Assembly: GCA_963843375.1 (NCBI GenBank)
Contig: CAWJKT010000018.1
Coordinates: forward strand, 1 to 64,000
From: an uncultured Pseudomonadota bacterium
GTDB taxonomy: Bacteria > Oederibacteriota > Muellerivitia > Muellerivitales > Muellerivitaceae
DNA length: 64,000 nucleotides
Direction: 5' to 3'
Below are positions 1-64,000 of this stretch, one piece after another (position 1 is the stretch's first letter; every line of letters starts with the position of its first letter). The notes under the pieces were generated by a model. That model saw only the letters and a program-made list of their open reading frames with translations. It was not told the origin of the DNA and did not search any database. A program made the translations under genes and the position numbers.

Positions 1-1
1 C

Positions 2-115
2 CCATGCAACCTTACGGTATGTGTGGATAAGAAGCACGAGTGCATGGTGGCATTAAGGCCGGAGGACGTGTTGAAAGACTTGAAGCAATTATTGAAGAGG
101 ACCATCGTGGTTTAA
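2..115 (+). CDS. C-terminal end of a glycosyltransferase family 9 (heptosyltransferase-like) protein, truncated by the window edge
   Basis: Frame from base 2 reads PCNLTVCVDKKHECMVALRPEDVLKDLKQLL..*. This is the Cys-rich C-terminus (C..C...CM..(I/L).PE.V) also seen in the two GT9 genes downstream. Confidence 0.6.
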   Translation, partial: PCNLTVCVDKKHECMVALRPEDVLKDLKQLLKRTIVV

Positions 116-280
116 ACTGAAAATTTGAATCATTTTATTGGGGGAAATGGCCGCCGAAAAGGCGGACGTTTGTGATAAAGCAACCCTAGTTTATATGAGT
201 TCCCAAATCGAAAAGATAAAAAAGATCGTCACGTCGCTTACTACCCCGGTTGGGGCAGTTCCTCGAGGTGACACAGTAAG

Positions 281-1332
281 GTGAATATGGTTTCTTTTCA
301 AAAAATTCTCCTGATCCGTCCCCGGTTTCTGGGGGATATGATTTTGACCACCGGATTAGCCGAGGTGTTCCATCAGGATAGCCCGAAAGCCGAAGTCTGG
401 GTCTTGACGGAAAAGGCTTATGCGGACTCCCTTCAAAATCATCCAGGTTTGGCGGGTGTGTTGGCTTTTGATTTTTCCCGAAAGAATAATCCCTTTTATC
501 TTTTGGTCTTTTTACAGCAACCTTCGAAAGCATAAATTCGACGTGGTTTTGGATTTATTCTGCAATCTTCGGACGGCTTTATTTTCTTATTTTAGTGGGG
601 CACCCGTGAGAGTTGGCTTTGAAATGCGGGGGAGATCCTGGGCTTATAACGTGATTGCGCCGCCTTCGTCCGTACCCTTGCCTTCGGGTCGAAGGCCGGT
701 GGTGGAAGGCGTTCTTGGATCAAGCCCGCGCTTTGGGTTTAAAACAAAAGTCGGTTTATAAGACTTTGCTAGGTGTTACAGAGGATGAAAAAGCCTACGT
801 TCATAAATTATTCGATCGAGCGGGAATCAAATCGGGTCAAAAAGTGGTGGCGATTACCCCTGGGGCATCGTGGCCCGCCAAGCGTTGGCACTTGGAGCGG
901 TTTATCGAACTGGGCTTTTGGCTGAACCGTTCAGGCATACGTCCCCTTTATCTTTTCGGGCCTAAAGAGGCGGATTTGGCGAAGGAATTTGAAGCGCATA
1001 TGGATAAGGACTGGCTTTTCATCAACCAACCCAATATCAGGGGCCTGATGGCTTTTATTGAGGGGGCGGACGCCCTGGTGGCCAATGATTCGGGGCCGAT
1101 GCACGTGGGACCGGCGGTGGGGACCCCTACCTTAGGCCTCTTTGGACCCGGGGAACCCGAAGTTTGGTTTCCCTACGGTAAACCCCACAAGTTGGCTTAT
1201 GCTGAAGTTGCTTGCAGCCATTGCGGATTGGATGATTGTTCATTCATGGCCTGCATGGATCATTTGGAAGTTAAAAAAATCGCTCAAATTGTTTTAAACT
1301 TAGCGGGTCAAAAACCCATCCAATTGGAGTGA
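281..1332 (+). CDS. Glycosyltransferase family 9 (ADP-heptose:LPS heptosyltransferase-like), split by two frameshifts
   Basis: KILLIRPRFLGDMILTT (281-535), FDVVLDL..N.RTA (420-761) and PGASWPAKRW...NDSGPMHVGPAVGTPTLGLFGP (655-1332) are GT9 motifs in three overlapping frames. Confidence 0.85.
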
Positions 1333-1468
1333 GATTTATCCCGTTTTACCCCTCCTTTCCCGTCAAAACAATTAATTAAATATTCACCAGCACTCGTAAG
1401 TCCGTTTCCCAAAAGGTCCAGTTCTCTTTATAATACGGCGACTTTATCCCCCACTTCAGGAGCCCACT

Positions 1469-2387
1469 GTGTTCGGCAAAGGAAAAATCTGGTTCGACGG
1501 GAAAATGGTTGATTGGAAGAAAGCCAATATCCACATTTTGTCCCACGCGATTCATTACGGCTCGAGCGTTTTCGAAGGCATTCGATGCTACTCGACTAAA
1601 CAAGGCCCGGCTATTTTTCGCCTGGAGGCTCATATTGACCGACTTTATGATTCCGCCAAAATCTATCGGATGGATATTCCTTACACCAAAAAACAATTTA
1701 TGGACGCAGTGGTTAAAACCGTGAAGCTCAATAAGCTCAAGAGCTGTTACATCCGCCCCTTCTTTTTCAGGGGCTATGGCGCTATGGGACTTTACCCGAT
1801 CAAAAATCCCGTCCAGTGCGCGATCGCGGCTTGGGCTTGGGGATCATACCTCGGCGTGGATTCCCTGGAAAAAGGAATCTCGGTGCGTATTTCCTCCTGG
1901 CAGCGGCCTGCGCCGAATACTTTCCCCACTTTGGCGAAGGCCGGGGGAAATTATTTGAATTCCCAACTGATGAAGATGGAAGCGGTTCAGGATGGTTTTG
2001 ACGAAGCCATTGCCCTAGACCACTATGGTTACGTTTCGGAAGGTTCGGCGAGAAAACGTATTCATGGTGAAGAATGGGGTTATCTTCACGCCGCCGACTA
2101 GTTCGGCCATTTTGGCCGGCATCACCCGCCATTCTATTTTCGTGTTCGCCCGGGAATTGGGCATCGAGATTCGCCAGCAGGTATTGCCGAGGGAAGGGCT
2201 TTATATTGCGGATGAGGTTTTCTTGTCCGGCACCGCCGCCGAGATCGTGCCCGTTTCCAAGATCGATAACATCGTCATCGGAAACGGCAAGAGGGGCCCG
2301 ATAACTGAAAAAGTCCAGAAGACCTTCTTCGAAATTCTCAGGGGCGAGACACCGGACCGGTTTGACTGGCTGACGCCGGTTCAATAG
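1469..2387 (+). CDS. ilvE: Branched-chain amino acid aminotransferase (class IV PLP enzyme), frameshift near 2050
   Basis: [51 protein letters not shown] and [16 protein letters not shown] motifs across ORFs 1469-2101 and 2025-2387. Confidence 0.93.
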
Positions 2388-2390
2388 AGG

Positions 2391-3484
2391 CTGGAACCCA
2401 TCCGTAACGCTCGAACCAAAAAAAATACTGGTCATACGCCTCAGGGCTATCGGCGATATTATTATGGCTACGCCGGTCTTGCGGGCCCTGCGCAAGGCTT
2501 TTCCTTCCGCCCAAATTCATTTCGCACCTATGCTTCCAACGAACCTCTTTTGCGGCATAATCCGAACCTGGACTGGCATGGAGATTTACCGCTGAAATCA
2601 ATTCGCCTTTTGGTGAAAAACTAAAGTTTTTGACCGGCGGTGCGGCGGGAAAAATATGATTGGGTTTTCGACCTGGAAGCCACGCCCCGAAGCGCTTGGC
2701 TGACTTTGGCCACCGGCGCCCCGGAAAGGGTGGGATACGCCTTTCGATGCGCAAATGGGCCTTCACCCAGCGGTTGCCCAAAAACCAGGTTCGGAGATTT
2801 CAGAGCGATGTTTGCCTGAGCCTGATCCGCCATTTGGGAGTGAAGGATGATGGGATTCGGACGGAGATATTCCTCGGTCCGGAGGAGAGGGACTGGGCCC
2901 AAGGATTATTTCAGCCAGCCCGAACTTGTCGCGACAACGCTGGCGGATCGGGCTCAACCCGACGGGGGCTTGGACTTCCAAACAATGGCCCGTGGAGCGT
3001 TGGCGGCAATTGATCCTGTTGCTGAATGAAAGCCTTGGGATCAAACCCTTTCTCTTTTGGGGGCCTGGATCGGAAGGGCTTGTAAAGGAGATATCCAAAG
3101 GATTAGAGGATCGGCTGATTTTGATTCCTGAGACGACTCTTTTACAGGCAGCAGCTTTTGTTTCCGGGTTTGAATCTTTTAATCGGTACAGATGGCACGC
3201 CCCAGCACATGGCCCAAGCCCTGGGAACCCCTAGTCTTACCCTCTTTGGGCCCAGTTGGGGAAATGGATGGACTCTCACCGGTTATCCTCGCTACCGTTA
3301 CTTGCAGCATTTTCTGGATTGCGGCCCTTGCGACCACACCCTTTGTCCTTTTCCCGAGCGTCCTTCGGGTGTTTCCGGTTTTCCACCGCTGGGGTCGCCC
3401 CATTACCACCGAGAATGCATGGACCGAATCACTCCTGAAATGGTTCTGGGGGTTGCCCGGCAAATGCTTCCTTCGGCTGATTAA
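2391..3484 (+). CDS. Glycosyltransferase family 9 protein, multiply frameshifted (start approximate)
   Basis: From about 2420 the DNA reads KILVIRLRAIGDIIMATPVLRALRKAFPSAQIHF. Later frames give GLNPTGAWTSKQWP and GTDGTPQHMAQALGTPSLTLFGP..CGPC..CM. Confidence 0.75.
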
Positions 3485-5549
3485 CTTATCAAGGATTCCG
3501 ACTGTTTTTTTGAATGCAGAAGCAAGGCCATCCAAGACCCCAACAACCCACAGGGATATAAGGCTTAAAAAAAGACCAAACCTGAAACTGGTAGGTTCGT
3601 AGGAAAGTCGTGCTTCTTTATCCCCCGCTTTTATCGCCACGGCTTGAAATAAGCCGTCGGCCAAATGGATATCGGCAGGTTTGCCATCCACCCATGCCCT
3701 CCAACCCGGCATGGCATTTTGCGTCATAACTAAAAAACCATTTTTTTTATCGGGGGGGATAGAGATAATTTGGGCGCCGATGGGGGATTGTGCCGCCAGT
3801 GGGTTCTGGGAAACGGGAAAAGTATCGAGGAAAAGATTTTGAAGGGGACTCGCTTTGCCGCTAGCGAAAGTCGGTGAAAATGCTTTTTCGGTCGGCGGAT
3901 TGGGCGGTGCCTCTGAAAAAGAAATGGGAACCGACCGAATCTGGATTTTGCCAGAGAGTCCATTTTCCATCGGTTTCGATTTTAACGAAAGGCAGGGGCA
4001 AGTTGTTTTGAGGCAAATAAAGAAGGTCGATTCCCAGCAAGTCCACCAGATTCGCGTTGTCCGAGGGAAATAAATATTGGAAATAAAACCCGGCATCCAG
4101 CGCGCCCCAGGAAGGCTGAGTAGACCCATAAAAGGTGGCCAGGGGCAGAGAAACGAAAAGATTTGAGTCGGGGATGAAGTGTTTGAAAAGAGGCTTGCGT
4201 TCGGGATCGGGCATGGGGGTGTAGAGTGCTTGGTGTTCCTCGAGGCTTGGCAAAACGAGGATGCGCCCCGAACCAAGATGGTTCTTTATTTTCTGGGACT
4301 TCAGCCTCCAATTGCCCATTGGGCAGGGCGAGATTTGACTCAAGTGGATGAACCCAAATGGGGATAAGCAGATTCAATAGGCAAGCGGCAAGAGCAGGCC
4401 ATTTCCAATTTCCTGGATTGGGAAAAATATCTTCCAGTAATAATCCCAACGAATATTAATTCGAAAACATTGACGAGAACCCAGCATTTAGCCGGTTCCA
4501 GAAACCCTGGAAAAGGAACATGGATGGCTTTAAGCGGCATCAAAAAGCAGCCTAGCGACCATAAAATCGAAGAGAAAAAAACCAACGAGGAAGAATCGGG
4601 TATTGGGTTTTAACCGTTGAAAACGGAATAAACCCCAAAACAATAGGGATAAGGGGATCAGTCCCGAGTAGAAATTGAAATAAAAAAAGCTTGGGGAGGC
4701 CACATAGTCGGGTTTTCCATCTTGCGCCAGCGCATTGGGGTTAAAGAAGGTCTTAAGGTTTTCCATTGGGAGAAAGAAATTAGGATTGTCATGAACGGCA
4801 GGAAGGCGCACGCAATTGATAAGGAAATATTCCGCCGATGGAATCCATTGGGAGGCGGCAAGCAAAAGTCCTCCTATCAATGGAAAGAAAAGGACTTTTA
4901 CCGAAGGCCAGCCTTTTGAAAAGGCAACATAACAAAGGCATCCTAAGACCGTGTAGAAAATAATTTGTGGGTAACCGGCTAAAATTTGGAAGGTTAAGTA
5001 TAAAGCGAATCGAATCCGGGCCCAAGGTCGGCTTTCAAGGCTTTGTTGGGTGGCCATGAATACCCAGGGGATCCAAGCCATGGTATCCATGGAGGAATTG
5101 CTTCCTAAATGATTATAGGCGCAACTATTTAAAAGAGCGATCGAAGCACTGAGGAAAGCCCAAAATGGCCTGACGCTTGAGTTCCTTAAAAAGCTATAGA
5201 TACCAACCGAAAAAACGAGCAAATGAAGAAGTCCAGAATAATTCCATGCGGAAAGCCCCAACCAGGTAAAAAGAAGAGTGCCCGGGTAAAAACATTCCGT
5301 TTGCCAAGTCGCCAGCCAGGGTATTCCAAAGGCCGAAAGGGGATTCCATAAAGGAAGATGGCCATTCCTTAAGGATGAAAGAACGGACCAACGGATCGGG
5401 AGGTTCCAGGTGTCATTTTCAGGACAAGCGGTGTGGAGTTCTGGGTGCAGCAAAAGGGGACTGTAGGCTAGCAAGAGCAGGCTGGTCCAGGCGATTATCA
5501 ATATCAGTTTTTGAGGAGGAGAATTTGGGATAATGATGGGCTTTTGCAT
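3480..5549 (-). CDS. YfhO-family integral membrane (GT-C-like) protein, frameshifted; 3' end uncertain
   Basis: N-terminal GHLPLWNPLSAFGIPWLA..FYP and many transmembrane segments. The C-terminal FLVMTQNAMPGWRAWVDGK...FQAV...LSYEP.SF..GL motif is typical of YfhO. The pieces lie in ORFs 4530-5549, 4340-4585, 3861-4343 and 3179-4276. Confidence 0.75.
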
Positions 5550-5615
5550 TAACTTATTTTAACTGTTCCGACTCCGTGTTTCCCAATGAACATAAGTGGA
5601 GTCCGGCCTTTGCTA

Positions 5616-6631
5616 TTACGTGTGAAATTCCCCGCCCGATATTTCCGGCTCCATACCCATATCCTTGATCATCTCATGGTCGGCATTTTGTCCCTGTCCC
5701 GAAGTGGTTAAATAACCGTTGGTGAAAATGGAATTGGCGACATAAAGAACCAAGGGCTGAAGGGAGCGAAAAGTGACTTCTCGGCCTCCCGCCGCTCGGA
5801 CATCCACATCCGGATGGACAAAACGGAAAAGGCTTAACACCCGAAGGGCGTAATAGGGCTCGACGTGGGGACGGCCCTCGAAGGGTGTTCCGGGACGGGG
5901 ATCAAGGAAATTAACGGGTATGGAAGTGGCACCGATGTCCCTCAGAGCGAAGCAAAGATCGACGACATCTTCATCCTCTTCACCCATTCCGATGATTCCG
6001 CCGGAACAAACTTGCATGCCCGGCTTCCTTGGCAAACCGCGTGGTTTGTACCCGATCCTCATAACTGTGGGTGGACACGATTTTTTCATACAACCGCTCG
6101 GACGTTTCAAGATTATGGTTAAATCGGTCGACCCCGGCTTCGGCAAGCCTTTTCGCTTTTTCAGGAGTCAGGATTCCCAAAGAGGTGCAAACCTTTACAC
6201 CGATTTCAGATTTGATACTGGCGCGTCGCCTCGCAAATCACGTCCAAGTCCCGATTGCTGGGACCTCTTGTCGCTGTCACCATACAATATTTCCAAGCGC
6301 CGGCCGCCTTTGCTTTTCGGGCGCCTTCCACCAATGTTTCCACTTCCATCATGGGGTATTGGAGGGAAGGGGTTTGATATTTTGAGGACTGGGAGCAAAA
6401 GCCACAATCCTCCGGGCAGGCCCCGGATTTGGCATTTTGCAAAACGTGGATGCGGACCTTGTGACCGTGAAAGGCCCGCCGGACAAGGTAAGCGGAGTGA
6501 ACAATCGACAGGGTTTCCGATTGAGGGGCACGAAGGACCGTAAGCGCTTCTTCCTTGGTGGGTGTTATTTTATGGAGGGCCTTATCGGCCAAACTTTCCC
6601 AGAGCGAAGCGTTAGAAATGATAACCGCCAT
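5616..6631 (-). CDS. bioB: Biotin synthase (radical SAM), frameshifted
   Basis: [17 protein letters not shown] (CxxxCxxC), [36 protein letters not shown] and ANSIF.NGYLTT.G across three frames. Confidence 0.93.
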
Positions 6632-7238
6632 GGTGTCGTCCTTTCATTAATGTCCCGAACAAATCGCGGGTGAGTATAACATAACCCTTTAACTTGAAAT
6701 TTAACTGATCCATGGAGTCTCCAGGTTCTATCCCAAATATTGAAATGAAAAAAAATTCGGAACAGTCCGTGAATCGGCTTTAAAAGCTTTCTCGGGTTGA
6801 GGTTTTTGTTTAGATGGTTTTGGAAGCTTTAAAGAAGTTTTGGCCATTCTGAATCAATAGTTCCCCGTGAGAACAAAATCAGGATTGATATTGATAATAA
6901 ATATCATGCAAGAATGAGTTTACTTTCATTACTTTCATGGTTTTTGACCATAATTACTTTGTTAAAATTATATTTATCCTTATTTTTCAAGGCTTTTTCA
7001 CCCCAAAATAAACTGAATTTTTATCTTTGAAATGGTAATATTTTACTCATACAAGCCGTTAGGTTAAACGTAGAAGCATAATTCTTGAAACGTTTTTTGC
7101 TTCTTTTTTTTCTTCCAGGTGACTGAAATCATCTAATAAATGACTGCTTTAACGATTCTCGAAAGCGATCAAGTCATTTTCCGACATTCCTTAAAATCTA
7201 AATTCCATTGAACCGGAAAATTCAAAATTGAGTATTGA

Positions 7239-10200
7239 GTGTTTTTAATTAAACGTGAAATCGTTATTGAAAGCTTTTGGATGAACGAACCAAAGTTAAA
7301 TAAAAATATTATAGAGCGATCAAAACGGGTTGGAAAATCCTGTTGGATAGCCTTTGTCATTTTGGCTAGTTTGGCAAGCCATCCTTCCGCGGTTTATTCT
7401 CAATGTACCCCCACTTCCGCCACGATGTGCTCGTCGGGTGACGACGACACCACGATTTACGTCGGCGGAGTTTCCATCGGTTACTTTCCTTATGCGGGGG
7501 CCACCGGAACCGGCGATGCCGGAAATCCCACATGTGTGAGCGTTCCAACGGCTCTGTTGACCGGTGCGCAAGTCTGTTTGGCTGTTTACACCCAAAACAC
7601 CGCTCCTCTCGTCAACTTTTCGTCCTGGGATTTGGACATAACTTGCGCCGGGGGGGAGCATTCGGAAATTACTAGTAACAATACCTCTGACATGACCCTT
7701 TACTACACGAGCACGGGCAATCCCTCAACCCCGCCGCCTCCCGATGGTAGCGGTAATCCCTGGTACTCTCCAAATTACAATCCCACTTCAAGCCTCTTTA
7801 CCCTTACCGCCGCTGCCGTCACTTGCGCCGAGACCTGGGCCGAACCTATTTACAACCCTGTCACGGGCGCCCAACTGACGTTCCAAGCAAATGAGTGCGA
7901 TGCGGATACCGGCAGCGGCAACATCACGGGAGCATTGTTTTGGCGCGAGTGCGAACCCATTCCCCCTCCGGCACCACTTTTGGGACCGACCGCCTTTACT
8001 ATCACCAAGTCTATCGTTGGAGGGCCGGTCTATAATGTTCCAGGTTCGAATGATGTCTCGGTGACTTATGCCATCACTTTTTGCAACACAGGCGCCGCCG
8101 TCACTACCCCGGTTACCATCCAAGACAATATTTCGGGCGGCGGCATGCAATACAATTCGGGCTGCATTCCCGCTCCCAGTCAGCCCCAACCTTACACTCC
8201 CTATTGCGGCGGAAATGGATCTGTGATTTACCCCCTGGGGATGCCGGGTAATTATTGCCAATCGGTGACTTTTCTTTATACCAACTATTATTATCCGAAT
8301 GACTTTTGTGCGACCTTCGTCAATAACGCTACTATTTCTGATGGTGTCGTCAGCACCACCTCCAATTCGGTGACTGCCAATATAGTTTGTGCGACCAATA
8401 CTTTCACCTATACGCCGACCTATACCTACAGCCCCACTCCCAGCTATACCCCAACACCAACATGGACTCCTACCCCGCCACCTTCTACCCTTAGTCCAAC
8501 TAATACTTACACCTTTACCCCCAGCTACACCCCCACCCCAACTTGGACGAATACAACTGTTCCGGGAACCTTTACAGCCACCAATACTTATACCTTTACC
8601 CCCAGCTATACCCCAACCAATACTTTGACGGCCATACCTACTGCCACAGCAGGGGCGGCTTGCGGATCGAGCTCTGGAATTACCACACCTAACCTGACTT
8701 TAGGAGTTGCCATGGGGCAGTGTACCGGAGAGTTGAGTTACTATTTTTACGTTGTGAATAATGGGGCGACGGCGGTTCCGGTTGCCGATGTTTGTTTTGA
8801 GTTTTGGGCCTATGACACAGTTGCCACCGCTTGGGGCTCGCAACAAGACAGCCTCGGTGGTACTTACAACAGTGGCGGTACTGGTTACACGGGTGCAAAT
8901 GGAGCCTTTACTGTGACGGCCACAAAAATGTCCACTCCTTGCACTGTTATTAACGGAGTCGTAACGACTTACGCCAATTGGGAGTTTACTGTTTGCAACT
9001 CGACTTCCACGAGCATGATTCCGGCGGGTGGCGGTTATTGGTATGGAGGAGAAATTGGTCTTTATACTTCAGCCCCCTCTGGATATAGCTACACTCCCGG
9101 ACTCTCCTCTTGGTACAGTACGGCGCCTCCAGGAGGTTCGTGTTCCTCACCAACCGTGGCCGGATTTGGCGCGGGTGGATTCTATAATATTCCGCAATAC
9201 GCTTTGCTTTACAACGGCCAATTAGTCAACGAGGGTGGAGGAACGGACGCTAATACGGGAGTGGTTCCTTGCGCTGTCGCAAACACCTGTACACCCACCT
9301 TAACTCCTACCCCCACCATTACCCAATCCCCCACCCCAACTTATTCCAACACAAGAACCTATACTCCCACGAGCACTTTTACCAATACCGCCTCTTTCAC
9401 GATCACGAATACTTTTTCACCCACATTCACCTATACTTTTACCCCCAGCTTTACTCCCACCCCCACCTATAGCAACACTGCTTCTCCCACAATTACTAAT
9501 ACCTTTACTTTGACTAATAGCTATACACCTACCGCAACTTACACCAATACTTTTTCTTTCACACCGACTCCTACCTACACCAATACCTATTCTCAGACCC
9601 CTACATCTACTTGGACCAATACCACTACCTGGACGCCAACCAATACCTATCCCTCCAGTACCGCCACCAGCACGGCCACTAAAACAGCAACGAATACGCC
9701 AACGAACACGACGACGACCACCCCTACCAATACCGCAACAAATACTCCAACCAATACCATTACCCAAACTTTGACCAACACCGCGACCAATACCGCAACC
9801 AATACGATTACTCAGACCTTGACCAAAACCGCAACGAATACTCCAACCAATACTATTACCCAGACATTGACCAATACGGCGACGAACACCCCGACCAACA
9901 CGATTACTCAGACGCTGACCAATACGGCGACCAACACACCAACAAACACAATTACTCAAACACTAACCAACACCGCTACCAACACACCAACCAACACGAT
10001 AACTCAGACCTTAACCAACACCGCGACCAACACACCAACCAAAACGATTACCCAGACACTGACTCAAACCACGACCAATACCCCCACTAATACGACGACG
10101 ACCACTCCGACAAACACAGCCACGAATACCCCGACAAACACCATTACTGAAACACTGACAAATACTGCTACCAACACCCCGACTTTCACCACGACGAATA

Positions 10201-13200
10201 CCCCGACTAATACAACTACCAATACGCCAACGAACACAACCTCCAATACCCCGACTAACACGTCCACGAATACCGCGACGAGTACTGCGACCAACACCAC
10301 AACGAACACACCGACCAACACTAAGACCAATACACCCACTAATACGGCCACAAATACGGCGACGAACACGACTACCAATACAACCACAAATACGCCGACT
10401 CCGACCACGTCCAATACGCCCACGAATACCGCCACTCCGACGACGACCAATACACCAACCAATACCGCCACGAATACACCAACGAGCACCACAACGAACA
10501 CCCCGACCAATACGACGACCGCCACGCCAACGAATACGACCACCAATACGCCGCTTAATACCCCGACCAATACGGCGACGAATACCGCGACCAACACCAC
10601 AACGAACACGCCGACCAACACCACGACCAATACACCAACGAATACGGCCACAAATACGGCGACGAACACGACTACCAACACAACCACAAATACACCGACT
10701 CCGACTACGTCCAATACGCCCACGAATACCGCCACCCCGACGACGACCAAAACACCAACCGATACCACCACGAATACACCAACGAGCACCACAACGAACA
10801 CGCCGACCAATACGACGACCGCCACGCCAACGAATACGACCACCAATACGCCGCTTAATACCCCGACCAATACGGCGACGAATACCGCGACCAACACCAC
10901 AACGAACACGCCGACCAACACCACGACCAATACACCGACTAACACTTCCACGAATACGGCAACGAACACGACTACCAACACAACCACGAATACGCCGACT
11001 CCGACCACGTCCAATACGCCCACGAATACCGCCACCCCGACGACGACCAATACACCAACCAATACCGCCACGAATACACCAACGAGCACCACAACGAACA
11101 CGCCGACCAATACGACGACCGCCACGCCAACGAATACGACCACCAATACGCCGCTTAATACCCCGACCAATACGGCGACGAATACCGCGACCAACACCAC
11201 AACGAACACGCCGACCAACACCACGACCAATACACCAACGAATACGGCCACAAATACGGCGACGAACACGACTACCAACACAACCACAAATACACCGACT
11301 CCGACTACGTCCAATACGCCCACGAATACCGCCACCCCGACGACGACCAAAACACCAACCGATACCACCACGAATACACCAACGAGCACCACAACGAACA
11401 CGCCGACCAATACGACGACCGCCACGCCAACGAATACGACCACCAATACGCCGCTTAATACCCCGACCAATACGGCGACGAATACCGCGACCAACACCAC
11501 AACGAACACGCCGACCAACACCACGACCAATACACCGACTAACACTTCCACGAATACGGCAACGAACACGACTACCAACACAACCACAAATACGCCGACT
11601 CCGACCACGTCCAATACGCCAACGAACACGGCGACCAACACCGCCACCAGCACGGCTTCGAACACGGCGACGAATACGGCTACCGCGACTCCGACTAATA
11701 CGGCCACGAATACCGCCACCCCGACGACGACCAATACACCAACCAATACCGCCACGAATACACCAACGAGCACTACAACGAACACGCCGACCAATACGAC
11801 GACCGCCACGCCAACGAATACGACCACCAATACGCCGCTTAATACCCCGACCAATACGGCGACGAATACCGCGACCAACACCACAACGAACACGCCAACC
11901 AACACCACGACCAATACACCGACTAACACTTCCACGAATACGGCAACGAACACGACTACCAACACAACCACAAATACGCCGACTCCGACCACGTCCAATA
12001 CGCCAACGAACACGGCGACCAACACCGCCACCAGCACGGCTTCGAACACGGCGACGAATACGGCTACCGCGACTCCGACTAATACGGCCACGAATACCGC
12101 CACCCCGACGACGACCAATACACCAACCAATACCGCCACGAATACACCAACGAGCACTACAACGAACACGCCGACCAATACGACGACCGCCACGCCGACG
12201 AACACGACCACCAATACTCCGATAAATACACCCACGAATACGGCAACCAACACGCCGACCAACACCACAACGAACACGCCGACCAACACCACGACCAATA
12301 CCCCGACTAATACGGCCACGGATACGGCAACGAACACGACTACCAACACAACCACGAATACGCCGACTCCGACCACGTCCAATACGCCCACGAATACCGC
12401 CACCCCGACGACGACCAATACACCAACCAATACCGCCACGAATACAGCAACGAGCACTACAACGAACACGCCGACCAACACCACTTCCGATACGCCAACG
12501 AACACGGCCACGAATACCCCGATAAATACACCCACCAATTCAGCGACGAATACAGCGACCAATACCACGACAAACACGCCAACGAATACCGCCACGAACA
12601 CGGCCACGAATACGACGACCAACTCACCGACCCCGACTCAAACGAATACGCCTACCAATACAGCCACGGCCACAACTACTGGCACGCCAACGAACACGAC
12701 AACGAATACTCCGACCCCGACCACTTCCAATACCGCCACCGACACGGCTACGCCGACTCAAACGAACACTCCGACGAACACAGCCACCCTGACGCCCACG
12801 GGCACATCGACCAACACGGCCACGGATACGGCCACGGCGACCGCCACCAATACCGCTACGAACACTTCGCTGAATACGGCGACCAATACCGCCACCGATA
12901 CTGCCACGAACACGCCGACGAACACTGCGACGGCTACGGCCACCAGCACGGCTTCGAACACGGCGACGAATACGGCTACCGCCACGGCTACCGGAACCCC
13001 GACGAATACGGCGACGGTGACGGATAGCTTTACAGCGACGAATACCGCCACCGACACGGCTACGCCGACTCAAACGAACACTCCGACGAACACAGCCACC
13101 CTGACGCCCACGGGCACATCGACCAACACGGCCACGGATACGGCCACGGCGACCGCCACCAATACCGCTACGAACACTTCGCTGAATACGGCGACCAATA

Positions 13201-16200
13201 CCGCCACCGATACTGCCACGAACACGCCGACGAACACTGCGACGGCTACGGCCACCAGCACGGCTTCGAACACGGCGACGAATACGGCTACCGCCACGGC
13301 TACCGGAACCCCGACGAATACGGCGACGGTGACGGATAGCTTTACAGCGACGAATACCGCCACCGACACGGCTACACCGACTCAAACGAACACTCCGACG
13401 AACACAGCCACCCTGACGCCCACGGGCACATCGACCAACACGGCCACGGATACGGCCACGGCGACCGCCACCAATACCGCTACGAACACTTCGCTGAATA
13501 CGGCGACCAATACCGCCACCGATACTGCCACGAACACGCCGACGAACACTGCGACGGCTACGGCCACCAGCACGGCTTCGAACACGGCGACGAATACGGC
13601 TACCGCCACGGCTACCGGAACCCCGACGAATACGGCGACGGTGACGGATAGCTTTACAGCGACGAATACCGCCACCGACACGGCTACACCGACTCAAACG
13701 AACACTCCGACGAACACAGCCACCCTGACGCCCACGGGCACATCGACCAACACGGCCACGGATACGGCCACGGCGACCGCCACCAATACCGCTACGAACA
13801 CTTCGCTGAATACGGCGACCAATACCGCCACCGATACTGCCACGAACACGCCGACGAACACTGCGACGGCTACGGCCACCAGCACGGCTTCGAACACGGC
13901 GACGAATACGGCTACCGCCACGGCTACCGGAACCCCGACGAATACGGCGACGGTGACGGATAGCTTTACAGCGACGAATACCGCCACCGACACGGCTACG
14001 CCGACTCAAACGAACACTCCGACGAACACAGCCACCCTGACGCCCACGGGCACATCGACCAACACGGCCACGGATACGGCCACGGCGACCGCCACCAATA
14101 CCGCTACGAACACTTCGCTGAATACGGCGACCAATACCGCCACCGATACTGCCACGAACACGCCGACGAACACTGCGACGGCTACGGCCACCAGCACGGC
14201 TTCGAACACGGCGACGAATACGGCTACCGCCACGGCTACCGGAACCCCGACGAATACGGCGACGGTGACGGATAGCTTTACAGCGACGAATACCGCCACC
14301 GACACGGCTACACCGACTCAAACGAACACTCCGACGAACACAGCCACCCTGACGCCCACGGGCACATCGACCAACACGGCCACGGATACGGCCACGGCGA
14401 CCGCCACCAATACCGCTACGAACACTTCGCTGAATACGGCGACCAATACCGCCACCGATACTGCCACGAACACGCCGACGAACACTGCGACGGCTACGGC
14501 CACCAGCACGGCTTCGAACACGGCGACGAATACGGCTACCGCCACGGCTACCGGAACCCCGACGAATACGGCGACGGTGACGGATAGCTTTACAGCGACG
14601 AATACCGCCACCGACACGGCTACGCCGACTCAAACGAACACTCCGACGAACACAGCCACCCTGACGCCCACGGGCACATCGACCAACACGGCCACGGATA
14701 CGGCCACGGCGACCGCCACCAATACCGCTACGAACACTTCGCTGAATACGGCGACCAATACCGCCACCGATACTGCCACGAACACGCCGACGAACACTGC
14801 GACGGCTACGGCCACCAGCACGGCTTCGAACACGGCGACGAATACGGCTACCGCCACGGCTACCGGAACCCCGACGAATACGGCGACGGTGACGGATAGC
14901 TTTACAGCGACGAATACCGCCACCGACACGGCTACACCGACTCAAACGAACACTCCGACGAACACAGCCACCCTGACGCCCACGGGCACATCGACCAACA
15001 CGGCCACGGATACGGCCACGGCGACCGCCACCAATACCGCTACGAACACTTCGCTGAATACGGCGACCAATACCGCCACCGATACTGCCACGAACACGCC
15101 GACGAACACTGCGACGGCTACGGCCACCAGCACGGCTTCGAACACGGCGACGAATACGGCTACCGCCACGGCTACCGGAACCCCGACGAATACGGCGACG
15201 GTGACGGATAGCTTTACAGCGACGAATACCGCCACCGACACGGCTACGCCGACTCAAACGAACACTCCGACGAACACAGCCACCCTGACGCCCACGGGCA
15301 CATCGACCAATACGGCCACGGATACGGCCACCAATACGGTTTCAAACACCCCAACCAATACGGCAACGGCAACGGCAACGGGCACGCCGACGAATACCCC
15401 AACAGGTACCGCCACCGATACCGTCACCAATACCCCAACCGATACAGCCACCCAAACTCAAACGAATACGCCGACAAACACGGCCACCCTGACGCCCACG
15501 GGCACACCGACCAATACGACGACAGATACAGCGACTAATACACTAACGGCCACGGCCACTTCCTCGGCAACAGCCACTGCGACCGGTACGCCCACGAACA
15601 CTGCGACCAACACACCCACTTCCACGACAACGGCCACGCCTACGAATACGACCACATCTACTGCTACGGGTACGTCCACGAATACAACGACCAGTACCCC
15701 AACTTCGACTATGACGCCCACGGCCACGAATACGGCCACTTCCACGGCCACCGGCACTTCCACTAAAACGGCGACGAATAGCCCCACCGCAACCGCAAGT
15801 AGCACTGCGACCCACACCACTACTTTTACCTTTACAGGTACTCCTACCCGCACACTGACTTCTACAGCCACTTTTACACCCACCGCGACCCTGACCAACA
15901 GCCCGACTTTCACCGTGACCGCCACAGCCACGAAGACCGCTACCAACACGCCGACCTATACATTCACCTATACGGCCACTCCGTCACCCACATTCACCAT
16001 GACCTTTACGCCGACTCCAACGCCTTTCCTGACCTTGTCGAAGACCGCTCCGGCCACGGCCCAACCCTTGAGCGACGTTCCCTATACCTTGACTTATTCA
16101 AACCTGAATTCAGCTGGAGTTTCCGATGTGGTGGTCACCGATTCCTTGCCAGCAACAACGGCGGGTACCTATGTCACCGGATCTGCTTCCGGTGGAGGGG

Positions 16201-17333
16201 TTTATAATTCCGCAACCAACCTTCTGACTTGGACAATTCCCTATGTTCCGGGAAATACGACAGTCCAACTGACATATGAATTGCAAATGGCCATGATGGC
16301 GGCCGAATACAACCCAGTGGTGAATACCGCCCAATTGACTTACTTTGGAGGTGGAGTCGTCACGGCTACAAATTCAGTCAGTATTATTGGAAATTATGTA
16401 GTCAATCTATCCGTCTATAACGGTGCTGGCGAAATCATCAAGACCATCGCCGTCTTTACGACCAACATTCCGATTTCAGATTTTTCCGTGACCGGAGGAG
16501 TTATCACCACAAACTCGGGCGTCGCCCAGTTCTTCTACAACGGGATTCTTATTGGAAGCTGGGATGCGACGTCCACATCGGGCCAGAAAGTGACCAACGG
16601 CGACTACATGGTGAAAATAAATAGCACCGATCCCATGGGTGTGGTCACGACCGTAATTCATGATGTCACGGTTGATATCAGCAGCAGCACCCTGCAAATC
16701 GCGGTGTACAACGGAGCCGGGGAAGCCGTGAAGACTTTCAGCCAGGCGCAGTTGGCGAATCTGTTGACGGGCGGTTCCATCCTGCCATCGGATTACAACG
16801 TCACCGCAGCGAAGCTCTCGAGCCAGACCATCGACCCGACTTATGGAGCACCCACAAGCGCGGATAATTTGCTCACTATCACTCTGGGTTCTGGCGACAG
16901 CTTTACTTGGAATGGAAGGGGAAACAACGGGGCAATCTTAACACCCGGCGTCTACTTCATCGAAATCCAGTCCCAACTTCCAGGTCAAGCGTCCCAGCAG
17001 ATCACAATGGAAATTCGTGTAATCGCAAACAATTCCAATAATGTCTCGGGAATTGTTCTGGGCCCCAATCCAATCCATTTGAGCCAAACCACCCAGGCAC
17101 AATTCTTTATCAATAACACGAACCTTCAATTCGACACGGTTCAAGTCCGGCTCTATACCGTGGCGGGCGAACTGATGAAGACACTCGTGAGTGAGCCAGG
17201 GAATCCCTCAGTGGTAGTTTGGGATCTCAGCGGTGGCGGGGTCGCAAGCGGTGCCTATTTAGCGGTGGTGGAACTTCAATCCAATGGCGGCCTCGTTGGA
17301 AGGCAAATCTTAAGAGTGGTGGTTCTCCACTAA
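7239..17333 (+). CDS. Giant (3364 aa) secreted/surface protein: signal peptide, Cys-rich N-terminal domains (DUF11-like, CBM3-like), about 2200-aa (T-x)n stalk, DUF11-like domain, FlgD-Ig-like/T9SS-CTD-like C-terminus
   Basis: Uninterrupted ORF with hydrophobic leader [13 protein letters not shown]. Motifs are [41 protein letters not shown] and [24 protein letters not shown]. The C-terminus reads [32 protein letters not shown]. Domain names come from motif recognition, not from a search. Confidence 0.85.
9740..10190 (+). repeat. Degenerate 48-bp coding tandem repeat ([16 protein letters not shown])
   Basis: The 16-aa unit recurs about 8 times in the translation, with synonymous divergence in the DNA. 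Confidence 0.75.
10270..12480 (+). repeat. 300-bp coding tandem repeat in A-B-A-B order, followed by a roughly 384-bp duplicated variant
   Basis: Lines at 10441/11041 and 10741/11341 match (period 300, super-period 600). CCGCCACCAGCACGGCTTCG recurs at 11641 and 12025. Confidence 0.8.
12729..15330 (+). repeat. 312-bp (104-aa) near-perfect tandem repeat, 8 full copies plus a partial copy
   Basis: Identical antisense ORFs recur every 312 bp from 12758 to 14942. The only difference I noticed between units is a synonymous GCTAC(G/A)CCG. Confidence 0.95.
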
Positions 17334-17439
17334 CCCGCCGCTGGGTGGTTCAAGCTTTTTCGGCGGGGGCACTAAAATTCCGTTAAAAATTTCCAAATCC
17401 CGCTAAAATTCAATTATTCTTTACCCATCCATTTAAAAG

Positions 17440-18048
17440 GTGGGCTATTTGGCGGCGACTGAAAAAAAGGGCAAAAAAGGAAAAAGTTTAAAGTTTTTAT
17501 TCGGCTATTTGGCGGGTTTTTCTTGCTGGTTGGTGGGCCTTCCCTGTTTTGAAGAGGACTCCCAAGGCCGGGTGTTTCTTTCATGGCCTAAACTCCTAAA
17601 ACATCTCAGAAAAGTATTTTTGTGGGCCTTGGAACTGACCCTTCTTTACCATCTGTTTGGGATGTACTTTAACTGGCTCTTGGGGGCCACTAGCCCCGAA
17701 AAAGTTACGGCGATCCTAGTCAAGTCGGTCGCCTTTCTTTACGTGAAGGTTTTTTGGCCCAGGGTTTTACCTGAAATTCTTCCCGGCCTCCATGTGTTCT
17801 TGTGCCCTCAATGCTACCAACGGCAAACCTTCAAGTTCCTGCCGGTTTCATTCCGTTATGGATTTTTCGTGACCTATCTTTGCCGGTATTGCTCTTGCCT
17901 AGTCGATGGATGGGGAAAACAGATTTTTTATCCTTCATCGGTTTCCTTTAAGGATTTGGTCCCGAATTTAGTTAAAACCCTGGTCCCGGTTTTAGTGGTT
18001 TTAGCCCTGGGAATGGCGGGGTTCGAGGTGTTTTGGAGAAATTTTTAA
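17440..18048 (+). CDS. Hypothetical membrane protein with two CxxC motifs (zinc-ribbon-like)
   Basis: 202-aa ORF with hydrophobic segments, CPQC and CRYC. Confidence 0.6.
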   Translation: MGYLAATEKKGKKGKSLKFLFGYLAGFSCWLVGLPCFEEDSQGRVFLSWPKLLKHLRKVFLWALELTLLYHLFGMYFNWLLGATSPEKVTAILVKSVAFLYVKVFWPRVLPEILPGLHVFLCPQCYQRQTFKFLPVSFRYGFFVTYLCRYCSCLVDGWGKQIFYPSSVSFKDLVPNLVKTLVPVLVVLALGMAGFEVFWRNF

Positions 18049-18104
18049 CGATTTTCAATGACCATCGAGTCTCGCCCTGAAGTCCATTGGAGATTAGGCA
18101 AGCA

Positions 18105-18674
18105 TTAATGCGGGTGAGGCTTAAAAAAATACATCAGGATGATTAAAACCAACAGTAAAAATCCCAATATTACCGGAAATCGATTCCAAAAGGGAACCGT
18201 AATCGAGGACAGTTTGGAGGATAAAAAGGCCTTCGCCTTCTCGTCCAGGAAATCGACGGGAATGGAAATGGTTGCTCCGGTAGGGGAGATTATCCTCCAA
18301 AGTTTTCCGTTTTTTCGGAGACCCTTGAATATCGCCCAGGGATTTTTCACCGAACCCAATTCCGATTGAATCACCAGGCCCTCGTCCGTCATGCGGTACT
18401 TCATCACCGGTGATTTCAGCTTTTTGATCTGGGTTAGACTTTTGGAATAGGCCGAATAGAGCAGAAAGCAAAGAAATAGGGGGATGGCCACGGCGGGCAA
18501 ATAGGACAGATAGGTCTTCCAGTCAGGAACGCCACCCCGGGAAATAAAGATGTAAATATTGCTGATTAATGCAAGAAAAACGAAGATGACTATAAAGATT
18601 AAAGGACGAAACTGGTAATACAAAGTCCACTTCACTAGCCGTGGTGTAAGAGTTACGGTGATTTCGCGATCCAT
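18105..18674 (-). CDS. YcxB-like membrane protein
   Basis: Two N-terminal transmembrane helices, then YRMTDEGLVIQSELG...PW..F..L.K..K.W.I......IP, the YcxB pattern. An RBS (GGAGGG on the minus strand) lies upstream. Confidence 0.65.
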   Translation of the reverse strand: MDREITVTLTPRLVKWTLYYQFRPLIFIVIFVFLALISNIYIFISRGGVPDWKTYLSYLPAVAIPLFLCFLLYSAYSKSLTQIKKLKSPVMKYRMTDEGLVIQSELGSVKNPWAIFKGLRKNGKLWRIISPTGATISIPVDFLDEKAKAFLSSKLSSITVPFWNRFPVILGFLLLVLIILMYFFKPHPH

Positions 18675-18730
18675 TTTATGGCCCTCCTAATTTTTTTTAT
18701 TTTCGTCCAATGTTTCCGCGTTTTTTTTGT

Positions 18731-18760
18731 TTGTCCAGGATGAATCCCCTGATTGGACAA
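18731..18760 (-). repeat. 30-bp palindromic site (same family as the 47-60 kb array), inverted orientation
   Basis: Plus strand TTGTCCAGGATGAA-TC-CCCTGATTGGACAA, which on the minus strand is TTGTCCAATCAGGG-GA-TTCATCCTGGACAA. It lies 56 bp upstream of the minus-strand ycxB-like start. Confidence 0.8.
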
Positions 18761-18955
18761 TGCTTGATTGGCCAATAAAAGTTTTCCACTATTGGGTAAC
18801 CATTTAGGTCATTTTATATAATAGTAGACTCATTCTATATTATTCAGTAGCGGGCTAAACCTCCCAACAACCCCATAAAGCCATTAGGTTATGTTCCTGA
18901 TTCATCCGCGAGTGTGATACAGTAATAAAAGCATTGCGAAGCAAGGAGGTACAAA

Positions 18956-19003
18956 ATGGCAAAGAAAGTAAAGAAAACCGCAAAGGGCAAAAAGAGATTC
19001 TAA
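18956..19003 (+). CDS. Putative 15-aa lysine-rich small peptide MAKKVKKTAKGKKRF
   Basis: Perfect Shine-Dalgarno AAGGAGGT 5 nt before the ATG, and an intrinsic terminator 50 nt after the stop. Confidence 0.55.
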   Translation: MAKKVKKTAKGKKRF

Positions 19004-19052
19004 CAGGGTGGTTGAAAACTGATTAATAAATACACCGATAGTTTTTAACCCT

Positions 19053-19080
19053 AGCCCGAGCGACTCGTTCGGGCTTTTTT
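19053..19080 (+). terminator. Rho-independent terminator
   Basis: AGCCCGAGCG-ACT-CGTTCGGGCT hairpin followed by a T-tract. Confidence 0.8.
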
Positions 19081-19213
19081 ATGACCTTTTTTTCATTCAA
19101 CTATCAAATCAAGAAAAAAGCCCAAATTTACTGTATATATAATGAAAGCGCATTGACATTTAACCCCGCTCTTCGCAAACTAAATAAGCAATCATTAAAC
19201 AAGGAGGAACTTC

Positions 19214-19909
19214 ATGGGCCTTTTAACTCAAGATCAACCTATCGCATCAAGTGTCGTTTCCGAAGACGCCCCCACCCAGATGGCTTTTCTTCAGAAAGTT
19301 TATTCCCTTTTCTTATTGGGATTGGCTGTGGCCGCCGGAGGGGCGTTCATAACAATGACGAACCCCGATGTCGCTCGGGCGGTGATGGGACATTTCATTA
19401 TCGGTATGGTTGTTTACTTCGGGGTCTTTTTTCTGGCCATGGCTGTACGCCGGAAGCCCGGTATTAACGTAGTGGCCCTGCTTTCCTTTACCTTCGTTAG
19501 CGGTGCTTTTTTGGCGCCTGTACTCATGTTCGCCGTTCTTAAAACCGGCAATATGGACGTAGTATTCCAGGCTGCTGGCATCACGGGCTCCATTTTCGTT
19601 GGGTTGACAGCCTACACCTTCATTTCAAAAAAGGACTTTTCGTTCCTCGGCGGCATAGTCTACGTGGGCCTTTTTGCGGTGATGGGCATCATGCTGGTGA
19701 ACATCTTCGTCCAAAGTCAAGCCGCCGACATGGCCGTCTCCTGGATCGGTTCGGTTTTGTTTTCCCTCTTCATACTTTTTGACACCTCCCGCATCATGCG
19801 CACCCACGAGAGCGACGAATATGTGAGCGGGGCCTTAAGTCTCTACTTGGACTTCATCAATCTTTTCCTCTTTATCTTGCGCCTCCTTTCGGGTGGCCGT
19901 CGAAACTAA
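19214..19909 (+). CDS. Bax inhibitor-1/YccA family membrane protein
   Basis: FLQKVY, seven transmembrane segments, KKDFSFLGG, FILFDTSRI and ALSLYLDFINLFLFILRLL; RBS AAGGAGG. Confidence 0.92.
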   Translation: MGLLTQDQPIASSVVSEDAPTQMAFLQKVYSLFLLGLAVAAGGAFITMTNPDVARAVMGHFIIGMVVYFGVFFLAMAVRRKPGINVVALLSFTFVSGAFLAPVLMFAVLKTGNMDVVFQAAGITGSIFVGLTAYTFISKKDFSFLGGIVYVGLFAVMGIMLVNIFVQSQAADMAVSWIGSVLFSLFILFDTSRIMRTHESDEYVSGALSLYLDFINLFLFILRLLSGGRRN

Positions 19910-19994
19910 TCTTTTTTTTGAATTAGCACTGTCAAACCCTGCGCCTTGCCCCATGGGTAAAAATAGCTGGCTAATCCCTTGTAAAATACTCGTC

Positions 19995-20034
19995 AAAACA
20001 AGAAGCCCTGTGATTTCACCGGGCTTTTTGTTTT
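19995..20034. terminator. Probable intrinsic terminator (possibly bidirectional)
   Basis: AAAACAAGAAGCCC...GGGCTTTTTGTTTT inverted repeat. Confidence 0.65.
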
Positions 20035-20257
20035 CCTGTATTGAAAAGGTCTAGTGCGAGTTTCATCGCTCTTCGGAAAACACAATGTGGAGGTCGACAA
20101 GGTTTGTAAAAATCCCCTTGGAGTTTAACGAAAAAGGACTAGGGGTGGATGTAAGGAGCGAGAGCACTTTTTCCCACAACAAGTGTAAAGTTTCCATAAA
20201 AGGAAAAGTTTGTAATTCGAGATCGATTCTGAAGGTCTGGAGAAAGGATAAAATCTG

Positions 20258-21763
20258 TTGAGGGGGGCTATCAAATTCATAGCGACACTTTTTCCTGACC
20301 CCATACGGCTATCGTTACTGAGCCTCTTGGTGGCCGCAATACTGCCTTTCCCTCTTTTTGCCAAAGAGTCAAAGGCCGATAGCTTTTTGGGTGTTTGGGG
20401 CGTTAAAGTGAATGATTCCGAAGGGCCTGATCGAAACGACCGTTTCGTGATCCAGATCAGGAAAAACAAGAAAGAGGATATAGCGGTTTATTTTCAAAAC
20501 CTAGACGATCTGGGTGGTGGGGAAAATATGCTATTGGATCAAGCCACTTGGAAAGGCAATGAGTTAGACGCTGAAAATCACTTCCTGGCCTTAAACCTGA
20601 TGCCTGACACCTCGGGGATCCTCTTGAAAGGGACACTGAAGACCTTGGCCGATGGAAAAATTTACCCCATCAGCTTTAGTCGAAAGTTGGACTTCACTCT
20701 TCCCCGGGTAGACGCCAATGGAATGGCCATCACCACGTATTCTTATCAACTTCCTTCAACTCTTTTAGACGGATGGAAGGTGGGGGATTTAAGGCAAAGC
20801 GCCCTGGATCCAAAAATTATCGAAACAGGCGTCGATCAAATCCTCAACCAGAAATTCCCTTATATTGAAAGCTTGGTCGTCGTTCAAAAAGGCCAATTGT
20901 TGTTGGACGAATATTTTAAGGGCCTCGGACCCGGCGACAGCCACCAGTTGCAATCCGCTACTAAGTCAGTCCTCTCTATCCTTTTTGGTATCGCCCAAGA
21001 CCAGGGTTTGGTGAACGAGACCGAAAGGCTTTACAACTATTTCCCGGAATACCGCACCCGACCCGGGTGGCAAAAAGATAAGGATTTGATTACGCTGGAC
21101 GACCTGATGACCATGACCTCGGGACTGGCCTGTGATGACTGGACTCCCTCCCAAGATTGCAGTCAGGAGATAGTGACATCCCCGGATTTGCTCTCTTTTG
21201 TCCTTTCCCAGCAATTGGTAAACGAGCCTGAGGAACATTTCACCTATTGCACCTGCTGCCTGGAACCCCTGGGAGCAATCATCGCCCTCAAGAGCGGTAT
21301 GTCTGTGCCGGATTTCGCCCAAAAATACCTTTATGATCCTCTGGGCATTCAAGCTCACGACTGGTGGACTGCCCCCCACCAAGTCACTGAGGTTGGGGGG
21401 AGCCATTGGTTGAAGCCCAGGGATATGGCCAAGCTGGGGACTTTGTTTTTGAACAAAGGTAAATGGAATGGCCGGCAGGTAATTTCGCGGGAATGGGTGG
21501 AAGCCTCCACTCAAATCCAGGGACCCACTCCCAAAGAACTCCCTTGGAATTACGGTTATTTATGGTGGATGGAAAATATGCCGTTCAAAAACAAAAAGAT
21601 CCATGTTTTTTTCGCGGCTGGGAATGGCGAGCAATTTATTTTCGTGGCACCCGATTTGGATTTGGTCTGTGTCATGACCGGGGACAATTATAAAAATACC
21701 CATATTGTCGGGGACCCGAGCGTTGAATTTTTCCAAACGTACATTCTTGGGGCTTTTAGGTAA
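20258..21763 (+). CDS. Secreted serine hydrolase, beta-lactamase/AmpC-like family, with an N-terminal extension
   Basis: QSATKS (SxxK), LMTMTSGL, F.Y, LYDPLGI, PRDMAKLG.LFLNKG.WNG.QVIS.EWV, YGYLWW and A.GNGEQ.I. Confidence 0.88.
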   Translation: MRGAIKFIATLFPDPIRLSLLSLLVAAILPFPLFAKESKADSFLGVWGVKVNDSEGPDRNDRFVIQIRKNKKEDIAVYFQNLDDLGGGENMLLDQATWKGNELDAENHFLALNLMPDTSGILLKGTLKTLADGKIYPISFSRKLDFTLPRVDANGMAITTYSYQLPSTLLDGWKVGDLRQSALDPKIIETGVDQILNQKFPYIESLVVVQKGQLLLDEYFKGLGPGDSHQLQSATKSVLSILFGIAQDQGLVNETERLYNYFPEYRTRPGWQKDKDLITLDDLMTMTSGLACDDWTPSQDCSQEIVTSPDLLSFVLSQQLVNEPEEHFTYCTCCLEPLGAIIALKSGMSVPDFAQKYLYDPLGIQAHDWWTAPHQVTEVGGSHWLKPRDMAKLGTLFLNKGKWNGRQVISREWVEASTQIQGPTPKELPWNYGYLWWMENMPFKNKKIHVFFAAGNGEQFIFVAPDLDLVCVMTGDNYKNTHIVGDPSVEFFQTYILGAFR

Positions 21764-21775
21764 GGTATTCCATTT

Positions 21776-22534
21776 ATGCTAATCAAATCATTTGTTGCGA
21801 TTTTTTTTTCGCTTTCAGTTTTGTGTTTTGCCGACGGTCCACTTTTAGACCACAACAGCCAGGTAGTTGCTTACACGGATTTAAAAGGAAACGGCTTAAA
21901 GGAGAAAGTGATTCTCAATGGAAGCCCGTACAATAACCTAGGCGATTATTATTTCAAAAGCCTCAAAATATTCGAAGACGTCCGATTGGTTTATGAGTTC
22001 GATTCTGGAGATGGATTCGATGAAGTTACAGTAGATCATTATGTCGTCGCCCCTTTGAGAAACAGCCGAAAATCCCAAATTTTAATACTACTTCGCGGTT
22101 CGGACGCAGTGGAATCAAACCTGAAAATCATTGAATGGGATGGCCAAAAATACGTTGAAACCTTGAACGAGCATTGTCGAACAGCGGATGTCCAGGATCT
22201 GGAAAAGAAAGGGGAGTTCCAAATGATTCTGGGCCAAAGGGACCAAATACCCCATATATATGATTATGATTCCCACTTGGGGGGATACGCCGTCTCGGAT
22301 CAAAAACACTTAAGTTTCTTTAAAAAATTAATTAAAGAATACGAATCTGATTTAGCGGAGGATTATCAAGATAGCACTAGGCTCGTAAAGCTGAAAAAAA
22401 TCGCTGATGCGGCCAAATTGGTAGGGGACATTGCAAAAGAAAAAGACGCTCGGCACAGGTTGAGCGAATTGCGGGACAAAATGGCGCAAAACAATAGTTC
22501 TTCAAAAGATTCCATCGAACAGACAAAACAATAA
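21776..22534 (+). CDS. Hypothetical secreted protein
   Basis: 252-aa ORF with a signal-peptide-like N-terminus, 12 bp after the hydrolase. Confidence 0.65.
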   Translation: MLIKSFVAIFFSLSVLCFADGPLLDHNSQVVAYTDLKGNGLKEKVILNGSPYNNLGDYYFKSLKIFEDVRLVYEFDSGDGFDEVTVDHYVVAPLRNSRKSQILILLRGSDAVESNLKIIEWDGQKYVETLNEHCRTADVQDLEKKGEFQMILGQRDQIPHIYDYDSHLGGYAVSDQKHLSFFKKLIKEYESDLAEDYQDSTRLVKLKKIADAAKLVGDIAKEKDARHRLSELRDKMAQNNSSSKDSIEQTKQ

Positions 22535-22764
22535 TTCCTTAGCCAACATCAGGCATGAGTTCACCAAAATAAATAATTCAAATCCATTTAAAACTGCAAA
22601 GCGTTGAAATGATAGAGAACCGTACTTATTCAACTGTCCTAGAATCGATTATCAATATCAGGACAGTTTTCCAACAAAAGAGAGGATGAGCCGGGATTTA
22701 GATAAATGGTTTAACCAACAATAGCTATTTGTTTATAAAGAGTCGAATACCTCATATGGATGTG

Positions 22765-22794
22765 ATGTCGGCGACGGTTTTGGAGATTCGACAC
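22765..22794 (+). repeat. Degenerate copy of the 30-bp palindromic site
   Basis: ATGTCGGCGACGGT-TT-TGGAGATTCGACAC keeps the same length and TGTC..CGACGG / GATT.GACA, but the centre is not GA. Confidence 0.4.
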
Positions 22795-22976
22795 CGAACT
22801 TCTTCATTTTAGGTTTCCAAAAAAATAATGTTCCAAACAAAAAAATGCATTTATTAACAAACACTTAATAATCTATTTATTAAAATTAGCAGTAAAACAA
22901 TCGCAGCTATTGGAATGAATAATGCATAAGTAATACTTCTCGTTGAAGGCCTCAAGATCAGCTCTTAAGCTGAGGA

Positions 22977-23816
22977 ATGAGTTTTCAAATGGGTCCACAA
23001 TATCTAATGGAGTCTGAAGCGGAATCAAAGCGCCTCCTTGTCAAAAACTACCAAGAGAAAACTGTGGAACAACTTATCGAGACCGGAATCCAAAACCTGC
23101 CCAGGGGATCTCATTTCGTCGATGCGGGTTGTGGTGTTGGTCATGTAGCGGAAGTTATGGGCTGCCTCCTCAAAAATTCCATCGAGATTCCCCAGATAAC
23201 ACTCCTCGATTTTTCCGAAAAAAGATTGTCTGGGGCCAAATCCCGTCTGGAAAAAGCTTCTGATGTGGATTATCACTACATTTCTTGCGATTTGACCCAC
23301 ATCCCCCTTTCGTCCCATTCGGTCGATTATGTTTTCTGCCGGTTCGTTTTTGAATATCTCTCCAATCCCCAGGCTACATTTGATGAGTTATACCGAATCC
23401 TCAAGCCGGGCGGGAAATTGGTAGTGGGGGATTTGGATTACAACTGCATGACTCACTATCCACTCGATCCTCAAATTGAGGCGGATCTTTTGAGCCTAGT
23501 GCAGACTCTTGAGGAAAAAAAACTTTTCGATCCCTACGCGGGCCGAAAACTTTATTCCTTCTTCCACCGAGCTCAACTTGAAGACATTCAGGTTCATCTG
23601 CATGATCACCATCTTTTCTATGGGGATTTATCCCCCTCCGATGAATTCAACTGGTTGGCCAAAATCGACAGGTTGATCGAGTACCAAAATGAAGGGAGTC
23701 TCAGGTTCTCATTTGACCTGAAGGATTTTAAACGAAGATTTTTTAATTTTTTGAGATTTCCGGGACGATTTAGTTACACGCCGCTCATTCTTGTGGAAGG
23801 AAGGAGGCCGATATGA
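22977..23816 (+). CDS. Class I SAM-dependent methyltransferase
   Basis: VDAGCGVG (motif I), LLDFS and VDYVFCRFVFEYL..P....ELYRILKPGG. Confidence 0.9.
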   Translation: MSFQMGPQYLMESEAESKRLLVKNYQEKTVEQLIETGIQNLPRGSHFVDAGCGVGHVAEVMGCLLKNSIEIPQITLLDFSEKRLSGAKSRLEKASDVDYHYISCDLTHIPLSSHSVDYVFCRFVFEYLSNPQATFDELYRILKPGGKLVVGDLDYNCMTHYPLDPQIEADLLSLVQTLEEKKLFDPYAGRKLYSFFHRAQLEDIQVHLHDHHLFYGDLSPSDEFNWLAKIDRLIEYQNEGSLRFSFDLKDFKRRFFNFLRFPGRFSYTPLILVEGRRPI

Positions 23817-25997
23817 CCGCGGCCGAAACGGAAAAGCACTTGATGACAGACAGGGTCTTGGAACACAGCATTTTTTCCAACCGGCCCATTTACATCATGG
23901 ACAAAAATGATCCAGACAAGAAATCCTCCTTTTTCGTGGAAGAAATTCTTAAAGATTGTTTTATCGCAGAGGTCGGCCCCGAGAATTTCACTAAGGTAAA
24001 GCGCGAGAGCCTGAAGGCTAAGGACCTCCAGGTGGTGATTGGACACAAGGACCAGGCTTTTATCTTTTCCTCCCAACTCATGGATTCTTTAGAGGAAACT
24101 CCGAGCAAAAAGAAGAAAAAAAGAACACATTTCTTCTTCCGGAAACCCCCAACAGGCGAGTTGAAGAACCAAAGGGTGGCTACCCGATTCGCCCTCAATA
24201 ACAATTCCTTTTTGCTGAAGGCGGAGATCAAGGTTACGAGCAAGCTTGGCGATTTTACATTCGAGACCCGTCACCTTGTGGACCTGAGCCAAACTTCCCT
24301 GACGTTGTTCCTGGATCGCACCCAGGGGCTGGTCCTACCCGGGGACAGGGTCAAGTCCCTTACGCTTTACAGCCAAAATGAGATTGTCCTAGAAACAGAA
24401 GGTTCTGTTCTGCGCACCGACATGAAGCGGGTGAGCGAGCAGATCGGGAACAGTTATTTCGCAGTCATTGAGATGAAGCGGGAGCCCGTACCAACCCAAT
24501 GGCCTCTTTCGGAGCAAAACGGCACTTGGGGTATCCGCATGGACCGGAACAAAGCTTTCGTCGAGGCAGAGCACTCAATCTTACAGGGATACGGGTTTTC
24601 AGGCGAGGTCCGGTACCTTTCTACTTCTAACGTTTCTTTTTCCGTCGAGAAACAGGAGATACCTTTTGTCGCCGGTATGGTCTTCAACGACATCTACATT
24701 AACATCCCCCCCAACGATCTAAAGCTCAAGGCCTGTCTTCAGATCACTCATTGTAATTCGGAGAATGATCCGGAGGGGAGTTGGTGCGTGGTTTACGGGA
24801 AATTCCTTGGCATGTCAATTGACCTAATCAAAGCGGTCAACCGCCTGAAGGACGGGCTTATCGACCTGCGACTGGTGGAAGCGCAAAGGGAGGATTTTGA
24901 CCAACTCATGGAGTTCTTCTTCGATACGGGGTTCATCTATTCCGCCAAGCGAAAGCAACTCCAGAAGTACTCCGAGGGTGTGAAACGAACCAACCTGAAA
25001 CTGCTCAAGTCTGATGGCGCCATCATCAAAAAGGTCATCTTCAAGGACCACCGCGAAATCAAGGGACATATCTCTGCTCTGAGGTTCTTTGACCGCGCAT
25101 GGTTGGTTCAGCACATGATGACGCATAACACGCCCGGAACGGCAATCGCCCGAGCCATTCTCAATTCCATCTCAAATTTCTTTCAGGACCCCGCCGCCAA
25201 CCGAAAGGTCGGTACTAATTTCGTGACTTGCTACTACCAGCCGGGCAATCTCTATCCGGAGATGGTTTTCGGGGAGACCCAGCGAATGGTCGCCAATCCG
25301 GATATTTGCGGCATAACTGACCTGGATTTCTGCGTCTCGGCTGCGGCGGAAACCGGGCCTGAAGAATGTGAGGGGAAAATCAAGGATCAAATGTCATGAG
25401 GCCCAAGCCCGAGGATCTGGCGCGCCTGGAATGCCTTTTGGTGACCCAAGGACATTTCTTTCCCATCCGCATTGAGGGGCTCACCGCCGAGGGAATGACG
25501 AAACTCGAAGTGTCCGAGGAATACCGGAAAATTGGCCTTTACCGCCACCGCCGAGTTTTCGTTGCCAGGGATTCGGATGGGGAGGCCTTTATGCGATTTG
25601 CAACTATTCCTCTCCGGGTTGCAACCTGTCGGAACTGACGAACTCCTTCCGTTTTTATTATTCCGGCTCAGGGTCGCAGCCTTCCGCGGAGGTGGCCAAT
25701 GCGCTCAGCCAGCATGTCCTTTCCACTTACCGGGAAACGGAGATGAACGCCCCGGCCTTGCTATTGGGTGCCAACCAATTGATACCGGACAAATTCAAAA
25801 AAATCCGAAAATACCGTTACTGGTATTTCGACGCAGCATTCTGCGACCTTTTTAAGAGAGTTTCCGAATTCAACCTTACCAATGCGAAGGAGATCCTAAA
25901 GAAGCTCAGGGCGGGAACCGATTCTGAGAGCGCCAATTTTGGAAAAACAAATCCAGAAACGATAGACAAAAAGGACAAGAAATATGAGTCTGTCTAG
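23813..25997 (+). CDS. Large hypothetical protein with PilZ-like beta-barrel repeats and a C-terminal GNAT-like region, frameshifted into three ORFs
   Basis: Overlaps the methyltransferase stop (ATGA). LVDLSQTSL and VRYLSTSNVSF resemble the PilZ D.S..G motif. FFDTGFIY..K and GHISALRF.DRAWLVQH follow. Continuation ORFs are 25396-25638 and 25692-25997. Confidence 0.5.
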
Positions 25998-28134
25998 CGG
26001 CAAACCCTTCTATTCCGACAGGTTCTACAATGTCAAGATTATGAGGACCTATGTCGCTTACCTGAAGGAAAAGTGTCTTTGGCCTAATGAGAAGATCGAG
26101 CATTTGTTCGATCTCTGCCACTGCGACATCACTTTCCTGGACTCGGAGGACAATTGGTTCGACCAGGACTTGGCGGATAGCTTTTTCGAGAAGGTTCAGA
26201 AGATGACGGGTGATGACCAAATCGCCTATAAGGTCGGCAGCTACGGCTTTTCCGCCTATGCCCGGGGCATCTCTGGAAGGTTGATTCAGGGTTTCGCCAC
26301 GCCCCAGGTAATTTTTCAGAATATCGGTAAGAATTCCATGGCCTATAGCCGTGGAGCGGTTCTTAGTCCATTGAGTGTTACGTCCAAGTCCGCCGTTTTA
26401 AGGTGTACTCCGGTGGAAGGGTGCGATGAAAAACCCTATCAGTGTCTGAATCGCAAAGGAATGCTGGAATCAGTGCCGCTTTATTTCGGTTGCAAAGAGT
26501 CTCGGATCGTGGAAAGCAAGTGCATCCACTGGGGCGACAAATATTGCGAGTACTTAATTGAATGGAAGAACATGACATTTTTCCCCCGGCTCGCGATCAC
26601 TACCGCGACCGGCGGCGCCATCTTTGTGACGGCCTGTCTACTTACCCAAAGCCCTCTTTTTTCACTGGCCATAGGGGCTGGAATGGGTCTCTTGGCCGAC
26701 TTCTGGCTCCTCAGCCGTACTGTGAAAGTTTTGAGGGAATTGATCGTGGAAAAAGACAACGCGCTCCAGGAGTCTTTGCGGATCTTCAACAGGCGCTACG
26801 AGGAAAGCGCTTTGAAGCAGAACCTCATCTTCAGCGCCTTCCAGTCCCTCTCAGTGGAAGAACTATGCCTTAAGACGGCGACTACTACCAAGGAAATCAT
26901 GAAATTTGACCGGGTGTTGATCATGCTCAGCGACAAGGAACGTAATGTTCTCAAAACCGGAGCTGCGGTTGGTTTCAAGGGGAATCTGAAGGAGATCGTG
27001 GAAATGGCTGAATTCAATATCGACCCCAACAATACCACGGGCTTTTTTATCAGCGTTTACAACACTCGGAAGCCGCTTTTCCTCCGCGATATCCCTCATA
27101 AAATGAGCAAATTAAGTCCCCGAAGCCAGCAGCTTCTGAAACTGATGGGGACGAAAGCTTTTATCGTTGTCCCGATCGTCACTTCCGACAAAGCGGTCGG
27201 CGTGATGGCCGTGGAAAACTTGGATGAATCCAGGCCCCTAATTAACGACGACATGGATATCCTCATGGAGATATCGAATTTGATGGGGCTCATCATCCCC
27301 AACGTCAAGAATTTCATCGCCATCAAAAAATCGGAGAAACTTGCCAAGTCCCTTGAGGCGCAGGAACGTCAGCTCCGGCAGATTTTCCAAAAGTTTATAC
27401 CGGGCGAGGCGGTTTCTCGTCTCCAACACTATGGAAGCGAGTTCCTCACCGTTCAAAAACGAATGGTCGACGTTATGTTCGTGGATATCGTGGGTTTTAC
27501 CAGCTTTAGCGAAACGATTCCCCCGGAGGAAGTAGCTGATATCCTTAATATTTATATCCATGAGGTCCAGGAAACGGTCGACCTTTATGGGGGTAGGATC
27601 AACAAGATTATAGGCGACGGGTTACTCATCTATTTTGAGGACGTGGGTCCTAATTCGATTTGCGCCGGATACGCCATCCTGCAGGCCTGCAAAACGATTA
27701 ACGAACGTTTGACTGCGAAGGGTTATCCCCCTGTCTCCATTGGAGTTGGAGCGCACCGAGGTATTTGCAGCATTGGCTATATCGGGACGAAAGAACGACT
27801 GGATTACACCCTTATTGGCGACACGGTTAACGTAGCTTCGCGCATCGAGGGCTATACCCGGAAGATCGGCCCGGACACCTTTTGCTTTTCCTCGACTTTA
27901 ATTGAAGCGGCGAAAGATTTTGAATATGTTTCCAAAGGGAAAGTTCCATTGAAGGGAAGAGAAGAATCAATCGAGGTACTGCAACTTTTGAAACCCTTGA
28001 AGAAAACAAAAAAGGGACTGCTCAAGCCTGTTATTAAACACTTATCTAAGGAAGAGTCCAAACCGGAGTTCACAGGAAAGATCGGCCAGGAATTTCGGGA
28101 GATTGAGAAGCCTGCCATAGGTCGGTTCAACTAA
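25984..28134 (+). CDS. Class III adenylate/guanylate cyclase with N-terminal V4R/H-NOX-like sensor, two transmembrane helices and a GAF domain
   Basis: C.NRKGMLES.P..FG....IVESKC...GD.YCEY.IEW (V4R-like), then GAF (FIVVPI...AVGVMAVEN), then MFVDIVGFT, KIIGDG and YTLIGDTVNVASRIE. Confidence 0.88.
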   Translation: MSLSSGKPFYSDRFYNVKIMRTYVAYLKEKCLWPNEKIEHLFDLCHCDITFLDSEDNWFDQDLADSFFEKVQKMTGDDQIAYKVGSYGFSAYARGISGRLIQGFATPQVIFQNIGKNSMAYSRGAVLSPLSVTSKSAVLRCTPVEGCDEKPYQCLNRKGMLESVPLYFGCKESRIVESKCIHWGDKYCEYLIEWKNMTFFPRLAITTATGGAIFVTACLLTQSPLFSLAIGAGMGLLADFWLLSRTVKVLRELIVEKDNALQESLRIFNRRYEESALKQNLIFSAFQSLSVEELCLKTATTTKEIMKFDRVLIMLSDKERNVLKTGAAVGFKGNLKEIVEMAEFNIDPNNTTGFFISVYNTRKPLFLRDIPHKMSKLSPRSQQLLKLMGTKAFIVVPIVTSDKAVGVMAVENLDESRPLINDDMDILMEISNLMGLIIPNVKNFIAIKKSEKLAKSLEAQERQLRQIFQKFIPGEAVSRLQHYGSEFLTVQKRMVDVMFVDIVGFTSFSETIPPEEVADILNIYIHEVQETVDLYGGRINKIIGDGLLIYFEDVGPNSICAGYAILQACKTINERLTAKGYPPVSIGVGAHRGICSIGYIGTKERLDYTLIGDTVNVASRIEGYTRKIGPDTFCFSSTLIEAAKDFEYVSKGKVPLKGREESIEVLQLLKPLKKTKKGLLKPVIKHLSKEESKPEFTGKIGQEFREIEKPAIGRFN

Positions 28135-28454
28135 AAACCGCTTTTTCTCGGTTGATAAATTGTCTTTTTGTGATCCTTTGGCCGAAAAAAGAATATCCTG
28201 TTCCGAAAACGATATTTGGTTGCAACACTTTCCCGGAAGGTCGTTAAAATTCCAGTGTTAATGCAAAACCCAAATAATTATCGTTAAACCCTGTTCGAAT
28301 TTCCTGCCCAGTCCTATTCTAGAAACAGATCAAGTTTGTGTGACCGGCTTCCCTTTTTAACCGTTTTAAAAAGGGGGCCATCTCGTTTTCTTTGTTGGCT
28401 GATCAAAGTAAGCGGGACCGCAATCCCCCTCAGCCGTCCATAAGGAGGTACTTC

Positions 28455-29714
28455 ATGACCGATCCAGCGGGTGGTTTCTCGCAGGTCGTTCTTTCGGTCC
28501 TTTTCTTTCCAACCTTTTTTGAAAATAACATGATTATTTTTGCTTGGGGAGCTGCGGATCCCGGCTGGCTGATGGCGGCCAAGCGGGTCTTGCTGCTTTT
28601 GCCCGTGGGCGCGGTGATCACCAGCCTCTGGGTCAGTGTCCTTTGCATTCTCTCGGTGGTGGTCCGCCAGAAACGTAAGGACTTCTTCCAGGCGTTTCTT
28701 CTGACTTGGTGGGACTTGGGCAAATCGATTTTCGCCTTTTGGGGCGGTTTTTTGAAATTTTTCCTTGTTCTTGCCAATTCGCTTTTCGCTTTTCTGCGGG
28801 TCCTTGTGACGGGGCTTTGGCTTTTGATACAGGATATTCTGTTGGCGCCGTTTCGTCTCATCAAGACCGTGGCGTCAAACATTTCAGCACCTGGTATTCC
28901 ATGGATCGCGGTGACCTTGACGCTGGTCTGGTGCTTGGTGGAAGCGGTCATTTTCACTTACGTCATGACGCCTCTTGTTATGGACACTTTGTCCAATATG
29001 ACGGGCGGAGACTTGACCGAAGCCGTTATCCGCATACCGCTTTTTCTCTTCCTGCTATTCCTGGTTTTGGGAAGCTATGCGGTACTTTCCAACTGGACGG
29101 AGGTCGTTAAAAGCCGCAACGTCGGAGCCATCGTTAAGATTACGGTGGTGGAATTGGTAGCGGTTATGGTGGAAGTACTGTTCCTTTACCGGGAACTGGT
29201 GGATTCGCTGGTGCCCTGGTTCGCCCAACACGCTTCCAAGGATTTCGACCTGGGGATCGGCGGTACCCTGGGCATCGCCGTTTTGGCATGGTTGGGAGTG
29301 AGGGGCTTGACTTGGTTCCTTTTCGCGTCCCACGGTGTGCCCATCATTACGGCTGTTATACAAGGTAGGGGATTGAAGCCCACCGAGGCTGGAGAAAAGG
29401 CGCAAATCAAAGATACCTTCGCCTATACGGGGGGGTTTTATTACCACCTCAAAACAGACATAAAGTTCATCCAGGAAAAGGGAGACGAGCTTTTGGGTGC
29501 TTTTGTCCTGCCTCCGCTGCAAGTGCTCTCGGCGGTTCTCAATTTTTTTACCCTGCTGGTGGCGGGGCATCATCTTTTTTCCATCCCATTTAAGAGTTTC
29601 CGGGACGTGATGCATTCGAAGGAACTGCTCCAACCTTCTCCCGCACACAAAGAGCGGCGGGAGACAAAACGGCCAAAACCAGAATCCTCCGCAACCTTGG
29701 AGGTGAAGCCATGA
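28455..29714 (+). CDS. Hypothetical polytopic membrane protein
   Basis: Long hydrophobic ORF. The ATG at 28455 follows the RBS AAGGAGGT. Confidence 0.75.
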   Translation: MTDPAGGFSQVVLSVLFFPTFFENNMIIFAWGAADPGWLMAAKRVLLLLPVGAVITSLWVSVLCILSVVVRQKRKDFFQAFLLTWWDLGKSIFAFWGGFLKFFLVLANSLFAFLRVLVTGLWLLIQDILLAPFRLIKTVASNISAPGIPWIAVTLTLVWCLVEAVIFTYVMTPLVMDTLSNMTGGDLTEAVIRIPLFLFLLFLVLGSYAVLSNWTEVVKSRNVGAIVKITVVELVAVMVEVLFLYRELVDSLVPWFAQHASKDFDLGIGGTLGIAVLAWLGVRGLTWFLFASHGVPIITAVIQGRGLKPTEAGEKAQIKDTFAYTGGFYYHLKTDIKFIQEKGDELLGAFVLPPLQVLSAVLNFFTLLVAGHHLFSIPFKSFRDVMHSKELLQPSPAHKERRETKRPKPESSATLEVKP

Positions 29715-30490
29715 ACCGGCCTCTCTTTTTTCGATCGGCCTTGGTCGGTGCCGGACTCCTCTTCCTGTCGGGGTGCTCCTTCTTTAATTTCAATGAGGCA
29801 CCCCAGCCCCGCATGGTGATGTTCGTGGGTGTGGACATCAGCGGGTCTTTCTTAAAAGGGAAATATTTCGACGATTCGATGGATTTCCTGGCCCATTACC
29901 TATACGCCCATTTGAACGGTCTAGGGGGTTTAGAGGTTCCCAAGGCCCTTTTTGTGGGCTCTTTGGGGGGAAAACGGCCGGGGGAACCTAAGGTCTTTTA
30001 TCCGATCGAAACCTTCCAAGGCAAATCGGTCTCGGAAATCGACGACAAGTTGAAGGAGATTTTCCCCAAAAACAAGTTGGATCCCTATACGGATTACAAC
30101 GCCTTCCTTGAACAGGTATCCGACATGGTTAAGGACCGGAAAATGGTCTTGAAACCCATTTCAGTGGTCATGGTGAGCGACGGCGAACTGGATGTGCCGA
30201 GTAAAAATGGACGCCATGACTACCGCAGCATCGATTTTTACCCTATGGAAAAGCTTTCCCGTAATATCACCGTGAGGCTGCTTTACACAAACCCTACGGT
30301 GGGGAAGAAATGGGAAGACGAGATTCCACGGCAGCGGGTAAAAGTTTGGACCCAGGACGCAGAAGTTTTAACGACCTGGAAGGACCCCAAGATCTTCCAG
30401 CCGGATCAGCCAATCGACAAACAGGACAAGTTCTTCGCCTGGTTGAAGGACAATGTGGATTTTAGCGTGAGAATGAAAAGGGTGGATTGA
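29711..30490 (+). CDS. Lipoprotein with a vWA-like domain
   Basis: Lipobox LSGC, MIDAS-like VDISGS and VMVSDG. Translationally coupled (ATGA) to the upstream gene. Confidence 0.7.
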   Translation: MNRPLFFRSALVGAGLLFLSGCSFFNFNEAPQPRMVMFVGVDISGSFLKGKYFDDSMDFLAHYLYAHLNGLGGLEVPKALFVGSLGGKRPGEPKVFYPIETFQGKSVSEIDDKLKEIFPKNKLDPYTDYNAFLEQVSDMVKDRKMVLKPISVVMVSDGELDVPSKNGRHDYRSIDFYPMEKLSRNITVRLLYTNPTVGKKWEDEIPRQRVKVWTQDAEVLTTWKDPKIFQPDQPIDKQDKFFAWLKDNVDFSVRMKRVD

Positions 30491-30520
30491 AGTTTTCGTA
30501 GGGTCGGAATCTAAAGACTT

Positions 30521-30559
30521 ACCCCGGCGTCTTTCGAGATGCCCGGGGTTTTTTATTTT
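30521..30559 (+). terminator. Rho-independent terminator
   Basis: ACCCCGG...CCGGGGT stem followed by a T-tract. Confidence 0.75.
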
Positions 30560-30617
30560 AAAAACAGACGGCCAGAGCGTTAAGGTGGAGAAACGACTGA
30601 TGGCTACAAATAGGGTT

Positions 30618-31763
30618 CTAAGGGATTTGTTGTTTTTTGGAAAAGATGGAGGCGACGATTTCGGCGAAGCGGCTGGGGACTTCCAGCTTGCGGGGCTCAT
30701 CGCCGATAATTGGCTTATCGAACAAAGCGTAAACCTGATTGATTCCCACGTCCTTATACCAAGCAAGGCCCGATTCCATGGCGCCAACGATGGCAATGCA
30801 GGGAATTCCCATTTTTTTTGCCATCTGAGCGACCGCCACGGGAGCTTTTCCTTCTCGGCTGGATTTGTCCAAAAGGCCCTCACCCGTAATCACTAAGTCA
30901 CAGCCCTTCATTTGGTCTTCTAATTTGAGGGTTTGGGCCACAAAGTCAAAACCGCTTTCCAGGTTTGCTCCTAATGCCAGGAGGGCCATTCCCATTCCCC
31001 CGGCGGCGCCCGACCCTTTTTCGTTTTTCAAAAGCATTCCGCAGGCTTTCGATAGGACCCCTTCAAATTGGTAAAGACCCTTTTCCAACTCTTCGATGGC
31101 GTCGGGTGTGGCACCTTTTTGGGGACCGAAGAACCGAGCTGCTCCACTATCCCCCAAGATAGGGACATTGACATCGACTAAACCTATTACATCGATCCCT
31201 TTGAGGAGGAGTTGGATGGGTTCCAAATCAATGGATTGGATCAGTGGAAGATGCTTTCCGGAAAGCCCCTTGGGAGGCAAAGTGCCTTTAGCCTTGAAGG
31301 TCGCCCCTAAAGCCTGAAGGAAACCAAGACCTCCGTCGATCGTGGCGCTTCCTCCTAAAGAGATCTTCAAATGGCGGACTCCATGTTTTTTGACTGCTTC
31401 GGAAACCAGTTCGCCCGCTCCATAGGTCGTAGTTTCCATAGGGTTTCGTTCTTCGGGTGTAAGGCGGAAAAGGCCAGAAGCTTGGGCCATTTCGATAATG
31501 CCGGTATCTTTTTGGGGCAATTGGGCGATGCCGTATTGGGCTTGTTTGGGCCGCATGAGAGGGTCGTTGACTGTGGTGGTAAGGGTCTTCCCTTTCAGAA
31601 GATATATGATGGAAGTCAAGGTGCCTTCGCCGCCATCGGCCACTGGGCAGAGACGAATTTGGGCATCGGGAAGGTTTTTTTGGATTTGGTTTCTGAGAAT
31701 GACCGCGACTTCTTGGGCTGTCGAGACTCCCTTGAACTTATCGGGGGCAATAAGGATTTTCAT
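30618..31763 (-). CDS. glxK: Glycerate kinase (GlxK/GarK family)
   Basis: KILIAPDKFKG, PVADGGEGT, IEMAQASG, GGSATIDGG.G, FGPQKGA, GAAGG and DLVITGEG. Confidence 0.92.
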   Translation of the reverse strand: MKILIAPDKFKGVSTAQEVAVILRNQIQKNLPDAQIRLCPVADGGEGTLTSIIYLLKGKTLTTTVNDPLMRPKQAQYGIAQLPQKDTGIIEMAQASGLFRLTPEERNPMETTTYGAGELVSEAVKKHGVRHLKISLGGSATIDGGLGFLQALGATFKAKGTLPPKGLSGKHLPLIQSIDLEPIQLLLKGIDVIGLVDVNVPILGDSGAARFFGPQKGATPDAIEELEKGLYQFEGVLSKACGMLLKNEKGSGAAGGMGMALLALGANLESGFDFVAQTLKLEDQMKGCDLVITGEGLLDKSSREGKAPVAVAQMAKKMGIPCIAIVGAMESGLAWYKDVGINQVYALFDKPIIGDEPRKLEVPSRFAEIVASIFSKKQQIP

Positions 31764-31900
31764 AAGCTCCTATCACGGTTAGTCTTGATTCGCTTTCCTC
31801 TTTGGCTTTGAGGGGTATAAAATCCTTTTAAGCCAACCGGCACGGCTTTGCTCATTCTTGCCGAACTACCTGTTTACCGGGACTATTTTAGGGGGGAAAA

Positions 31901-33884
31901 ATGACTCCGCAAGATCAATCCATTACTTCTTTACAAAAAGATTCCCTAGCTTTTCCACCTCCCCAGGCTTTGGCGGCCAAGGCCTATATCGGGACTTTCG
32001 AGAAATACAAGGCAATGTATGAGCGTTCGCTGAAAGACTCCCACGGTTTTTGGCTTGAACAAGCCCTTCAGGAACTGCAATGGTTTAAAAAACCGACTCA
32101 AACCCTGGAATACACTTGGGATACCCCCAAACGCATGGTTCAACATACCTGGTTCGCGGACGGTGAGTTGAATGTTTCGGTAAATTGTCTCGACCGGCAT
32201 TTAACAGGCCCGACAAAGGATAAGGTCGCAATCCTGTGGCAGGGTGAAAAAGACGAAGAGGTCCGAAGCCTTACCTATGCCGAACTTCACAAATTAGTCT
32301 GCCAGTTCTCCAATGTCCTGCTTTCAAAGGGGATCAAAAAAGGTGACCGGGTTTGCGTCTATATGCCCATGGTGCCCGAGGCGGCGGTGGCCCTGCTGGC
32401 TTGTGCCCGCATCGGAGCCATCCATTCCGTCGTGTTCGCTGGTTTTTCGGCTGAGTCTCTCAAGAGCCGCATCCAGGATTCCGACAACGTTGCGATTGTA
32501 ACCGCCGATGTGGGGTTTAGGGCGGGAAGAACCATCGCCCTTAAAAATATCGTGGATGAATCACTGAAAGAGTGCCCGATGATCAAGAACGTTATTGTCT
32601 TCCAGAGGGGGGACGGAAAAGTCGAAATGAGAGCGGGGCGAGACCACTGGTGGCACGAAGAGATGAAGAACGCCAGTCCTGAACACCGGGCTGAACCTAT
32701 GAAAGCGGAAGACCCTCTTTTTATCCTTTATACGTCCGGATCCACCGGCAAACCCAAGGGGGTATTGCATACCACGGCGGGTTACCTGTTGTGGGTGGCC
32801 ATGACCCACCGTTATATTTTTGACTACCACCCCCAAGACCTCTATTGGTGTACAGCGGATATCGGATGGGTCACAGGCCATAGCTATATCGTATATGGAC
32901 CACTGGCTAACGGGGCCACCTCGATGATGTTCGAAGGGGTTCCCAATTATCCCGACCCGGGGCGTTTTTGGCAGGTTGTCTCCAAACATAAAGTTAACAT
33001 CTTTTATACGGCTCCCACGGCCATCCGGGCCCTGATGCGGGAGGGAGAAGATTGGCCAAGGAAGTATGATTTGAGTTCCTTGAAAATTCTGGGTTCGGTC
33101 GGTGAGCCCATTAACCCAGAAGCATGGCTTTGGTATCACCGAAATGTGGGACGGGGGAATTGTCCCATAGTGGATACCTGGTGGCAGACCGAAACCGGGG
33201 GATTTATGATTACCCCTTTGCCGGGAAGCTCATACGCTCAAACCCGGCAGCGCCTCCAGGCCTTTTTTTGGGGTTGAACCAGTAGTTCTTCGGGACGATG
33301 GCACGGAATGCAAATCCAATGAAGGGGGAAAACTTTGCATCAAGAAACCCTGGCCCGGCATGATGCGCACAACTTGGGGTGACCACGAGAGGTTTATCAA
33401 TACCTATTTTTCAACATTCAATAATGTTTATTTCACCGGGGATGGATGCCGTATCGACCAAGACGGCGACTACTGGCTTTTGGGACGAGTAGACGATGTG
33501 GTCAATATCTCGGGACATCGGATTGGGACTGCCGAGGTGGAAAGCGCCCTGGTTTCATTTTCGAAAGTTTCGGAGGCCGCGGTGGTGGGTTATCCTCATG
33601 ACATTAAAGGTCAGGCCCTTTACGCGTATGTCACCTTAAAGGAAGGTGTGAGGCGGGACGAGGAGATCAAGAAAGAACTGATCCAACATGTGCGAAAGGA
33701 AATTGGACCCATAGCCCAGCCAGATAAAATCCAATTCGCAGACGGGCTGCCAAAAACCCGGAGTGGAAAAATCATGCGCCGGATATTGAGGAAGATTGCT
33801 GAAAACGACACTGGCAACTTAGGGGATACGAGTACCTTGGCTGATCCATCGGTGGTGGACAAACTCGTGGAAGGGAAGCAATGA
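31901..33884 (+). CDS. acs: Acetyl-CoA synthetase, frameshift near 33225
   Basis: [58 protein letters not shown] and [12 protein letters not shown]. Confidence 0.95.
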
Positions 33885-34069
33885 AGATTTGTCGGCCTTC
33901 GGCGGCCAGTCGAACCCCTGACCCGAAATAAACTGGAATTTTGGCCTGGTCGATGGGATGGGAGTCTATCGAAACAAATATCTCTTTGAATACGTCATAA
34001 TATTAAGTATTAGGGAAGGGAAGCTAACCTTCGTGCAATAATAGCCCATGCAATCCATGAGAGGGTATT

Positions 34070-35248
34070 ATGAAAAAAATATTGGTTATCTTGTTTGCTT
34101 TATCTTTAATGCCGGGCGCTTTGGTTTTGGCCCAGGATGGTGGAGGCCGGAGGAGCGATGAGGGCAACGGGGGTAAATCCGGCTCTGGTAGCGGAGTTCC
34201 ATCTAGGAAGCACTCCAGGGGTCCTAAAAACCATAAAAATCCGGGTGGTCGGAATAATGGAGGAAGTGGCTCCAATTCTTCCTCGGGGGGCTCTTGGAAT
34301 GGGAACGCAAGTGACACCATGCCGCATCATTTCAGCTCAAACCAGCCTGAAAATCATGCTGGAAACGGATTTTCCAGCCCCCAAAACAACTCTAACCATG
34401 CGGGTGGAAGTTTCAACCATTCGGGACGGGTTCCGTCCAACTTAAGGCAAATGGGGATCAGGCATATGCCTGCGCCCCTTAGCAAAAGTAGGATGCTGAC
34501 CGCCGATCCCCAACACTCTTCCATTGTTCGGCCGCAAGTGGGTCCCAGGGGACAGGTTTTGAACGCCTCGGTGATTGCGCCCACGAGCACAAACGCGGTT
34601 TTGATTCGAAACAATTTAACATCAATCAATCACAGTCCCGCCGTCATGGCCCAAATCAACATTTACAACAACCATGAAACGGTCGCCGGCCGGTATTACT
34701 GGCATAACTGGAATGGAACCAATTACTGTCATTATTATGACTCGTGGGGATACCATTGGTATGGTTGGTATTGGGGCAATACCTGTTTTTGGTCCAGGTG
34801 GTATGGAAACAATTGGTGGTGGTATGACCCGGGTTATGCCCGTTGGTGCTATTGGTATGACGGTTACTGGTGGTGGCAAGATCCTTACCAAAACGTGGTT
34901 TATGTTTATAACAATGGCGAATACGATTCCACGGCCGCAAATGGAGCGCCGGTAGCCGCTAACGGGGCATCGGCACCCGCGGGTCCATCCGCCGAAGTCG
35001 ACTATAAGAGCACCGATGGCAGCCGCATGGTCAAGGTCCTCGGCGACGACGCCTTTCTTTACGATACGGTCGATACCGTCAATAACAAACCGTTCTATTT
35101 GGCTTCGGGTGTAAATAATGTCAAATTCTCCGATACAAATAATGGCCAGCCACTGCAAATCATGCTGACCTTTAATAATGGCACGACTGAAACGTTTGAT
35201 TCCGATGGTAATCCTATTAACAACGGTTCAAGCGCGCCCAGCCATTAA
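34070..35248 (+). CDS. Secreted hypothetical protein with a Gly/Ser/Asn-rich region and a Trp/Tyr-rich segment
   Basis: Signal peptide MKKILVILFALSL, a low-complexity N-half and an aromatic-rich block in the middle. Confidence 0.75.
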   Translation: MKKILVILFALSLMPGALVLAQDGGGRRSDEGNGGKSGSGSGVPSRKHSRGPKNHKNPGGRNNGGSGSNSSSGGSWNGNASDTMPHHFSSNQPENHAGNGFSSPQNNSNHAGGSFNHSGRVPSNLRQMGIRHMPAPLSKSRMLTADPQHSSIVRPQVGPRGQVLNASVIAPTSTNAVLIRNNLTSINHSPAVMAQINIYNNHETVAGRYYWHNWNGTNYCHYYDSWGYHWYGWYWGNTCFWSRWYGNNWWWYDPGYARWCYWYDGYWWWQDPYQNVVYVYNNGEYDSTAANGAPVAANGASAPAGPSAEVDYKSTDGSRMVKVLGDDAFLYDTVDTVNNKPFYLASGVNNVKFSDTNNGQPLQIMLTFNNGTTETFDSDGNPINNGSSAPSH

Positions 35249-35299
35249 ACGGTTCAAAAGCTTCTTGGGTTTACGGATTAACTTGCCCGGAGTTTAAAA

Positions 35300-35482
35300 A
35301 TGAATTTTCAAGCCTTTGAAAAGTGGTTGAAGAATTTAAGCGAGGCCGATCGGTCTTATCTTCATCATCATCCGGAATGGAAAAGGGAATATCAAAAAAT
35401 CCAGGAAGCGGGGGTTCTTTCCAAGGGTTTTATTGAAAAAACCATGGAAGTTCTGGAAGGTGGTTCTGAAAGTGAAACCTAA
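35300..35482 (+). CDS. Small hypothetical protein
   Basis: 60-aa ORF with a GGAG RBS and natural-looking composition. Confidence 0.5.
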   Translation: MNFQAFEKWLKNLSEADRSYLHHHPEWKREYQKIQEAGVLSKGFIEKTMEVLEGGSESET

Positions 35483-35642
35483 ACTCCTTGAAGACATGAA
35501 TTGGATTTAATGACAACCTGCCCGCCTTTTTTTGTGAATAATGGAATCTTAAGTTCGTAAATTCTCGACCGATGCATCGGTTTATTTAATATGATTGTGG
35601 TGGCTCGCGTTGATCGATCCCGACCATAGAAAGGTTGATCGT

Positions 35643-36335
35643 ATGGATGATCCTTGGGATGGTTTCAATTCGCGGAAGAAAGGGTCCGGCCTTTTTGCCC
35701 TTTCATTGCTTTTAATCCTTATCCCATCCATGTTTTGGGGAAAAGGTGTTTATCAGGTGATGGCGGCGGCCGATCGTTCCTGCAGGTCGATTGATACTTT
35801 GGTGAAATCCAACGCCGTATCAATCCTTTACGTCGCGGACAACGCTTCCGATGGGAAATCCAACTGGGAAAAGTTCGATACCCTCGAAGAAGCTAAAAAA
35901 GCTGGTTCCGGCGGTTACTCCAGAAGCGCGAAAGTATATTTTAATAATTCTTTGGTAGTTCGAGTTGATTTGGAATTGAAAAGCCCGTCCAAAGAATGGG
36001 TCCATTATATCCGTTATTATTTTCGTGATGATGGAACCCTGGAAAAATCAAGTTCTGATTTCCGAAGATTCGGCGCCTATGATCAAGAGCGGGGCATGGA
36101 GCAGGAATTTTTGGTTAAGGTCCTTAGGGACAAATATTTCGATTTGATGGGGAAGATGGTTAAAAAAGGGAGCCCCCGTTTTTTTAACATGAGCACCATG
36201 AGAGAAATGAAGAATGTCGTTTACACAGACGGACCTTGGCCCATTTATGCCAAAACCTTACAACTTCCTTTTGCTGGGATTTTAAAACCGGTCGAAACCC
36301 CCGCTCTTTCGAACCATGGGGAAACCATTCGATAA
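35643..36335 (+). CDS. Hypothetical membrane-anchored/secreted protein
   Basis: One hydrophobic segment followed by a soluble domain; start estimated. Confidence 0.6.
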   Translation: MDDPWDGFNSRKKGSGLFALSLLLILIPSMFWGKGVYQVMAAADRSCRSIDTLVKSNAVSILYVADNASDGKSNWEKFDTLEEAKKAGSGGYSRSAKVYFNNSLVVRVDLELKSPSKEWVHYIRYYFRDDGTLEKSSSDFRRFGAYDQERGMEQEFLVKVLRDKYFDLMGKMVKKGSPRFFNMSTMREMKNVVYTDGPWPIYAKTLQLPFAGILKPVETPALSNHGETIR

Positions 36336-36678
36336 TTTAACCCCTGGTTTTCCCTCCTGTTGTGGTCCAATCGGCCTTCCTGGCCGTAGCCTATTGAGCT
36401 AAGTGAAACCGATCGCCGTTAACAATTAGGCTAAAAGTAAACCCTTTTGTTCAACGGGATTGTCCATTTCTACAAACCTGTTTTGTTTTCCAGGTGACAA
36501 TCAAAATTTAAGTCCTAAAGCCTTTAAAAACCCTTGAACTAACATTCCACTTGGCGCTACTCTTGCATCTCTTCTTAGCTGTTCTATGCCTATCAACGCT
36601 TCGCCTTTTTCACTTTTGTCAAAGTAGGGCTGTTTAAAGCTGGTAAGCCGCTTATCAATCTGACAAGGAGCCAAACGC

Positions 36679-38848
<2,170 letters not shown>

Positions 38849-38865
38849 GTCACTTGTCGTAACTC

Positions 38866-38900
38866 AAAAGGGCTGTTCCTGTAAGGGGACGGCCCTTTTT
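38866..38900. terminator. Bidirectional intrinsic terminator between convergent genes
   Basis: AAAAGGGCTGTTCCT-GTA-AGGGGACGGCCCTTTT. Confidence 0.8.
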
Positions 38901-38903
38901 ATT

Positions 38904-39158
38904 TTAATTTCGTGAAATGCCCAGGACTTCCTGTATTTGTTGGAACCTGGGGTTGATGAGAATTTTCCCGCCTATTTCCACGGTCGGAATCACCCTTTTT
39001 CCATTGGTATAACTCAGCATAGTTTGATGGGCCGATTTATCCTTCTCAATATCCTTTTCTTCATAAGGGATGTTGTTTTCCTTTAGCTGGGTTTTAAGCC
39101 TGCGACAATCCCCGCACCAGGAAGTGGTATAAACAATCATTTTTTCGGCCATGACCAT
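38904..39158 (-). CDS. Glutaredoxin-like (NrdH/mycoredoxin-type) protein
   Basis: YTTSWCGDC and G.RVIPTV.IGG. Confidence 0.85.
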   Translation of the reverse strand: MVMAEKMIVYTTSWCGDCRRLKTQLKENNIPYEEKDIEKDKSAHQTMLSYTNGKRVIPTVEIGGKILINPRFQQIQEVLGISRN

Positions 39159-39298
39159 CCTTAGGAAAAAGATTTACACCGTCATGGTCGGTCGGGGACT
39201 CAAAAGTTTCAAGTGGCTTAGAGGTAGATCGGTGCTTGTTTTTTACATTCGGCTTTGGTTATAAAAGGCCCGGTATTAAAACTGGGGAAGGAAATGAA

Positions 39299-40075
39299 AT
39301 GAGAAAAGAACTGGTTGTGTTTTTGCTCGGTTTCTTGATTTGGGGCTCCGCCGGCGCAAAGATGGTGACCCAAGCGGTCGATTATCAGGACGGAGAAATC
39401 ACCCTGGAAGGCTATTTGGCCTATGACGATTCCATTCACGGCAAACGGCCCGGCATCCTGGTGGTGCACGAGTGGAACGGTTTGGGGCCTTATGTCCAAG
39501 GTCGTTGCGAACAGCTGGCAAAATTGGGTTACGTGGCCTTCGCACCTGATATATATGGAAAAGGGGTCAGGCCTTCGACTTTCGATGCCTGCAAGGCGGA
39601 ATCGTCGAAGTATTACGCGAATCGGAATCTGCTTCGTAAAAGGGTGAACCTGGGATTGGATCAACTGGAGAAAAACGAGATGGTCGACAGGACGAAAATC
39701 GCGGCCATCGGTTATTGTTTCGGCGGCGCCACCGTATTGGAATTGGGAAGAAGCGGGGCCGATATCGCCGGAATAGTCACCTTTCACGGCGGACTCGATA
39801 ATCCTAGTCCTCTCGACGCCAAGAACATCAAGGCCAAGGTCCTCATTTGCCAAGGCGGGGCGGACAAGTTCACACTCCCCGCGATGCCGGGGTTTAAAAA
39901 GGAAATGGATGACGCGAAAGTTGATTACAAGATCGTCACTTATGATGGCGCGGTCCATGGTTTCACCAACCCCGACAACAAAGGGACGGTTCCTGGTTTG
40001 AAATACGACGCCAAAGCCGACAAGGCTTCCTGGAATGAGATGAAAAAATTTTTCGAGAAGATATTTAAATCATAA
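39299..40075 (+). CDS. Dienelactone hydrolase family protein, secreted
   Basis: VVHEWNG, LGYVAFAPDIYG, IGYCFGG, FHG.L and HGFTNP. Confidence 0.9.
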   Translation: MRKELVVFLLGFLIWGSAGAKMVTQAVDYQDGEITLEGYLAYDDSIHGKRPGILVVHEWNGLGPYVQGRCEQLAKLGYVAFAPDIYGKGVRPSTFDACKAESSKYYANRNLLRKRVNLGLDQLEKNEMVDRTKIAAIGYCFGGATVLELGRSGADIAGIVTFHGGLDNPSPLDAKNIKAKVLICQGGADKFTLPAMPGFKKEMDDAKVDYKIVTYDGAVHGFTNPDNKGTVPGLKYDAKADKASWNEMKKFFEKIFKS

Positions 40076-40087
40076 TGATCGACACTT

Positions 40088-41263
40088 TTAAAAGCCCCGA
40101 TCCCGAAGAGGATCAGGGCTTTTTTTATTTTCGGGGAATTTTATTCCCGAAAAGGGGATTTGGCTTGGCCGGTGTTTTTTGGAGGGGTTTTCGTTTTTTT
40201 CCAAAACCCAACGGCGAAGCTTGTTTTGAGCGCTGGCGAAGGGTAATTGGACTAGTTCTTTGCCGGTCACCCATTTGAAATCCTTGGGAAGCTTAGGATT
40301 TTTCGGCGGGATGGATTGGAAAAACCTCAAACGAATTTTATGATGCGTAATTTGATGGCGGACTTCCAAGGAAGGCCGACTATCGGATTTTGTTTTTAGT
40401 TCCTTTTCTAACTTGAGACGGGCGTCCTCGAAGGTTTTTCCCTCGACGCTGGGGAATTCCCACATTCCCTTCAGCCACTTTTCTTCCTGCGAGCGTTTTT
40501 TAACCAAGAACAGTCCTTTTTGTTCTATTGAAAAAGCGGCCATCCAGATTTCCACGGCTTCTTGGGACTTTGGCATTTCCGGCAATTCGCTTTGAAGTCC
40601 CTTTTGGGAGGCACCGCATTGGGATTGAAAGGGGCAAAGAAGGCATTTGGGATTATCCGGCAGGCAAAGGGTGGCGCCCAATTCCATGATCGCCTGGTTA
40701 AAATCCCCGGGACGTTCCTTGGAAATCAAGTTTTTGGCCAGATCCCAAACTTTTTGGTGGCCCTCCCCCGCCTTCAGGTTACCCCGTAAAATAAAAAGCC
40801 GCGAGAAAACCCGGATGACATTGCCATCCACCACCGGGAAAGGTTTTTGGAAACCAATGGAGAGTACGGCCCCCGCGCTATAGGGGCCGACTCCCGGAAG
40901 CTTAGTGATTTCTTCCAGAGTGTCGGGAAGTTTTCCATTGTAATCCCGCATTACCATTTGGGCCGTGGCATGGAGATTCCGAGCCCGGCGGTAATAACCA
41001 AGTCCTTCCCAAAGTTTTAGCACTTTTTCTTCTTTGGTCTTGGCGAGAGATTTCCAATTAGGAAGTTCCTTCAGGAATCGGAGGTAATAAGGAATAACCG
41101 TCTTTACCTGTGTTTGCTGAAGCATCATCTCGGAAACGAAAGTGGCGTAAGGATCGTTGATGTCGCGCCAAGGCAGGTCCCGCTTATTGCGGTCATACCA
41201 ATGGAGAAGCTGTTTTTGGAAAAGCGCGGGGTCCTGGAATTTTTCGTCGGTGGAACGTGCCAT
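40088..41263 (-). CDS. mutY: A/G-specific adenine DNA glycosylase (3' end may be extended by a frameshift)
   Basis: RDLPWR, VSEMMLQQTQV, WEGLGYYRRARNL, LPGVG.YSAGA, VDGNV.RV and FNQAIMELGATLC...PKC..CP....C. Confidence 0.95.
   Translation of the reverse strand: MARSTDEKFQDPALFQKQLLHWYDRNKRDLPWRDINDPYATFVSEMMLQQTQVKTVIPYYLRFLKELPNWKSLAKTKEEKVLKLWEGLGYYRRARNLHATAQMVMRDYNGKLPDTLEEITKLPGVGPYSAGAVLSIGFQKPFPVVDGNVIRVFSRLFILRGNLKAGEGHQKVWDLAKNLISKERPGDFNQAIMELGATLCLPDNPKCLLCPFQSQCGASQKGLQSELPEMPKSQEAVEIWMAAFSIEQKGLFLVKKRSQEEKWLKGMWEFPSVEGKTFEDARLKLEKELKTKSDSRPSLEVRHQITHHKIRLRFFQSIPPKNPKLPKDFKWVTGKELVQLPFASAQNKLRRWVLEKNENPSKKHRPSQIPFSGIKFPENKKSPDPLRDRGF
40090..40126. terminator. Intrinsic terminator between convergent genes
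   Basis: AAAAGCCCCGATCC..GGATCAGGGCTTTT. Confidence 0.7.
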
Positions 41264-43020
41264 TAGATGAATTGGGTTACTTCAAAGGTTTTCAAGGGCT
41301 CCATGGATCCTTTGACGGCAATTGGATTCAAAGAATTGGCTTTTGCCTTGGTTTTGATTCTTTCATAAGTTTCCTCGGAAACGACGGTTTGGCCCGGGGC
41401 CGCCATGGAACAAAGGCGAGTCACCACGTGAAGGGCTTCTCCGATAATGCTGTAATCAAAATGTTTGTTGGATCCCAAATTGCCCGCAACAACCGTACCT
41501 GTATGGATTCCAATCCCAACCGTGAAAGGGGGATAGCCTTTTTTGATCCGGGAAATGTTAAAATCCCTCAAGGTCTCCTGAATTTCCAAAGCGGCTTTTA
41601 CCGCGCGGGTTTCCTTATCCTCGTGGGTGAAAGGCGCTCCCCATACGGCGATAGCCGTATCGCCGATGAATCTATCCAACATTCCTTCGTATTTAAAAAC
41701 AACATCATTGATGATGCTGAAATATTGATTTAGCGCTTCCACGAGGGCTTCTGGCGCCATGTTTTCGCTCAGGGTGTTAAACCCTTTAAGGTCAGCCCGC
41801 ATTAAGGTGCACTCGCGCCTTTCTCCTTTAAGCGCGAAATAATCCTTCTCGGCGAGTATCTTCCGTGCCGCCTGGGGATCCACCACTTTGCCTAAAATCA
41901 GGGATATCCGTTCCTTTTCTTTCAGGCTTTCCAGCATTTCCCGCAGAGCGCTACCCAATCGCCCCCATTCGGTCCAGGGATCATGGGAGATGGAAACATT
42001 TAGATTTCCCTGGGCTATACCGATAATTGATAGGAGAAGCCCATTGAACGAATGGATATAAAACTTTATCCCGGCCAATACCAATAAAACCTCGAGGAAA
42101 AGAAACAAGAGGCCGGTTTTGAATAGGCTCTTTTGGGGTGTTCCCTCCACGGTTTGAATTTGTTTCACCGGTTGAAAGACCGCTAGGTAAGCGGCGGGTT
42201 TTTGATCCAACCCCAAAAGGGGTAGCCCTTGGGTGAGAAATGTTGCGGGACCCATGGAGATGGAACAAGCTTCCGGAAGATTCGTGGTTTCCAGAATCAA
42301 GGGGTAATTGATCGGGGGAGGTGGAATAGTGGCCGTGCACCAGGTTTGGGATTGGGAATAAAGGGCGATGTCATTGACGGAGGCCTTTTTAAAGGATTTC
42401 ATGAAGTTATCGTCGAGTTTGGATCCGACGGCCACCACTCCCAAAATTTTATCCTTGCCTTCAACGGGGACCAAAAGAGTAAGAAAGGTCGAGCTTTGGA
42501 ATGTGAAAAGTCCGCCTACTTTGGACCCCGCCAAAGCCACTTCCATTCCAGGCCATTCCTTGACGGAGGCCAAGATGAGTTTTTTGGTTTTGGAATGGGA
42601 TTTGGTTTTTTTGACGACCACAGTGTGTGAAGGGGATGGAGTGGGTTTTGGAATACCTAGATTGTCATAAAGGACCTCTCCGTCCTTATTCGTCAGCACG
42701 AAAAAGGCAGAGGGATATTCGACCAATTCAGATTCGCCCATTTTCTTGAAAGGTGTTAACGAAGTAACTGGACCCGAAAGGGCGGTTTTAAGGCTCTCTT
42801 TGGCTGTGAAATGGAGCGCATTTAGGAGGTTGTGGTTGAATTCCTTGTCATAACTTCCGGATAAGCTATTGAGGCTTTGGGTGAGGGCGGGCTGGGGATC
42901 GTTCACGATGGTGGTCTTAATACTTCTTTTCAAAATCGAGGAAGTGATCCAGGTAAAAAGGGCCATGGGAAGAATGGCAATACAAAACAAGATCACCGGC
43001 ACCAAGCGGAAGTTTTTCAA
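41263..43020 (-). CDS. Membrane class III adenylate/guanylate cyclase with an extracytoplasmic (Cache-like) domain and HAMP
   Basis: Two transmembrane helices and a HAMP-like linker, then ADLKGFN, RFIGD, GIGIHTG.VVAGNLG and YSIIG. Confidence 0.85.
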   Translation of the reverse strand: MKNFRLVPVILFCIAILPMALFTWITSSILKRSIKTTIVNDPQPALTQSLNSLSGSYDKEFNHNLLNALHFTAKESLKTALSGPVTSLTPFKKMGESELVEYPSAFFVLTNKDGEVLYDNLGIPKPTPSPSHTVVVKKTKSHSKTKKLILASVKEWPGMEVALAGSKVGGLFTFQSSTFLTLLVPVEGKDKILGVVAVGSKLDDNFMKSFKKASVNDIALYSQSQTWCTATIPPPPINYPLILETTNLPEACSISMGPATFLTQGLPLLGLDQKPAAYLAVFQPVKQIQTVEGTPQKSLFKTGLLFLFLEVLLVLAGIKFYIHSFNGLLLSIIGIAQGNLNVSISHDPWTEWGRLGSALREMLESLKEKERISLILGKVVDPQAARKILAEKDYFALKGERRECTLMRADLKGFNTLSENMAPEALVEALNQYFSIINDVVFKYEGMLDRFIGDTAIAVWGAPFTHEDKETRAVKAALEIQETLRDFNISRIKKGYPPFTVGIGIHTGTVVAGNLGSNKHFDYSIIGEALHVVTRLCSMAAPGQTVVSEETYERIKTKAKANSLNPIAVKGSMEPLKTFEVTQFI

Positions 43021-43105
43021 GTTTTGAGGCCCTTCTTTGGGAAAGCTGAGTGAGTAATGACAGCTACTATATTAAGGTTCCTGAAAAATTCAATCTTCCC
43101 GCCCC

Positions 43106-44899
43106 TTAATGAATATAGCCCCCTTTTTGGAGGTTCCATAGTTTCCGGTATAACCCGGGTTTTCGGATCAGGGTCTTATGCGTTCCTTGTTGGACCACCT
43201 TGCCCTTGTCCAGCACGACGATGTTATCGGCGCTCATGATAGTGGAGAGCCGGTGCGCGATCAGGATGGAGGTGCGTCCCTTCATCAAGTCCTGAAGGCC
43301 TTTCTGGATTTCGTTTTCCGTTTCGGAATCCAGGGAGGAGGTGGCCTCGTCCAAAACTAATATTTTTTTGTCCGCCAGAAGGGCGCGCGCGATGGAGACG
43401 CGCTGTTTTTCCCCTCCTGACAGTTTGACGCCGCGCTCTCCTACGATCGTATTTTCCTTTGAGGGGAGGCTTGCGATGAATTTCTCCAGTTGGGCGAATC
43501 GAATGGCGGAAAAGATTTGGGCCCTGGAAGCCTCGGGATTGGAAAAGGCGATATTGTTATAAATCGTGTCGTCAAACAGGATGCATTCCTGGGGAACCAT
43601 GCTCAGACTGTCTCTCAACGACCCCTGGGTCACTTCCGCGATATTTGTGCCGTCAATGGTAATGGTCCCTGCCTCCAGGTCGTAAAGCCGGTAAAGAAGG
43701 CGGATCAGGGTTGTCTTTCCGGCTCCCGAGGGGCCGACGATAGCCACTTTTTGGTGGGGTGGTATTTTCAAGGAAAAACCAGAAAGGATGGGACGTTTTT
43801 TATAAGTGAAAGTCACCTCCCGGAAATGGATAGCGCCCTGGGACACCTGTAAGGGTTTGGCGCCCGATTTATCCTTGATCTCGTTTTCGATTTTTCCGTA
43901 CTGAAACAGGTCCTCGAAATCTGCCGTGGTACGGTAAAGGTTACGGATGCCATAAACGAATCCTGAAAGATGACTTACGAGAGTGCCGAAGGTCGTGTAA
44001 ATAAAAACGAAGGTGCCGATGCTGATGGTCCCTTCGATCAGGCTGTGTACAGAGAAATAAATCAAGAAAAAGGTCCCTAATCCCAGGATGCCGATTTGTC
44101 CGGATTCCAAAATTTTATAGTAATTCCAAAAATCCAATTGAAGTTGCTTGGTCATTTCACTCAATTGGTTGAAGCGGTTTTTGATGTAGTTTTCTTTCGC
44201 GAAATACTTGATGGAGTCTATGTTTGTGAAGACGTCGGCGATATTGCCCTTTTCCAGGTCGGACATGTTGTTGAACCGGGCGTTAGACCTTCTTTGCTTC
44301 TCGTTCAGGAACAGAGAGAAGGCGATATAAGCGGCGGTCGTGAAGAAAACCACTATTCCCACGGGCAGGGTGAAGTAAAAAATAGAGCCGCTGACTAAAA
44401 TCATTTGAAAGAAAAGGGGGAGGATTTGGAAGATGAAGACGTCCGTCATGGTTTCCGCCGCGCCCGAACTCCTGGAGAGCCGGGAAATCAGAGAGCCGGT
44501 CTTGTGGGAACTGTGGAAACCGTGGGAAAGTTCTAGGAGATGGTTGAAGTAATAGCGTTTGATGTCGGTGATTAGGTCCGTTTCAAGCTGGTTGGTGAAA
44601 CGCAAATGGACCCATCGTCCCAAGGCCCGTGCCGCCGGGATTGCCAACATGACGGCAAAAAGAGTGGTCAGGGAATGGGTGAGTGATTCCAAGGTGATTT
44701 GATGATGGGTATATTGGGTTCCGATGTCGACGATCAATTTGAAAACGTAATTGAAGGCCAACTCGAGGGAATTCAAGACAAACACCAGGAAAACGAGAAA
44801 GAGAGCCGCTCCCTTATATTTCTTCAGGAATCCGAAATAAACTCCCAGGTTATATTTGAAGTCAATGACTTCCTTGTCGGAAACTTCGATGACGGCCAC
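43106..44899 (-). CDS. ABC transporter, fused permease/ATP-binding (exporter type)
   Basis: Six transmembrane helices, GPSGAGKT, LSGGEKQR, ILVLDEATSSLD and IAHRLST. Confidence 0.93.
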   Translation of the reverse strand: MAVIEVSDKEVIDFKYNLGVYFGFLKKYKGAALFLVFLVFVLNSLELAFNYVFKLIVDIGTQYTHHQITLESLTHSLTTLFAVMLAIPAARALGRWVHLRFTNQLETDLITDIKRYYFNHLLELSHGFHSSHKTGSLISRLSRSSGAAETMTDVFIFQILPLFFQMILVSGSIFYFTLPVGIVVFFTTAAYIAFSLFLNEKQRRSNARFNNMSDLEKGNIADVFTNIDSIKYFAKENYIKNRFNQLSEMTKQLQLDFWNYYKILESGQIGILGLGTFFLIYFSVHSLIEGTISIGTFVFIYTTFGTLVSHLSGFVYGIRNLYRTTADFEDLFQYGKIENEIKDKSGAKPLQVSQGAIHFREVTFTYKKRPILSGFSLKIPPHQKVAIVGPSGAGKTTLIRLLYRLYDLEAGTITIDGTNIAEVTQGSLRDSLSMVPQECILFDDTIYNNIAFSNPEASRAQIFSAIRFAQLEKFIASLPSKENTIVGERGVKLSGGEKQRVSIARALLADKKILVLDEATSSLDSETENEIQKGLQDLMKGRTSILIAHRLSTIMSADNIVVLDKGKVVQQGTHKTLIRKPGLYRKLWNLQKGGYIH

Positions 44900-45044
44900 G
44901 TTTTAATACTCCAGCTTTATTATTGATCAAAATAAATGATTCGAAAGGATTTATGACTAGGGGGTTACTTTAAAGGAGAGGGCGGCAGGGTGTAAAGGAT
45001 ACCGGAGAGTGGCCCGGGCGGACAGGCTATTGAAGGGGCAAAAT

Positions 45045-45080
45045 AAAAAAACGGATGGGTATTGGGCGGCCCATCCGTTT
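45045..45080 (-). terminator. Rho-independent terminator of the small secreted-protein gene
   Basis: AAACGGATGGG...CCCATCCGTTT with an A-run on the plus strand (U-tract on the minus strand). Confidence 0.75.
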
Positions 45081-45100
45081 GGAAAGAGAATAGTGTGGAA

Positions 45101-45298
45101 TTATTTAGTCGGACCGGTGCTGTTGGAGGCGGGACCGGTACTGTTAGTAGTGGGGCCCTTGGAACCCTTCTTGTGTCCGTGGTGGTGATTGCTGCATTTC
45201 TTTCCGCTGCAGGCAGGCGAGGTTCCGTCCGCCAAAGCAATACCTGAAACCGCAGCCGTGAAAAACATTGCCAAGCCGAGTGCTATTATTTTTTTCAT
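45101..45298 (-). CDS. Small secreted low-complexity protein
   Basis: Signal peptide MKKIIALGLAMFFTAAVSGIALA, RBS AAGGAG and its own terminator. Confidence 0.7.
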   Translation of the reverse strand: MKKIIALGLAMFFTAAVSGIALADGTSPACSGKKCSNHHHGHKKGSKGPTTNSTGPASNSTGPTK

Positions 45299-45496
45299 TT
45301 TTATCTCTCCTTTTGGAATTTAAGAGCTTCGCGATTCTCTTAAAATTTGGACGCGCGGTTTCCGAAAAAGTGTCGTCGTTTTAGCATGAATCAAATTAGA
45401 AATATCCCGTCTTTTATACCTATTTCTTGACCATCCATTTTTAAAATGGATATCATAGGAACCAGCCTCCCGTATAAACCGCTTGAAAGAGAAATT

Positions 45497-46237
45497 ATGG
45501 CCCTGCAACAAGAGCTGGAAAAAAGCGGTTCTTGGCTGTTCAGGTATCGATCTTTTGTCCCTCTTCTGGTCGTTCCTTTATGCGCCTTTTGTTTGTATTC
45601 TTCCAGCGATTTCACCCGCACTCATCTCAATAACGACGGATGGCAATTCGTTTGTTTGATCCTCTCTTTTATTGGTTTCGCGATTCGGGTCATCACCGTG
45701 GGGTATGCGGCCAGGGGAACTTCCGGGCGAAACACGACACGCCAAGTGGCGGATAGCTTGAACACGACTGGAATGTATTCCATTGTCCGAAATCCTTTGT
45801 ATATCGGGAATTATTTAATTCTCTTGGGTTTTTTGGGGGTTTTTCAAAATCTGTGGCTGGTGTTATTAATCACGGCTCTTTATCTTCTTTTTTATGAGCG
45901 GATCATCATGGCGGAGGAATTGTTCTTAAGGCAGCGTTTTGGCAAAACCTTTGAGAAATGGGCCTATAAAACCCCCGCCTTTTTCCCCCGGTATTCCCAA
46001 TGGAGTTCCTCCAAGAATTCTTTTTCCTGGAAAGAGGTTCTCTCTCGGGAATACAACGCTTTCTTCGTCATCACTACTTTTTTTTCAGTGGCCGATTTGA
46101 TTTTTGAATCCAGTTCCGTCCACCAATGGACCATGAAGCCGGTTTGGATGGGTATCTTCATCACAGGGGTTGTGGTACTAATCGGTTTGCGAACCTTGAA
46201 ACGCTCGACTCGGGCCCTGAAGGATGCGGGACGGTAA
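45497..46237 (+). CDS. Isoprenylcysteine carboxyl methyltransferase-family membrane protein, LmtA (lipid A phosphate methyltransferase)-like
   Basis: WLFRYRS, GTSGRNT..QVADSLNTTGMYS.VRNPLY.GN, YERII.AEE.FL..FG and TPAFFP. Confidence 0.8.
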   Translation: MALQQELEKSGSWLFRYRSFVPLLVVPLCAFCLYSSSDFTRTHLNNDGWQFVCLILSFIGFAIRVITVGYAARGTSGRNTTRQVADSLNTTGMYSIVRNPLYIGNYLILLGFLGVFQNLWLVLLITALYLLFYERIIMAEELFLRQRFGKTFEKWAYKTPAFFPRYSQWSSSKNSFSWKEVLSREYNAFFVITTFFSVADLIFESSSVHQWTMKPVWMGIFITGVVVLIGLRTLKRSTRALKDAGR

Positions 46238-46312
46238 TTTTTATAAAAGCCGCCTAAAAGGTGCTCCCGGATTTGATAAAGCATAGGACCCTTTTTTGAA
46301 AAACAAATATTT

Positions 46313-46900
46313 TTGCTTCGTATCCTTTTTGTTCTTGGGAACCCTCTTAAGCATTCAGGCGCTTGGCGCAGAAACCGTTGTTCCCACAAATCCAACTCCA
46401 CCGCCCTGGAGTTCACGGTGGGGGGATACGATACCCCCAACGGCGGTTATTATGATTTCAATGGAAATCTAGTGAACCTTCCCGATTGGGGTTATGGTCT
46501 TGGCCTAGGTATCAAGACGAACTTGTCCGAGCCGATTCCCGGGGTTTTTTTCCAGGGGCTTTCGAGCCTGACCTTTTCCCAGGATGAATATGAAACTTCC
46601 CCAACGACCGTTAACAGTCAAAACGTACAGGTCGGTTTTTCGGACAACGATTCTCAACGATAAAGCCTCACGCTTTTTTTGGGAACGGGATTTGAGGCTT
46701 TTTTACCTTATTTTAAGAATTTCTCCGTGGAAGGAAATGTCGGGATTTCGTTGAATTCAAACTGGAACCAAAACAAAGTCACCTATAATCCCGCCGTCGC
46801 TTCCTACACGAATTATTTGAGTTCCACTCAAACAGGCACGGTGTCCTTCACAAACAGCAGTTTTTCAATATTGAACCTAGCCGTCCATTATTATTTTTAA
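46313..46900 (+). pseudogene. Outer-membrane beta-barrel-like protein interrupted by an in-frame TAA (46661-46663); 5' end uncertain
   Basis: ORFs 46313-46663 and 46679-46900 are in the same frame, show alternating hydrophobic strands and end in ..AVHYYF. Confidence 0.5.
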
Positions 46901-46962
46901 CCAAAACCTCCCTGAGAGGTTTGCAATTCTAAGAATCGGGATTTGAAGTCGACTATGACCCC

Positions 46963-47076
46963 ATGGGTAAATCAACCTCCACTCCGACCCCCACGAATTA
47001 CAAGACCAACACTTCCACCGGCACTGTGACAAATACGCTTACCGATACGTCAACTTCCACGGCTTCCACCTCTTAA
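46963..47076 (+). pseudogene. Orphan Thr-rich linker fragment (MGKSTSTPTPTNYKTNTSTGTVTNTLTDTSTSTASTS*)
   Basis: Same T-x periodicity as the stalks of the three large secreted proteins, but with no flanking domains. Confidence 0.45.
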
Positions 47077-47183
47077 ACTGAAATTTTTTTTGAAGTCGAG
47101 TGGGTTTTCCATCGTTCTTCACCTGAAATAGGTGTTTAATCATTGAAACTGGACAAAAAAGATGGAGGTTAAAGAAGTTTTAG

Positions 47184-47215
47184 CCGTCCACGCCGGGGGG
47201 ACCCGGTTTGGACGA
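47184..47215 (+). repeat. Palindromic array site 1 (two extra G, possibly a homopolymer error)
   Basis: CCGTCCACGCCGGGGG-GA-CCCGGTTTGGACGA. Confidence 0.8.
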
Positions 47216-47339
47216 TCTTTGACACGCCAAAAAGCCGTAAAAAGGCTATTTAAGCTGCCCACGATTGGGCCCTTGTCGCGAAATAAACAAACGATGTTCG
47301 ACACTATAAATTGAGGGAAAAATAATTTTGGGGTGTCTT

Positions 47340-48431
47340 ATGAAAAGTTATCTAGGTTTTTTACTCGCGTTTTCCGCCTTTGGGATACTTAGTTTTGAGG
47401 GCTGTACAAAGACGTCAACGCTGACCGAACCCGTAGCCAGCGCTCTCTCCTGGAAAACCATGGGAAGCCCTTTCAGCACCGGAACGGTCTACTGGAACTC
47501 GATTTACGTTACCAACGGCACGCCCTATATCGTTTTCGCCCAACCTTCAAGCTACGACCTTTCAGTCGACGAATACACGGGTGGCTCCTGGGTACCTGTG
47601 GGCAGCCCGTCTTTTAGCCCCGAGGCCAGTTTCCAAAATATCACGGTCTATAACGGTATGCCTTACGTGGGTTTTGAGCAGTCTACTAACGGCGGGGTGG
47701 CCTCGGTGATGGATTTAACGGGCGGAACGTGGAACTACGTAGGGGGTGGGAACCTAACAACGACCCAAACCGTTTATGATTCCATGGCCATCGGGTCCGA
47801 TGGAACGGTTTATATGGCCTTCGATGATTCCACGGGCAACACCGCAGTCATGAGCAACAGCGGGGGCACCTGGAAACAATTGGGTGGTGACCTTTCCACC
47901 GGCGGTTCCAACTATGTTTGGATGGCCATGAATGGCACCACGCCCTACGTGGCTTACCAAGACGAAGGCGCCGGAGGCAAGGCGACGGTCATGACCTGGA
48001 ACGGAAGTTCTTGGACTCCCGTGGGCACGCCGGGCATTTCCCAGGGCGAGGCTTATGACGTGGTCCTCAGCGTCAGCAACGGCACACCCTATATTTCCTA
48101 CCAGGACGGCAGCAACAACTTGGGCATCAGCGTGATGAAGTTCAACGGAAGTTCCTGGGCCTACTTGGGAGCACCGGGTTTTACTAATCAATGCGATTAT
48201 CAGTCGATTTTCGTGGACAACGGAGTTCCCTATCTTGCGTACGAGGACAAGATTGCCGGAAGCGGAAAGGGCATCGTGGTGAAGTATATCTTATCGGCCT
48301 GGGTGACCGTAGGAAGCGCGGACTTTACGCCTGAAGTGATGGAGGACGTTTCCCTCTACGTTGACAACGGCACGCCTTACGTAATCTACGACATTGGTCC
48401 TCCGGGTTTCCGGGTGATGGGCTACTACTAA
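47340..48431 (+). CDS. Lipoprotein with about 48-aa beta-propeller-like repeats
   Basis: Lipobox-like SFEGC and repeated NGTPY(V/I).(Y/F).D.....VM...G..W..VG...F units. Confidence 0.8.
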   Translation: MKSYLGFLLAFSAFGILSFEGCTKTSTLTEPVASALSWKTMGSPFSTGTVYWNSIYVTNGTPYIVFAQPSSYDLSVDEYTGGSWVPVGSPSFSPEASFQNITVYNGMPYVGFEQSTNGGVASVMDLTGGTWNYVGGGNLTTTQTVYDSMAIGSDGTVYMAFDDSTGNTAVMSNSGGTWKQLGGDLSTGGSNYVWMAMNGTTPYVAYQDEGAGGKATVMTWNGSSWTPVGTPGISQGEAYDVVLSVSNGTPYISYQDGSNNLGISVMKFNGSSWAYLGAPGFTNQCDYQSIFVDNGVPYLAYEDKIAGSGKGIVVKYILSAWVTVGSADFTPEVMEDVSLYVDNGTPYVIYDIGPPGFRVMGYY

Positions 48432-48490
48432 GAAAACAACGTAGCCAATTCTCCACTTTTGGCGATGATGCGGTTCCGCTATTCTTTTGA

Positions 48491-48520
48491 TTGTTCAAAA
48501 CGGGGGCCTAGAGTGGACAT
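48491..48520 (+). repeat. Palindromic array site 2
   Basis: TTGTTCAAAACGGG-GG-CCTAGAGTGGACAT, 59 bp after the stop at 48431. Confidence 0.7.
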
Positions 48521-48685
48521 GTAAAAAGAAAACTTTGATGCTTATTTTTTCTTCGAATCCACTAGACTTTCTCATGGTCAAAAATAACTTTTAAAGAGTC
48601 AAACAATTCCTGAATAATCCGTAGCATCTACAAACCCTAGCCTTTGTAGCGTCAGCGTTTTTAGCAGGCTTGGTGGCGGTAGGTT

Positions 48686-48968
48686 ATGCGGGTCTTTTTA
48701 AAATATTTGAGGGTTTTTATCACCAAATTTCAACGGCTCATCCCTTTGGATTTGGTTCTGGACCCCTCTTTGCCTGCTGGCTGGCTGGGCCATGGTTTAT
48801 TTTCTTGCGACGGATGGTGTTGACGGACTTTTGTCTATCAAAGTAGTGGAGAATTTGAGGAATGTTCGCCAGCAGGAGATCGAATTTTTCAAGCAGAACG
48901 GTCAAAAACAAATCACTCCCGACCAAGAGAGCCAGTTGACGGCAATGTTGCAAAGGAATCCGATCTAA
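48686..48968 (+). CDS. Probable small membrane protein, frameshifted and missed by the ORF track
   Basis: MRVFLKYLRVFITKF.. then, in a shifted frame, LWIWFWTPLCLLAGWAMVYFLATDGVDGLLSIKVVENLRNVRQQEIEFF..RNPI*. Confidence 0.4.
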
Positions 48969-49021
48969 ATAAAAATCATATTTAATGCCCGATCAGCGGC
49001 ATTTCCAACATTCCGATTCTT

Positions 49022-49051
49022 CCCTCCGTAACGGGAGCCCGTTGCGGACAA
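49022..49051 (+). repeat. Palindromic array site 3
   Basis: CCCTCCGTAACGGG-AG-CCCGTTGCGGACAA. Confidence 0.65.
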
Positions 49052-49397
49052 ATTTATTCGGGAAACCCCAACGGAATAATTCTAGGTTTAACCTTCCAGT
49101 TGTCGTTGGAACCGGTTCCATTTTAAAAAAATGAGCTCAGGTTTTTTTTACGGGATAAAAATTAAGATCGAAGTGGAAAGGAGTTGGCTGCAAAGGATAT
49201 GATGCCAAGTAATTTCTGGACGATTTCGAAGCCCTAATAAAAAAGAACCCCAGAGTACAGAATTTTCGTAGTAAGGTTTTTGACGCTGAAAAATAAATAA
49301 ATTTCTTTCTGGCTTCCCGCACTACTTGACCTCTGGGGTAAAAAAAATTTAATTTAGAACATCTTAAAACGTTATTTTAAAAGAAAGGTCCCCGCCC

Positions 49398-51647
49398 TTG
49401 AAGCCGATCCTTCCTTCCGGCCCCGCCGGAACCCTTTTAAGGGTCTTCTTTCTTCTCTTGTCCGGTCTTTGGGTTTCCCAAGCGGTGGCTCAGACCACCG
49501 CCACCTGCGCCCAGTACGATACCATCAGCACGACCGGTTCCCCCGCCTACAACGTTCAGACAAATTATTGGAACGAAGGCACTTGCGCGGGCACCCAATG
49601 CGTGACCATCAACGACGCCACCGGGGCGTTCGGTGTCACCGAGGCCACATTCAACTGCGGATCCACCGTGGCCAGCTATCCCTCCATTTATTATGGTTGC
49701 CACTTCGGCGATGCCAGCCCCGGCACCAATCTCCCCATGCTGGTCAGCAACCTTACCTGTGTCACCTCCAGTTGGAATTTCACCCCTCCTGCGGACACGA
49801 CGGGGGATTCCTTCGATATCGCCTATGACATCTGGTTCGCCCCCGCCAGCCAACCTACCTGCGCCGATGACAGTGGCGGTTACGACAATGGAGCGGAGCT
49901 GATGATTTGGTTGAACTATGTGGGCGACACGCCCCTGCCTACGGCTTCGGTGACCGTTGCCACTGGCATTTCCCTGGCCGGATATACATGGAACATCTAT
50001 GAAACACCTTCGTCTACCCTCGGGTGGACTTACATGTCCTACCAAATTACCCCTAACGTCACCTCGGTTAGCAACTTGGATCTCTTGGACTTCTTTAAGG
50101 ACGCCCTTTCCCGGGGTTTTATCGAAAATACTTGGTATCTCGCCGCCGTCGAGGCCGGCGACGAGTTGAGGACGGGGGGGGTGCCTTTTGTCAGCAACTC
50201 CTACTCGGTGGCCGTCAATAGCGGTTGCACCGTCGTACCCACCTCCACTCCCGGCAATACCTCCACGGCCACTCCGACCTTTACCTTCAGTTCCACTCCC
50301 TCCTCCACGGCCAGCGCCACGCCTACTTCAACGAAAACCGTCACCAGCACCCCAACAAACATTTTTACGAACAGCCCGACGAGTACCCCGACCTCCACAG
50401 TGACGTATAGTTTGACGCCCACTCCTTCACGCACTGCCAGTGCCACGCCGACCTCGACGAAAGCTCCCACCAGCACCTCAACCGCCACGCAGACGGATAG
50501 TCCGACTCAAACTTCGACGGATTCGACGACCCCGACCGATACCAACACCGCGACTGTTACGCCGTCCCTCACCGCTTCGGCTTCACCGACGCCAACTGCC
50601 ACCAGTTCGCCCACTACAACTTCCACCGATAGCCCGACCAATACGTCCACGAACACGGCAACCTCAACACCTACTTTCACTCCGACGAATAGTCCCGTGG
50701 CCACACCGACTCATACCATGACTAGCACGCCCACTCCGACTCCGCCTACGACCTATACCGCTACGAATACACCCGTCTATACCGAAGCCAACACGGCGAC
50801 CAGCACGGCAACAACGACTGCCACCAATACGGGCACGAATACGGCAACGTATTCCGCGACAACAAGCCCCACCAAAACATCTACGGCGACCGCTACCAAC
50901 TCTCAAACCAATATATCGACCGCCACCCCGACCAACACAGCCACCAATAGTCTGACGGCCACCTCTACGAACAGTCCTACTTCAACCTCGACCCTTACCC
51001 CCACCGTCACCCCAACCCTTACGAACACCGAAACCAACAGCCCGACCCAAACCCCAAGTAGCACGGAGACCCTTCCTCCCACCAACACCCTTACCAATAG
51101 CCCGACGGGCACTTTTACGTATTCGATGACCGCTTCGCCGTCCTTCACGGCTTCGCCTACGCAAACGGCTACCACGACGAACACGCCAACCGCGACAGCT
51201 TCGGCCACGCCATTCTTGACTCTCGCTGCGTCCAATAGCTCCACCTCCACGGCCGTCCCCACTTCCACTAATAGTCCTACGCTCACCAACTCACCGACGG
51301 TGACGAACAACGCTACAGTTTCGACCACACCCACAAAATCCCCGACCCAAGTCTCGACGGGGGTTGTCATAGGAATTCCTTATCCCAATCCCGTGAAGGG
51401 TTCGGGCCCAGTGACCCTCCCGCTACAATTACCCCCCGGCTCCACGTTCGAATGGAGCGTTTTTACGACAGCCTTCCGCAAGGTCCTGGATATTCCCAAT
51501 CCCATTTTGGGCGATAGCGCGGTCCTAGTCTGGAACTTGGACGATGCTTGGGGAAAACCGGTGGCCAGCGGTCTTTACTACCTGAGGGTCCAGGTCGCCG
51601 GTCCGGTCAAAACCTCCAAAATTCTGAAGGTTCTGGTGATCCGCTAA
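49398..51647 (+). CDS. Secreted glycoside hydrolase family 12 (endoglucanase-like) with Thr-rich stalk and FlgD-Ig/T9SS-CTD-like C-terminus
   Basis: YNVQTNYW, SYPSIYYGCHFG, DIAYDIWF, GAELMIWLNY (nucleophile Glu) and WYL.AVEAGDE (acid/base Glu). The C-terminus reads PYPNP..VFT.AFRKV..WN..D.WGKPVASGLYY..KILKVLVIR. Confidence 0.88.
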   Translation: MKPILPSGPAGTLLRVFFLLLSGLWVSQAVAQTTATCAQYDTISTTGSPAYNVQTNYWNEGTCAGTQCVTINDATGAFGVTEATFNCGSTVASYPSIYYGCHFGDASPGTNLPMLVSNLTCVTSSWNFTPPADTTGDSFDIAYDIWFAPASQPTCADDSGGYDNGAELMIWLNYVGDTPLPTASVTVATGISLAGYTWNIYETPSSTLGWTYMSYQITPNVTSVSNLDLLDFFKDALSRGFIENTWYLAAVEAGDELRTGGVPFVSNSYSVAVNSGCTVVPTSTPGNTSTATPTFTFSSTPSSTASATPTSTKTVTSTPTNIFTNSPTSTPTSTVTYSLTPTPSRTASATPTSTKAPTSTSTATQTDSPTQTSTDSTTPTDTNTATVTPSLTASASPTPTATSSPTTTSTDSPTNTSTNTATSTPTFTPTNSPVATPTHTMTSTPTPTPPTTYTATNTPVYTEANTATSTATTTATNTGTNTATYSATTSPTKTSTATATNSQTNISTATPTNTATNSLTATSTNSPTSTSTLTPTVTPTLTNTETNSPTQTPSSTETLPPTNTLTNSPTGTFTYSMTASPSFTASPTQTATTTNTPTATASATPFLTLAASNSSTSTAVPTSTNSPTLTNSPTVTNNATVSTTPTKSPTQVSTGVVIGIPYPNPVKGSGPVTLPLQLPPGSTFEWSVFTTAFRKVLDIPNPILGDSAVLVWNLDDAWGKPVASGLYYLRVQVAGPVKTSKILKVLVIR

Positions 51648-51710
51648 AGCAGTCCGCTGAAATGAAAATTTTTATCTGAAATAAAGTTCATTAAAAATCT
51701 TGAAAAGTGT

Positions 51711-51740
51711 TTGTCCACGACGGAGACTCAGATTGGATGA
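51711..51740 (+). repeat. Palindromic array site 4
   Basis: TTGTCCACGACGGA-GA-CTCAGATTGGATGA, 63 bp after the stop at 51647. Confidence 0.85.
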
Positions 51741-52376
51741 AAGTTTTCGGTAATTTGGATTTGAAAAGACGGTTATCTCGGGTTTGGATGTCAGGATAAA
51801 AAATTATGGTAATTGTCTCTTACTTCTTTTGGCGGCGGACCTAGGTTACCCGTCACATTTAACCGTCCAGGAATCGATATCCGAGTCTCCCTAAGAAGTC
51901 AAATGAACCACGATTGGAAGGAGATTCGTCAAATTTGGGTCAATTTTGTCCGGGGTTTGAATTATTTTTGAAATTTTCGACTTAATCCATCAGACTTTTT
52001 CCTTGGCATTAAATATGCCCTGTAAAAGTGCCAATGTTAAAAATAGGCATTGGGTGAAAGAACTTTTATGATAACGGGGGTTCCAGTATTTCTGGGGCTA
52101 AACTATTTAAAAATCAATTTTTGACCTGATTAAATTTCAGATATTTATTTATGGAGTCTATGGGTGCCTTGTTCGCGGATTCTATTACGTGGTGGTGACC
52201 ACCCCGGAGAGAAGGCGTTCCATCGGGAAACTGCTGATTTTGAGATGAATCCCTAATAATAGACATAGATCGACTTCTTGAATTGGCTTGCGAGTAGACA
52301 AATATATTTCTTTAGTAAATATTTTATTTGAAATTAGTCAGGGCTGATTAAAAATCAAGCCAAATGAATATTTTTG

Positions 52377-52406
52377 TTGTACACGATGGGGACCCGTAAT
52401 GGACAA
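52377..52406 (+). repeat. Palindromic array site 5
   Basis: TTGTACACGATGGG-GA-CCCGTAATGGACAA, 30 bp before the start at 52437. Confidence 0.9.
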
Positions 52407-52436
52407 TCAAACCTTTAAAATGAAAGAACGGTTTTC

Positions 52437-52934
52437 GTGAATTATCTAACCCTCTTTGACATAACAACCGTAGGGTATAAGTCCCTGCCTTCCTTAGGAC
52501 CCGGCTTTATCATTTTCTGTGTTGGGTTGCTGGTTTTTTTCGCCAATGAAAAGTTAAAAAATAGGATTTTTGGACCGTTTTGGACTAAGTCAAGGTTAAG
52601 GATCTTTTCAATCATTTATACCGGTTTTGCGGCTCTTTTTTCTATTTCCGGATTAGTACATACCTACTCTGATTATTCCAGACTGAAAAGCGCATTTTTG
52701 AACAATCAGTGTGAAATAGTCGAGGGTGTGGTCACTCAATTCGTACCCATGCCCGTTACAGGCCATGCCGATGAAAGTTTTACCGTAAACAATCATAGTT
52801 TTAGGTATTCAGATTACGAATTAACGGCGGGATTCAATAATACACAATCCCATGGTGGGCCGATCAAAGCAGGCTTACAAGTTCGTATTCATTGTCTAGG
52901 GAACGAAATCGCAAAATTGGAAATCGCCAGATAA
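52437..52934 (+). CDS. Hypothetical membrane protein (two transmembrane helices plus a small beta domain)
   Basis: 165-aa AT-rich ORF filling the interval between sites 5 and 6. Confidence 0.75.
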   Translation: MNYLTLFDITTVGYKSLPSLGPGFIIFCVGLLVFFANEKLKNRIFGPFWTKSRLRIFSIIYTGFAALFSISGLVHTYSDYSRLKSAFLNNQCEIVEGVVTQFVPMPVTGHADESFTVNNHSFRYSDYELTAGFNNTQSHGGPIKAGLQVRIHCLGNEIAKLEIAR

Positions 52935-52963
52935 AAGAAAACGTGAACAAACGGTTTTCGGGA

Positions 52964-52993
52964 TTGTCCACGGCGGGGACGCAGAAGGAACAA
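52964..52993 (+). repeat. Palindromic array site 6
   Basis: TTGTCCACGGCGGG-GA-CGCAGAAGGAACAA. Confidence 0.88.
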
Positions 52994-53033
52994 TTGCAAA
53001 GAGATTAAATGAGGTTCTTGGGAGGGAGTATTT

Positions 53034-53861
53034 ATGATTTTTTTGAAGTTTCCATTTCTTTGCCTAATTGCGGCATTGGGTATTTATTTTGTAAATTTTA
53101 AATATGGAATTTCACAAACAAATCCAACCCCAGAAATGAACGTTCCAATCACGATTCTGCAAAAACCTGTCCTGGTACGATTGAAACAAACAAAAGATGA
53201 TGTTTTCTTAATCAGTGTTGATTTCGGAAAAGACCATTTTTCTTTCAAGTCCGAAGGCTATGACAATTCCTTGCCCGAATATTTAAAAACGTTCGGGTGG
53301 AAAGAAAATTATTTATTTGTTCATCAGTGGAATGGTTGTGGGAGTTGCCATAAAGGGGTTGTGGATCGGGTTTATAAAATCATAAACGGTCATCTGGTTG
53401 AATTGGGTGAAATACGGTCGCCCGAAGATGCGAAATCCCCTGGGGAAGAATATAACAATGGTTTATTTGAAGATTTGTATAACAAGTTTGAGGGCACTGA
53501 TTTAACAGCGCATGTACATAGTCCCGATATGTTATTAGCGTTGAGGGAAAGTGAGGGAAAGTTGCTTGTCGATTTGCGTGAAACATGGTTAAAAAATGAA
53601 ACTGAGTATTTAGAAACGAACGGCAAACTCGAAGCGTTTTCCACCCCGACTGGCAAAGAAAACGATCGACAAGAATCACCACTTTGGATGATTTTGGGAA
53701 ACGGTGTTGTGGCCAAATATTGCAAAAAGAGCAAAGAGTTAAATAAAACAATGCAACAGGCCAAAAGGCTTTTAACGAACGAAGATATTAAAAAAATTAG
53801 ATCTGTTTTGAATGAAGTTATTCCTGGAGAATTAAGTCCTAGAGAAGATGAAATGCCCTAA
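53034..53861 (+). CDS. Hypothetical secreted protein
   Basis: 275-aa AT-rich ORF with an N-terminal hydrophobic segment and RBS GGAG, filling the interval between sites 6 and 7. Confidence 0.75.
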   Translation: MIFLKFPFLCLIAALGIYFVNFKYGISQTNPTPEMNVPITILQKPVLVRLKQTKDDVFLISVDFGKDHFSFKSEGYDNSLPEYLKTFGWKENYLFVHQWNGCGSCHKGVVDRVYKIINGHLVELGEIRSPEDAKSPGEEYNNGLFEDLYNKFEGTDLTAHVHSPDMLLALRESEGKLLVDLRETWLKNETEYLETNGKLEAFSTPTGKENDRQESPLWMILGNGVVAKYCKKSKELNKTMQQAKRLLTNEDIKKIRSVLNEVIPGELSPREDEMP

Positions 53862-53868
53862 TGGGTGG

Positions 53869-53898
53869 TTGTCCACGGCGGGGAACCGTCGTGGACAG
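53869..53898 (+). repeat. Palindromic array site 7
   Basis: TTGTCCACGGCGGG-GA-ACCGTCGTGGACAG, 7 bp after the stop at 53861. Confidence 0.92.
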
Positions 53899-54090
53899 GT
53901 AAAGTAAGATGATATTATGTGACTGCCACAAATCGACCTAATTTTTTGTATTAAAATTGTTTTTAGAGGTATGCCGGTATTTGTGCGATTTAAGGATAAA
54001 ACAAGAAGTGATAATAATTTGTTAAATTTGTCCGAAGGGTCAAAAAGTCATTGGACTTTCTTGAAGAATTATTAGAATGTAAATATATGG

Positions 54091-57000
54091 TTGTCAGATA
54101 TTTTTTTGGGGTCAATAGTGTTTTATAAAGTAGGTATATCTTTCTTTAAAAAAAATATTTTTTTCCTTTCGTTTGCTTGTGCTATTTGGCTGTTTGGGCA
54201 TGACGCCGCAGCTCAAACTTTCCCGCTACCCATCCCAACCGTTTGTATTTGCTTGGACAGCGGGGATGGGGGGGATTTGATTGTCTCGGATGTGGCCAAT
54301 CCCCAGGATGTGGGTTCCATCGCACCCGTGGTTAGCGTGAACCCCTATCCAGGTTGGTTTCCTGCCTGCGGAAATTCCAACTTTATTTCGGATAACACTG
54401 CGGGGTTAGTTACGCCTGCGACAAGTGAAGACACCAACCAAATTGTTGTCCAAAGAACACTCAACCTTAGTTCCTTAACTGCCTCTCAACTGGCCCAAGT
54501 GACTTTCAGCCTTAGCGTCAAAGCAGACGACGCCATAACGGTTATCGTGAATAACAATTCCGGCAGTCCGGCATTGAGCTGCGGGGGGGTGAGTTTACCG
54601 GCTTGTTTTCTCAACGGTTGCGACACGCTAACGGGCACCAATAGCGGCGCTTTTCAAAACCAATTCACTGCCGGCTTTAACACTGTCGATTTCGTCATCC
54701 AGGATATTTACGGCGGCCATATCGCGGGGGATTTTGAGCTTTGCGCCTGTTATCCGGCGCCTTCGCCCACGGCCACCTTAACCCCCACCGAAACCTCAAC
54801 CAACACCCAAACGAATACCGACACCTTGACCCCAACCAGTTCCACAACCTACACTCCCAGCCCGACGCCGACACTCACTCCCACTCCGACCGCAACCAAC
54901 ACCCAAACGAATACCGACACCTTGACACCGACCAGTTCCGCCACCTACACACCCAGCCTGACGCCGACCATCACTCTTACCCTTACCCCCACCGATACAG
55001 CCACGAATACGCCCACCTCAACTCCGCCGGGTTGCTATAGCTTGTCGCAAGTCCTGCCTATCAATAAATCCGTGGCGCCCGCAAGGATCCAGGGACCTTC
55101 GGACGTGGCGGTAGACCCCACAACGGGGGACTTATTCACCGTGGGTTCAGATAATGCGAAAGCCGGATTTTCTAACCAGATCGTGGTGAAGTCCGACCCT
55201 GCGGGGAACTTTATCATGTCCTGGGCCGTTCCCGGCGTGGCGATGGCGGCCCATCTAAGCACGGATTTGAATGGAAACGTTTATGTGGGATACCAAACGA
55301 CGGCTGGGCGGAATTTCGTCCAAGAATACAGTTCCGTTGGAACGCCCATCGGCGGTCCTCTGGGCCCCTTCGGCACGATCGATCTCTTTATGGCGAACGA
55401 CCCAGTTACCGGAGACCTCTATGTGCTGGATGGTTACCTGGTCTATCGTTATGGCCCGGGCAATGTATCCTTGGGCCCACCCTTCACCCTTTCCCGGACG
55501 TTATTCCGTTCGGGAGCAACCACCGGCATCGCCATCGACGGATCCCAGAACATCTATATCGGGGACAACGGCACGCGAAGCGTGGTGGAGATCAGCGAAA
55601 CGACAGGCCTCCTTGAAAAAACCATTTCCTTGCCGGTCGGTAGCGGAGTAGAGGACCTAGCTTGGGATCAGGCTACGAACCAACTTATCGTTGGTTATAT
55701 CAACCATTTCCAGGCGATCGACAGCAATGGAAACTTGGCGGGCACCTTTGCGGGTTCCGGTCAATTCACCGATTTGACGGGAGTGGGAGTTGACCCCAAC
55801 GGCTGTGTCCTGGCGACCGTCGACACGAGTAGGGACGTAGAACGTTGGTGCCCTTGCTACCTCCCAACGAAAACTCCAACCGATTCGCCTACCGCCACTC
55901 CAACCCTAACTCCGGAAGCCACCGCCTGTTTCAAATACGTTTCGGTCCTGGGGGCCTTTGGCGGCGGGGCGGCTCCGGGAGACCTAGCACTGCCGTACAC
56001 CGACACGGTGGACGGATCGGGCAATGTTTTTGTGCTTAACGGTTCGGCGGGGAATAAAACCCTTATCACTAAATACAATTCCGCGGGGAAATATGTCCTT
56101 CAATGGACCGTCCCATTCAATGACGGACCGGGGGGCTTCATCGCCGCCAACAGCAAGGGCGATGTTTACCTAGTCTATCCAACAGGAGATGGCGTTTACT
56201 CGATCCAAGAATACGGCCCAACCGGTATGCCCCTCGGGGTCCCCTTCGGCCCCCTTGACAACGTAGCGGGTATCGCTATCGGCCCGGGCGATCGGCTGTA
56301 TGTCCGAACCTTTCCCCCCACGAACGAAGGTCAAGGAGATGTTTGGGTCTACAACTCCTCCAACGTCCTCTTGCCCGACAGTTCATTTACTTACCCCGGC
56401 CCAGGCGGCGGATTCGGGATCACCGTGGATCTTTCAGGTAATGTTTATCTTGCAGGTATTGAGAATGGAATGCGGGAATACAATGCCGGCGGGCAATTGA
56501 TCAATCAATTCAAGGCGAATTCGGCCGTGCAAATCGCCTTTGACAATGTGACAAATGAGGTCCTGTCCACGGACGGCTCCAAGGTTTATATCTATAGCCC
56601 GGGCGGGCTATCCTTGGGATCTTTCGGAGTTGCCGGGACGGGCCCCGGAAAGTTTATTTATGCCGACGCGGTCGCTGTGGACCAGTCCACTGGCTGCGCC
56701 TATGTAGTGGATCCGGACCAGCAAGTGGTGGAGAAGTGGTGCCCGTGCGGATCTGGCGGCACCTCAACAAACACCGCTACCAATTCGCCCACCTTCACTG
56801 TGAGCCAAACAAGGACGTCTACGGGCACTTCGACAGTTACTTTCACCTTAACCTTGACAGGGACCTTTACAGCCACCCCAACTCCCACCCCTTCACCGAT
56901 CCCTTCCAACACTCCAATAAGCTCGGCTACCTCCACGGCATTCTCGACGGCCACCGGTTCGCCCACTCCTAGCCCCACTCCGACGGAAACTCTGAGTCCC

Positions 57001-58458
57001 ACGGGAACGGAGACCCCCACCCCGACAGAGACCAATACCGCCACGAATACGGCGACCCTTTCCCCAACCCTTAGCCTTACCCCAACGGAATCCAATACGC
57101 AAACAAATTCAGCCACCCTTACCCCTACTTTTAGCGTTACCCCGACGGCTTCCCCGACAACCACCGGTTCGGTCACCTCCACGGCAACCTTTACCCCAAC
57201 CTTAAGCTCCACTTTAACGGCAACCTTGACTGCGACCACTACTTCCACTTTCACCATAACTTCAACTGCGGCTTGCAAATGTGTCGGGTCATTTACTTCC
57301 TCCCGGGACGTGAACAATATCCTCTTTCCGGCTCCAGGAGAATTTTGTTATTTCGTCAATCTGGGTATAACTTTCTCAACATGTTCGGGAAATATCCCCG
57401 TTTCTTTCTATGCCACCAGTACGAACGGAGACATATATACTCCCAGCACTATATCGATCACCCTTTCCTCGGCCAATAATTTTACCTTCGAAGAACCGGT
57501 CACCTTTTGCGGACCACTGGTCCCGGGAAATGTCATCACCATATTCGCCGCCTTTCCGGGAACTTGTTATGAGACCACCAATTTTGGAACCGAAACCGTC
57601 GTCGCCCCTACTCCTACTCCAACGATTACTTCCACCCCCAGCTGTAGCTGTTCTTCCTTTAACTTTAACTCTTGCGCGACGAGTGCAACCTCGATCGGTT
57701 CACAGTCGGGCTGCTACAAGGTTTTAGTGAATTATCAATGGACAAGTTGCGCATTGCTCACCGGGTTCCCGGTTTCTTTCTTTGTGACCTCGGCCAGCGG
57801 CGATTACACCATCAGTCCGGATTCGGTTACTTTCGGCGCCTGTGGGGCTGTGCCCTGTGCGGGGGCGGTGGCGGATTTCCCCTTCACCATTTGTGGCCCG
57901 TCGTTAAGCGGAAATCCAGTGACCATCAATTTCCTCAATCCCAGCGGAACCCTTTGCGACGGACCGGGTCAATGCGGACCTATCTTGTTGCCCACTTTTA
58001 CCACCACTCCCACTGCCACGAAATTGCCGACTAACTCGCCAACCCCGACACCGACCTTTACACCCACCAGTACACCTATCGCGATGGCCATGGCTTCCCG
58101 GTCAGACTTCATACAAGCCTCAAGGTTGAATCCGAACTCCACCGGGAGCCCCTCCAACACTTCCGGGTTGTTGGGGAATGTGGCGGCCCTGCCCAACCTT
58201 TCAAGAGGGTTCGAGCCGATCAAGTTCGAGGTTATTCTGGGACATCCGGCCCAGTTAACTCTTATCATCTATAGTTTGTCTGGGGAGAACCTTTATTCGA
58301 CAGTTTGGGAAGGTAACGCTGGAGTGAACCAATGGGTTTGGAATCTGGAAAACCGCTTTTCCCAACAAGTGGCCAGTGGACTTTATATTTATTTGATCGA
58401 GGCCAACGACGGGCAAATACGAGAATTGGAAACGGGAAAACTGGTTATCCTTCACTAG
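54091..58458 (+). CDS. Large secreted multidomain protein: two NHL/beta-propeller-like regions, Cys-rich modules, Thr-rich linkers, FlgD-Ig/T9SS-CTD-like C-terminus (start approximate)
   Basis: [22 protein letters not shown] and FG..G.GPG.F.Y..AVAVD repeats, with T-x linkers. The C-terminus reads LPN...[35 protein letters not shown]. Confidence 0.82.
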
Positions 58459-58557
58459 AATGTTTAATGCAGGTTTTCTAATCTTCGGCTTACTGGAAAC
58501 AAAATCATTTTTGAAAGGACAGGAACGCACTTGGGTTTATTTGAGTAAGTAAATAAG

Positions 58558-58587
58558 TTATCCACGATGGGGAGCCGGATTGGACAA
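58558..58587 (+). repeat. Palindromic array site 8
   Basis: TTATCCACGATGGG-GA-GCCGGATTGGACAA. Confidence 0.9.
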
Positions 58588-58608
58588 GTTTCTTCGAGGG
58601 AGTATTAA

Positions 58609-58707
58609 ATGAAACGGTGTATTTTGACCGGTAGCCGGGTTCCGGTAAGGCGTCGATACTCCACGCCCTGAAGGCGGAAGGCTATCCGGCCATCAAGGAG
58701 GCATTAG
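58609..58707 (+). pseudogene. 5' remnant of a P-loop (AAA_28-like) ATPase/kinase gene
   Basis: RBS GAGGGAG and ATG. Restoring one base gives MKRCILTGxPGSGKASILHALKAEGYPAIKEA (Walker-A-like), and the resemblance then ends. Confidence 0.5.
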
Positions 58708-59385
58708 GTGAAGCGTTGTTTCCTTTTGCTGTTCCTGGCCTGTTTTCAGGTGTCCCTCGCCTGGGGGCAGGCAGAGTATTCCCTCCCCAATTCCGGGCAA
58801 ATCCAGGTAGGTTCGAATTATTTTGGACAATCGTTGGGCCTCTCCTATTCCCGGGATTTGGCCGGGCCCCTTTGGGCCGATTTCGCCCTGGAGACCCAAA
58901 GCATTTCTTTCCAGTCGGTCGCTGGCCAGACTTTTTTCGTGTTTAACAACAATTCCTACACTAATTTCAATATCGGCCTGGACGTCCATGATTTCGTCAC
59001 AATGGACCTATCCTTCCACCGCTCTGATAAATGAGTTTTCCGTATCCTCAATTCGCTGGCGGTCGGCATCACCCATTTTGACATGACCTTCCACCTTTCC
59101 TTCAACGGGGCGGACCCTTCCGATACTTTCCAGGGGCAGAGGGACATTTCCGCTTTCGCGCTTTATACGGACCTTCACCTGCTCGATTTTTACCCGCCTC
59201 ACGACAAACTCTTCTTTTCTCTGGGAATCAAGGGCAATACCGCCTTCCTTTCCAGCCCGCAAACGGTGAACGCCACGGATGGTTCGGGGGGAACCGCCTT
59301 TATTTCCTATTCCAGCGGGAACGGAGGGGCGATCATGTTTCCGGATTTGGAATTGTACCTAGGCCTTGGCTATGGTTTCGAATGA
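58708..59385 (+). pseudogene. Secreted beta-barrel-like protein with an in-frame TGA at 59032-59034
   Basis: Signal peptide. ORFs 58708-59034 and 59083-59385 are in the same frame, and the protein ends in LYLGLGYGFE. Confidence 0.55.
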
Positions 59386-59414
59386 TCGGGAGTAAATACG
59401 GAAAGCGGAGGGGG

Positions 59415-59444
59415 CTGTCCACGGCGGGGACCCGGATTGTACAA
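59415..59444 (+). repeat. Palindromic array site 9
   Basis: CTGTCCACGGCGGG-GA-CCCGGATTGTACAA. Confidence 0.92.
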
Positions 59445-59463
59445 AATTAACCGGAGATAAGAT

Positions 59464-59706
59464 TTGAAAATATTTAATAAATCCGTTCCTGTTCCAGTCT
59501 TAATAATTTTTTTAGGGTGGTTGGCTTTAATCTTTCAAGTATTTTTTTTCACGTTGGGCATGAGAATCGTTACCGATTGGGAAATTCGTTTTCTTTTATC
59601 CATGGGCATTGACCCGAAAGTTTTTTGGTGGATTTTCATTTTTTTAGTTGTGGTAATAAGTCCATTCTTTCTGAAGTATTACAACGATATCGAGAAAAAG
59701 AAATAG
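59464..59706 (+). CDS. Small two-transmembrane hypothetical protein
   Basis: 80-aa AT-rich ORF with a GGAG RBS, filling the interval between sites 9 and 10. Confidence 0.65.
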   Translation: MKIFNKSVPVPVLIIFLGWLALIFQVFFFTLGMRIVTDWEIRFLLSMGIDPKVFWWIFIFLVVVISPFFLKYYNDIEKKK

Positions 59707-59732
59707 TTGAGGTTTGGGGTGAAAGGTGGAGA

Positions 59733-59762
59733 TTGTTCGCGACGGGGACCCGGATTGGACAG
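59733..59762 (+). repeat. Palindromic array site 10
   Basis: TTGTTCGCGACGGG-GA-CCCGGATTGGACAG. Confidence 0.9.
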
Positions 59763-59867
59763 CGTGCCAGGATCAAGGATGCAGCAGCCAGCAGGTGCGG
59801 TTCGATATGAACCAAGTCCTGACGGGGTAACCGCCCGAGGGCCCCGAAGTCAACCTCCGTGGCAAGG
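59762..59867 (+). mobile_element. Possible 5' end (domain I start) of a group II intron, truncated at the adapter
   Basis: Begins GCGTGCCAGG (GUGYG-like). Contains CAGGTGC[GGTTC-GATAT-GAACC]AAGTCCTG, resembling the GGTGNAAGTCC stem, and a CGGGG..CCCCG stem followed by AAGT. Confidence 0.4.
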
Positions 59868-59927
59868 AGCAATATCGTTTTTTTTTTTTTTTTTTTTTTT
59901 TTTGTACACGTTCAGCTTCGTATTGCT
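59868..59927. other. Oxford Nanopore ligation-adapter-like sequence; chimeric junction (artefact)
   Basis: AGCAATATCG, then T26, then GTACACGTTCAGCTTCGTATTGCT. The known adapter is (T)n..GTACTTCGTTCAGTTACGTATTGCT, and its reverse complement begins AGCAATACG. GC content and codon style change abruptly here. Confidence 0.9.
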
Positions 59928-60743
59928 TACTTCCTCGTCGACGACCCGCGCTACGTCACCGGCCAGTTCAATGCGCACATGGCGAGCTGCCTCCTCCTGC
60001 AGGCCGACGAAGCTGTTTGGGCCGCAGACAAAGCGGCCGAAGGACGGCTCAAGGGCCTCATCACTTCGCCTATCCAACAAATCGAGGCAAAGGGCGTCGA
60101 CCCGATCCGGCTCAAAAACTACGTCCGGCTCATCATGACCTCGAACGAACCATGGGTCGTTCCGGCCGGTCGGGACGAACGCCGCTTCGCCGTGCTCGAC
60201 GTCGACCCGCGTTGCGCCGGCAACCACGCCTATTTCGCCGAGATGGAGGCGGAGCTGCGCGACGGCGGCTATGCGGCGCTGCTCCATGACCTGCTCGCCT
60301 TCGACCTCGACAGCGTCAACCTCCGCGTCACCCCCAAGACTGAGGCGCTCCTCTACCAGAAAGAGCGCACGCTCGACCCGATCAGCGCCTGGTGGCTCGA
60401 TCGGCTCGTCGCCGGCCACACGACGCGCGCCGGCGACGCGTGGGAGCCGTACCTGCCCACGAAAACGCTGTTCGACGATTATCTCACGACGGCGGACAAG
60501 GTCGGCGTCAAGCGGAAGGCAGACGAGACCATTTTCGGCCAGGACCTGCGCAAGCTGATGCCGGGAATCGACAGGAAGAAGCGGATCATCGGGGCTGTTC
60601 GGACTTGGTGCTACCTAATCCCCTGTCTCGCCGAGTGCCGCGCCGCCTGGGATGAGGCCATGGGCCAGACCCGCGATTGGCCGCCGGAAGACGAAGACGA
60701 GCCGGATTGGCCTGGCGAGAGAGCGGGGTCGGCCGATTTTTGA
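59928..60743 (+). CDS. C-terminal part of a phage/satellite primase-associated helicase (DUF5906/SF3-like), truncated at the junction
   Basis: GQFNAH...LLLQADEA.W, LKGLIT...IE.KGVD, RLIMTSN..WVVPA..DERRF.V. Confidence 0.8.
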   Translation, partial: YFLVDDPRYVTGQFNAHMASCLLLQADEAVWAADKAAEGRLKGLITSPIQQIEAKGVDPIRLKNYVRLIMTSNEPWVVPAGRDERRFAVLDVDPRCAGNHAYFAEMEAELRDGGYAALLHDLLAFDLDSVNLRVTPKTEALLYQKERTLDPISAWWLDRLVAGHTTRAGDAWEPYLPTKTLFDDYLTTADKVGVKRKADETIFGQDLRKLMPGIDRKKRIIGAVRTWCYLIPCLAECRAAWDEAMGQTRDWPPEDEDEPDWPGERAGSADF

Positions 60744-60754
60744 AAAACCCGACG

Positions 60755-61006
60755 CGCCCCACCTGCCCCACCTGCCGCGGAAGGTGGGGCGCGGAAAAAG
60801 GATAGACGAAACAACGATGTGCCCCACCTGCCCCACCTGCCCCACCTGTTTCCTCGCGCGTGCGCGCGAGCGTGCGCCCCAGGTAGGACTACCTTTTCCA
60901 CTTTTTCTCAAAATAGGTGGGGCAGGTGGGGCAGGTGGGGCAACGCCTTTTCCGTCAACGGGTTGCACGCGCCCCACCTCAAACGGAAGGTGGGGCAAGG
61001 TGGGGC
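60755..61006. repeat. Iteron-like 9-bp CCCCACCTG direct and inverted repeats (putative element replication origin)
   Basis: Two copies at 60756, three at 60821, three inverted at 60915-60941, and further copies at 60782 and 60970-61005. They lie immediately after the primase/helicase gene. Confidence 0.7.
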
Positions 61007-61220
61007 GCGGCCGGGGCGACTGCGCCCGAGAGGACCTATCGACGATCGCGCCGCGGTATCGCGCTAGAACGCGCGCCACCGTGGCGCGCATTGGATATGC
61101 GCTTCAGTGTGAAGCGCATATCGCCAAGCTGCTCCGCCGTGAGGACGCCTGTCGGTCCAGGGGTTTGGGCCACGGTGGCGCAAACCCCGCCACGTGGGCG
61201 GTCACCCGCCGGTCGCCGCC

Positions 61221-61583
61221 GTGATCTCGGAAGACGCGCTCGCTCCCCGCGCTCGCGTCGCCGAGGTTGCGGCGGCGCTTTGCCTGTCGCCACGTGCGGT
61301 GCAGGCGATGGCGGCGCGCGGCGACTTGCCGGGCGCGGCGCAGATCGGCAAGCTATGGACGTTCGATCGAGAAAAGTTGCGGCGCTTCATCGCCGCCAAG
61401 GAGCGCGCATGCGCGAGCGAAACCTCTACCAGCGGGGCGGCATTTGGTGGTTGCGAGCCTCCGTCGACGGAGTCGAACGCCGCGAAAGTTTACGAACGCG
61501 CGATGTCAAGACTGCTCGGAGGATCCGGGACGCGCGGATCGAGGCGTTCACCGCGGCTGCGTTCCGGGGCGAAAAGCGCGTAA
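61221..61583 (+). CDS. Excisionase-like helix-turn-helix protein overlapping the integrase 5' end
   Basis: VAEVAAALCLSPRAVQAMAARGDLPGAAQIGKLWTFDREKLRRFI. Confidence 0.8.
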   Translation: MISEDALAPRARVAEVAAALCLSPRAVQAMAARGDLPGAAQIGKLWTFDREKLRRFIAAKERACASETSTSGAAFGGCEPPSTESNAAKVYERAMSRLLGGSGTRGSRRSPRLRSGAKSA

Positions 61584-62467
61584 GCTGGAAAGAGGCGGTC
61601 GCCGCCTGGGCTGAGCATGAGGCCGTCCAGATCGCGCCGTCGACGGCCAGGCGCTACGCGGTCAGCCTCCTGCAGTGCGAGCCGTTCCTCGAGTTCGTTC
61701 GCCGTCGACGAGATCGACGGAAAGTCCATCTCAGCGCTGATCGCCGGGCGACGGAAGCTCGGGGCGACCCCGGCGACGGTCCGCCGCGACCTGACGGCGG
61801 TCTCCCGGGTCCTCGAGCACGCCGAGGCCGAGGGCTGGCGGGAGGGCAACCCGACGCTGTCGAAGAGGAAGCTGCTCAAGGAGCGCCGCGACCCGATCGT
61901 CCTTCCCGAGCGGGCGGCGATCGAGGCCGTGATCGACGCAGCCACGCCCCGCTTCGGCGCGCTGATCCGCGCCGCCGAGCTCACCGGCGCACGCCAGGAC
62001 GAGCTCGTGCGCGCGACTTGGCGGGCCTTCAACCCGCGCGCCGCCACGCTCGAGATCATCGGCAAGGGAAGGAAGCGCCGCACCATCCGCCTCGACGAAG
62101 CCGCGGCGGCACATTTTCGGCACAGCCGCGGACCCTCGGCGCCGAGCAGCGGATATTCTGCCGCGAGGGCGGCCTGCCGTTCGCCCAGGCCGCGAGCGAC
62201 TTCACCCATCTGCGCCGCCAGGTCGAGGCCCAGGCCGAGCGAGAGGGCCAGCCTTTTCGCCGCTTCCGCTTTCATGACCTGCGCCATCTCTACGCCGTCG
62301 AGGCCCTCCGCCGAGGCGTCGGGATCTATGACCTGTCGAAGCATTTGGGGCACACGTCGGTGAAGACAACCGAGATCTATCTTGCCTTCCTGACCTCGGA
62401 TGAGGCAGAACGAGCCAAGGCCTCGACGGCACAAATTCCGGCACAGTCACGGCGGTTCGCAGGCTGA
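61409..62467 (+). CDS. Phage-type tyrosine integrase, two compensating frameshifts (about 61695 and 62118)
   Basis: NLYQRGGIWW..RESLRTRD, AELTGARQDEL (Arg), GKG.K.R, FHDLRH, HLGH.SV.TTEIY. Confidence 0.9.
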   Translation: MRERNLYQRGGIWWLRASVDGVERRESLRTRDVKTARRIRDARIEAFTAAAFRGEKRVSWKEAVAAWAEHEAVQIAPSTARRYAVSLLQCEPFLEFVRRRRDRRKVHLSADRRATEARGDPGDGPPRPDGGLPGPRARRGRGLAGGQPDAVEEEAAQGAPRPDRPSRAGGDRGRDRRSHAPLRRADPRRRAHRRTPGRARARDLAGLQPARRHARDHRQGKEAPHHPPRRSRGGTFSAQPRTLGAEQRIFCREGGLPFAQAASDFTHLRRQVEAQAEREGQPFRRFRFHDLRHLYAVEALRRGVGIYDLSKHLGHTSVKTTEIYLAFLTSDEAERAKASTAQIPAQSRRFAG

Positions 62468-62501
62468 GCAACCGAGGTAAGCCGTTGAAGTCGCTTAAGA
62501 A

Positions 62502-62591
62502 GGAAGGATGGCCGAGTGGTTTAAGGCAGCGGTCTTGAAAACCGCCGTGGGGGCAACCCCACCGTGAGTTCGAATCTCACTCCTTCCGCCA
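62502..62591 (+). tRNA. tRNA-Ser (anticodon TGA)
   Basis: GGAAGGA/TCCTTCC acceptor stem, D-loop GAGTGGTTTAAGG, anticodon loop CTTGAAA, long variable arm, GTTCGAATC and 3' GCCA. Confidence 0.97.
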
Positions 62592-62744
62592 TTGAGCAAC
62601 TTAACTAGTTGAAAATGTTTGATTTATTTCTCTACCCCTCGTCGTGCGCACAAACATGCGTCCAAGCCTCGTCCGGCTTTCTTCGGATTACGTGGGACGC
62701 TAAGGTCTCCTTCCCTACCAGGTAGAAATCATCGGGAGGATCTG

Positions 62745-63056
62745 ATGACGCAAAATACTGAGCGCGAGGATAAAATCCAGGCCGTGTTCAACGAGGCAGT
62801 GGAAACGGCTAAGGTCACGCTTCCGTGGTATGTGCGTGTGGGTTTTCCAGAAAATTCAGACGCCGCCACCGTCACTATTACGTTTTACGGCGTAAAAGGA
62901 CCTTTTGACGTAACCTTTTTTGTTAAGCCAGACGATGGTATAATTGCGAAGCGGCCCGACGGCAGATTAATAGCCGGAGTAGGCAATTTATACGATGACA
63001 ATGTCGCAGACGCGGCCGCTCACATCATGAAAGCTGTGGCCGACGAACAGGCGTGA
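62745..63056 (+). CDS. Hypothetical protein
   Basis: ATG after the RBS GGAGGA; lower GC than its neighbours. Confidence 0.55.
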   Translation: MTQNTEREDKIQAVFNEAVETAKVTLPWYVRVGFPENSDAATVTITFYGVKGPFDVTFFVKPDDGIIAKRPDGRLIAGVGNLYDDNVADAAAHIMKAVADEQA

Positions 63057-63138
63057 GAACCGCCCCAAAGGACTCTTCCCTGTCCTGGCACCAGGGCCGC
63101 AGTGCGCGCCACGATCGCGCCGCGGCGATGGGTGCAAC

Positions 63139-63333
63139 TCAGGACGATGCGCCACCCCTGGCCACGGAATGAACCTCGCGCCCGTAGGCGTCGAGCACGC
63201 GCATGGTGACGGCGTCGGGCGGCCAATCCGCGTCCACAATAAGCTCGATCACACGCGTGACGTTTTGAGCGGTGTCGATCCATTCACGAATGACTTTGCC
63301 CGCACCGTCGAGGAATTGGATTCGGTATTGCAT
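63139..63333 (-). CDS. Small hypothetical protein
   Basis: MQYRIQFLDGAG.VIRE..., 1 bp from the upstream ORF's stop. Confidence 0.55.
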   Translation of the reverse strand: MQYRIQFLDGAGKVIREWIDTAQNVTRVIELIVDADWPPDAVTMRVLDAYGREVHSVARGGASS

Positions 63334-63334
63334 G

Positions 63335-63601
63335 TCAGCGGTCCCAAGGGCGGCGCTCGAGCATCCGGGTTGCAGTGTCGAGGCCGATCCTCTTCCCCGT
63401 CATGCGCGCCACGATGAGCGCGACGCGCCGCCAGTGCTCAGGCGTCCGGCCGGCGTGCGTTGTCCCATCCGGCAGGACCACGTCACGCTGCCGCCAACGG
63501 GCCTCCGCATAGGCCCTGCCACCATGGTCGCGGATCAAGGCCTCGGCGTCGGCCTGCGCCAGCCGTTCGGCTTCTTTGCGGCGCCGGAGCCATCGCAGCA
63601 T
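63335..63601 (-). CDS. Small hypothetical protein
   Basis: MLRWLRRRKEAERLAQADAEALIRDHG..AY.EAR..HWRRVAL.VAR; start chosen after a GGGGGA RBS. Confidence 0.6.
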   Translation of the reverse strand: MLRWLRRRKEAERLAQADAEALIRDHGGRAYAEARWRQRDVVLPDGTTHAGRTPEHWRRVALIVARMTGKRIGLDTATRMLERRPWDR

Positions 63602-63701
63602 TTCCGGTCCCCCTTGCGCACGCTCTTGTCCGCCCATACCTGCGCCGCAGTGTCCAAACTGTCCAGCGCCGCAAAAGATCGGCGAGCCCGAGCCTCTCAA
63701 C

Positions 63702-63917
63702 ATGATCCGCATCGCCATCACTGAGGCCGCCCTCGTCGCCATCGGCGAGATCCTGCCGGAAGGAACCGTGCTGCAGATAGACCGACGCCGCGGGCAATGC
63801 TTCATCCACCTCGAGGAGGCGATCGTCGATCGTCTTGGGGCCATGCGCGGGCCGCGGGAGAGCTATTCCGACGTCATCTTTCGACTCGCTCAACTGGAGG
63901 CGAACCGGCTCGCCTGA
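63702..63917 (+). CDS. Small hypothetical protein
   Basis: MIRIAITEAA..AI...LP....IVDRL.AMRGP.ESYSDVI.RLA. Confidence 0.6.
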   Translation: MIRIAITEAALVAIGEILPEGTVLQIDRRRGQCFIHLEEAIVDRLGAMRGPRESYSDVIFRLAQLEANRLA

Positions 63918-64000
63918 AACCAAACGTCTTCGCGCTCGGAATGCCCCGTTCCGGCGTCTTGCGGCGGGACAGGATGCCTGAACACGACTGATGATAGTTC

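Follow-up and report, generated by a model that had tools for sequence, protein, structure and literature searches.

A conserved 30-bp site bounds apparently mobile gene cassettes in a family of candidate phylum FCPU426 and adjoins the gene of a small serine recombinase

Introduction

The closest described systems to the arrays reported here are integrons and the integrase-less attC clusters known as CALINs. An attC site is an imperfect palindrome of 57-141 bp with RYYYAAC/GTTRRRY boxes, conserved by structure and not by sequence; crossover in integrons falls at the 3′ end of the site, and the whole site moves with the upstream gene. Large serine recombinases carry a C-terminal zinc ribbon with an embedded coiled coil, total about 450-700 aa and have distinct attP and attB sites of 40-50 bp, and Ccr-type systems stack elements in tandem with repeated sites between them, some of the elements being recombinase-less. 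Integrase-less packets are also known from islands stacked at tRNA genes and from composite SCC islands. The dif modules of Acinetobacter plasmids have recognisable XerC/XerD sites in alternating orientation and are thought to be moved by XerC/XerD; dif sites have one arm that is better conserved. Gene modules flanked by Xer sites are described in PMC7399989.

The present arrays resemble integrons and CALINs in being long, in having compact, mostly co-oriented and mostly single-gene cassettes, each followed by a (here putative) recombination site, and in occurring as several recombinase-less arrays per genome. As in integrons, the cargo is rich in toxin-antitoxin pairs, acetyltransferases and unknowns, content is hypervariable among close relatives, and group II introns home to the sites. 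Unlike integrons, the arrays lack an IntI tyrosine recombinase; at 30 bp, conserved in sequence and with non-covarying arms, the site differs from attC; cassettes meet in the left-to-central part of the site instead of at its 3′ end; and the candidate enzyme is a serine recombinase whose gene, convergent with the array, occupies the downstream end. That enzyme shares its catalytic and recombinase domains with large serine recombinases (Bxb1, phiC31, A118/LI; Ccr of SCCmec), as the site shares a non-palindromic central dinucleotide, but at about half the length it has neither zinc ribbon nor coiled coil, the sites it presumably uses are uniform and 30 bp long, and there are single-gene units at many loci in place of a few large islands at one gene. 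Tandem units parted by repeated sites, recombinase-less ones included, recall Ccr-type systems. The dif modules (PMC7399989) are similar in their small size, their short inverted-repeat core sites of about 28-30 bp and the lack of a recombinase gene inside, whereas the sites here are direct repeats with no relation to a known dif, form long chromosomal arrays and are linked to a serine recombinase gene. REP/RAYT systems likewise have short conserved extragenic palindromes, frequently past stop codons, whereas the sites here are clustered in accessory arrays and bound exchangeable cassettes.

Results

Site copies within the window array

The 30-bp repeat of the window (the whole stretch of 64,000 nucleotides that was analysed) is genuine. 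A profile trained on 63 genome copies was run across the whole 4.05-Mb genome, and its E-values are listed below for each copy. The initial annotation had claimed ten copies: by this genome-trained profile seven are solid and two are weak (47184 and 48491), and 49022, with no match at E<=10, is not supported as a site. The literal pattern first proposed, at up to 3 mismatches, recovers three of the ten (58558, 59415 and 59733) versus 0 in 100 shuffles, and the consensus behind it turned out to be a minority variant, the true consensus being TTGTCCACGACGGGGACCCGTCGTGGACAA. The commonest form, whose right arm reads GTCGTGGACAA, is palindromic almost throughout, around the asymmetric centre GGGGACCC.

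47184..47213, + strand: site, very weak and decayed, with an extra centre base (sequence; profile E=2.3)
48491..48520, + strand: site, weak (profile E=0.015)
49022..49051, + strand: third copy of the initial annotation, unsupported as a site (sequence; no profile match at E<=10)
51711..51740, + strand: site, degenerate (profile E=4e-4)
52377..52406, + strand: site (profile E=1e-7)
52964..52993, + strand: site, left arm and centre good, variant right arm (…AGAAGGAACAA) (sequence; profile E=0.05, left arm and centre only)
53869..53898, + strand: site (profile E=4e-8)
58558..58587, + strand: site, GGATTGG-type right arm (literal pattern; profile E=1e-6)
59415..59444, + strand: site (literal pattern; profile E=6e-7)
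59733..59762, + strand: site, last visible copy (literal pattern; profile E=7e-6)

Several features noted at first sight held. Every profile match in the window is on the + strand, so the copies are co-oriented as described; seven copies do lie downstream of ORFs, 8-100 bp past a + strand stop (ORF table); and composition differs between intervals, GC per kb ranging from 0.38 to 0.57 along the array. The profile gives zero matches in window 18.8-47.1 kb, and the housekeeping stretch is thus free of copies, again as stated.

Genes, flank and end of the array

The genes and other features around the sites are as follows.

43106..46237, both strands: conserved flank preceding the array, with an ABC transporter (43106-44899, - strand), a small ORF and a PEMT-like methyltransferase (45446-46237, + strand) (Pfam)
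47328..48431, + strand: 367-aa ORF (ORF table)
49398..51647, + strand: 749-aa Thr/Pro-rich ORF with 12-nt periodic repeats (ORF table; no Pfam family)
52437..52934, + strand: cassette ORF, 165 aa (ORF table; no Pfam family)
53034..53861, + strand: cassette ORF, 275 aa, with its stop 8 bp ahead of the next site (ORF table)
54091..58458, + strand: 1455-aa Thr/Pro-rich repeat protein, occupying one whole interval (ORF table, repeat analysis)
58708..59385, + strand: interval holding a pair of small ORFs, of 108 aa and 100 aa (ORF table)
59464..59706, + strand: cassette ORF, 80 aa (ORF table)
59763..59865, + strand: group II intron 5′ end, directly behind a site (134 bp 97.8% identical to G000 C9:252484-252617)
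59866..59927, no strand: assembly chimera junction of 12 letters, a T26 run and 24 adapter-like letters (sequence)

The flank at 43106..46237 is syntenic with, and 79% identical to, C4:43931-49952 of the sister species G001; synteny ends at about 46204, and the array behind these core genes consists of unrelated cassettes, which agrees with the variability between relatives expected at the outset. Labels given earlier to the cassettes (GH12, NHL, barrel etc.) found no Pfam support at E<=0.001 among the window cassette ORFs. The sole Pfam match of the ORF at 47328..48431 is a weak beta-propeller under the curated cut-off; this ORF is possibly an old cassette. The end of the segment at 59867, remarked on earlier, is real: it is an assembly join, where the T26 run and the 24 letters, which we take to be sequencing adapter, lead into DNA of 65% GC from another organism. 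An integrase at window 60917-62467 sits in this chimeric foreign DNA and was rejected as the array's enzyme.

Distribution and conservation of the site

In the genome of the window (G000; sites counted at E<=1e-3), 62 of 70 sites have a neighbour site within 6 kb, versus 0.19 expected under uniform spread. The clustered sites form about ten co-oriented clusters, and 49 of 52 adjacent site pairs are co-oriented. The layout is one of arrays of accessory genes and not REP-like scatter by core genes, in keeping with the array first proposed. Within the bacterial family, which belongs to candidate phylum FCPU426, 27 of 31 genomes have the site core; none of 15 genomes from other families of that phylum has it, and a reversed-pattern control gave 0-1 matches per genome. 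The host is an uncultured soil bacterium. Arrays lie at many loci, some within integrative or conjugative elements and one within a split GH31 gene, and the largest have up to 14 or more sites.

Conservation extends over 30 bp, at 90% or more at most positions, and stops at the flanks; the unit contains no AAC/GTT boxes. The complementary pairs per site number 11.50, versus 11.56 +/- 0.06 when arms are shuffled between sites; the arms vary independently of each other, and hairpin pairing is therefore not under selection. Judged from these alignments, the conserved feature is the sequence of the site and not its structure. The claim that the sites are not attC is thus well founded in their length, their conserved sequence, the lack of arm covariation and an exchange point away from the 3′ end; an integron was rejected, with no IntI and no attC found. 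Matches to PF00589 adjoin no G000 or G001 array, and no tyrosine recombinase was detected with the queries used in 545 kb around metagenome sites. Against TIGR02249 (cut-off 265 bits), integrases of about 370 aa and the Xer-type protein reach 52-78 bits.

A group II intron 5′ end lies directly behind 9 of 301 unique sites, and a second intron type is located in the site centre. The group II introns have a reverse transcriptase and maturase, with no endonuclease domain detected, and the C9 copy matches RF02003 (L011:14556-14692, 61.6 bits) and RF00029 (L011:15146-15296, 45.1 bits) in Rfam. Insertion at a constant position relative to the cassette site is shared with the group IIC-attC introns of integrons (PMC3001079); the target here, however, is the 30-bp site and not attC.

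Cassettes and their point of exchange

A co-oriented ORF ends just 5′ of 213 of the 301 sites (median 14 nt from stop to site), and one begins shortly 3′ of 231 of them (median 42 nt). The median cassette length is 779 bp, usually with one gene, and the unit runs from right half-site through leader (median about 40 nt), gene and a spacer of about 14 nt to the next left half-site. Cargo includes toxin-antitoxin pairs (PIN, HigB, MazF, YafQ/RelB, BrnT, HEPN/NT), GNAT acetyltransferases, small redox enzymes and many ORFs without a family. As in integrons, these are compact, co-oriented arrays of exchangeable cassettes.

Among 167 unique site-to-site intervals, 27 pairs show end-to-end homology and differ in length by a few nt at most; both neighbours are unrelated in 24 of these pairs, and the other 3 are at locus edges. 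One toxin-antitoxin cassette is present in two G001 arrays. The mobility first suggested is borne out by such identical or near-identical cassettes in different arrays and genomes, with breakpoints within sites; as read from assembled sequences, the intervals behave as discrete mobile cassettes. No circle, deletion or rearranged array was seen in assembled contigs of public runs, a kind of sequence in which such events do not show. Where seven pairs share the left flank only (at least 97% identity), the first site mismatch falls at 17, 20, 20, 21 and 29, or there is none (twice), and six cassette pairs that share the right flank only have their last mismatch at 0, 0, 1, 1, 1 and 2. Each arm tracks its own flank in identity, the left arm the upstream and the right arm the downstream flank. 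The breakpoints place the exchange somewhere within positions 3-16 of 30, without narrowing it to GA itself.

A small serine recombinase at array ends

New in this analysis is a conserved serine recombinase of about 280 aa (275-289 aa), termed SR-s here, that is docked to array-terminal sites. In G000 its gene is at C9:137163-138005, on a contig other than the window's; it is the only candidate physically tied to G000 sites, which fits the earlier placing of the recombinase outside the visible segment. The Pfam domains of SR-s are Resolvase (PF00239, 13-159) and Recombinase (PF07508, 187-273) and no other, and the protein ends after the latter, with no zinc ribbon (no PF13408 match) and no coiled coil. 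We know of no characterised precedent for a serine recombinase with catalytic and recombinase domains alone. The group comprises 19 protein clusters, with lengths of 275-283 aa and identities of 68-98%, the motif YVRVSS being invariant in 19 sequences; outside it identity falls to 61% or less, and relatives there are longer and carry zinc ribbons (PF13408). The dN/dS of SR-s is 0.09-0.10. Its best NCBIfam matches are large serine recombinases, and the best Foldseek matches of a fold model of moderate quality (mean pLDDT 66) are large serine integrases (E 5e-11 to 1e-6).

At all nine short-form loci with a 3′ end (five intact), an opposite-strand site lies 4-55 bp past the SR-s stop, the 3′ end of the gene being convergent with the array and adjoining its last site; DNA upstream of SR-s is unrelated from genome to genome. 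None of four full-length relatives (510-570 aa) has a site within 1.5 kb. Intact SR-s is found in 5 of the 31 family genomes (G000, G001, G022, G042, G045), partial copies keeping the 3′ end in G042 (two), G018 and one MAG (L062), and C-terminal remnants adjoin sites inside four more arrays (L243, L208, L163, L125). Genomes with intact SR-s rank 2nd, 3rd, 4th, 5th and 12th of 31 by site count and the top-ranked genome carries a partial copy, a rank association that is not a set of independent observations because the compared genomes are related. G022 has SR-s yet only 8 cores, and neither intact SR-s nor any PF00239 match was found in the site-rich G023 (26 cores, 89% complete), G005 (22, 98%), G021 (21, 90%) and G010 (19, 99%). 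Most arrays, the window's included, have no recombinase gene nearby. Across 545 kb of metagenome DNA around sites, no more than two distinct ORFs for serine recombinases turned up: a fragment of SR-s (L314) and, likewise terminally placed, an enzyme of 229 aa from another serine-recombinase family. All in all, the sites are probably worked by the small serine recombinase.

Discussion

The distribution and variability of the arrays, the breakpoints and the non-attC sites support the overall reading of the initial annotation, an integron-analogous array of mobile cassettes. We lean, with a little more belief than doubt, towards the window array being one of about ten such arrays with a double-stranded 30-bp site, for which SR-s is the likely enzyme. 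This reading builds on the sites, arrays, discrete cassettes, breakpoints and physical linkage of SR-s to the site that are observed. The site would be a double-stranded recombination site with two inverted arms of 11-14 bp around the asymmetric centre GGGGACCC, whose central dinucleotide GA would give polarity and so keep the sites of an array co-oriented. Cassettes would be excised and inserted by conservative site-specific recombination between two sites, with the exchange point in the left-to-central portion. SR-s, its gene facing into the array from the downstream end, may derive from large serine integrases, having kept the catalytic and “recombinase” DNA-binding domains and lost the zinc ribbon and coiled coil. 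By inference, it would bind the site and cut it at GA, and coiled-coil loss would remove directionality. Arrays with no adjoining SR-s, the window's among them, would be served in trans or be fossil.

The same arrays could instead be worked in trans by the host's single Xer-type tyrosine recombinase, in the manner suggested for dif modules, the site then being read as 11-6-11 or 11-8-11, a proposal we think unlikely although it is the strongest of the rivals. An orthologue of the Xer-type gene (350-380 aa; G000 C10:182366-183469) is present at 57-77% identity in all family genomes examined and aligns end to end with XerC, XerD and XerA models, and the XerC/D-like pair of about 300 aa found in other families is absent from this family and its sister family, the only two that have sites. 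The conserved left arm and variable inner right arm recall dif sites, and a trans-acting housekeeping enzyme would account for arrays without a nearby recombinase gene. However, the clade-level co-occurrence of Xer state and sites is a single evolutionary event, and the gene never adjoins an array, has no site-like sequence near it and occurs just as regularly where a genome has few sites or none (G024, G017, G003). A single-copy dif-like version of the site was not found at up to 3 mismatches in G017, G019 and G024, the sites are direct repeats and do not alternate as in dif modules, and the docking of SR-s at terminal sites is not accounted for. Slightly less probable again is tandem accretion, in which circles carrying SR-s or another integrase with a site and cargo would integrate serially and then lose the recombinase gene. 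The SR-s remnants next to sites within arrays, the partial copies in G042 and G018, the unrelated small serine recombinase at the terminal position of one metagenome contig and the scatter of arrays over many loci, integrative and conjugative elements and the split GH31 gene included, would all fit such a history. Yet intact SR-s is always terminal, no second site was found within 1.5-7 kb past its 5′ end, most cassettes consist of one gene of about 0.8 kb and bear no recombinase remnant, and whole cassettes recur alone in unrelated contexts.

Two further proposals dispense with a dedicated enzyme or with recombination altogether. One takes the sites for short repeats of a passive or selfish kind, resembling REPs or carried about by another transposase, and the shuffling for a by-product of homologous recombination. 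This seems to us improbable: the sites are indeed short, palindromic, intergenic and often just past stop codons, like REPs, and most arrays have no recombinase gene nearby, but the sites are strongly clustered instead of dispersed, uniformly oriented inside arrays, conserved over 30 bp in 15 of 17 genera and specifically linked to SR-s. Among the 13 recent flank-sharing pairs, moreover, no breakpoint falls in the right arm (left-sharing) or past position 2 (right-sharing). REP/RAYT in particular was rejected on the clustering and on the lack of any match to the Y1 transposase (PF01797) in G000, G018 (60 cores), G020 and G023. We give very little credence to an RNA-level element (a terminator, processing site or stabilising hairpin) whose recurrence reflects expression needs. 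It would suit the position of the sites, a median of 14 nt past stops and co-oriented with most genes, the 12-14 bp stem that can form, and the insertion beside the site of group II introns that favour hairpins. The arms, however, show no compensatory changes, about a quarter of sites have a 3-nt mismatch block in the stem, the sequence 3′ of the site is A-rich and not T-rich, and site orientation stays constant where genes are reversed; conservation is of sequence and not structure, homology breaks inside the element, and no Rfam family matches at gathering thresholds.

If the favoured reading of mobile cassettes moved at a double-stranded site, likely by SR-s, is true, the arrays of this family would represent a second, independently evolved kind of gene-capture system, beside integrons.

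The repeat array in the window

The window is C18:1-64000 of the source genome (G000), a bin of 4.05 Mb in 32 contigs that is 80% complete. Reading the ten window coordinates proposed in the initial annotation together with a scan of the genome gave the site consensus TTGTCCACGACGGGGACCCGTCGTGGACAA, in which two 14-nt arms are complementary apart from the central dinucleotide GA. The consensus first written for the repeat recovers just three of the ten copies at up to three mismatches (0 in 100 shuffles) and was therefore replaced by a profile built from 63 copies, which was used to score the window. On this profile the copies at 51711, 52377, 53869, 58558, 59415 and 59733 are solid, as is the left half of the copy at 52964; those at 48491 (E=0.015) and 47184 (E=2.3) are weak, and the one at 49022 has no profile support. 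The other features ascribed to the array held up well: every supported copy is on the plus strand, the profile scan found no copy within 18.8-47.1 kb (the housekeeping stretch), seven copies sit 8-100 bp downstream of a plus-strand ORF, and GC per kb shifts between 0.38 and 0.57 along the array. The gene labels are unconfirmed, because no window cassette ORF matched a Pfam family at E<=0.001. The repeat array itself is confirmed, and its interpretation as an integron-analogous cassette array is supported. With sites that are degenerate and two genes that are Thr/Pro-rich and very long, it looks like an older, decaying array.

Some stretches of the window have unusual composition. At 50200-51300 and 54750-58100, cassette ORFs of 749 aa and 1455 aa consist mostly of 12-nt periodic ACC/CCN repeats, of families common to both, that encode Thr/Pro-rich linkers. 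At 9000-16000, strand composition is extreme (GC skew to -0.51, AT skew to +0.66, GC to 0.62), which suggests that the minus strand encodes a very large gene of low complexity.

The array ends in an intron fragment and an assembly junction:

59763-59865: 5′ end of a group II intron, directly after a site; 103 bases before the join
59866-59927: assembly junction; 12 letters, then a T26 run, then 24 adapter-like letters
62502-62588: tRNA in the foreign DNA beyond the junction

The intron fragment is 97.8% identical to a copy at C9:252484-252617 of the same genome, which carries Rfam RF02003 and RF00029. The 24 letters at the junction resemble what we take to be a nanopore adapter. From the join onward the DNA has 65% GC, through the window to 64000 and on to C18:79338 (locus L014), and its cargo is the tRNA, a DUF5906 protein, two integrases, an AAA_25 protein and a phage minor tail protein. 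Contig C18 is an assembly chimera whose 65% GC part comes from another organism and looks like a prophage or integrative element.

Distribution of the sites

The profile finds 70 sites in the whole of G000 at E<=1e-3. Of these, 62 have a neighbour within 6 kb (0.19 expected under uniform spread); the sites form ten clusters of 2-14 on contigs C6, C9, C10 and C18, and 49 of 52 adjacent pairs are co-oriented. The 15-nt conserved core of the site occurs in 27 of the 31 genomes compared from the same family of candidate phylum FCPU426 (15 of 17 genera, 0-60 copies per genome) and in the single sister-family genome (G025), and in none of 15 genomes that represent eight further families of the phylum; the reversed pattern, run as a control, gave 0-1 matches per genome. 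Site-bearing stretches number at least 165 in public genome contigs and at least 157 in metagenome contigs, and the record titles of those listed are mostly candidate division FCPU426, with a few other labels. A single dif-like copy was sought in site-poor genomes: G003 and G025 hold mini-arrays instead, and G017, G019 and G024 hold degenerate half-matches only.

Some arrays have informative surroundings. In G025 (C27:14504-19659, L207:4504-9659), a mini-array of three sites and a truncated DDE transposase lies inside a GH31 glycosidase gene, apparently splitting it into N-terminal and C-terminal parts. In the sister species G001, two arrays (C2:1183061-1186712 and C4:132072-135500; L015, L017, L018) adjoin conjugation genes, with TraG/TrwB-type coupling proteins, ArdC, RadC, UmuDC and a 367-aa integrase as neighbours, so some arrays may ride on integrative conjugative elements.

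Group II introns at the sites

Two types of group II intron are placed precisely with respect to the site:

First type, directly after a complete site: window 59763-59865; G000 C9:252515-253300 (L011:14515-15296); L051, L083, L096, L102, L103, L153, L180, L182
Second type, within the site, with a 458-aa or 436-aa reverse transcriptase/maturase: G000 C9:135150-137129 (L010:7150-9129); L022:8541-10500; L093, L094

The first follows 9 of 301 unique sites, with GTGGACAT before the insertion point and CGTGCCAG after it; its C9 copy is about 0.8 kb and lacks an ORF, and in other copies there is a gene for a reverse transcriptase that includes a maturase domain. The second inserts after GGGGACCC, dividing the left half of the site from the right half. 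When 791 ORFs from the 165 genome loci listed were clustered, the commonest recurrent neighbour was a group II intron reverse transcriptase, not a recombinase.

Cassette anatomy and mobility

Anatomy was read from 301 unique flanked sites among the matches listed, with ORFs called simply as the longest frame. For 213 sites an ORF of 60 codons or more in the same orientation ends just upstream (median stop-to-site distance 14 nt), a co-oriented ORF begins within 120 nt downstream of 231 (median 42 nt), and 13 have an abutting ORF on the opposite strand instead. From site to site, the 167 unique intervals measure 779 bp at the median (481 and 2194 bp at the 10th and 90th percentiles). The cassettes of G000, G001 and other loci carry many toxin-antitoxin genes (PIN, PhdYeFM, HigB, MazF, YafQ/RelB, BrnT/BrnA, HEPN/nucleotidyltransferase), GNAT acetyltransferases, short-chain dehydrogenases, aldo-keto reductases, glyoxalases, DoxX, NHL and LRR proteins, and numerous ORFs of no family.

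Among the 167 intervals there are 27 pairs of whole-interval homologues, matching in length within a few nt; in 24 of them the DNA beyond both bounding sites is unrelated, and the other three lie at a locus edge. A two-gene toxin-antitoxin cassette is present in two G001 arrays with homology running from one site to the next. Pairs of the 301 sites share the left flank only in 23 cases, the right only in 36 and both in 2. At the window array itself, the core genes that precede it (ABC transporter, PEMT-like) keep their order in G001, at 79% identity; this synteny ends at about 46.2 kb, where G001 has a different array. These comparisons indicate that the intervals are mobile units, and it is very probable that the clusters are cassette arrays bounded by a site other than attC. 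Contigs of public runs yielded few joints, with sides under 30 letters that match repeats or other loci, their loose ends at sites are repeat-induced contig breaks, and no recombination event was seen in them directly.

Larger and smaller segments also meet the sites. A 12.2-kb block with acetate kinase, phosphoketolase and an F-type ATPase operon with an AtpQ-like gene (G000 C9:114036-126248, G001 C1:382841-395053) is 98.9% identical between the two species; set against the roughly 79% of core genes, this points to recent transfer. Its right end is at site position 20 (of 30) and its left end is away from any site, so it was rejected as a clean cassette. At G000 C9:256440-256568, 268901-268994 and 269987-270080, an insert of 40-70 bp breaks up three sites: conserved sequence ending CTCAGGGCAAATKATAGG comes after a left half ending GGGGACCC, and a new left arm, TCGTCCAATCT, comes next. 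The insert may be a mini-cassette that has no ORF, or a scar left by some other element.

Exchange point and nature of the site

Sites that share a flank also tend to share part of the site. Pairs sharing the left flank are identical at 10.39 of 11 left-arm and 8.35 of 11 right-arm positions, pairs sharing the right flank at 9.92 and 9.72, and random pairs at 9.48 and 7.96. Breakpoints were mapped in pairs with flank identity of at least 97%, excluding five with an intron as right flank. In seven left-sharing pairs the first mismatch falls at position 17, 20, 20, 21 or 29, or is absent (twice); in six right-sharing cassette pairs the last mismatch falls at 0, 0, 1, 1, 1 and 2. Three further pairs share the second intron type after position 19, with last mismatches at 11, 20 and 20. 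These first and last mismatches place the exchange between positions 3 and 16, a range compatible with the central GA (positions 15-16) without proving it.

The palindrome could in principle act as a folded strand or as a pair of binding sites for protein. In 102 distinct sites from G000 and G001 loci, complementary pairs per site average 11.50, versus 11.56 +/- 0.06 after the right arms were shuffled 1000 times; 840 of the 1000 shuffles reach the observed value, and the pairing fraction at each of the 14 positions matches the shuffle. Conservation is 75-98% per position in the left arm and centre and about 62-67% at right-arm positions 20-23, and in roughly one in four G000 sites a CGAC-type left arm is paired with a right arm of GGAT type, leaving three stem mismatches. 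By this test the site does not behave like an RNA or single-stranded DNA hairpin kept by selection, and in this it departs from attC; it behaves as would be expected of two protein-binding half-sites re-assorted by recombination. No Rfam family fell on the sites at gathering thresholds. A REP/RAYT reading was rejected, and Y1 transposases do not track the sites.

A candidate recombinase

Several recombinases were set aside as the enzyme of the arrays. The tyrosine integrase at 60917-62467 of the window lies past the chimera, in 65% GC DNA with a tRNA and phage-like genes, and is irrelevant to the array because the contig is chimeric before it. No tyrosine recombinase is found at the ends of any array of G000 or G001. 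Six integrase paralogues of about 370 aa in G000, and their relatives, lie kilobases from sites and never at array ends, and occur also in site-poor G003; they are island-type, with an excisionase-like gene beside some. An Xer-type protein of 350-380 aa (G000 C10:182366-183469, orthologues L189-L204) is single-copy in every family genome examined, those with few or no sites included; the family seems to be without the usual XerC/XerD pair of about 300 aa seen in the phylum's other families. No dif-like site was found beside the Xer-type gene; TGGC-N-TTGCA recurs downstream in 8 of 15 loci and is presumably a sigma-54-like promoter. Separately, G000 C8:95063-98359 holds three adjoining tyrosine recombinase genes (431, 340 and 423 aa) of recombinase-in-trio type, and G013 has a similar trio.

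When 545 kb around metagenome sites was compared with all recombinases at hand, only serine-recombinase ORFs emerged, and the search therefore turned to a candidate here called SR-s. The initial annotation had placed the recombinase outside the visible segment, and this candidate indeed lies on another contig:

G000 C9:137163-138005: SR-s, candidate serine recombinase, 281 aa

Pfam assigns residues 13-159 of SR-s to Resolvase and residues 187-273 to a complete Recombinase domain, and finds no other domain. Its best NCBIfam matches are Ccr-type recombinases, far under cut-off, and its AlphaFold model (mean pLDDT 66) best matches the Bxb1, phiC31 and LI-type integrases. In a set of 5.8 billion proteins it belongs to a tight clade of 19 clusters (275-283 aa, 68-98% identity), and the next relatives, at no more than 61% identity, are longer and have a zinc ribbon. 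Orthologues show a dN/dS of 0.09-0.10, and the short form is therefore a functional gene rather than a degraded one.

Intact SR-s is found in 5 of the 31 family genomes (G000, G001, G022, G042 and G045), and partial copies that keep the 3′ end in G042 (two), G018 and one MAG (L062 = L314). All nine SR-s loci with a 3′ end have an opposite-strand site 4-55 bp past the stop, in the same layout: the array, its last site, then SR-s pointing back, so that the array runs away from the gene. In G046 the distance between a short fragment and a site is 224 bp, and remnants (the last 33-57 codons) abut sites within four more arrays; no site was found within 1.5 kb of four relatives of 510-570 aa. Between the G000, G001 and G022 loci, homology runs from the SR-s ribosome-binding site to the site, and beyond the 5′ end the three have nothing in common and no second site within 1.5-7 kb. 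By core count the genomes with intact SR-s rank 2nd (49), 3rd (35), 4th (32), 5th (29) and 12th (8) of 31, and the highest count (60) belongs to a genome with a partial copy, ranks that are not independent observations because the genomes are related.

The main evidence against SR-s is that a serine-recombinase family profile found none in the site-rich genomes G005, G010, G021 and G023, in bins 89-99% complete; it is weak, because repeat-rich arrays break assemblies, but real. Also counted against it is a metagenome contig (L209:11023-11712) on which a 229-aa resolvase/invertase-type serine recombinase, unrelated to SR-s outside the catalytic domain, takes the same convergent position, 55 bp beyond the final site in an array of six. 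If the arrays are real, SR-s is more likely than not their enzyme, and the best explanation of all the evidence, slightly favoured overall, is that these are cassette arrays worked by SR-s.

Proposed mechanism and relation to known systems

SR-s dimers would bind the two arms of a site through the recombinase domain. Large serine integrases use their zinc-ribbon domain to read the outer portion of sites 40-50 bp long, and a site of 30 bp fits SR-s because it has no such domain. Cleavage would occur at the central GA with a 2-nt stagger, followed by subunit rotation and religation; because GA is non-palindromic it would forbid antiparallel joining and so keep the arrays co-oriented. In large serine integrases a coiled coil imposes attP x attB directionality, and since SR-s lacks it, any two sites could recombine, with circles excised and re-inserted. 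Any array that lacks SR-s would be a fossil or depend on recombinase supplied in trans.

Put together, and tentatively, these elements could form a "serine integron" of independent origin. Its enzyme, descended from the large serine integrases but half their length and without their zinc-ribbon/coiled-coil module, would freely excise and insert single-gene cassettes at a universal 30-bp site. The platform (recombinase gene and primary site) would sit at the array's downstream end, with the GA crossover dinucleotide setting polarity. Common to a whole family of the uncultured phylum FCPU426, the system would seed recombinase-less arrays throughout the chromosome and on conjugative elements, and would have its own site-homing group II introns. 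In its working the system resembles integrons and CALINs, but it fails on all three molecular features that define the integron; the site-homing introns would have been acquired in parallel with integrons. Ccr/SCC and other serine-integrase elements have the enzyme superfamily and the idea of a tandem stack in common with these arrays, whereas protein architecture, site design and unit size differ. The dif modules have similarly short core-type sites, but their orientation rule is not followed here. At the level of abstracts, the literature gave no account of the site, of FCPU426 cassette arrays or of serine-recombinase cassette arrays.

To our knowledge, no well-understood natural system other than the integron accumulates and shuffles single genes as cassettes. 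Integrons rely on an unusual tyrosine recombinase whose substrates are attC sites folded from a single strand. The arrays described here show that an integron-like genome architecture can also rest on a simple double-stranded site of 30 bp; this architecture comprises compact cassettes without promoters, cargo rich in toxin-antitoxin genes, hypervariable arrays, clusters that lack a recombinase, and parasitic introns. If the SR-s linkage holds, the same architecture is made by a different recombinase superfamily. SR-s would then be a naturally minimal serine recombinase (about 280 aa, a 30-bp site, probably bidirectional) and a possible tool for genome engineering; gene capture would have evolved convergently, and a large mobile-gene pool of soil bacteria would have been missed by standard integron finders.

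Follow-up and report, generated by a model that had tools for sequence, protein, structure and literature searches.

A 30-bp near-palindrome marks the joints of reassorted gene cassettes in an uncultured peat-soil bacterium of candidate division FCPU426

The genome of an uncultured peat-soil bacterium carries, between its genes, a near-palindromic 30-bp site with the consensus TTGTCCACGACGGG-GA-CCCGTCGTGGACAA. This site is conserved across the clade and bounds discrete cassette units whose flanks have been reassorted, and a comparison of arms and flanks maps the junction between cassettes to positions 13 to 18. We consider it probable that the repeats are double-stranded, core-type sites of site-specific recombination, which join cassettes and are served by a tyrosine-type enzyme acting in trans. 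Because the site is a cassette-swap joint with exchange in its middle, the whole looks like an integron-like gene-shuffling system without an integron integrase.

Anatomy and distribution of the site

The window analyzed here, a stretch of 64,000 nucleotides, is taken from contig C18 of a 4.05-Mb MAG that is 80% complete. Fuzzy matching and direct reading gave nine copies of the site in the window, all on the plus strand, like the features described below; there is also a weak outlier match at 18731. Genome-wide we count about 80 copies, grouped in arrays. Since the 18-mer TGTCCACGRCGGGGACCC (with at most one mismatch) matched 46 times in this genome versus 0 times for the reversed pattern, these copies are not due to chance.

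The first recognizable site of the window array (47186 to 47215) is degenerate and has one extra G (GGGGGGACCC); its right half scores, with a one-base shift in the left half. A 367-aa cassette ORF with no Pfam family above the cutoff (47328 to 48431) leads to a second degenerate site (48491 to 48520; score, 24.9) with GG at its center. The region from 48521 to 51710 holds one or more cassettes, namely, a 260-bp remnant homologous to a stretch of relative G010 and a 749-aa Thr/Pro-rich ORF (49398 to 51647). It ends at a site detected by fuzzy matching (51711 to 51740), which is followed by two sites found both in this way and by direct reading: one with left arm CACGATGGG and right arm CCCGTAATGGACAA (52377 to 52406) and one with the rare right arm AGAAGGAACAA (52964 to 52993), with a 165-aa ORF without a Pfam match between them (52437 to 52934). 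Next come a 275-aa ORF with no Pfam match above the cutoff (53034 to 53861), a site at 53869 to 53898, and a 1455-aa Thr/Pro-rich repeat protein, again without a Pfam match (54091 to 58458). The site at 58558 to 58587 is preceded by 62 bp homologous to the stretch in front of another site of the genome (C6:47247), and it is separated from the site at 59415 to 59444 (fuzzy matching) by a cassette with two short ORFs (58588 to 59414; ORFs at 58708 to 59034 and 59083 to 59385). An 80-aa membrane-like ORF (59464 to 59706) precedes the last site (59733 to 59762), which has a degenerate left arm and is directly followed by the 5' fragment of a group II intron (59763 to 59865). These 103 bp are 100% identical to the start of a full copy of ~790 bp at C9:252515 that matches RF02003 and RF00029; an Rfam search of the window itself returned only a tRNA-Ser at threshold and left the truncated intron unmatched.

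A first-pass annotation had described the site as inverted repeats at its outer (TTGTCCA/TGGACAA) and inner (CGGG/CCCG) bases, and rereading confirmed both. It had further reported that the arms are mixed and matched, and direct reading bears this out: left arm TGTCCACGGCGGG (52964, 53869, and 59415) occurs with three different right arms, CACGATGGG (52377 and 58558) with two, and right arm CCGGATTG(G/T)ACA (58558, 59415, and 59733) with three left arms. Its count of the central GA, 8 of 10 copies, becomes 7 of 9 in plain register and rises to 8 of 9 when the right arm is used to align the copy at 47186. The conservation of the center that it had proposed to check in a larger sample was found there, with GA in 489 of 515 nonredundant sites, at the dyad of the invariant asymmetric center GGGGACCC. 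Across a set of 388 sites, positions 2 to 9, 12 to 19, and 24 to 29 are highly conserved. The variable triplet noted between the outer and inner repeats held up mainly on the right side, since positions 8 to 11 (CGAC) are 83 to 92% conserved and their mirror positions 20 to 23 only 59 to 71%, and the same asymmetry appears in the 79 sites from this genome alone. The left arm is the more conserved of the two, and the right arms include the classes GTCG, GGAT, and GGY. A right-half variant, GGGGA-GGY..., which diverges at position 17 and beyond, recurs in 11 of the 388.

The site is a feature of the bacterium's family (f1, candidate division FCPU426). Scored with the strict 18-mer pattern, it occurs within that family in 21 of the 24 relatives sampled (with 40 matches in G005 and 31 in G010) and, as one copy, in the only genome of the sister family f2. 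Elsewhere in the phylum it was not seen in 15 of 16 genomes, and G033, the remaining one, has a single match with one mismatch; the reversed-pattern control gave 0 or 1 matches per genome. With a looser pattern, G019 and G024 have at most one diverged candidate site and G017 has none. Drift of the site consensus is seen in the lineages of G003, G019, and G025. The 18-mer had no match among the viral contigs of IMG/VR.

At least half of the sampled words of the window array are present in five public sequencing runs. Three of these and a further run, X6 (share, 0.30), were compared with the array at the level of assembled contigs, which matched it with 0 differences. The many loose contig ends at 53867 to 53902, 59411 to 59445, and 59732 to 59761 stem from other arrays with nothing but the 30-bp site in common. 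The assembled contigs of the four runs contained no excision product or empty junction; the sole relevant joint, from 53903 to 59412, is seen in one contig with a side of 28 bases, too short to be trusted, and a second joint, from 55018 to 57031, falls within the ORF of 1455 aa, which is rich in repeats.

Exchange point and cassette units

The DNA on the two sides of the site is inherited separately. Among the 515 nonredundant sites, upstream DNA is common to the members of 172 pairs and downstream DNA to those of 265. The two sides agree together in only 3 pairs, of which two are tandem duplicates and the third a pair of near-identical stretches; a separate comparison gave 107, 186, and 1 pairs. 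Where the upstream DNA of sites is homologous (48 clusters, 125 sites), excess concordance lies at positions 1, 2, 5, and 7 to 12, plus 22, and where the downstream DNA is (39 clusters, 112 sites), at positions 19 to 24, 26, 28, and 30, with a small excess also at positions 5 to 7 and 10. Apart from these small cross-arm signals, variants of the left arm (positions 1 to 12) thus track the upstream DNA and variants of the right arm (positions 19 to 30) the downstream DNA, which places the exchange point within the invariant center (positions 13 to 18). When the comparison was confined to sites from metagenomes, the clusters were too few to suffice by themselves (4 upstream and 7 downstream), with the same trend at positions 20 to 22. 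The first-pass proposal that the arms have been reassorted by recombination is supported by this separation of the flanks, and the cluster concordance agrees with its expectation that each cassette keeps its own upstream right arm and downstream left arm.

The linkage breakdown between arms that such reassortment predicts was likewise observed. Mirror positions pair no more often than in shuffled columns (57.2% observed versus 55.3% shuffled for positions 10/21; 55.4% versus 57.1% for positions 11/20), so compensatory covariation between the arms was not detected, and high mutual information is confined to position pairs within one arm. Folding gave a similar picture: seven of eight window sites (47186 was left unfolded) folded no better than most of their shuffles (z, -2.0 to +1.3), and the copy at 53869 was the only stable hairpin (-13.7 kcal/mol as DNA).

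Whole cassettes, bounded by sites on both sides, recur in unrelated contexts. We found 25 such pairs, with a median interior identity of 85% and, in the 45 bp beyond the sites on either side, identities of 24% and 29%, which is chance level. Five pairs are nearly identical (0 to 3 mismatches over 386 to 1215 bp), one of them spanning genera g1 and g10, and their identity ends inside the sites or at the site edge; in one pair the copies agree as far as ...GGGGA and diverge at position 17 and beyond. The arrays are co-oriented and consist mostly of promoterless single-gene cassettes, and the sites are oriented along the direction of replication. Convergence of two arrays was seen once, near a skew maximum on C6 of this genome. 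The cargo includes GNAT acetyltransferases, PIN/Phd, YafQ/RelB, HigB, MazF, aldo-keto reductases, and many ORFs without a family, and it is highly diverse, the largest family having 8 members among 780 ORFs. In its content, the cassette complement is integron-like. Gain or loss of a cassette between the same neighbors was not seen among the arrays of the 388 sites, whose neighbors are essentially never conserved.

Candidate enzymes and alternative explanations

Under the explanation that we prefer, the site would consist of two inverted protein-binding arms around the invariant asymmetric center, and a mobile cassette of a right half-site, one or more genes, and a left half-site. If two sites in direct repeat recombined, the cut inside the center would excise a circle, a presumed intermediate, with a single rebuilt site, and this circle could enter any other site by the reverse reaction. 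Repeated rounds could have built the multicassette arrays and carried cassettes among arrays and genera. The enzyme, in our best guess a tyrosine recombinase acting in trans, would read the site as 11-8-11 and need an identical 8-bp overlap. A single-copy, divergent Xer-type recombinase takes the place of the XerC/XerD pair in the site-bearing order (f1 with its sister f2).

This Xer-type gene, located at C10:182366 to 183469 in this genome and encoding a 367-aa protein, is the leading, although unproven, candidate for the enzyme. A single ortholog occurs in the f2 genome and in 23 of the 24 genomes of f1. Among protein families, the product scores highest with XerC, XerD, and XerA, without reaching the cutoff of any of them, and among solved structures XerA (4a8e) is the closest. 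The other families have one or two XerC/XerD-like genes of ~300 aa (26 to 35% identity), mostly two, in all but two genomes; the search for these left G032 without a match. Gene and site have a shared distribution across f1 and f2. The distribution of the gene does not discriminate, because it is also found in G017, G019, and G024, which have no strict-pattern site. Array neighborhoods pointed to no other enzyme: a recombinase gene was not found beside any array examined, and the families that recur next to arrays are PIN, MazF, GNAT, NHL, and similar ones, none of them a candidate. A tblastn search with seven recombinases of this genome against 70 metagenome loci (413 kb around sites) also returned nothing. 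A multicopy family of P4-like 370-aa integrases, which partly tracks site-rich genomes and lies at the edges of ordinary variable islands, was rejected as the cassette enzyme; it occurs also outside the family and in the site-free G017. Rejected, too, was the idea that the site is the chromosomal dif. Neither the sole site of G025 nor the small array of G003 lies at a GC-skew switch, and the G025 site is not a terminus dif since it is ~50 kb from the nearest such switch.

The repeat might instead have another primary role, as a protein-binding, terminator-like, or REP-like element, and be subject to occasional RecA-type exchange in the shared 30 bp, with no dedicated recombinase involved. We regard this as unlikely. 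It would fit the fact that the search for a dedicated recombinase found none, the position of the sites 10 to 100 bp past stop codons in the same direction as the ORFs, and the strong folding of the perfect-palindrome form (-14.9 kcal/mol); moreover, homologous exchange would also map to the center, because this is the longest stretch identical in all sites. However, RecA exchange usually requires at least 30 bp, if not more, and yet only 3 of about 430 pairs with homologous flanks keep both sides, and near-identical cassettes occur in different genera. Most window copies do not fold, their arms do not covary, and the sites are clustered in arrays of accessory genes rather than dispersed behind genes generally, as REP elements would be. 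A Y1 transposase (RAYT, IS200/IS605 type; PF01797), the partner of such elements, had no match in this 80% complete genome.

Somewhat less probable still is a small or large serine recombinase, which would bind 14-bp arms and make a 2-bp staggered cut at GA, with the asymmetry of GA setting the direction. The first-pass annotation had drawn this comparison, and its anatomical part holds: the site reads as 14-2-14 with inverted arms and a nonpalindromic, conserved central dinucleotide, the junction falls at positions 13 to 18, and one of the identical-cassette pairs switches exactly after GGGGA. The GGGGA-GGY class, which keeps GA and changes positions 17 to 19, would be accepted by a 2-bp crossover and poorly tolerated by an 8-bp overlap that requires homology. 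There is also a 281-aa serine recombinase ~3 kb from the site at C9:134161 in this genome. The enzyme part fares worse, in that serine recombinases are not kept wherever the sites are. Of the 21 site-bearing relatives, only 8 yielded Resolvase-domain genes (PF00239); the other 13, which gave no match, include four that are 97 to 99% complete (among the site-bearing genomes without a match are G002 [98% complete], G005 [98%], G009 [97%], G010 [99%], G021, and G023); no serine recombinase homolog appeared in the 413 kb around the metagenome sites, and eight conserved central bases exceed what a dinucleotide rule needs. Because of the first of these observations, we rank the 11-8-11 tyrosine reading, which the annotation had offered as its alternative, above the serine one.

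A true integron, in which an IntI-like integrase would recombine the sites as short attC elements in a folded, single-stranded state, is close to refuted: the promoterless co-oriented cassettes with typical integron cargo, their orientation along replication, and the group II introns at the sites, which recall the group IIC-attC introns at attC (PMC3001079), stand against the lack of any match to the integron integrase model TIGR02249 above its 265-bit cutoff in 41 genomes (this one and 40 relatives; best, 92.5 bits), a central junction rather than one at a site end, arms without covariation and mostly without a fold, a folded form whose single ~14-bp stem would be too short for two recombinase-binding boxes, and introns that run in the direction of the cassette genes, opposite to what that source gives for IIC-attC introns.

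Comparison with known systems

Integrons are the textbook case of cassette capture and rely on a specialized integrase and folded attC sites of 57 to 141 bp with an R''/R' consensus. Clusters of attC without an integrase are reportedly termed CALINs in the IntegronFinder paper. The arrays described here resemble integron arrays, including sedentary chromosomal ones and CALINs, in being long, co-oriented, and mostly single-gene with an imperfect palindrome per cassette, in their hypervariable cargo rich in toxin-antitoxin pairs, acetyltransferases, and unknown ORFs, in the recurrence of the same cassette in unrelated arrays and hosts, and in the targeting of the repeats by group II introns. In contrast to integrons, IntI was not found in the genomes searched, and the arrays of this genome are flanked by housekeeping genes, with no integrase, attI, or Pc platform adjoining them. 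The site also differs from attC in being 30 bp long and in not needing to fold. Its cassette boundary falls at positions 13 to 18 and not at one end, inside R', and because the exchange point is central, each half-site belongs to a different cassette.

Cre/loxP and FLP/FRT have 13-8-13 sites, and the simple sites of serine invertases and resolvases are hix and res site I. All of these share with the present site inverted arms around a short asymmetric center that sets direction, such that direct repeats lead to excision or integration. They differ in that they number one or a few per system and adjoin the gene of their own recombinase, whereas here many sites (about 80 in this genome) serve as general joints of cargo genes.

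A further parallel is found in the dif modules of Acinetobacter, which are bounded by pdif sites and moved by the host XerC/XerD (PMC6449649, PMC7399989), with recombination inside pdif between identical spacers (PMC13141974). Both systems have two-armed bounding sites of ~28 to 30 bp, crossover inside the site with centers or spacers that must match, a recombinase encoded elsewhere in the host (as proposed here), frequent toxin-antitoxin cargo, and extensive shuffling. The pdif sites are 11-6-11, with distinct XerC and XerD arms, variable spacers, and alternating orientation, and are located on plasmids, whereas the site described here is a near-palindrome with an invariant center, directly repeated within chromosomal arrays, in genomes with a single Xer-type gene; its sequence and spacing differ from those in the pdif table (PMC13141974). 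A role of the host Xer protein in this cassette system is a conjecture.

A full-text literature search, with most subscription journals outside its coverage, found no published description of this system. With its invariant center and informative arm variants, the 30-bp site offers a testable substrate for an enzyme search, and the comparison of arms with flanks, which maps a crossover without experiment, can be reused on other repeat-bounded arrays. An integron-like architecture, with arrays, hypervariable cargo, and cassettes shared across genera, exists here in an uncultured soil phylum without an integron integrase and is built on a different kind of site, one that is short, double-stranded, and cut in its middle, which suggests that cassette platforms arose more than once. 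It is possible, although we hold this only tentatively, that one family of FCPU426 has kept throughout an integron-independent means of chromosomal gene capture, in which the 30-bp double-stranded sites would be universal joints and a single housekeeping-type Xer recombinase, in place of a dedicated integrase, would excise cassettes and insert them in arrays co-oriented with replication.

Site profile and distribution

Nine copies of the 30-bp near-palindrome, all on the + strand, lie at 47.2 to 59.8 kb of the window, each preceded at 10 to 100 bp by a + strand ORF; none of the window's cassette ORFs holds a Pfam family over its cut-off. The first-pass annotation had described outer arms TTGTCCA/TGGACAA, inner arms CGGG/CCCG, and a GA centre, and had named three arm variants that pair with different partners; direct reading of the window shows the anatomy and all three statements to be correct. 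The genome that holds the window as C18:1-64000 (a 4.05-Mb MAG in 32 contigs, 80% complete) carries 79 sites by a weight-matrix scan (score of at least 22), arranged in about seven arrays on contigs C6, C9, C10, and C18 plus a few singles.

To follow the site beyond this genome, we used the 18-mer formed by the left arm and the centre, with up to one mismatch, as a probe. It was present in 24 of 41 genomes, own genome included: 21 of the 24 same-family relatives, the single sister-family genome, and 1 of 15 genomes elsewhere in the phylum (one match, with one mismatch). A backwards control pattern gave 0 or 1 matches. In the whole prokaryote collection, taken as one genome per species, the perfect-palindrome form matched 71 stretches, about half of them titled candidate division FCPU426 and the remainder labelled generically or otherwise by their submitters; JGI metagenomes yielded at least 158 matching stretches, and IMG/VR none.

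We compiled 388 non-redundant sites from the own genome, the array regions of six relatives, and loci of the species collection, and added 127 new metagenome sites to obtain a set of 515. GA occupies the centre of 489 of the 515, and positions 2 to 9, 12 to 19, and 24 to 29 are near-invariant. The left inner arm CGAC (positions 8 to 11) is 83 to 92% conserved, whereas its mirror, positions 20 to 23, reaches only 59 to 71% and falls into several classes (GTCG, 128 sites; ATCG, 45; TTCG, 28; GGAT, 27; GCAT, 18; and others). The site is therefore asymmetric beyond its centre.

Some further features were observed. An isolated weak copy (18731-18760; score, 18.5) lies far from the array, and its minus-strand reading gives a GA centre. 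Between sites 58558 and 59415, two short ORFs that follow one another but are read in separate frames (58708-59385; 108 and 100 aa) may be one frameshifted gene. A 3,364-aa ORF (7239-17333), presumably coding for a giant Thr/Pro-rich repeat protein resembling those in cassettes, has an extreme strand composition, its AT skew rising to 0.66 and its GC skew falling to -0.5. Site pairs 70 bp apart start to start, at 6483 and 6553 of locus L163 and at 974 and 1043 of locus L177, enclose gene-free "cassettes" of about 40 bp.

Reassortment of arms and cassettes

The arms had been proposed to be reassorted by crossover at the centre, and comparison of flanks bears this out. When the 150-bp flanks of each site were compared with the corresponding flanks of all other sites, the 515-site set had upstream DNA in common in 172 pairs and downstream DNA in 265, but both in only 3, namely two tandem duplicates 70 bp apart and one pair of near-identical stretches (388-site set: 107, 186, and 1). 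We then scored concordance per position within flank-homology clusters against shuffled sites (2,000 to 3,000 permutations; the downstream test excluded sites followed by an intron). Upstream clusters (48; 125 sites) agreed in excess at positions 1, 2, 5, 7 to 12, and 22, and downstream clusters (39; 112 sites) at 19 to 24, 26, 28, and 30; in the downstream clusters, 5 to 7 and 10 also showed a small excess. The 388-site set repeated this picture. The left arm therefore moves with the preceding DNA and the right arm with the following DNA, and the junction is within the invariant block 13 to 18. If, as in integrons, the right end were the boundary, right-arm variants would follow the upstream gene, which they do not.

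Whole cassettes recur as well. Twenty-five pairs of complete site-to-site units of near-equal length were found in other arrays or genomes, with a median interior identity of 85%, and the 45 bp outside their sites are 24% and 29% identical, that is, at chance level. Five pairs differ by 0 to 3 mismatches over 386 to 1,215 bp, one of them within a single genome on two contigs and another shared by genera g1 and g10. In these five, identity starts or stops inside the 30-bp sites or at their very edge: the upstream site already differs at position 1 (or 1 and 2) in three, and three have differences in the downstream site that set in at position 17 or 20 and continue from there. One pair switches exactly after ...GGGGA; one has an additional difference at downstream-site position 11, which we read as a point change.

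Does the site act as a folded strand or as a duplex? Pairing between mirror positions is no more frequent than in shuffled columns, and high mutual information is confined to within one arm; the check proposed earlier, linkage breakdown versus compensatory change, thus revealed no arm covariation above shuffled columns. The perfect palindrome folds, as DNA, at -14.9 kcal/mol. Of eight window copies put through folding (47186 was left out), seven did no better than most shuffles (z, -2.0 to +1.3). A folded 30-mer forms only one short stem; in duplex form it equals a single core site in size and can be read as 11-8-11 or 14-2-14. From the missing covariation, the poor folding, and the single short stem, we conclude that the site works as double-stranded DNA, with predicted protein recognition.

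Introns, a probable assembly join, and site orientation

A group II intron, truncated in the window (59763-59865), follows the last site. A full, ORF-free copy of about 790 bp lies in the own genome (C9:252515-253300, equal to L075:516-1300; Rfam RF02003, 61.6 bits; RF00029, 45.1 bits). Introns of two sequence families occur at 16 of the 515 sites, start 0 to 1 base past site position 30, and always run in the direction of the cassette genes. Group IIC-attC introns, by contrast, are oriented against cassette transcription (PMC3001079).

Beyond the intron fragment the window continues with 12 odd bases, about 29 consecutive T (59878-59906), and then DNA of 58 to 70% G+C that carries part of a DUF5906 gene, an ORF with a Phage_integrase domain (60917-62467), and a tRNA-Ser (62502). 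Contigs from four public runs cover the array, with depth near 0 beyond 60126, and one diverges from the window after 59865; window positions 59866-64000 are probably a chimeric assembly join.

Sites point along the replication direction, in a test that is weak because sites within one array are non-independent: by local GC skew, 62 of 75 own-genome sites run along the leading strand, and most exceptions have near-zero skew. The single site of relative G025 (C27) and four of five in relative G003 (C1) are likewise oriented. Among long ORFs, only 67% (1,577/2,345) are. On C6, two arrays converge near a cumulative-skew maximum.

Candidate enzymes

The system is functionally like integrons and dif-module systems but is a member of neither, and a full-text literature search that included few subscription journals found no description of it; judging from their titles, the FCPU426 papers among the matches listed are for the most part surveys of communities or metagenomes, with one single-cell genomics study. 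No integron integrase exceeded the TIGR02249 cut-off in 41 genomes, and no Y1 transposase was found in the own genome. Own-genome arrays have no adjoining recombinase (neighbours include rpsP/trmD/rplS and ruvA/ruvC), and none of the own-genome recombinase types was found in 413 kb surrounding metagenome sites.

A serine recombinase with a 2-bp crossover seems improbable: only 8 of the 21 site-bearing relatives carry a Resolvase domain, and none was found in several site-rich genomes that are 97 to 99% complete. We retain this reading because the GGGGA-GGY class of right halves (11 of 388 sites) suits a 2-bp crossover better. The invariant 8-bp centre, for its part, fits the homology requirement of a tyrosine recombinase and resembles the need for identical spacers demonstrated at Acinetobacter pdif sites (PMC13141974).

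Two enzymes are left as leads. The P4-like integrase (about 370 aa) has six paralogous copies in the own genome, three with an isolated degenerate site 1.4 to 3.3 kb away (C9:31181-33692, C8:179354-183711, and C6:223092-227153). These integrases lie at edges of ordinary variable islands and are found outside the clade too. One copy is 100% identical in protein to a copy in relative G001, with flanking DNA about 90% identical.

The other lead is a single-copy, divergent Xer-type recombinase of 367 aa (C10:182366-183469; orthologs, 350 to 380 aa), which matches the models for XerC, XerD, and XerA at scores under their cut-offs and has XerA as its best solved relative. Of the genomes in its clade, three have either no site or a single diverged candidate at most, and the lone G025 site is away from any skew switch. 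Of the 24 family genomes, 23 carry one ortholog, as does the sister family, so that gene and site share the same clade; in almost every other family of the phylum its place is taken by one or two, mostly two, XerC/XerD-like genes of about 300 aa. The pattern suggests that the whole clade has changed over to a Xer system with one recombinase.
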